Origin: a virus
Taxonomy: Duplodnaviria > Caudoviricetes
Direction: 5' to 3' (one strand)
Virus record (IMG/VR): IMGVR_UViG_3300033518_000070
Coordinates: 1-30,133 of that record
Length of the DNA stretch: 30,133 nucleotides
Both the position numbers and the translations under genes were made by a program. Positions 1-30,133 of this stretch are shown piece after piece. The first letter of the stretch is position 1; every line of letters starts with the position of its first letter. Under the pieces are notes generated by a model, which searched no databases, was not told the origin of the DNA, and saw only the letters and a list, made by a program, of their open reading frames with translations.

Positions 1-561
1 AGTGATGAAAGTTTTGATAGTTTTTTAAATGGATTGAAATCTACTTATGAAGCAAAAATTGAAGCAGAACGCAAAGCAGAGGAAGAAATAATTGCAAAAG
101 AAAAGGCTGATGCAGAAGCAAGGGAACAACAAAGATTAGAAAATGAAAGACTAAAAGCCGAAGCAGAGAAAAGAGAAAAGGAAATTGAAGCGGAGCGAAA
201 AGCTAATGAACAAAAATTAGCAGAAGAAAGAGCAAAAGCAAAAGCCGAAGCAGATAGAATTGAAGCTGAAAATAAAGCAAAATTAAAAGCAGAGCAAGAA
301 GCAAAAGCAAAAATTGAAGCTGAATTACAAGCTAAAAAAGCCGCTGAAATTAAAGCAGAAAATGACCGCAAACAAGCCGAATTAAAAGCAAAAGCCGAAG
401 CAGAAAAAAACGCAAAAGCACCAATAAAAAAACAATTGTCTATTTGGGTTGATGGGTTTTCAATTGCTGAAATTAATGTTGAAAATGAGAAAAAAGCATT
501 GATAAAAGAAAAGTTTGAAGCGTTTAAAAAATGGGCTAAAAATGAAATTGAAAGTATTTAG
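1..561 (+). CDS. Coiled-coil (K/E/A-rich) hypothetical protein, 5'-truncated; gene of cassette A
   Basis: The frame is open from base 1 (SDESFDSFLNGLKSTYEAK...), so the TTG at 34 is probably not the true start. It has long EAEK/AKAEA helical repeats and stops at TAG 559-561. Confidence 0.8.
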   Translation, partial: SDESFDSFLNGLKSTYEAKIEAERKAEEEIIAKEKADAEAREQQRLENERLKAEAEKREKEIEAERKANEQKLAEERAKAKAEADRIEAENKAKLKAEQEAKAKIEAELQAKKAAEIKAENDRKQAELKAKAEAEKNAKAPIKKQLSIWVDGFSIAEINVENEKKALIKEKFEAFKKWAKNEIESI

Positions 562-603
562 TCAAAAGTTTGTCGGTATGGTGGGGTTTCCTGCCATATC
601 GCC

Positions 604-729
604 TAACGTTATGCAGATTGCCGAAGGTGGCGAATACGAAGCACTAAACTTGATATAAAAACAAATGTTAAACCGAAGCACAACAGTTGATATTAGCACC
701 AACCCGCCACTTTTGGCAATGTGCAGTTA
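604..729. repeat. attC-like hairpin element 1
   Basis: TAAC(604)...GTTA(726-729). Arms are TGCAGATTGCCGAAGGTGGCG (612-632) and CGCCACTTTTGGCAATGTGCA (705-725). The loop has AGCAC-like motifs. Confidence 0.85.
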
Positions 730-759
730 TAAGCCGTTTTTCTTCACAAATCTAAAGTA

Positions 760-1083
760 ATGGAATATAAAGAAGCAAAGGAAATTGTTGGCAAATTTAA
801 AGAAGCCATAACCAAACTTGAATGGGACGCAAGCAGCTATTATAGCACTAAAGAAAGATTCCAAAAATTAGAAGATAAAAACAAAGAGCTAAAAACCGAA
901 CTTGATGAAGCAAAGAGATTTAAACGATACTTTAATCTTTTAGCATCTGCTTCAAATGTTGAAATTTGCCAACAATGCGATGGATGCGGTGGCGGATATA
1001 TTGATATGGGTGAACAAGGTGCGGAAGGTTGGGAATGCGATGTTTGTTCAGGTACAGGAATTGTCGATAAGGTGGTGTCCTAA
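760..1083 (+). CDS. Hypothetical protein with C-terminal DnaJ-type CxxCxGxG zinc finger; gene of cassette B
   Basis: CQQCDGCGG...CDVCSGTG after a short coiled coil. The stop overlaps the cassette-end inverted repeat. Confidence 0.8.
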   Translation: MEYKEAKEIVGKFKEAITKLEWDASSYYSTKERFQKLEDKNKELKTELDEAKRFKRYFNLLASASNVEICQQCDGCGGGYIDMGEQGAEGWECDVCSGTGIVDKVVS

Positions 1084-1092
1084 AATGGCTTA

Positions 1093-1216
1093 TAACGATT
1101 TTGCTTTACGCAGGTGGGGATTTCGGAGAACGAATTTTCAACTTAGCACTAAAGCCAAATCGGAGAACTGAACTTGATTTAACCACGTCAACCCCACTTG
1201 CGTAAAGCATTTGTTA
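1093..1216. repeat. attC-like hairpin element 2
   Basis: TAAC(1093)...GTTA(1213-1216). Arms are TGCTTTACGCAGGTGGGG (1102-1119) and CCCCACTTGCGTAAAGCA (1192-1209). Confidence 0.85.
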
Positions 1217-1275
1217 GTGGCTGCCGTTTCACGATAATGCCTTGAGCGGCTTTGTAAAACTCACAATTTAAAAAG

Positions 1276-1548
1276 ATGGAAAATTCATCAGCGTTACAAG
1301 GGTTTACTTACGAAGAAGAAGTAACCAAAAACAAACAGTTAAGAAAAGATACGGATGATATTATTCAGCGTATCAAAGACCTGCCATCAAGCCGTGAAAG
1401 AAGTTTGGCAATTACTAAACTTCAAGAAGGTGTAATGTGGTTAGGAATGGATTTAAAACGACTTGGGGAAGCTAATCCATACCCATCAAGCAAAGATGCT
1501 TCAACGGGAACGGTAATTGAACCAACTGCTGACGGATTAAAGCTGTAA
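1276..1548 (+). CDS. Acb2/Tad1-like helical-hairpin protein (putative anti-defence signal sponge); gene of cassette C
   Basis: The motif IIQRIKDLPSSRERSLAITKLQEGVMWL resembles, from memory, the RE-x-x-AITKLEEA-x-MWL hairpin of Tad1/Acb2-family proteins. 90 aa. Confidence 0.6.
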   Translation: MENSSALQGFTYEEEVTKNKQLRKDTDDIIQRIKDLPSSRERSLAITKLQEGVMWLGMDLKRLGEANPYPSSKDASTGTVIEPTADGLKL

Positions 1549-1599
1549 CAAATTGTGGTCGTAGGATGCTATTTTAGGAGGGTGTCCTACGGTTGCCAC

Positions 1600-1726
1600 T
1601 AACGTTTTGTGGCTTTGCGTTCGTTGGGGATTTCCAGCACTAAAGCCGATTGATAGTACAAATTTTAATTTAAGCACAAATGATTATAGATAGCACTAAA
1701 GCCCCAATGACGCAAAACCACTGTTA
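1600..1726. repeat. attC-like hairpin element 3
   Basis: TAAC(1600)...GTTA(1723-1726). Arms are GTGGCTTTGCGTTCGTTGGGG (1609-1629) and CCCCAATGACGCAAAACCAC (1702-1721). Confidence 0.85.
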
Positions 1727-2369
1727 TACGCTGCCCTTATCGGAGGTTTATAATGAAGATTGCATTGAGGTAATGAAACGATACGAGGACAATTATTTTG
1801 ATATTGCAGTAGTTGACCCACCATACGGATTAGATTTAGCAAATATGAATATGGGTGCAGGTAAAAGTAAAAAGGCATCTAAAATACAAAATAGAAAATG
1901 GAAGCCGAAAGATTGGGATAAAGAAACTCCGACTGCTGAATATTTTGCTGAATTGTTTAGAATATCAAAAAATCAAATCATTTGGGGTGGAAATTACTTT
2001 GACTTACCACCTTGCAAAAATTACATTATTTGGGATAAAGAAATACCCGAAGGACTGTCATTTGCAGATTGTGAAATGGCTTGGACTTCATTTGATAAAG
2101 CACCAAAAATGTTTAGATACTCTGCATATTTGGATAAACAAAGTAAATTTCATCCAACACAAAAGCCTGTTAAATTATATGATTGGATTTTTCACAAATA
2201 CGCTAAAGAAGGAATGAAAATAATTGATACTCATTTAGGCTCTGGCAGTAGTAGAATTTCAGCAAACAGATATAAATTAGACTTTGTCGGTTGTGAAATT
2301 GATGAGGAATACTTTAATAAACAAAATAGAAGATATGCAGATTTCATTTCGCAGACGAGGCTCTTTTAG
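1680..2369 (+). CDS. DNA methyltransferase (N6-adenine/N4-cytosine, beta class); gene of cassette D
   Basis: VYNEDC start strand, catalytic DPPY, HPTQKP, SAM-binding IIDTHLGSGS and GCEID. Motif IV comes before motif I. Confidence 0.92.
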   Translation: MIIDSTKAPMTQNHCYTLPLSEVYNEDCIEVMKRYEDNYFDIAVVDPPYGLDLANMNMGAGKSKKASKIQNRKWKPKDWDKETPTAEYFAELFRISKNQIIWGGNYFDLPPCKNYIIWDKEIPEGLSFADCEMAWTSFDKAPKMFRYSAYLDKQSKFHPTQKPVKLYDWIFHKYAKEGMKIIDTHLGSGSSRISANRYKLDFVGCEIDEEYFNKQNRRYADFISQTRLF

Positions 2370-2400
2370 GGTTGCGTATAACTTGTGGCTATGCGCAATT
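2368..2400. other. Terminal half-site of the cassette array (candidate attI-like site)
   Basis: AGGGTTGCGTATAAC followed by TTGTGGCTATGCG, which resembles the left arm of element 3, but no partner arm or GTTA box follows at the expected distance. Confidence 0.5.
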
Positions 2401-2432
2401 AAACGATTTAGTAAATTATAAATTATAATAAA

Positions 2433-2597
2433 ATGAAACAATATCATATTACTTATCAAAAACAAGAAATACCTATATTATTAGCAGGTGTTACTTTAAT
2501 AGCTATATCAATGGAATATGCGCTAAAAGATTTTAGAACTAAATATCCAAATATTAACCCTTTAACAATTTCTGAACATGAAATATACCAAAATTAA
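2433..2597 (+). CDS. Small hypothetical protein (54 aa, not in the ORF track)
   Basis: ATG at 2433 after an A-rich leader gives MKQYHITYQKQEIPILLAGVTLIAISMEYALKDFRTKYPNINPLTISEHEIYQN*. It overlaps the next start. Confidence 0.6.
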   Translation: MKQYHITYQKQEIPILLAGVTLIAISMEYALKDFRTKYPNINPLTISEHEIYQN

Positions 2598-2883
2598 TAC
2601 AAAAACTAAAAAAGTAGTAGACCAATCAGGATTTTTTAATCCTAATATTGATAAAGATTTAATTATAAAAGATAGATACAAGCACACAATTATTGGTTAT
2701 ATTCTTGGTAATAGAGTAGCTAAATTTAACTTAAAATGGTGCGATTTTCAAACAGTTAAATATATTAACCAAACACAATGCCCAAAAACTAAAAAAAGGT
2801 ATCACGCTTGGCATTGTTGGAAAGAACAAAGTAATAAATATACAACAGTTTTAACAGAATTAATAAAAGAATCGAGGATATAG
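2578..2883 (+). CDS. Hypothetical protein
   Basis: 101-aa basic ORF followed by a terminator. Confidence 0.6.
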   Translation: MKYTKINTKTKKVVDQSGFFNPNIDKDLIIKDRYKHTIIGYILGNRVAKFNLKWCDFQTVKYINQTQCPKTKKRYHAWHCWKEQSNKYTTVLTELIKESRI

Positions 2884-2919
2884 AAACAGTAATAATCAAA
2901 TAATTTGTAATAAATAAAA

Positions 2920-2953
2920 CAAAAAAAAGCACTTTAACGGGTGCTTTTTTTGT
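2920..2953. terminator. Intrinsic terminator, likely bidirectional
   Basis: CAAAAAAAAGCACT-TTAACG-GGTGCTTTTTTTG: a stem with an A-tract before and a T-tract after. Confidence 0.8.
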
Positions 2954-2954
2954 G

Positions 2955-3170
2955 TTTGCAAGGGTACATGAAAACGTAAAATACTGATATTCAACATTTG
3001 CAAGGGTAGAAATAAAAACTTCAAAGTTTAAATGAAAATATTTTTTTTTTTTTTTTTTTGTAAAATATTATTTTATTATCTCATATATTATAGTAATTAT
3101 ACCCTTGTATCTCTTGTTGCACTCTATAAGTCAAGCTGTGACTAGGTTTGCAAAGCAAGACAAGAGTAAG
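2955..3170. other. Candidate replication origin (iteron-like repeats around an AT-rich core)
   Basis: TTTGCAAGGGTA at 2955 and 2997, inverted TACCCTTG at 3100, CAAGAGTA at 3161 and a T19 run at 3041-3059. Non-coding and upstream of the primase-helicase. Confidence 0.45.
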
Positions 3171-3205
3171 TTTGAGTAGAATTTTCTTCTATTGTTGTTT
3201 TTTAC

Positions 3206-3213
3206 TATATTTG
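3206..3213 (+). promoter_or_regulatory. Bacteroidota-type -7 promoter box (TAnnTTTG)
   Basis: TATATTTG ending 15 nt before ATG 3229. Confidence 0.6.
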
Positions 3214-3228
3214 CAAAAAAAAAGAATT

Positions 3229-3780
3229 ATGAAAGCATTTATTTATTTTTTTAAGCACAATGATTTATCACCAATAAAGATTGGGTTTTCGATAAACGGC
3301 TCACTTGATGAAACTTTTAAGCAGTTCAGCACTTATTCACCACATATAGGGGAGATAGTTGGATTTGTCGAGGTTGATAATCCAAACAGGGTTAATAGTT
3401 ATCTACATTTTAAATATTCTAATAAGAAGCTAAATGGTAACTGGTTTGATATTTCAATTGAAGAGGCAAAAAAAGAATTAAATATTATTAGGTCAAAAGA
3501 TGAGATTGAAAAAAGGAATAATTTTGAGTTATTTTTTGCAAAACAACTTGGATTTGTAGAAAAAGAAAATACCCTAGAAAATGCTATATTAACTGTATTG
3601 TCAATCCCTACTGATAATAGTGGTTTATTTTTAACGGCAACAGAAATACAATCAATGATAATTGACAATACAGAATATCCATGCAACAGTCTTAAAATGT
3701 TAGGTATTGAATTAAAAAAACTATTTGGCGCTCCTAAATTTATAGACAGAAATTATAAATATTATGTTGCTTTATTATAA
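3229..3780 (+). CDS. GIY-YIG/T5orf172-like domain protein with a C-terminal domain paralogous to the primase C-terminus
   Basis: FIYFFK...IKIGFS...LHFKY...LNGNWF pattern. The likely start is MKAFIY (3229) rather than TTG 3148, because the promoter box lies between them. Confidence 0.7.
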   Translation: MKAFIYFFKHNDLSPIKIGFSINGSLDETFKQFSTYSPHIGEIVGFVEVDNPNRVNSYLHFKYSNKKLNGNWFDISIEEAKKELNIIRSKDEIEKRNNFELFFAKQLGFVEKENTLENAILTVLSIPTDNSGLFLTATEIQSMIIDNTEYPCNSLKMLGIELKKLFGAPKFIDRNYKYYVALL

Positions 3781-3795
3781 TTTTTAATATATTTG
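3767..3795 (+). promoter_or_regulatory. Bacteroidota-type promoter (-33 TTG / -7 TATATTTG) for the replication operon
   Basis: TTG 3767-3769, an 18-nt spacer, then TATATTTG 3788-3795. Confidence 0.7.
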
Positions 3796-3796
3796 C

Positions 3797-3880
3797 AATA
3801 TGTAGTTTGAGCTTAGCGGTTCAACGCAAGTGGTTCACGTTCCAGCTACATATTCTTTTTATAAACGTGAATAAAAACGT
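3797..3880 (+). promoter_or_regulatory. Structured 5' leader / possible attenuator of the primase operon
   Basis: The stem AATATGTAGTT/AGCTACATATT is followed by CTTTTT. There is an inner hairpin, and TTCACGTT (3834-3841) is complementary to AACGTGAA (3864-3871). Confidence 0.5.
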
Positions 3881-3888
3881 ATTAAAAC

Positions 3889-6015
3889 ATGATTAGTTAT
3901 TGGAGGGGCGTTAAAATCGTAGACAAAGATATTGAGAGAACCTCAATAGATGAATTTTTAGAACGAGTTAAAACGGGTTATTGGAAAGAACAAGTAGAAC
4001 TTGTTAGGTCCGAAGAAAGTAAAGACAGAAGAAAGGTAATCAAAGAAACATTACCAGCGGTTACAATTGGAGGCGTTTTTTCAAAAAGAAGTCAAGATAA
4101 TTTAGAAAATCATTCAGGGTTTATTTGTATTGATGTTGATGATTATACCGATAGAACAAAAATCAATTCAGATGAATATACGTACGCTTCTTTACTTTCA
4201 GTTAGTGGTACTGGTTTTGCGGTTATATGTAAGATTGACCCTTCAAAACATAAAGAATCTTATAATTTTTTATCCGAGCATTATTTTAAGACATACGGTA
4301 TAGTCGTTGATGAAGCTCCAAAAAATGTAGCATCCGCTAGGTTTGTATCTTATGACCCTTATTTATATTTGAATATTAAATCAAAGAAATCAAAAAATAA
4401 AGTTGAAAAGAAAAAACAAGTTCCGAATTTATCAATATTAGTTCCTAAAAGTGATATTTGTGATTTAGTTAACCAAGTTAATAAATCAGTAGTTGATGAA
4501 TATTCGGATTATTTGGCTTTATCTTTTTCAATTGCGTGCGGATTTGGTGAAAGTGGACGAGAATATTTTTATAAAATTTGTTCATTTTCTGAAAAGTTTA
4601 ATTTTGAACAATCAAAAAAGCAGTATGATATAGCATTAAAAAGAAACGGTACAGGTGTAACGGTAGGGACGTTTTATTATTTTTTAAAACAAGGAGGCGT
4701 TGACCTTTCAAGTTATTCAGCAAATAAGGCTATTTCTAATGTGAAGTTAGCGAAGCGAATGAACACGCCAAAAAAAGAAATAGTAAGAGAGCTATCAAAA
4801 GAAAAAAACATTGATGAAGAGCAGGCTTTAGAAATAGTTGAGGAGGTTTATAGTAGAAATGATTTAGATATACGCAATGATTCAGGAGCTGAAAACATGA
4901 TTGTAAATGTGTCTAATTATATACTAAAAAAATATAAAATAAGAAAAAATATAATAACTAGAAAATATGAATGGGACGGAGTTCCTATGTATGACAAAGA
5001 ATTTAACACGGTTTTTTTAGATTGCAGAATGATATTTGATGACAAGTCAATAACCTTTGACATTGTTAATAGAATAATACAATCAACTGCAATACCTGAA
5101 TATAATCCATTTTTTGAATATATCGAAGCTAATAAATTCAGAACATCGACAGGAAACATTGAAAAATTATGTAGGACTATTGAAAGTAACACTGCAATAA
5201 AAGACAGATTTATAAGGAAATGGCTGTTAAGTATTATAGCGTGCATATATGGTCATCCAGTTCGTTCCGTACTTGCATTGACAGGCGGACAAAACACGGG
5301 TAAGACAGAATGGTTTAGACGATTATTGCCTAGTGCATTACAGCCGTATTATTCTGAATCTAATTTAGATAGGGGAAAAGATGATGAACTTTTAATGTCT
5401 GAAAAATTAATTGTTATGGATGATGAAATGGGCGGTAAGTCAAAAAGTGATGAAAAGAAATTTAAGGAATTAACGTCAAAAAATTACTTTTCATTGCGTG
5501 CCGCTTATGGTCGTTATAATGAGGATTATAAGCGTTTAGCCTTATTATGTGGCACTTCAAATGACCATCAGTTAATAAATGACAGTACTGGTAATACAAG
5601 AATTTTGCCAATAGATGTTAATTATATAAATCACGATTTATATAATTCAATAGACAAAGATGAGCTGTTTATTGAATTACATAGAGCTTATTCAAATGGG
5701 GAAATATATCAACTGGAGGTAACAGAACTTGAAATATTAAACGAAGTAGGCAAACAGTTTGAGAGCATTCCATTTGAAAGAGAATTAATAAATAAATTCT
5801 TCAGCATACCAAAAGAAGACGGCGAATGGTTAACGGCAACCGAAATAAAAGATTTAATCGAAACGCATTCAAGACAGCGAATTTTGTCAATGAAAAAACT
5901 AGGTTCGGAGTTAAAGCAAATTTTTGGCAATCCTAGATTTAAAGACAGAACGAATAAATATTATATTCAAAGAAAAGCCGAAATTATCAAATCAATAAAC
6001 CCCTTTGATATATGA
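3889..6015 (+). CDS. Primase-helicase (BT4734-like/VirE N-terminal domain, PriCT-2-like region, VirE/VapE P-loop helicase)
   Basis: LPAVTIGGVF...HSGFICIDVD and RFVSYDP; VTVGTFYY; Walker A GGQNTGKT; Walker B LIVMDDE; CGTSN; DSTGNTR. Confidence 0.88.
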   Translation: MISYWRGVKIVDKDIERTSIDEFLERVKTGYWKEQVELVRSEESKDRRKVIKETLPAVTIGGVFSKRSQDNLENHSGFICIDVDDYTDRTKINSDEYTYASLLSVSGTGFAVICKIDPSKHKESYNFLSEHYFKTYGIVVDEAPKNVASARFVSYDPYLYLNIKSKKSKNKVEKKKQVPNLSILVPKSDICDLVNQVNKSVVDEYSDYLALSFSIACGFGESGREYFYKICSFSEKFNFEQSKKQYDIALKRNGTGVTVGTFYYFLKQGGVDLSSYSANKAISNVKLAKRMNTPKKEIVRELSKEKNIDEEQALEIVEEVYSRNDLDIRNDSGAENMIVNVSNYILKKYKIRKNIITRKYEWDGVPMYDKEFNTVFLDCRMIFDDKSITFDIVNRIIQSTAIPEYNPFFEYIEANKFRTSTGNIEKLCRTIESNTAIKDRFIRKWLLSIIACIYGHPVRSVLALTGGQNTGKTEWFRRLLPSALQPYYSESNLDRGKDDELLMSEKLIVMDDEMGGKSKSDEKKFKELTSKNYFSLRAAYGRYNEDYKRLALLCGTSNDHQLINDSTGNTRILPIDVNYINHDLYNSIDKDELFIELHRAYSNGEIYQLEVTELEILNEVGKQFESIPFERELINKFFSIPKEDGEWLTATEIKDLIETHSRQRILSMKKLGSELKQIFGNPRFKDRTNKYYIQRKAEIIKSINPFDI

Positions 6016-7436
6016 TTAATTTATATGAATATCAAAAAGATTATATAGAAAGTATTCGATATAGTTTCATTAATGGAAAAAAGCGTGTTATTTTATGCGC
6101 TCCAACAGGAAGTGGTAAAACTGTTATTTTTAGTTATATTACAAAACAAACTATTGAACGTCATAAAAGAATTTTGATTTTAACGGATAGAAAAGAATTA
6201 TTTTCGCAGTCTAGTGGTTCACTTATTAGAATGAATTTGGAACCGTCAGAAATAAAGCCAAATTTAAAGGTAGATTTTAGTAAAAATCTTTATATTTCTA
6301 TGGTTCAAACTTTCATGCGTAGAATTAATAAACCTGAATATCGTGACTTACTTTATTCAATGGATTTAATAATTATTGACGAAGCTCACAAGTCAATATT
6401 TGATAAATTATTTGATTATATTTCAAACAACACTTATGTAATTGGAGCTACGGCAACACCGTACAGATATGGTAAACAATATACCTTGGAGAAATTTTAT
6501 GATGACATTATACAAGTAATTGACACACCCGAATTAATATTAAAAAATAAATTATCTAATTGTGTTTCATACGGTGTAAAAGTTGACCTCACAGGAATAA
6601 AAACAAAGGGCGGTGATTATGATGAGAAAACAATGGGTGAAAAATTTAGCGAAATAAAGTTATTTCATGGGGTTTATGAGAATTATATTAGAATATGTAA
6701 AGGTAAAAAAGCAATATTATTCGCTCCAAATGTAGAAAGCAGTAAAGAATTAGTTAATGACTGGATTTTAAAGGGGTTGAATATAAAGCACGTTGATTGT
6801 TATATGACTGATATAGAAAGAAAATCAATTATAGAATGGTTTACAAACACAAAAGGGGCTATTATTTCAAATTATGGAATATTAACAACTGGCTTTGATG
6901 TTCCCGATATTGAGGTAGTTATATTGTATAGGGCTACTAAATCCCTACCTTTGTTTTTACAAATGTCTGGTAGAGGTTCAAGAATATCAAAAGACAAAAA
7001 AAGATTTTATATTCTTGATTTCGGTAATAACATAAAGCGTCATAATTATTGGGAACATCCAAGAAAATGGACATTAAAAAAGAAAGAAAGCAAGCAAGGT
7101 GAAGCAGGAATAAAAGAATGTCCAAAATGCGCATATCTTATGTATTCGTCAATCATGGATTGTCCTGAATGTGGATATAAGTTTAAGAAATTAGCAAAGG
7201 AAAAAGAATCTCAAATTATTACTGATTTAGTTTTAATGCCTGGATTTGAAATACAAAAACTAGCCGAAAAATCTAGTATAAAAGATTTAATTTTAATACA
7301 ACAATCAAAAGGATATTCAAAGAGTTGGATTTATCACTACTTAAAAAGTAAAGACGATTTCATTCAATATGGTAAATTAATGGGTTATAACTATAAATGG
7401 GCATTAAGACAAATTAATTTTAGAAAAATATGTTAA
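6012..7436 (+). CDS. Superfamily 2 DEAH helicase with C-terminal zinc ribbon
   Basis: APTGSGKT, IIIDEAH, GATATP, LTTGFDVP, QMSGRGSR and CPKC...CPECG. Confidence 0.92.
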   Translation: MINLYEYQKDYIESIRYSFINGKKRVILCAPTGSGKTVIFSYITKQTIERHKRILILTDRKELFSQSSGSLIRMNLEPSEIKPNLKVDFSKNLYISMVQTFMRRINKPEYRDLLYSMDLIIIDEAHKSIFDKLFDYISNNTYVIGATATPYRYGKQYTLEKFYDDIIQVIDTPELILKNKLSNCVSYGVKVDLTGIKTKGGDYDEKTMGEKFSEIKLFHGVYENYIRICKGKKAILFAPNVESSKELVNDWILKGLNIKHVDCYMTDIERKSIIEWFTNTKGAIISNYGILTTGFDVPDIEVVILYRATKSLPLFLQMSGRGSRISKDKKRFYILDFGNNIKRHNYWEHPRKWTLKKKESKQGEAGIKECPKCAYLMYSSIMDCPECGYKFKKLAKEKESQIITDLVLMPGFEIQKLAEKSSIKDLILIQQSKGYSKSWIYHYLKSKDDFIQYGKLMGYNYKWALRQINFRKIC

Positions 7437-7777
7437 CAGAGTCAGCGATACAGCAAGAATGCGTAATGTATTTACGTAATAATTACGGATTGAAACACCA
7501 TAAACCTAGAATATTAATATTCAGCGTGCCCAATGATGGGCGTTCAGCAGTCGAACAAATGAGAAAAAAGGCAACGGGATTAATGGCAGGCGTTTCTGAC
7601 ACCGTAATTGATACGGGTTCTATAATTATTTATTGCGAGTTTAAAGATTATAGAGGAGTTCAATCACCAAAACAAAAGGAATTTCAATCTCATGTTGAAT
7701 CTTTGGGGCGGTTATATTGGGTTATTCGTTCACTTGAAGAATTTATAGAGCATTTGAATAGGTATAATGTTATTTAG
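7430..7777 (+). CDS. VRR-NUC domain nuclease
   Basis: ESAIQ...FSVPN...GLMAGVSD...CEFK...QSPKQKEF...YWVIRS. Confidence 0.85.
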   Translation: MLTESAIQQECVMYLRNNYGLKHHKPRILIFSVPNDGRSAVEQMRKKATGLMAGVSDTVIDTGSIIIYCEFKDYRGVQSPKQKEFQSHVESLGRLYWVIRSLEEFIEHLNRYNVI

Positions 7778-7835
7778 AATGTATATAAATAACGTTTTTT
7801 TTAATATAAAGGTGCTTTATATTATATTATTATAT

Positions 7836-7843
7836 TACATTTG
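7836..7843 (+). promoter_or_regulatory. Bacteroidota-type -7 promoter box
   Basis: TACATTTG in the AT-rich gap before ATG 7882. Confidence 0.65.
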
Positions 7844-7848
7844 TAACA

Positions 7849-7881
7849 CAAAACAAAACAAAACAAAACAAAACAAAACAA
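7849..7881 (+). repeat. (CAAAA)6+ microsatellite in a 5' UTR
   Basis: Six perfect CAAAA units at 7849-7878, then CAA running into the ATG. Confidence 0.9.
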
Positions 7882-8100
7882 ATGGATGTGATTAATAAAA
7901 TAGTAAAAATAGAGCTTCATCAACAATGTATTGAAATACTAGAGGCTATAAATTTTTTTAAAAAAATGACTGAACACACTAAAATAAATTTCAATTCTAG
8001 TGAATTTTTTATTAAAAAGATGAGCCATAAAAACGAAATTTATAATAAGTGTATAAATAGATTAGAATTAAGATATAAAAAAATAGTAGAACAATTATGA
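7882..8100 (+). CDS. Hypothetical protein
   Basis: 72-aa ORF, ATGA-coupled to the next gene. Confidence 0.65.
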   Translation: MDVINKIVKIELHQQCIEILEAINFFKKMTEHTKINFNSSEFFIKKMSHKNEIYNKCINRLELRYKKIVEQL

Positions 8101-8423
8101 AAACAGTTAGCGAGATACTAGAATTAGGCAAATTAAAATACAATGACAGTAGTTTTGATGAAAAAACTTTTAGCGTTTATATTGATGTAAATAATGTCAA
8201 TTATAGTTGTTTAGTGATTAATTTAGATGTTGATATTTCTCCAATATTTACAGATGATGTACCTTTGTTTACAGTTTTATCATGTGAATTTCAAGATGAA
8301 TTTGGAGATTTACATGAATTAGTTTGGGTTGAATCAGATGAGGTAAAAATAATAACACAAACACAAGATATTTTTTCAAAAGGGTATTGGGCTGATGAAT
8401 TAGCATATTATTTTAATTATTAA
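8097..8423 (+). CDS. Hypothetical acidic protein
   Basis: 108-aa D/E-rich ORF within the operon. Confidence 0.65.
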   Translation: MKTVSEILELGKLKYNDSSFDEKTFSVYIDVNNVNYSCLVINLDVDISPIFTDDVPLFTVLSCEFQDEFGDLHELVWVESDEVKIITQTQDIFSKGYWADELAYYFNY

Positions 8424-8434
8424 AAAAAAACAAA

Positions 8435-8998
8435 ATGGAATTAGAAATAGATTTAGGAATAACAATAGTACCAAAATCAGACCAATTAAATGCGGATGAT
8501 TTAATAAGTGGGTCTAAAACAATAAAGATACGGGATATAAAGCAAACGGATAGCGAAACTCAACCTATAAGCATATACTTTGACGGTGATAATAATAAGC
8601 CATACAAGCCGTCTAAGGGTATGCGCAGGGCGTTGGTACAAATTTGGGGTGTTAATGGACTTGACTATATTGGGAGAAGTTTAACTATTTTCAGGGATGA
8701 GACTATTAAATTTTCGGGGTTAGATGTTGGTGGTATTGTAATAAGTCACGCTAGTAATATAACAGAGCCAAAAAGGATAATAACAACGGTATCGAGAGGA
8801 AAAAAGAAATTAATAATTATAACGCCATTGAATCACGAAGAAACACAGATTGTTGATTTAACGCCTTATTTAGCTAAATTAAGCGACTGTAAGACACTTG
8901 AAGAGTTAAAAGGTGTATATACTTCATTTTCAAAAGAAGTGCAGAATAAAGCCGTTATAATAGCAAAAAAAGACGAACTAAAAAATGAACTGAAATGA
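8435..8998 (+). CDS. Phage protein next to the exonuclease (candidate ssDNA-binding/annealing protein)
   Basis: IVPKSDQLNADDLI...PYKPSKGMRR...GRSLTIFRD...GGIVISH. ATGA-coupled to the YqaJ exonuclease. The function is inferred from position only. Confidence 0.5.
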   Translation: MELEIDLGITIVPKSDQLNADDLISGSKTIKIRDIKQTDSETQPISIYFDGDNNKPYKPSKGMRRALVQIWGVNGLDYIGRSLTIFRDETIKFSGLDVGGIVISHASNITEPKRIITTVSRGKKKLIIITPLNHEETQIVDLTPYLAKLSDCKTLEELKGVYTSFSKEVQNKAVIIAKKDELKNELK

Positions 8999-9639
8999 CT
9001 ATACATGATGTTGAACAGGGTAGCGAAATGTGGCACGAGTTAAGAAATGCTAAAATAGGCGGTACAAGGTCAAAAGGATTATTTGTAAAATCTGACACGC
9101 TTCTTTTTGAATTATTAGCAGAATATACCGAATCTTATCAATCTAATGAAGATGATTATATGAGTGATGACATGGCTAGGGGTATTTTTTTAGAACCCAT
9201 AGCGAGGGCTCAAATAGAATTATATACAGGTTTAAAATTCAACCAAATTGGGTATATTATATCGGACATTCCTAATTTAGCTATAAGTCCAGACGGATTA
9301 ACAGAATGCAAAACAATAGCTTGTGAAATAAAATGTCCTGGTGCAAAAAAACACGTACAAACGTGTATTGAGGACGAAATACCGTTAGACAATATACATC
9401 AATGCTTGCACTATTTTACTGTAATTGACACACTAAAAGAGTTGTATTTTGTTTCATACAGAGAAGAGGCATTAAAAAAATTATTTGTAAAAAAAATAAC
9501 TTTGGATTCAGAAATAAACTTAGGAACAAAATCACGACCATTAATAAAACCAGTAACAGAGTGGGTAAAAATAGCAAAAGAAGAAGCTGCGTTAATAAAC
9601 AAACAGCTAAATGAATTAGTAATTAAATTAACATTTTAA
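8995..9639 (+). CDS. YqaJ / lambda-exonuclease family nuclease
   Basis: EQGSEMWHELR, MARGIFLEPIAR, ISPDGL and CEIKCP. Confidence 0.9.
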   Translation: MTIHDVEQGSEMWHELRNAKIGGTRSKGLFVKSDTLLFELLAEYTESYQSNEDDYMSDDMARGIFLEPIARAQIELYTGLKFNQIGYIISDIPNLAISPDGLTECKTIACEIKCPGAKKHVQTCIEDEIPLDNIHQCLHYFTVIDTLKELYFVSYREEALKKLFVKKITLDSEINLGTKSRPLIKPVTEWVKIAKEEAALINKQLNELVIKLTF

Positions 9640-9641
9640 AT

Positions 9642-9920
9642 ATGTATCAAATAAAAGGCGAGTTAATAAATATTAGCGAAACGGAGCAAAAAACAGAAAA
9701 TTTTTCATTAAGAAATTTTGTAATAAAAACAGAGGGACAATATTCGCAAGAAATACCATTCCAATTAGCGAATAAAAATTGTGATATAATAAACGCCTAC
9801 CAATTAGGGAGTGTGGTAACTATACACTTTAATTTAAGGGGTCGCTCATGGACTTCACCACATGGCGAAAAAAAATGGTTTGCAACTAATGAATGTTTTA
9901 AAATTGATAATAATTTCTAA
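9642..9920 (+). CDS. DUF3127-like OB-fold single-stranded DNA-binding protein
   Basis: QIKGELI...FVIKTEGQYSQEIPFQ...VTIHFNLRGRSW...KWF...CFKI. Confidence 0.75.
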   Translation: MYQIKGELINISETEQKTENFSLRNFVIKTEGQYSQEIPFQLANKNCDIINAYQLGSVVTIHFNLRGRSWTSPHGEKKWFATNECFKIDNNF

Positions 9921-10226
9921 ATGACTGTACTAGATTTTTCAAAACAATTTGGGATTACTGAATATAAAGCCTTGCGATGTTCGGAGCTTATTTTAAAAAG
10001 TGAATCAGTTTTTTTTATTCAAAAAGATTTAGATATAACAATAGGAATGATTAATAAAATCATAAATAATTTAATAATATATCCATACAATAGAAGTCGT
10101 TTAATGCACAATATTAGTATGCAATATTACGAAAATGAGCAAGTAATTTTTGATAGTATTGAACTTATTTACAAACCCGAAATGTTAAAAGGTGCAGAAC
10201 TTGAAATATTTAATAATATAGACTAA
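9921..10226 (+). CDS. Hypothetical protein
   Basis: 101-aa ORF abutting both neighbours. Confidence 0.6.
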   Translation: MTVLDFSKQFGITEYKALRCSELILKSESVFFIQKDLDITIGMINKIINNLIIYPYNRSRLMHNISMQYYENEQVIFDSIELIYKPEMLKGAELEIFNNID

Positions 10227-10228
10227 AA

Positions 10229-10474
10229 ATGATAAAAAATAAAGATTCAGAAATTTACAAAATAGTAAACATTGAAAGAGTAGGTGCAGGATTTTCAAAA
10301 AAGGGAGAATTAAACAAGTCCTTAAATAGGCAAGCAACTTGTTTTTGGCGAACATTACGCAAGGGTAGTACAAAGTTTGAAGATTTAATCGAAATTTGTG
10401 ATTTACTTGAATTAGAAATAATAATAAGAAATAACAAAACTCATACTGAATATCATATTAACGGCTTTAAATAA
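10229..10474 (+). CDS. Small HTH-like (XRE/Cro-like) DNA-binding protein
   Basis: FSKKGELNKSLNRQATCFWRTLRKGSTKFEDLIEICDLLELEI resembles an XRE helix pattern. Confidence 0.5.
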   Translation: MIKNKDSEIYKIVNIERVGAGFSKKGELNKSLNRQATCFWRTLRKGSTKFEDLIEICDLLELEIIIRNNKTHTEYHINGFK

Positions 10475-10663
10475 ATGGAAATTCCCGATTGGTTAATAGA
10501 AAAAATTAATAATAATGACAAGTATTTAACACATATTGAGTTCGGAAAGTTAGATTTTTTTTATAAGAAAATAACAGGATTAAAGCTTAAAAAGAAATGT
10601 GATAATTGTATTGCAGATGCTTATATTGTTATTAGAATATATTTAAAAAACAAAACTAAATGA
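10475..10663 (+). CDS. Hypothetical protein (CxxC)
   Basis: 62-aa ORF containing KKCDNCI, coupled to the next gene. Confidence 0.55.
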   Translation: MEIPDWLIEKINNNDKYLTHIEFGKLDFFYKKITGLKLKKKCDNCIADAYIVIRIYLKNKTK

Positions 10664-11208
10664 ATAAAAACAGAGCTATAATAGATATTGAAACAGGGGG
10701 CTTTAATATTTATAATAGTGGTATTGTTGAAATAGGAATTGTTTTTTTTGATGAAAAATATAATATAATTGATAAATATGAAACATTAATAAAACCATAT
10801 AAAAAACATAATTCCATTGATTTAATGGAATATTCAAAACGTGCTGAATATATTCATGGGCATTCAATAGAAAAAATACAATTATTAGGAAAAGAATGTA
10901 ATATCGTATGTAATGAAATAATAAGTAAAATCAAATATAATAACCCCATACAATTAATAGGTCATAATTTAATAAAATTTGATTTGCCTAGAATTATTAA
11001 TTTCTTTGAACGGTTTACAAATGAAAGCACGGATTTTTTATTTATAAATAATTTAGATACCATTAACCTATCTAAGGAGTTGTTAAATTCAGATAGTTAC
11101 TCACTTGAATACCTTTGTAATGGTTTGAATTTAGCGCATGAAAACAAGCATTCTGCCATGGGTGACTGTTGCGCTACACTTGAACTGCTTAAATATTTAG
11201 AACGCTAA
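10660..11208 (+). CDS. DEDDh 3'-5' exonuclease (DnaQ-like)
   Basis: IIDIETGG, IGHNLIKFDL, LDT and HSAMGDC. Confidence 0.9.
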   Translation: MNKNRAIIDIETGGFNIYNSGIVEIGIVFFDEKYNIIDKYETLIKPYKKHNSIDLMEYSKRAEYIHGHSIEKIQLLGKECNIVCNEIISKIKYNNPIQLIGHNLIKFDLPRIINFFERFTNESTDFLFINNLDTINLSKELLNSDSYSLEYLCNGLNLAHENKHSAMGDCCATLELLKYLER

Positions 11209-11218
11209 TTTTTTTTAT

Positions 11219-11226
11219 TATATTTG
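11219..11226 (+). promoter_or_regulatory. Bacteroidota-type -7 promoter box ahead of the packaging operon
   Basis: TATATTTG ending 23 nt before ATG 11250. Confidence 0.6.
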
Positions 11227-11249
11227 TACTAAAAATAACACTTCAAAAA

Positions 11250-11486
11250 ATGAAAAAAATACTAAAAGAAACTTTAAAAATATTTATTATAATATTAGCT
11301 TCAATATTGGTTTTTTTAGATAGGCTTATATGCTCAATATTGGTTTTTAAAGATATGCCCTCAATTTATGAAATAAAGAAATTTAAACATGAACGTGAAG
11401 CAATGTCAAGAAGATATATTGTATATTTAATAATTCTTTTAGTTTTTGTATTAGTTAAATTTATTAAACATTTAATAATTAAATAA
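11250..11486 (+). CDS. Small two-TM membrane protein
   Basis: Hydrophobic stretches IFIIILASILVFL and IVYLIILLVFVLV. Confidence 0.6.
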   Translation: MKKILKETLKIFIIILASILVFLDRLICSILVFKDMPSIYEIKKFKHEREAMSRRYIVYLIILLVFVLVKFIKHLIIK

Positions 11487-12016
11487 TGGCACCACCTAAA
11501 GGCAGTCAATTTTGGAAAAGACGAACAAAGCACGGAAAAGAAAAACTTTTTGCAACAAAAGAACTTTTGCTAGATGCTAGTTATGAATATTTTGAATATA
11601 TGGATTCAAATAAATGGGTTATTAACGAAATTACAAAAAAAATCAATGTTAATACACCTGATGATATAACAAAGAAGAAAAAACCAAAGTCACAGCCATA
11701 CAGCATTGAGGGTCTTTGTTTGTTTCTTGGTTGTTCGTTTTCTTGGTGGCGAAATTCAAAACTTAGATTTAAAAATAATCCAACTAATGAAACGGAATCA
11801 GAGCTATTGGAAGCAATGGAGCAAATAGAGTTAATAGTTTTTGTTAATCAATTCAATGGCGCATCGATAGGTGAATTTGACCCACGCATAATGACTTCAA
11901 AACTTGGCTTAATTACAAAAACTGAAAACACAAATTTTAATGTAAATTCAGAAACCGAGCCACTAAGTACGGACGAAATTAAATCTTTAAAAAAGAAATT
12001 AGAAGAAGATTATTAA
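11486..12016 (+). CDS. terS: Terminase small subunit (P22 gp3-like)
   Basis: MAPPKGSQFWKRRTKHG...YFEY...PYSIEGLCLFLG...QFNGASIGEF...SKLGL, directly upstream of TerL. Confidence 0.8.
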   Translation: MAPPKGSQFWKRRTKHGKEKLFATKELLLDASYEYFEYMDSNKWVINEITKKINVNTPDDITKKKKPKSQPYSIEGLCLFLGCSFSWWRNSKLRFKNNPTNETESELLEAMEQIELIVFVNQFNGASIGEFDPRIMTSKLGLITKTENTNFNVNSETEPLSTDEIKSLKKKLEEDY

Positions 12017-12024
12017 TTTTAAAA

Positions 12025-13494
12025 ATGGAACTTTCTGAAATTGATATAATAAGAGCCGAAACGCTTTATAGTAGTTTGTTTTTTAGTAAATACCATTTTA
12101 AACATAGATATAATAAAAAATTTGTAGTTAATTGGCATCACGAATTAATATGTGAATATTTAGACAAAGTTTTTAAAGGTGAGATTAAAAAACTAGCCAT
12201 ACGAATAGCACCACGATACGGAAAAACAGAGCTTGCAGTAATTAATTTTATATCAATGGGGTTGGCATTAAACCCGTCTTCAAAATTTATACATTTAAGT
12301 TACTCTAGTGATTTAGCGTTGGATAATTCCGAAGAGATAAGAGATTTTGTACAAACAACTGAATATAATAGGCTATATCCTTGGGTTGCAATTGATAAAG
12401 CATCCACGGCAAAAAAGAAATGGTACACTACAAAAGGCGGTGGAGTTTATGCCACATCAACAGGCGGACAAATTACAGGTTTTGGAGCTGGAGAAATGGA
12501 CATCGAAGACGAAGAGTTAAATAAAGAATTAATTGAACTAAGCGAACTACAAAAAAACAAATTTTCGGGTGCAATCGTAATAGATGACCCTTTAAAACCT
12601 GATGATGCAGATAGTGATATAAAAAGGGAGCGAATAAATGAAAGATTTGAAAACACGATACGAAGTAGAACAAACTCAAGGAATACCCCAATAATAATAA
12701 TAGGACAGGCAGTACACGATAGAGATTTAATAGGATATTTAATGAATACAGAGCCGAATGAATGGACTTTATTAAGTATTCCTGCTATTAGTAAAGATGA
12801 AAATTTTAACGATGTAGCATTATGGTCATTTAAGCATACACTTGAAGAGCTTTATAGGATTAAAGAAAACAGCCCAAGAACTTTTGATTCACAATACCAG
12901 CAAGACCCTAAGGACTTACTAGGATTGCTTATTCCGTTTGATTCATTGAAATTCAGTAAAATAACAAATGAGCCTATTTATTCAATGGCTTTTGCTGACC
13001 CTGCAGATGAGGGGGGCGATAAATTGAGTGTTATATTTATTAAAATTTATTTTGAAGATGATAGGTTACTTGTATATGTTAATGATGTCATACATAATAA
13101 CAACGGTATTGAAGCTAATACAACAAGAATAATAGATAAAATAAATGAACATAATGTATCGGAAATATTTATAGAATCAAACGGTCTAGGTTTAGCACTT
13201 ATTTTGGGAGTTAAAAGGTTAGCGAATTATAATACAAAAATAAATCCTATAACATCACGAGAACCAAAAACGGTGCGCATATTATCAGGATTTGAAACTG
13301 TTATAAAACATTTTGTATTTAATGAAGATTATAAAAAAAATATTGAATTTTCTCATTATATTAGTGATTTAACAAAGTTTAAACGTGATAGCACAAACAC
13401 GCACAAAGCTGATGCTATGGACGTAACTACATTCGCTTCAAATGTTATAAAAATAAAATTCAAAGAATTACTTTTTAATAACATAAAAAAATAA
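12025..13494 (+). CDS. terL: Terminase large subunit
   Basis: Walker A IAPRYGKT, Walker B IVIDDPLK, SQYQQDP, nuclease residues FADPADEGGD and IESN, and HKADAMD. Confidence 0.93.
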   Translation: MELSEIDIIRAETLYSSLFFSKYHFKHRYNKKFVVNWHHELICEYLDKVFKGEIKKLAIRIAPRYGKTELAVINFISMGLALNPSSKFIHLSYSSDLALDNSEEIRDFVQTTEYNRLYPWVAIDKASTAKKKWYTTKGGGVYATSTGGQITGFGAGEMDIEDEELNKELIELSELQKNKFSGAIVIDDPLKPDDADSDIKRERINERFENTIRSRTNSRNTPIIIIGQAVHDRDLIGYLMNTEPNEWTLLSIPAISKDENFNDVALWSFKHTLEELYRIKENSPRTFDSQYQQDPKDLLGLLIPFDSLKFSKITNEPIYSMAFADPADEGGDKLSVIFIKIYFEDDRLLVYVNDVIHNNNGIEANTTRIIDKINEHNVSEIFIESNGLGLALILGVKRLANYNTKINPITSREPKTVRILSGFETVIKHFVFNEDYKKNIEFSHYISDLTKFKRDSTNTHKADAMDVTTFASNVIKIKFKELLFNNIKK

Positions 13495-13543
13495 TAAATT
13501 CGCACCCTATATAAAAAAAAATGTTTTATATAAAAAAAATAAC

Positions 13544-13551
13544 TATTTTTG
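13544..13551 (+). promoter_or_regulatory. Possible -7 promoter box before the portal gene
   Basis: TATTTTTG ending 20 nt before ATG 13572, with an inverted repeat TATATAAAA/TTTTATATA at 13508-13532. Confidence 0.4.
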
Positions 13552-13571
13552 AATAAAATATTTCAAAAAAA

Positions 13572-14825
13572 ATGGGGTTTTGGGATTTTGGTAAAAAAGT
13601 AAATACAACGCCAAAAAATAATTGGGTTCAAGTTGATGCCAACGGTAAATTTTACCATTATATAAATCAAATGTTATCAAGTGGCGTTTATCAAAAATTC
13701 GACCCTTTACGCCCCGTTTACTTTGCTTCCACAATAGCCGAAATTTTCGCACCGATTGATATTATTTCTGACAGGGTTGCATCTTGCAAATTTAATATAT
13801 ATAATAAAAACACTGATAAAATAGTTGAGAATTTACCTAATAATTTAGTAAGATTATTAAAAAACCCTAATCCATTTAACTCATTAAGTGAATTAATTTA
13901 TCAAATACAATTTAGTGAATTAGCAAGCGGAGGGAGTTTTGTTTTAACTAAAATGCCATCAACTTTTAAAACAAAAACAGTTGATAGGATTAGTAATATT
14001 TGGGTATTAAATCCTGATACTGTAGAAATAAAAATAAAAAAATCAATCCCTAATCCCTATTTAATTAGTGATATTTCGGAATTAATTGAAATGTATAATA
14101 CTCATTGGTTAATTGATATGTCTTTAAATACTGATGAGGTTAATTATAATTCAATTTCGCAAATAGATGAAAATTTAAAAACTAAAACGCCACTATTATC
14201 TGTAACAAGAAATATAAACAATCTATTGGCTGTTTATTCTGCTAGATTTAATGTGTATGACAAAAATGGGGTTGCAGGTATAGTTTTTAAAGATGACAAA
14301 GGAGCTTCAACTATTAGCGAGCAAATAAACCCAATTACAAGGGATAGAGTATTAGAAGATTTAAACAATATGGAGGGTATTGTTGGAGATAAAATGTTTA
14401 CGGGCATATCTTCTTTCCCTTTGGGTTTTATTGAAACATTAGGTAAAATAAAAGATTTAGAACCGTTTAAAGAAGCCGAAGTAGATTCAATGGCAATAGC
14501 TAGTATTTTTGGCGTTTCAACTGAATTGATTTATAGCGGTGGTTCATCTACATTTTCAAACAAACGAGATGCAGAGAAGCATTTATGGCAAAATATAATA
14601 AATCCTTATGCTGAAGATATATCCAAAACTTTAACAAAAATATTTTATCTTCCAGAGGATTGGGAATTTAGAAAGAGTACAGATAATATAGAAATATTAC
14701 AATCGGACAGAAAAACACAATTAGAGGCGGACACTATTGAATTGTCAAATATCAAAATTCTTCAAGAATTGGGGATGTCAACTGAACAAATAAATAAAAA
14801 ATTAACTCAATGGATTCAAAAATAG
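13572..14825 (+). CDS. Portal protein (HK97 family)
   Basis: LLKNPNPF, IWVLNPDTV, IASIFGV and STFSN, positioned between TerL and the protease. Confidence 0.88.
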   Translation: MGFWDFGKKVNTTPKNNWVQVDANGKFYHYINQMLSSGVYQKFDPLRPVYFASTIAEIFAPIDIISDRVASCKFNIYNKNTDKIVENLPNNLVRLLKNPNPFNSLSELIYQIQFSELASGGSFVLTKMPSTFKTKTVDRISNIWVLNPDTVEIKIKKSIPNPYLISDISELIEMYNTHWLIDMSLNTDEVNYNSISQIDENLKTKTPLLSVTRNINNLLAVYSARFNVYDKNGVAGIVFKDDKGASTISEQINPITRDRVLEDLNNMEGIVGDKMFTGISSFPLGFIETLGKIKDLEPFKEAEVDSMAIASIFGVSTELIYSGGSSTFSNKRDAEKHLWQNIINPYAEDISKTLTKIFYLPEDWEFRKSTDNIEILQSDRKTQLEADTIELSNIKILQELGMSTEQINKKLTQWIQK

Positions 14826-15490
14826 AAGAAATAAAAAAAGAACGAGGAGGCTCAAATAGTTTTTTTTCAGTTCCTTTAGATGGCGAACGTTCTAAATTTA
14901 ACGAGGGTGACAGGCTTATAAAAGGTTATGCAATAGTTTGGGGTTCAAAGAATGATTATAATGAAATCGTGATAAAAGGAGCTTGTACTAATAGCATAAA
15001 TGCAAGGGGGGTTAATGGTTCGGGAAAAAATAAAATAGTTATTTTAAAACAACATAGACAATCAGAGCCTATTGGTAATATTACAAAGTTATTAGAGGAT
15101 GATTACGGCTTGTATTTTGAAGCTGAAATAATAACAGGCACAACAGCATCAGAAGAGGCTTTATCAGAGGTTAGGCAAGGTGTTTTGAGACAATTATCAT
15201 ACGGTTTTAACTATGTATGGGATAAAGTAGAATGGGATGAGGTTAATGATGCTTTAATACTTCGTGAAATAAAACTATTTGAAATTTCACTAGTTACATT
15301 TTCAAGTGATGAAAATGCCCAATTAAGAAGTTTTAACGATTACCAAAAAAAAGAAATATTAAAAGTTTTTAAACATCAAGAGATTGAAAATTTAAGAGGT
15401 TTACTAAACTCAATTAATACGGATAGCCGTGCCGAACACTGTCCTAAACAACAAATAAATGCGAATATTAATAAAGTAAAATTTTTTTAA
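14810..15490 (+). CDS. HK97-family prohead protease
   Basis: IKGYAIVWG, LKQH...PIG, EDDYGLYFEA, LSYGF and LFEISLVT. Confidence 0.92.
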   Translation: MDSKIEEIKKERGGSNSFFSVPLDGERSKFNEGDRLIKGYAIVWGSKNDYNEIVIKGACTNSINARGVNGSGKNKIVILKQHRQSEPIGNITKLLEDDYGLYFEAEIITGTTASEEALSEVRQGVLRQLSYGFNYVWDKVEWDEVNDALILREIKLFEISLVTFSSDENAQLRSFNDYQKKEILKVFKHQEIENLRGLLNSINTDSRAEHCPKQQINANINKVKFF

Positions 15491-15493
15491 AAA

Positions 15494-16762
15494 ATGAAAA
15501 GAAAACCATTTAATTTAAGAGAAGCACTATCAAAACAGGGTGCAGAATTAGAAGAAACACAATTGAGATTTATTACAGCTTTTGAAACAGCATTAAATTC
15601 ACAATTAGAAGAGCAAGACGAGGAAACAGAAAAGCGTTATAGCGAAAAAATGACTGATGCAATGAGAAGCGCGTTAGGTGAAATGCCAAAGGGAGAAGAT
15701 GGCAATGTTCAAACAATTGCCGACCAAATCCGTTCAATTGCCTTGGCTTTGGATAAAGTAGAACAAAGAAGTATTAGACAGCTTGGTGATGTTGAAAAAT
15801 TCCAATTACGTAAATTACTAGAGAAAAATAGTGAGCAAATAAGACAAGCTATAAAAAGCGGTCAAGACTTTGAATTTTCTTTTGATGCAAAACGAGCACC
15901 ACAAGGTCAATTAGATACTACTACGTATGGTAATTCAATTACTATGCCTAATCTTGAGAACTATGCTTTTGACAATGATATTGCCAAAATCAGGTATCCA
16001 GAGAATTTTATGTTAAATGTGATTCGCAACCGTCAAGTATCAAAAGTGCCTCAACAAATAATTAAAACAGAGCAAGAGCCAACGGCTGGAGCTGTTGAAG
16101 TAGTTGAAGAGGGTGGAACAAAACCACTATTGACATATCAATTCGTAAGAACAACAACCGACCGAGTAAAATATGCAGGACGTATCGAATGGTCAGAGGA
16201 GTTTGAAATGGATAATGATAGGTTATTTAGTGAAATTATCGCAATGTTTGAAGATGACGTTTTACGAGCTTGGCAAGATGGGTTAATTAACACTATTGAA
16301 ATAAACGCTGTGCCATACACTTCTTCTGCCTTGGATGGCACATTATTAGTTGCTGATAATGGTATAGCAACGGTTGCGGCTGCTTCTGTAATTGATGGCA
16401 TGAATTATAATGCGGACACGGTTATTATGAACCCAGCTGATGTAGTAGCCACAATGTTTACACAGGATGCGGATGGCAATTGGAGATTAGTACCTTACTT
16501 AATGAATGGAACTATAAACGGAATGCGTTTAATATCAACAAATAAAATGTCACAGGGCATGGCTTTAATTGGAGATTCATCAACATACCGAGAAATTCAC
16601 AGCGGTTATATTCTTCGTTTTGGTATGTATAATGACCAATTTATTACAAACAAGAAAAGCGCAATCGGTGAGGTGTTTTCTTTGTTGTATATTGCTAAAA
16701 TGGATATGCCTTCTTGGATGTTTATTGACTTAGCATCAGTTAAAGCGTCTTTAACAATTTAA
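15494..16762 (+). CDS. Major capsid protein (HK97 fold, N-terminal coiled-coil delta-like domain)
   Basis: VVEEGGTKP, WSEEFEMD, VIMNPAD...QDADGNW and ALIGD; follows the protease. Confidence 0.9.
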   Translation: MKRKPFNLREALSKQGAELEETQLRFITAFETALNSQLEEQDEETEKRYSEKMTDAMRSALGEMPKGEDGNVQTIADQIRSIALALDKVEQRSIRQLGDVEKFQLRKLLEKNSEQIRQAIKSGQDFEFSFDAKRAPQGQLDTTTYGNSITMPNLENYAFDNDIAKIRYPENFMLNVIRNRQVSKVPQQIIKTEQEPTAGAVEVVEEGGTKPLLTYQFVRTTTDRVKYAGRIEWSEEFEMDNDRLFSEIIAMFEDDVLRAWQDGLINTIEINAVPYTSSALDGTLLVADNGIATVAAASVIDGMNYNADTVIMNPADVVATMFTQDADGNWRLVPYLMNGTINGMRLISTNKMSQGMALIGDSSTYREIHSGYILRFGMYNDQFITNKKSAIGEVFSLLYIAKMDMPSWMFIDLASVKASLTI

Positions 16763-16764
16763 CG

Positions 16765-16797
16765 AAAAACCGCCTAAATTAATAGGCGGTTAATTTT
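16765..16797 (+). terminator. Hairpin / likely terminator after the capsid gene
   Basis: AACCGCCTA-AATTAA-TAGGCGGTT followed by AATTTT. Confidence 0.65.
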
Positions 16798-16815
16798 AAC
16801 ATAAAAATAAAAAAT

Positions 16816-17055
16816 ATGCCAGTATTTAAAATTGCAAAAACAGAAAAAAAAGTAGGTAAGCAAGTAACATTTAACAAAGAAAGTGATTACGTTGCTGTTC
16901 GATTGATGAAAAATGACAAACCGATTGGAGATGTAAAATTGTTGCATCATATTCAAGCTGAAAAATTAATCGAAAAGAAAAAAGCTATAAAGGTAACAAA
17001 TCAAAACATTGAGGAGGTTACACCAGTAGTATCTACAAAAGTGATTGATAAATAA
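16816..17055 (+). CDS. Small basic head-region protein
   Basis: 79-aa ORF after the capsid gene. Confidence 0.6.
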   Translation: MPVFKIAKTEKKVGKQVTFNKESDYVAVRLMKNDKPIGDVKLLHHIQAEKLIEKKKAIKVTNQNIEEVTPVVSTKVIDK

Positions 17056-17072
17056 AAAAAAATCGGGTTTTA

Positions 17073-17576
17073 ATGGGTATAATAGTCAAAATAGGAGATT
17101 TTAACAATGCACCAAACGCCATTAATTCAAACGCTTATCAAAATATTGATATTAACGGGTTGATTGATAGCTTGGAAAAGCCTTATCTAGTACGTATTTT
17201 AGGTCTAGAGTTGGCAGAATTGTATTTACTAGATGTCGATTCTTTTGGCATACCCGTTTCGCCAGGATTTATTGTATTAAACAATCAATTGTTTGTTCAA
17301 AAAGGTAATGGATATATTTATAGTAATGGTATTAAATCCATTTTAAAGGGGTTTATTCGTTCGGAATGGGTAAAAGAGTTGCAGAAACAGCAAGACCCCA
17401 CAGGCTTATCAATTACACGAAAAGAAAACGCCAATTCGTTACGTGAGGCGTCTTATAGTGGGTATAATGAGCAGGTGTTGCAGGTAGATGCTATTCAGTT
17501 GTATTGTAGTGATAATATGGCTACATATCCACTATTTAAAGGTCAAAGATTTAATACAATTAACCCTTTATGGTAA
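17073..17576 (+). CDS. Putative head-tail adaptor/connector
   Basis: Position and size (167 aa), with a YLVRILGLELAELY helix. Confidence 0.5.
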   Translation: MGIIVKIGDFNNAPNAINSNAYQNIDINGLIDSLEKPYLVRILGLELAELYLLDVDSFGIPVSPGFIVLNNQLFVQKGNGYIYSNGIKSILKGFIRSEWVKELQKQQDPTGLSITRKENANSLREASYSGYNEQVLQVDAIQLYCSDNMATYPLFKGQRFNTINPLW

Positions 17577-18259
17577 GTTTAACCGATTTGATAAAAGAAA
17601 AGGTTTCTAACATTGATTTAGATATTAAAGTTAGTTCCGTTGTTGGCTCACGTGTTTACGTTTGCAAAACTTTATTTTTATCAATAGGTAAAATCATATC
17701 AGATGAAAACGGATTTTTATATGTTGTAACGGATTTTTTGAATAATGAGTGGGTTGAGTTAGAAAAAGTTACACCGACAGCTCCCATGCCTTATGAGGGT
17801 ACAAAAATAATATGTCAAAAAATACATTTTTTTTCAGGCACGCCAACGTCTGTAAATAATGAGTATCATCAAATGGAAAAACTTGCAGACAATAAGATGC
17901 CAGCCGTTTGGTTAAATGAAACTTATTTAGAAAAAACGTTTGGGCGTGGTTCATCCGTAGAAAGGGAGGTAACACCTCAAATTTTTTTTATGGACCAAGC
18001 AAATGAACAAAGGTGGACGAATGAAGAACAGCACCGCTTAGTATTACAACCGTTAAACAATCTTCAAGAACGTTTTTATGAAACGTTTAAAAAAGATAGG
18101 ATGTTTAAAACAATAATTGAAAACAAAATTATTGAGCGTGCTAGGTTTGGAGTTTATATTGACAATAAAGGTAATGTAAATAAAATAATTAACGAATACG
18201 TGTCAGCGGTAGAAACACAACCGACCCTAATACGTTACAAAAAAGGGTGTGAATGTTAA
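17570..18259 (+). CDS. Putative neck/tail-terminator protein
   Basis: Position immediately before the tail tube gene; no diagnostic motif. Confidence 0.45.
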   Translation: MVSLTDLIKEKVSNIDLDIKVSSVVGSRVYVCKTLFLSIGKIISDENGFLYVVTDFLNNEWVELEKVTPTAPMPYEGTKIICQKIHFFSGTPTSVNNEYHQMEKLADNKMPAVWLNETYLEKTFGRGSSVEREVTPQIFFMDQANEQRWTNEEQHRLVLQPLNNLQERFYETFKKDRMFKTIIENKIIERARFGVYIDNKGNVNKIINEYVSAVETQPTLIRYKKGCEC

Positions 18260-18285
18260 ATATTAATAATTAAAATTTTAAAAAA

Positions 18286-19209
18286 ATGAATGTTTGTGAC
18301 TGCAATGCAGGAATCGAGAATTTAGGAAAACCTGGGTGTATTCCTATTCAAAACGTGACTAGTTCACTTATTTTAGTCCCATTGAAATCCTCAACAGGTG
18401 TAAAAAACGGTATTGATTTATCGACATTTTTGCCTGATTGGAATGATTTGATTATTTCACTTGACCCGTCAACAAGATGGTTTCCTTTGCCACAATTTGA
18501 GGATGTAACAATTCCAAAGGCAGACCCAATAACAGCTGAAGCGGCTAGTGGTAGAAAAGCAAAGTTACGAGATGGAAAAAGGTCTTTTGCTGGGGATTTA
18601 TGGGAAGAGGATTCAAGCCCTACTTTGTTGGGTAAAATGGAGTCTGCGGGCTGTGTTTCTTTTGGTGTTTATATAGTAGATATTGAGGGAAATTTAATAG
18701 GTTCTTACGATGCGAATGACAATTTTTTATATCCTATTCCAGTTGACAACTCTTCTTGGGATGTAAGATTAATGCTGCCAACTGATTCAGAGCCATCAAA
18801 AATTCATTTAGAGTTTGATTTTTCACGTTTATTCAAGGATTCAACATTAAAAATGTTAACTTCAACAGAAGCAGGCGTTAATTTCAATGAATTAGAGGGG
18901 TTGATTGATGTTATTTTTACTGATGAGCTTGCGTCTGCATCTAATCAAGAAATATCATTTAAAGCGATGTTTGAGTACGGTACGGCGTTAAATCCTATTA
19001 AATATCAAGGAGCTACAAATGTTGGCGACTGGACGGTTAATGTAAACGGCTTAACTGTTTCTTATCCTACATTAGTTGCTGAAGTTTCTCCAGGGTCTTA
19101 TGTTTTAACTATGCTTGCAGGAACGTTTAACGCTGGTGATTTATTGGAGGTTATTGTCATGAAATCAGGTTTTAGCGGTAATGAGGTTAATATATTAGCG
19201 AATATATAA
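18286..19209 (+). CDS. Putative major tail (tube) protein
   Basis: 307 aa, acidic and beta-rich, with a possible Ig-like C-terminus. It lies upstream of the tape measure gene. Confidence 0.6.
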   Translation: MNVCDCNAGIENLGKPGCIPIQNVTSSLILVPLKSSTGVKNGIDLSTFLPDWNDLIISLDPSTRWFPLPQFEDVTIPKADPITAEAASGRKAKLRDGKRSFAGDLWEEDSSPTLLGKMESAGCVSFGVYIVDIEGNLIGSYDANDNFLYPIPVDNSSWDVRLMLPTDSEPSKIHLEFDFSRLFKDSTLKMLTSTEAGVNFNELEGLIDVIFTDELASASNQEISFKAMFEYGTALNPIKYQGATNVGDWTVNVNGLTVSYPTLVAEVSPGSYVLTMLAGTFNAGDLLEVIVMKSGFSGNEVNILANI

Positions 19210-19218
19210 TTTTGAATT

Positions 19219-19431
19219 ATGGAAAAATCATCAGAACAAAAAACTTTGACTATTAAAAAGGGTGTTTTTGGTTTTAATGCAAACGAATTAGTAAAAATGA
19301 AACTTTCTGATGCTTTTAAAGTATTTAGAAACGTTCCAGAAAAGACAATACGTGAAGCTCATGCAGAGGCATTGAAATTGTTAAAAGTTGAAGCGAAAAA
19401 AGACCCTAAAAGCGAATTAGCTAAGGATTAA
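19219..19431 (+). CDS. Small hypothetical tail-region protein
   Basis: 70-aa ORF followed by a terminator. Confidence 0.6.
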   Translation: MEKSSEQKTLTIKKGVFGFNANELVKMKLSDAFKVFRNVPEKTIREAHAEALKLLKVEAKKDPKSELAKD

Positions 19432-19440
19432 TAATTAATG

Positions 19441-19474
19441 AATGCACCTTGTAAAATTATAAGGTGCATTTTTT
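19441..19474 (+). terminator. Intrinsic terminator
   Basis: AATGCACCTT...AAGGTGCATT followed by TTTT. Confidence 0.75.
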
Positions 19475-19483
19475 AAAATATAC

Positions 19484-19936
19484 ATGATTGATTTTTTAGA
19501 TACTAGAATAGGCGAAGTTTTAAAAAAAACTTCATTGCTTTACGATTCAATAGCATGGGTTGAATTATTTACATATGATTTAAAAAAAGAAATTCTACTT
19601 AGTTGGATTCAAAATGACCAATTAATAAAACAGGGTATTGATTCCGAGGGTAATGTAATAGGACATTATTCAGAGGCAACAGAAATAATAAGTGGCGGAC
19701 TAAAAAAGGCAGGCGATAGATATACTTTAAAAGATACAGGGGCTTTTTTTAGTTCAATGTTTATTACTGTTTTTTTTGATTATATTGAAATAGATGCAGA
19801 TTTTGATAAAATGATTAACCAAGAATGGTATCGTGAGCAAATAATCGGTTTAAGTTATGAGAATATTCAAAGGCTTGTTCAAAAAGCAAAATACAACTAT
19901 CCAACCTACGTCCGAAGAGTTTTGGGTATCAATTGA
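19484..19936 (+). CDS. Putative virion morphogenesis/neck protein
   Basis: QLIKQGIDSEG...YS...TLKDTGAFFSSM, similar to virion-morphogenesis family motifs. Confidence 0.5.
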   Translation: MIDFLDTRIGEVLKKTSLLYDSIAWVELFTYDLKKEILLSWIQNDQLIKQGIDSEGNVIGHYSEATEIISGGLKKAGDRYTLKDTGAFFSSMFITVFFDYIEIDADFDKMINQEWYREQIIGLSYENIQRLVQKAKYNYPTYVRRVLGIN

Positions 19937-20393
19937 CGAAATGAAACTTTATAACTGGGTTAAGTGTTTGGATGGTGATTTAAGATATGTACGAAAATCG
20001 GTAAAATTCGACCAATTAGAATTAAGCAGTGATTTAGATAAATGGTTAACGTTATACGACCAATATTTACAAAGGTTTGGATTTAATGAAAAATATTTAA
20101 AAGTATTAAAGCTATTAAAGAATATTGCAATTTTAGAACTTAAATGGGTTCTTACACGTGATAATTTTATAGAAACAAAGCTAAGTATTGAGCGAGAAAA
20201 ATTAAACTCAATAAATAGAAAAAAACAAAACAGAATTAGCATTGAACGCTCATTGGTTTATATAGGCAAATGGTACGGTTCTCATATAAAAATAAATGAA
20301 ATAACAGTAGCTGAATATGAAGAGTTGACAAAGGCTTACATAGAGGCTAATAAAGAGGTTAGGCAAGAAAAAAACAACAGAAAATCTAAATAA
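19857..20393 (+). CDS. Putative tail assembly chaperone-like protein (start uncertain, 19857 or 19941)
   Basis: Helical ORF directly before the tape measure gene, with an ITVAEYEEL C-terminal motif. Confidence 0.45.
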   Translation: MRIFKGLFKKQNTTIQPTSEEFWVSIDEMKLYNWVKCLDGDLRYVRKSVKFDQLELSSDLDKWLTLYDQYLQRFGFNEKYLKVLKLLKNIAILELKWVLTRDNFIETKLSIEREKLNSINRKKQNRISIERSLVYIGKWYGSHIKINEITVAEYEELTKAYIEANKEVRQEKNNRKSK

Positions 20394-20394
20394 A

Positions 20395-23300
20395 ATGTCA
20401 CAAGTTAAAAGGGAAGAAATATCTGAAAGCGATTTATTCAAAGACGTTCGATTTTCTGCCGTACAAACAATCGAACAAATAAAACTTTTAAATAATGAGA
20501 TTAGAGAAAGTGCAATAATACTTGAAAAAGAATTAGGGTCTGCTATAATTAAGGATACCAAAAGTTTGCAATCTTTTACAAAGGCTATTGGAGATGCTAA
20601 TAAAATGAAAAATCAAAGTATTCAATTAGATAAATTGGAGGCGCAGGCGTTGGATTTGAAGACAAAGTCTGAAATAAATTCTGAAAAATTAAAACAACAA
20701 ACTATAAAAACGGAGCGAGAAATTATAAGAAATTCGCAAATATTAACAAAGCAAAAAGAAGCAGAAGAAAGAGCCAACCAAAAAAATAAAAAAGCTATTG
20801 AAGACAATAATAATGCTTATAAAAAATTAGTTAATTCAACTAGAGAACAAAAGAACGAAAGTAAAAGGTTGGCTATTGAGATGATAAACTTAGCTAATTC
20901 AGGTAAAAGAAACTCAAAAGAATATAAAGAACTAGCTAATACTTATAGAACAGTAACACGTGAAGCGCAGGCAGGTGATAAAGTGTTAAAAAAGATTGAT
21001 TCAACGGTAGGCGATAATTTTAGAAACGTTGGTAATTACTCTAGTGCCGTAAAGGGATTAACTAGAAACATTCAACAATTAGCAGGCGGTTTTGGATTAT
21101 TTACCGCCATACGAGGTTCAGTTCAAACCCTTAGGGATTTTGATGAGGGTTTGGCTGGTATTCAAAAAACAACTGGACTTACAAAAAACGAAGTCAAAGG
21201 GATTGTAGATGAGTTGTTAAAAATAGACACGAGAACGTCTGTAACAGCACTTCAAGAGTTGACAACATCTGCAGGTAGATTGGGCATAACTGGTAAACAA
21301 AATATAATTGATTTTGTAGTGAGTGCAGACCAAGCATTTGTAGCGTTGGGGGATGATTTAGGCGGTACGGCTGATGAAATTGCCACAAATTTGGGTAAAA
21401 TAGCTAGTGTTTTTGGTGATGAAGAAAGATTAGGAATTGGTAAATCTATTACAGTTGTTGGGTCAACATTAAACACGTTGGCGAGTGAATCAAAGGCAAG
21501 CGCAGGAGCGATACTAGATTTTACTAATAGAATGGCGGGGGTTGCTGGTGTTGCAGGAATACCACAAGCAGAAATACAGGCACTAGGGGCGTTATTTGAT
21601 TCTACGGGTCAAAGTGTTGAGGTTGCATCGACTACCTTAAATACTCTATTGCCTAAATTAGCATCAAATCAAAGCGAATATGCAAAGGTAGCTAATATGA
21701 CCGCTGAATCATTTTCTGCATTAATAAAAAACAATCCTATTGAAGCGTTAAAAGCGGTTGCTATTGGTGCAAAGTCGAGTAATGGCGGATTAGATGGATT
21801 AGTGAAAACATTAGGTGATTTTGGCGTCGAGAGTTCTCGTGCGGCTTCGATAGTTGGTATTTTAGCAAATGAGACAGACCAATGGGCAAAATTACAAAAA
21901 ATAGGCAATGAAGAAGCAGAAAAGGCAACGGGATTAAGTAAGGAATTTAACGTGCAAAATAATACACTTAACGCAAATTTAGAAAAATTAGGAAAAGAAT
22001 TTGATAAATATGTGTTAGGGATTAATTCCGCTGGTAATGTGACGGGGTCATTTGGTGATATAATAGGTTTTTTAATAAAAAATCTAGAATTAATAATAGA
22101 TTCAATTATAAAACTAGGAACTTCTTATTTAATATTTACGGCTAGGCAAAAGATTTTAAATAGTGGTTTGATTGACTTTTCAAAAAATTTATTCAAATCA
22201 AAAGATGCCATAAAAGGAGTAGGTGCGGAGCTTACGAATTCTGAATCGGGTGCTAAAAAATTTGCAGGAAGTTTAAAATCAATCGGATGGACGGCTATAA
22301 TAGGTTTAGCTTTTGAATTAGGCACTGAATTATATAGAATAGCAAGCGGAGCGGCTCAGGCGGAGGAAGATATGGCAAGACTAGAAAAGACAACTAATAA
22401 CGCTTTAAAATCAACAGAAAAAAACATAAAAAATATAAAATCTGTATTGAGTTTAAAATTAGAAGATATTGATTTAAAAATTAAAAGTGGTGAGTTAAAA
22501 GATGAAAAAGAGATTTTAAAATTAAAACAAGAAGCTATTGAAATATCTAGTAAAGAATTAAGTAATAATATTGATAGAGTAAGGGAGCGAAAAGATAAAT
22601 ATTTAGCATTAAAAAAGGAAGCTGAATTATTGGCAAAAATTCAATTTTCAGAAAGTAAGGGAGATGCTTTTAAATTATTAAAATCAGAAAAACAAAAGAA
22701 AGCTGAGGAAAGAATTTTAGAAATTCAAAAAGAATTAGGATTGAAAAGCACTAATATTTTTGGCAATGAAAATACAATTTCTGCAGGTGATTTGATAGGA
22801 CAATTGGGCGCAAATATAAATGCTACGAGCAAAAGTATTGAAGCATATAAAAATGAGTTATCGGATTTAGATTTAGAATTAAATAGAAATATTGCATCAA
22901 CAAAAGGACTTGAAAAAGTTAGTTCAAAAGACTTTGAAACAAAAAAAATAAATTCTACAAAAGAAATAAACACCGAATTTAAAAACCAAATTGACTTAAT
23001 TAAGGAGTTGAATAATCAATACGATATATATTTAAAATCCTCTCAAAACATTGAAGCTAGTGATATTTCAGAGCTAATAGCTTCAAAAAATGAATTAATT
23101 GAAGCAGAAAAAACATTGCAAATAAGTAACGGCGAGCGATTTGGAACGGGCAATGATAATAATATTATTGAGTTAATCAATGAACGTAAGGACATTCAAA
23201 TAGAAAATATACAATCGGTAAGAGATTACGAAATAAAGGCGGTTAAAGATGCTAATTTAATACGATTAAATGAAATAAAAAATTCAACTGAAAACGAATA

Positions 23301-24405
23301 TAAAGAACTCATAAAAGGAGCGAACGGCAATAAAAAAGCAATAGCAAAAATAGAACTGAATTATCAAAATGAGCTGAATAAAATAAAGCAAATTGAAATT
23401 GAGTCAGAAAATGTGTTAAATACTCAAATAATCGAGATTAAAAACAATGCAAATAATGAAATATTACAACTGGATAGAGACACGGCAAATGAAATAAAAG
23501 GCGTGCAAAATGAAATAAAAGATTCAAATAAAACGGCAATGGATAAAGCTGTTGAAGATGCTAAGGAAGCAAATGACAAAATTTTAGAAAACGAAAAAGA
23601 AGCGTCCAAGAAACGACAAGAGTTGGCTGGAATGCTTACAGATTATTTAATTAAACAAAGTGATAAAAGAATAGAGGCAATAGATAAAGAAATAAGCGCA
23701 CATGAGGCACAATATGAAGACTTAAAACAAAAGGCTATTAATGGCAATATAAACGCACAAGAATCATTGGAAGAGGAGCATAGGTTGATAAAAGAGGCTA
23801 ATATAGCAAAAATGCGTGAAGAGAAAAGAAAACAACGTATAGAATTAGCATCAACGGCTTTCTCTAGTTATGAAAAGAATATAGAATCAGGAAGCAAAAC
23901 ACCTTTAGCGGACACTATACGAGATATTTCGCTTTTGCAGGCGTTTATTAATTCGATACCCGCTTTTGAGAAAGGAACAGAGGACACGGGTAAAACGGGT
24001 AATGGAATAGACGGCAAGGGCGGTTTTTTATCTGTATTGCATCCAAACGAGGGAGTGATACCAAAAGAATTAAATAAAAAGAAATTAGGCGCAAAACTTA
24101 CAAATGAAAGCGCAATTAATTACGCTATAAAATACAAAGAAATTATTAAAGAAAATTCAAATATGAATATAAATGATGTTTCTAGTAATATTTTAAATAA
24201 TTCAAATGATGGATGGAAAAATATTGAGCTTTATAGTCAAATTAATGGATTAAAAACGAAGATGGATGAGGTTGTAAAAGCTATTGAAAATAAGCAAGAA
24301 ACTACCATAGATATTGAAAAGGTTATTGATGGCACTTTATGGCTATCAAAACAAACGAAAAAAGGCAATTTATTAATTAATAACCGTTATAGGTTTAAGG
24401 GATGA
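20395..24405 (+). CDS. Tail tape measure protein (TP901-type core)
   Basis: 1336 aa with long coiled coils, an FDEGLAGIQKTTG...AGRLGI core, a hydrophobic central segment and a C-terminal FEKG...LHPNEGVIP motif. Confidence 0.9.
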   Translation: MSQVKREEISESDLFKDVRFSAVQTIEQIKLLNNEIRESAIILEKELGSAIIKDTKSLQSFTKAIGDANKMKNQSIQLDKLEAQALDLKTKSEINSEKLKQQTIKTEREIIRNSQILTKQKEAEERANQKNKKAIEDNNNAYKKLVNSTREQKNESKRLAIEMINLANSGKRNSKEYKELANTYRTVTREAQAGDKVLKKIDSTVGDNFRNVGNYSSAVKGLTRNIQQLAGGFGLFTAIRGSVQTLRDFDEGLAGIQKTTGLTKNEVKGIVDELLKIDTRTSVTALQELTTSAGRLGITGKQNIIDFVVSADQAFVALGDDLGGTADEIATNLGKIASVFGDEERLGIGKSITVVGSTLNTLASESKASAGAILDFTNRMAGVAGVAGIPQAEIQALGALFDSTGQSVEVASTTLNTLLPKLASNQSEYAKVANMTAESFSALIKNNPIEALKAVAIGAKSSNGGLDGLVKTLGDFGVESSRAASIVGILANETDQWAKLQKIGNEEAEKATGLSKEFNVQNNTLNANLEKLGKEFDKYVLGINSAGNVTGSFGDIIGFLIKNLELIIDSIIKLGTSYLIFTARQKILNSGLIDFSKNLFKSKDAIKGVGAELTNSESGAKKFAGSLKSIGWTAIIGLAFELGTELYRIASGAAQAEEDMARLEKTTNNALKSTEKNIKNIKSVLSLKLEDIDLKIKSGELKDEKEILKLKQEAIEISSKELSNNIDRVRERKDKYLALKKEAELLAKIQFSESKGDAFKLLKSEKQKKAEERILEIQKELGLKSTNIFGNENTISAGDLIGQLGANINATSKSIEAYKNELSDLDLELNRNIASTKGLEKVSSKDFETKKINSTKEINTEFKNQIDLIKELNNQYDIYLKSSQNIEASDISELIASKNELIEAEKTLQISNGERFGTGNDNNIIELINERKDIQIENIQSVRDYEIKAVKDANLIRLNEIKNSTENEYKELIKGANGNKKAIAKIELNYQNELNKIKQIEIESENVLNTQIIEIKNNANNEILQLDRDTANEIKGVQNEIKDSNKTAMDKAVEDAKEANDKILENEKEASKKRQELAGMLTDYLIKQSDKRIEAIDKEISAHEAQYEDLKQKAINGNINAQESLEEEHRLIKEANIAKMREEKRKQRIELASTAFSSYEKNIESGSKTPLADTIRDISLLQAFINSIPAFEKGTEDTGKTGNGIDGKGGFLSVLHPNEGVIPKELNKKKLGAKLTNESAINYAIKYKEIIKENSNMNINDVSSNILNNSNDGWKNIELYSQINGLKTKMDEVVKAIENKQETTIDIEKVIDGTLWLSKQTKKGNLLINNRYRFKG

Positions 24406-26141
24406 AACATTTTTTAAATGGAATACAAATTTCTCCTAGAAATATTGGTGAAATTGGTATAATAAGCGATTTTACCAATAGACCAGATGAATTGGAGTTA
24501 AATGTAAGTACTATTGTATTAACACGTGAGGCGTTTAATATTGTAAAGGATTTTATATTACAAAAAGGCTTTTTTGAAGGGTTGCCTTATTATGTTCAAA
24601 GTAGTTCGGGAATAACAATTGATTACTATGTAGACTTACAAGAAAGCCCCGTTTTTAGAGATTTTGAAGTCGAAGTGAAAATAAAAAAACGGTTCGGAAA
24701 AGATAGTTTTAGGGAGCAAGCATCGGGAACTAGTTTTGAATTAATGGTAAAAAAGGGGGTTAGTTTTAATCCATTTGATTTGCCTTATATAATTGTAAAA
24801 GATAATCAAGCGGAACTAGCTTTAACGTTAGCGATTTCGCTTTATGTTATGGGAAAAGAACTAATCGACCAAGTCAAAATATTAATATCAACAGTAACCG
24901 ATTTAATAGGTGCAGTAACTCCCAATGTAGGTTTAGGGGTTACTTTTGACGTGGGAGATATTATAGGTTTAGTTTTAAAGGTTGTTGCTCAAATTGCTTT
25001 TGTAGCTTTGATGATTACAGCTATAATAAAACTAGGTCAGCAACTTTTTGATTTGATTTTTCCTAAAATTCGATATTTAAAAGCGACAAAGGTAAAAGAA
25101 TTAATTGAAAAGGGATGTAATTTTTTAAATTATAGCTTTAAATCTACATTATTAGATAATTTGTCAGCATTAACTATTTTGCCAGTACCATTGAAAAAAC
25201 AATCTAAAAAATGGTTTGAATTTACACAAAACGAACTTAATCAATCATTTAACAAAGGATACCCAACGGCAAGTGATACGACACCAACTTTAATGAGTTT
25301 AATTGAAGCAATGGAAAATACACTTTATGCAGAAATGAGAATAATTAACAATGTTGTATATTTAGAAAATGATTCTTATTGGCAAAATATAAGTCAAAAC
25401 TCAATTAATACAGCAATGAACTTGCAAAATGAACGAGATAATGAATACACGGTAAATACATTAGAGGCTTGGAAGAGGTTGTATATCCATTATGTTGCAG
25501 ATATAACAGACTTGCATACATACGATGATTTTGAGGGTAACGAGGCTGAATATAGCACCGAGCCATTAGGTGTAGATAGTCAGGAATTAATAACCATAAG
25601 CGGTTTAAATGAAGTTTCCATCCCCTTTGCAATGGGTAAACGAAAAGATAAATTAAACTGGTTAGAGGAGCGAGTAAAAGAGTTATTTGATGTAATTGAT
25701 GAGGTTAGTAGTGTTTTTGGTGGCGGTACGTCATTAGCTAGTAAAATAGAGAACAGAAAGGGCGTATTAATGCTTTCACAACAGTATTTTCAAACCACAA
25801 AACTACTTTATACAATTGGAGGGAAACAACCACAAAACTACTTGAATTACATTAGTGCTGGAGCACTTTATAATAAATTTCATTATCTTAGCCAAATTCA
25901 ATTAAGAGGTGCTAAAATTTACCAAAATGCAAGGGTATTAATGAATGATGAACAGTTCCAAAATTTATTGATAAATAATTATGCTGATATTAATGGTGAT
26001 ATTTGCGAAATTTTAAGAGTAGAATTTTTAGATATTGACACAAGTAGTACAGGTGCTAATAAATCAATGGCTACAATTAGCTACAAAAAACCTTATAACT
26101 ATGCTAGTGGCAAAGTACAAACAATAACAATAAATAATTAA
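24402..26141 (+). CDS. Putative tail tip/hub protein
   Basis: 579 aa, ATGA-coupled to the tape measure gene, with an internal hydrophobic helical segment. Confidence 0.55.
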   Translation: MKHFLNGIQISPRNIGEIGIISDFTNRPDELELNVSTIVLTREAFNIVKDFILQKGFFEGLPYYVQSSSGITIDYYVDLQESPVFRDFEVEVKIKKRFGKDSFREQASGTSFELMVKKGVSFNPFDLPYIIVKDNQAELALTLAISLYVMGKELIDQVKILISTVTDLIGAVTPNVGLGVTFDVGDIIGLVLKVVAQIAFVALMITAIIKLGQQLFDLIFPKIRYLKATKVKELIEKGCNFLNYSFKSTLLDNLSALTILPVPLKKQSKKWFEFTQNELNQSFNKGYPTASDTTPTLMSLIEAMENTLYAEMRIINNVVYLENDSYWQNISQNSINTAMNLQNERDNEYTVNTLEAWKRLYIHYVADITDLHTYDDFEGNEAEYSTEPLGVDSQELITISGLNEVSIPFAMGKRKDKLNWLEERVKELFDVIDEVSSVFGGGTSLASKIENRKGVLMLSQQYFQTTKLLYTIGGKQPQNYLNYISAGALYNKFHYLSQIQLRGAKIYQNARVLMNDEQFQNLLINNYADINGDICEILRVEFLDIDTSSTGANKSMATISYKKPYNYASGKVQTITINN

Positions 26142-26144
26142 AAA

Positions 26145-26342
26145 ATGGACGATATTTTAAATCAAATGAGAGAATCATCAAACAATTTAGAAAAATCACT
26201 ATCTAAATTGTTTGAAAGAATACCAAACGATGCAAAAATAAAAATTCCAAATGAATTAAAAGACATAGATAGTATTTTTAAGGCGTTAAAAGAAAATGAT
26301 TTCGACAGCTTAAATAAATTAAATAATAAATATGCCAGTTAG
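26145..26342 (+). CDS. Small hypothetical protein
   Basis: 65-aa helical ORF within the operon. Confidence 0.55.
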   Translation: MDDILNQMRESSNNLEKSLSKLFERIPNDAKIKIPNELKDIDSIFKALKENDFDSLNKLNNKYAS

Positions 26343-28626
26343 AATAATCAATACTGAATACTCTGACGATTTTGGAAACATAAACACATTCGCAAAGTTT
26401 AACGCAGGCGATAGGGTTACGCTAAAATTACTAATTGAATCAAGTATTAAAATGAGTTCAATTACAAACCCTATGCCGTTGGATTATACGACATTGGAGG
26501 TTACAAGTTCGTCTATTAGTTGGATTGATGAGGGTTTTAGAACTGGTGACGATATTCGAGTAACTAGATATACCCAATTTGGAGTTGTTTTAAGTACATA
26601 TACAACCACTGTATTATATGTTGATGCACAGATTTTAAAACTACAAAACGAGTATTCAGGTTGGTATTTACAAACTAATCAGGAAAGTATAACTATTGAG
26701 GTTATTAATAGAAACCGTGAAAGTGTTGAATTTCGATTGAATTTAGTTAAAAACGGTATTGCAGGAAACGAATTTTCGTTAATTGACGGACAGGCTACTA
26801 GGTTTATATATCCTATGATTTCAATTTTAGGTATTGGTTTTAATACTAGTGCCGTATTAGTAGGAAATCAATCGGGACAGGCGTTAATTTATTCAGAAGT
26901 TTTAAGGCTTCCAAACGCTGGAGATGCTTATGTTTATGAGTTTGAAATTTCATTTATATCAACGGGTTTTTATGATGCTGAATGGTTTGATTCAAGTGGT
27001 TGCTTAAAGCCATATGTTAAAATGCTTTGGAGTTCAATAAATAATGAACCTTATGCGCAAACTGTAAAAATTCTAAACGACAATGCTAATACAGGATTCT
27101 ATGACGAGTTTAATAATTCGACACCTAGTGATTCAACTTTTATAAGTGGTTTAATTACTGAGCTAGATTATTCAATACCTACTAATTTTTCTTTTGTAAT
27201 TTCTGGCGATTTATCACAAATAGGAATCGGTGGCGCTTATATATCGGTAGATGACACTTATTACAAAAATAAAATCCAATCACAACAAAGTTTGGCAATG
27301 GTTGCCCATACTCGTAATGTTTTTATATCGCCACTATTGTCAGATGTTAATCCGTTAAATGCTGGTTATTCAATTGTAATAAATTCATTTTCTTCAGTAG
27401 GGTCTAATCATACAATAAACGCCACTTTTATTCCAAATGCAAATTTTACTTCATTTATAGACAGTCAAGAAGATGGCAATCGCTTATTTTATTTATGGGT
27501 AAGGGGTGGTAATTGTAATTATTTGTTATTTCAAGAACAATTAACAACCGTACCGCCAACTGGAGGACCTTTAATTATGGTTGATACTATTGAATTTTTA
27601 GACCATTCGCAAAATGTAGTTGATAATTCAATTAGTATTCCAAATGATGAAATAATTAATTTATATGACACCGAAGATGACTTGGCTTTTTTTGGACGTT
27701 TTAAATTAGAACAATATGCTGTTTATGATAGATTGAATATAAGGATTGAGGGTTTTAATACGGGTACAAATGAAGATTTTATATTACAACAGCACTCTTT
27801 TAGTTTTAATTCCGTTCAAATTTCAAATGATGGCAAATATTTACTAGATGAATCTTTGTCTATTAATCCGTTAATGCCTAATACTTCTTTTAAAATTAAT
27901 TCACTTTTTAAGCGTGATAATTCAATTGATTTAGGTAATGAATATGGCGTTTCAATTTATTATCCAATTGTGATTAGATGGGAGTATTGGTTACAGCAGT
28001 TGAATGCAAGTGTCGATTTTTACCCTAATCAAAACAAAAATTGGCAACAGTACTCACAAAATGGTGATTGGATTTTAAGATTAAAATTGGAATTAATAAA
28101 AGACGGACTTGCGTATAATTATGAAGCTGAAATTATAGATTTTACGTATGATAATGAAGCTGAAATAACGTCTACAATTGAATTAATACGTGAAATTGAT
28201 AATACAATTATAGATATTATACCAATTGGCGAAATGATGCGAATTAGAGCAACTCATACGCTAATTAACGGTATATGGGATGTCAATAAAACATGGGGTC
28301 AAATTAGAGTTTATCCAACTGAAAACGCCCCACCTTGGATAAGCTCAACTACTATTGCTTTTGATAATAACGGTAGTAATCCTTTAAGTCCTATAATAGG
28401 ACAATTTGCCTCTTTGACGTTTCCAAGTATGGAAACGGCAGTAGTGGAATGTATATTTGATACGTCTAAATTAAACCTATCAAATGGGGCTACAATTACC
28501 GCAAAAATAAAAGATTTAAACAAACAATCACCATTAATACAAAAAACAGGCAGGTCTAAAACATTCGGAGAATTTATAAAAACAACTTCGCCCATATCTT
28601 TGAATATTAAAACCGTGTCAAGTTAA
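26332..28626 (+). CDS. Putative beta-rich virion structural (tail/baseplate) protein
   Basis: 764 aa, S/T/N/I-rich, in the tail module. Confidence 0.55.
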   Translation: MPVRIINTEYSDDFGNINTFAKFNAGDRVTLKLLIESSIKMSSITNPMPLDYTTLEVTSSSISWIDEGFRTGDDIRVTRYTQFGVVLSTYTTTVLYVDAQILKLQNEYSGWYLQTNQESITIEVINRNRESVEFRLNLVKNGIAGNEFSLIDGQATRFIYPMISILGIGFNTSAVLVGNQSGQALIYSEVLRLPNAGDAYVYEFEISFISTGFYDAEWFDSSGCLKPYVKMLWSSINNEPYAQTVKILNDNANTGFYDEFNNSTPSDSTFISGLITELDYSIPTNFSFVISGDLSQIGIGGAYISVDDTYYKNKIQSQQSLAMVAHTRNVFISPLLSDVNPLNAGYSIVINSFSSVGSNHTINATFIPNANFTSFIDSQEDGNRLFYLWVRGGNCNYLLFQEQLTTVPPTGGPLIMVDTIEFLDHSQNVVDNSISIPNDEIINLYDTEDDLAFFGRFKLEQYAVYDRLNIRIEGFNTGTNEDFILQQHSFSFNSVQISNDGKYLLDESLSINPLMPNTSFKINSLFKRDNSIDLGNEYGVSIYYPIVIRWEYWLQQLNASVDFYPNQNKNWQQYSQNGDWILRLKLELIKDGLAYNYEAEIIDFTYDNEAEITSTIELIREIDNTIIDIIPIGEMMRIRATHTLINGIWDVNKTWGQIRVYPTENAPPWISSTTIAFDNNGSNPLSPIIGQFASLTFPSMETAVVECIFDTSKLNLSNGATITAKIKDLNKQSPLIQKTGRSKTFGEFIKTTSPISLNIKTVSS

Positions 28627-28643
28627 TTTTATATATTTGTGAC

Positions 28644-29495
28644 ATGATTCAAGAAAGAATTAAAAGAGAATTTAAAGCTATAAAATTACCCGAAATTTTC
28701 AACGAAGAAAATAGAGGTTATTACCGTTGCTGTAAAACTCAATTAGTACTTGCTAGCGAATCAAATGACACCTGGAAAAGCGATATCACACCATCATGGA
28801 TAAAATTATCAGACCCAGCGGATAGCGTTCAATTTGTGTTAAAAAAATGCGGTGAAATCACAAATTATATACCAACATCTAACGAATTTATAAATGAGCC
28901 AAATGCGTTTTTTACTCAAATTGAGTGGATTGACGTTCTTAATTCAGATGGTCCAGGAATTTACACATTAAACATCGTAGCGAATATTTCGGGTATTCCT
29001 TTCGATTTTCAATGGGGAGTATATAACTTATTAGAGTTTTCAATTGAAAACGCACTTTATACAGCAAGAATAAAAGCCGTTTTTAATAGTTACCATGAAA
29101 TTGAGGGTATTGATTTTACTAATAGCAATGTTATAGGTACGTTTAGATTTTATGGAGTTATTGGTTCTAGGCAGCCTAATAAGCAAATTGATAATATTAT
29201 ATTTGATGACAGGCAGATGAGTTCGGTTGTTCGTGAAAATCTTAATATTTGGGAGCTGAAAACAGACCCAACAAATGAGGAGGTTACTAAAATTATTACA
29301 GATTTATATTTGCTTTCTGAAAATAGGCTTTTTATATCAGATTATAACGCCCATAATCATAGTTATAGAATTAACGACATACCCGTAATATTAGAAGAAA
29401 CAGACGAACTTGAATATATAGAAGATACTAGAGAAGCGGTTTTAAAAGCAAAATTTAGTGATAAATTTAAAGATAAAAGAACTTATTTTAAATGA
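28644..29495 (+). CDS. Putative tail structural protein
   Basis: 283 aa in the tail module. Confidence 0.5.
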   Translation: MIQERIKREFKAIKLPEIFNEENRGYYRCCKTQLVLASESNDTWKSDITPSWIKLSDPADSVQFVLKKCGEITNYIPTSNEFINEPNAFFTQIEWIDVLNSDGPGIYTLNIVANISGIPFDFQWGVYNLLEFSIENALYTARIKAVFNSYHEIEGIDFTNSNVIGTFRFYGVIGSRQPNKQIDNIIFDDRQMSSVVRENLNIWELKTDPTNEEVTKIITDLYLLSENRLFISDYNAHNHSYRINDIPVILEETDELEYIEDTREAVLKAKFSDKFKDKRTYFK

Positions 29496-29740
29496 AAACA
29501 ATATCTATAATTGGTAATTATTTAGTCATTACAAGCGGAACATATATTTTATTTGAAATTCCAATCATTGATTGTTATGTAAATAGAATTAACGATATTT
29601 ACAATATTATTGGATTGAAAACAAAACTTATATACTTAATTGATTATAGGGATATTTCTAATTATGAAGATAGTACGATGACGCCTTTTAATGTTTCATC
29701 TTTTGAATCATTTTATAGAACAAACACGGGGTTAATTTAA
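29492..29740 (+). CDS. Hypothetical protein
   Basis: 82-aa ORF, ATGA-coupled to the previous gene. Confidence 0.55.
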   Translation: MKTISIIGNYLVITSGTYILFEIPIIDCYVNRINDIYNIIGLKTKLIYLIDYRDISNYEDSTMTPFNVSSFESFYRTNTGLI

Positions 29741-29751
29741 ACAATAAAAAA

Positions 29752-30133
29752 ATGCAAATAAATGAATATCCAATAGCGTTAACTAATCTACAAAATGTAG
29801 ATTTATTCGATGTTGATAGATGGGATGGGGTGGCTTATTATGAAAGCGCAAAAATGACTTGGGCAGATTTAAAAGCAACTATACAATCTTCTTTAACAAC
29901 AACAAATATAGGTATTTCAGACCTGTTAATAACTGACAATATTCGTAAATTAAAACTTGCTGGAGGTACATCAGGACAATCTTTCGGGGTTTGGTCTACT
30001 GATGGAACATCTGGAAAATTAATAGTTTACGGAACAGGTGATACTTATATTCAAAATAGAATAGTAGTTGGGTATGATCCAAATTTATTAGGAACAACGT
30101 GGGGAAATGCTTTTGCTGCGCCAGCATCTAGTA
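29752..30133 (+). CDS. Putative tail fibre / receptor-binding protein, 3'-truncated (not in the ORF track)
   Basis: ATG 29752 gives MQINEYPIALTNLQNVDLFDVDRWDG...ESAKMTWADLK...GGTSGQSFGVWSTDG, open to the window end and G/T/S-rich. Confidence 0.55.
   Translation, partial: MQINEYPIALTNLQNVDLFDVDRWDGVAYYESAKMTWADLKATIQSSLTTTNIGISDLLITDNIRKLKLAGGTSGQSFGVWSTDGTSGKLIVYGTGDTYIQNRIVVGYDPNLLGTTWGNAFAAPASS

Follow-up and report, generated by a model that had tools for sequence, protein, structure and literature searches.

Four genes, here called A to D, lie in a row at the start of a viral record, separated by hairpins that run from TAAC to GTTA, and they raise the question of whether such genes are mobile cassettes and, if so, what kind of system moves them. 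The window, by which we mean the whole stretch of 30,133 nucleotides that was analyzed, is estimated to be 90% complete (the collection's own estimate). Its replication, head, and tail genes all lie on the + strand, and positions 3889 to 29495 form an ordinary tailed-phage backbone with primase, helicase, RecE-like exonuclease, terminase, portal, capsid, and tape measure genes. No tyrosine recombinase/integrase (PF00589) was found in the window, that is, in the assembled 90% of the phage, and no transposase family had a match there. A scan for sigma-70 promoters and terminators was uninformative (14 versus 11.7 expected).

Paired ends and the site class

The sequence-only reading of this locus had claimed that each gene carries its own 15-base inverted ends, the sequence that starts at GTTA being complementary to the TAAC end downstream of the same gene. 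The ends of B, C, and D (Table 1) do pair at 14, 13, and 13 of 15 positions, respectively, and each left end pairs with the right end of its own gene rather than with the TAAC end of its own hairpin (scores of 6, 7, and 9). The nine noncognate end pairings reach 6 to 9 of 15. The finer details were also read correctly: a G·T pair stands at position 11 in B, C, and D, with T·T at position 10 in the last two, and the stop codons of B and D overlap the right ends by 2 bases. Against a background of actual left and right ends taken from unrelated cassettes, the probability of a chance match at at least 9 of the 11 variable positions is 0.0024 and at at least 10 is 9e-5, giving a joint chance for the three pairs of about 5e-10. 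The paired ends are real and far beyond chance. The end-pair score alone is not specific, because a loose GTTA..TAAC scan at 12/15 or better returned 11 further AT-rich pairs elsewhere in the window; the hairpin detector found exactly the three hairpins of Table 1 in the 30 kb and none elsewhere.

Table 1. Positions of the cassette features in the window
Feature	Position	Strand	Remark
Gene A, 3' part	1..561	+	Cargo of cassette A; 345 aa in L297
Cassette A right end	593..607	+	Matching left end outside the window, present in L297/L315
Hairpin heading cassette B	604..729	+	TAAC..GTTA, 126 nt; presumed exchange point TAAC 604-607
Cassette B left 15-base end	726..740	+	Pairs with 1082-1096
Gene B	760..1083	+	107 aa
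Cassette B right end	1082..1096	+	L297 departs from the window directly after 1096
Hairpin heading cassette C	1093..1216	+	124 nt
Cassette C left end	1213..1227	+	Pairs with 1589-1603
Gene C	1276..1548	+	90 aa; Acb2/Tad1 hairpin domain
Cassette C right end	1589..1603	+	Pairs with 1213-1227
Hairpin heading cassette D	1600..1726	+	127 nt; contains in-frame gene D ATGs at 1680 and 1707
Gene D	1680..2369	+	229 aa; N6/N4 DNA methyltransferase, PF01555
Cassette D left end	1723..1737	+	Gene D frame passes through the left end
Cassette D right end	2368..2382	+	No hairpin after cassette D
Putative terminal docking site (attI equivalent)	2379..2398	+	Resembles a hairpin-arm start; other cassette joined in G053

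Cassette A begins upstream of the window, and its left end had been predicted from its right end. The predicted sequence is present in two other loci, L297 and L315, which match window positions 1 to 607 at 99.8% and 99.5%, respectively, and which both reach further upstream, with a hairpin before gene A. It has G at position 11 and a score of 14/15 against 593-607, and at positions 1889-1875 (minus strand) of L297 it is the sole match to the predicted pattern in that locus. Upstream of cassette A, positions 2021 to 2529 (minus strand) of L297 consist of tandem copies of about 116 bases, with repeated peptide units in two short open reading frames (ORFs).

Searches with the hairpin pattern recovered at least 121 viral stretches. 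Because many loci were found with patterns from this window, the loci compared below are not a random sample. The viral matches listed contain 113 unique pairs of neighboring sites. In 75 of these, at least 8 of the 11 variable positions match, a level reached by the two ends of one hairpin in 2 of 113 comparisons and by 1.4% of random pairs; the other 38 fall below it, and many of these are taken to span missed sites. The left and right ends thus covary within genes in other arrays, as the earlier reading had expected. For positions 11 to 16, 76 pairs were picked on positions 5 to 9 only. Position 11 was mismatched in 75 of them (G·T in 63), positions 12 to 15 matched in 57 to 68, and position 16 matched in 9, so that pairing ends at base 15. 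Since this set shows both the 15-base length and the fixed mismatch, we regard them as properties of the class, and the suggestion of a distinct site class holds beyond this window.

The hairpins themselves (n = 307) have arms that covary in register, with 5 bases unpaired after TAAC versus 1 before GTTA, and conserved G, T, A, and T residues at fixed places. On one arm, attC sites have two or three extrahelical bases (G and T, six pairs apart). In the hairpins here, one T, 96% conserved, lies 15 bases before GTTA, where the pairing register shifts; a matching G was not seen. Of the two strands, the one with the hairpin first gives the better fold in 251 of 307 bare hairpins and in 302 of the 307 junctions that were rebuilt, the latter figure being partly built in by the definition of polarity. 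Circularizing the cassettes in silico extended the stem, as anticipated, and the gain over the same sites in their array context was 10 to 12 kcal/mol. No Rfam family reached its gathering score, either in the window or in 15 array-rich loci; there were only chance E-value matches. The Flavo-1 RNA motif (RF01705) was considered as the identity of the hairpin and rejected: there was no Rfam match, its published alignment rows look unrelated, and it is a different motif (PMC2864571; PMC9723704).

Cassette polarity and exchange at the locus

The ends had been likened to those of integron cassettes. This held insofar as they extend the stem in the circle; it failed as to which gene owns the hairpin, which belongs to the downstream gene and not to the upstream one. 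Cassettes at least 85% identical were compared in 47 pairs. In 23 of them, the upstream 100 bases are retained and the downstream flank differs, and none shows the reverse; both flanks are retained in 2 and changed in 22, in some cases with bodies that are 98% identical. A separate comparison pointed in the same direction. Relatives of each window hairpin resemble it in the sequence that follows GTTA and are unrelated before TAAC. The frame of gene D begins inside its upstream hairpin, and no hairpin lies downstream of D. The unit is therefore hairpin, left end, gene, and right end, the hairpin traveling with the gene that follows it, and exchange would accordingly fall in the TAAC at the 5' side of the hairpin. 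The 22 pairs in which both flanks changed show that hairpin bodies are replaced in some other way as well. Folding was tried as a test of polarity and discarded, as circles of B and C built in the classical order, with the gene before the hairpin, reach equally good folds in silico; it is silent on polarity because either circle extends the stem, and the contexts decide.

Of the 221 viral cassettes with a clear ORF, 217 have the gene on the folding strand. In cellular loci, among the matches listed, the gene lies opposite the folding strand in 53 of 56 such cassettes, and the folding strand keeps G at position 11 in 60 of 63. The G thus follows the folding strand in both settings, which argues for pairing as DNA rather than RNA. 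GC skew is in favor of the folding strand for 101 of 115 viral loci and against it for 28 of 32 cellular loci (among the matches listed), a pattern that would fit a lagging- versus a leading-strand template (PMC8946536); this skew is confounded with coding-strand bias and is not counted as evidence.

Two close relatives carry different arrays. L297 is 99.9% identical to window positions 1 to 1096 and then has a different hairpin directly after the TAAC of B, while its structural genes are only 65 to 77% identical to those of the window. Conversely, G053 is 99.93% identical to positions 2372 to 20000 (17.6 kb), and its array holds two other cassettes, one with DUF4326 and one with a different methylase, both with ends pairing at 13/15, before the same terminal site. 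The terminal site at 2379 is thus a fixed site joined to different cassettes on one backbone. Contigs of the sequencing runs X1, X2, and X3 join other sequence at 608, 2372, and 2382; in X1 and X3, a hairpin start follows 2382 and other hairpins follow 608. One X1 contig covers 579 to 2382, X2 contigs cover 112 to 1663 and 1634 to 2401, and both the D junction and the G053 junction are present in X1 and in X2. Depth is 16 over the array and 21 over the backbone in X1, and 46 to 52 and 55 to 59, respectively, in X2. By these comparisons, the locus is part of a cassette system with apparently recent exchange.

Four runs are known as contigs only, and the window may itself derive from X1 or X2. 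Their contigs contain no excised-circle (go-back) joint, an absence that is uninformative in contigs. The lack of cover at 2460 to 3150 in the runs is a filter hole, the backbone being covered further on. Contigs also break near two intergenic features of the backbone, a run of about 20 T at 3038 to 3059 and short A-rich repeats at 7850 to 7885. In X1 and X2, the left arm of the hairpin between A and B has five other letters (613 to 621) and folds at -12.0 versus -18.9; it resembles the start of another hairpin type, as in a putative chimeric site.

The terminal motif (2379-2398) was found in nine viral loci (L470 to L478, two of which share one context). In eight of the nine, a matching left end (12/15 or better) lies upstream; the next two ORFs are 105 aa or shorter, so that no integrase follows the motif. 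It is distinct from the AT-rich sites found before integrase genes and represents a second candidate type of docking site.

Cargo, hosts, and candidate recombinase

The product of gene A is coiled-coil-like, with no family match, and that of gene B has two CxxC motifs near the C terminus and weak PHROG matches only. Gene C matches PF24729, the Acb2/Tad1 hairpin domain (38.4 bits versus a cut-off of 27), and is predicted to encode an anti-defense nucleotide sponge. Together with the DNA methyltransferase of gene D, the predicted cargo fits a role in counter-defense. A copy of gene C that is 90% identical, leader included, occurs in an unrelated phage (window 1234-1548; L001 4951-5255), where it stops at the stop codon, without cassette ends, between structural genes. 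Ends matching at 12/15 or better were found in 0 of 80 viral loci with relatives of gene C, and the gene C family is therefore not generally a cassette. The two ends of cassette C, with its leader and trailer (1213-1275 and 1549-1603), are common to loci L280, L281, and L282, which have unrelated ORFs inside. One cassette frame would thus hold four different genes (C and those of the three loci), an observation that bears on the origin of cassettes.

An estimated 930 or so stored genome stretches match the hairpin pattern; the 123 listed are mostly from Bacteroidota. The methylase of gene D is nearest to those of Flavobacterium phages (among the 40 of 57 matches listed). Because of this closeness, and because the hairpin pattern comes mainly from Bacteroidota genomes among the matches listed, the host of the phage is likely a member of the Bacteroidota. 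Matches in cultured phages are confined to genes C and D, and none covers the hairpins (40 listed of 57).

Among the matches listed, the same sites occur in Bacteroidota chromosomes, mostly in the classical orientation. The window hairpins also match sites on Riemerella, Myroides, and Empedobacter plasmids, at 69 to 73% for the Riemerella sites. On the Riemerella plasmid L486, ere(D) and catB (4661-6115 and 8531-9372) lie between ends that pair at 14/15 and have G at position 11. These two cassettes are hairpin first, so the classical orientation in hosts is a tendency and not a rule. A related hairpin lies within a row of aadS, blaMYO-1, blaOXA, and GNAT genes on the Myroides plasmid L487 (2122-5609), where no end pair at 13/15 or better was found.

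A search for PF00589 in 50 array-bearing viral records found it in 10 and not in the other 40. Nine of the 10 are of one short Xer-like type, co-oriented with the cassettes and starting, as judged by eye, some 45 to 55 bases after the TAAC right end. These short recombinases have two domains; eight are of 265 to 289 aa and one, with an internal loss, of 199 aa. The residues R, K, HxxR, H, and Y are conserved in the eight that were aligned. Seven were scanned and fell below all NCBIfam cut-offs. The best model was NF040815 (XerA), at 182 to 206 bits versus a cut-off of 220, and the IntI model TIGR02249 matched in two stretches, at 140 to 176 bits versus 265. In the region of the IntI insertion, the gap is 23 residues versus 66 in IntI4, about 43 shorter. 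This insertion has been called essential for integron function (PMC8138268), and its region has been tied to extrahelical-base contacts (PMC3053210). The position of the genes suggests that the short recombinase family acts on these sites. In four of five host genomes, the best recombinase relative had no site within 1.5 kb. Longer relatives, of 368 to 455 aa, precede sites in the cellular loci L375, L385, and L398; in L375, the polarity of the site is clear, and genes and integrase run in one direction.

Proposed mechanism, alternatives, and known systems

We consider it probable that A to D are mobile cassettes of an integron-like system shared by Bacteroidota and their phages and that the ends form, in the excised circle, the recombinase-bound outer stem of the folded site. 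The paired ends, their covariation, the link between hairpin and gene, the alternative junctions at TAAC, and the nearby Xer-like gene in other phages are what was observed; strand use, cut site, enzyme, insertion order, and recombination itself belong to the model. In this model, the coding strand would fold into a single-stranded site, and the short Xer-like recombinase, supplied in trans, would bind the 15-base outer stem and the inner stem and cut TAA^C, by analogy with the 5'-AAC-3' of attC. Hairpin-first cassettes would be excised as circles or inserted, new ones entering at the terminal site (2379-2398), in which case D would be the newest. The G·T at position 11, which becomes C·A in the opposite strand, may help to choose the strand, and a phage without an integrase gene would borrow the enzyme from its host or from another phage. 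Points against this model are the 40 of 50 viral records, and the window itself, that have no PF00589, and the short enzymes that lack the IntI insertion. The 22 cassette pairs with both flanks changed, the worse-folding variant of the A-B hairpin in X1 and X2, the 38 low-scoring adjacent pairs, and the four host genomes whose best relative has no site nearby also count against it.

The alternative of ordinary double-stranded Xer-type recombination, in which the 15-base ends are binding arms and no single-stranded hairpin forms, is unlikely. It would account for neighboring enzymes that score best against XerA, XerD, and XerC models and lack the IntI insertion, and the arm ending in TAA may resemble a dif arm. 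However, the arms of a double-stranded site flank a spacer of 6 to 8 bases, whereas the ends of the circle are about 120 bases apart and meet only if the strand folds, and the hairpin arms covary in register across 307 sites.

An integrase-less array (CALIN) of ordinary attC cassettes, served by a canonical host IntI and with genes that are simply antisense, is quite improbable. Read from the other strand, the layout is indeed core site, cassette, and hairpin with a constant AAC triplet, as in attC, and the site length of 124 to 127 nt falls inside the range of 57 to 141. The spacers, however, are of 5 versus 1 bases and not 5 to 6 on each arm, and the outer pairing spans 15 bases with a fixed mismatch and not a 7-base consensus. 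The enzymes adjacent to arrays lie far under the IntI cut-off and skip the residues noted above, and IntegronFinder has detected very few integrons in Bacteroidetes (PMC9024848).

Pairing of the ends in messenger RNA, with G·U at position 11, for RNA processing or an RNA-based movement of genes, we hold to be very improbable. The better-folding strand is the coding strand in nearly all phage cassettes, and the copy of gene C with a leader and without ends in an unrelated phage could be read in the same way. Yet the folding strand is antisense in most cellular cassettes and keeps its G at position 11 there, the junctions fall at one DNA tetramer with a recombinase gene at array ends, and no Rfam family matched. 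Small nonautonomous transposons with terminal inverted repeats, or differing arrays that are assembly chimeras, are hardly credible: the 15-base inverted ends do look like terminal repeats and assemblies do break at these sites, but each gene has ends of its own that covary with one another, insertions are at TAAC and not at varied targets, the window has no transposase match, and contigs of two runs cross the array and hold both junctions.

Beyond the cassette system proposed for this locus, we lean slightly towards a second kind of integron in Bacteroidota and their phages, built on hairpins with 15-base arms and an insertion-less Xer-like enzyme. Hosts would carry the cassettes, including those with resistance genes, in the classical orientation, and phages would carry anti-defense genes back to front, while phages that have no enzyme, such as this one, would go on exchanging cassettes in trans by way of a docking site that imitates the arm of a hairpin. 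If this is true, the cassette system serves an entire phylum together with its phages and would escape standard tools, phages trade counter-defense genes through cassettes (here an Acb2/Tad1-type sponge and methylases), and hairpin recombination is possible in an enzyme that lacks the IntI insertion. In Riemerella, resistance genes are reported to be taken up independently of homology; ere(D) and catB are bracketed by paired ends on a plasmid there, and the site class may be the explanation. The reuse of cassette frames with unrelated genes would give a handle on how cassettes are made. The locus offers ready substrates, namely, three complete cassettes, a docking site, and a near-identical phage pair with different arrays.

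A literature search, outside of which subscription journals mostly lay, returned no description of this cassette system, only an attC-like hairpin in Riemerella; no such arrays are described in the excerpts of PMC8618304, PMC8946536, and PMC13616975. In Riemerella anatipestifer, aph(3')-IVb is reported to integrate independently of homology; its ends are fixed, and it is followed by a 140-bp attC-like hairpin (PMC13148043). That element has the gene-then-hairpin order, and the excerpted account identifies no enzyme, end pairing, or array; compared by description only, its hairpin is likely of the same site class as those of the window. Like the arrays here, CALINs hold several cassette sites without a nearby integrase gene (PMC9024848), but the sites here are not canonical attC. 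A CALIN is defined by at least two sites that the attC covariance model recognizes; the window has three hairpin sites and no PF00589. The neighboring enzymes are like the Xer-type simple tyrosine recombinases and their "integron-like" subgroup (PMC8138268) in size, in having two domains, and in catalytic residues; in contrast, they score under every curated cut-off and lie at the ends of phage cassette arrays, and they are not known dimer resolvases.

Integrons are bacterial stores of resistance and anti-phage genes and have been reported to be rare in Bacteroidetes (PMC9024848). As in class 1 and Vibrio integrons, the cassettes here mostly hold a single gene and are separated by imperfect hairpins, a constant AAC/GTT triplet stands at the presumed crossover, the ends of one cassette are complementary, folding is strand biased, and the site length lies within the attC range. 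The attC site has a 7-base core and 5 to 6 spacer bases on each arm (PMC5027507). Where that core is RYYYAAC/GTTRRRY, positions 5 to 7 are variable here, pairing continues to base 15, and position 11 is mismatched; the spacers are of 5 versus 1 bases. In integrons, the site lies downstream of the gene and the noncoding strand recombines, as a single strand cut at A^C and with resolution by replication, whereas in these phages the hairpin comes first and the genes point toward the docking site. IntI has the insertion, and the array-associated enzymes do not. Although it works in the manner of an integron, we do not class the system as one, because it departs from integrons in three defining traits, namely, site geometry, orientation, and the IntI insertion. 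The attI site of integrons nevertheless has its parallel in the fixed site at 2379, which likewise takes different cassettes.
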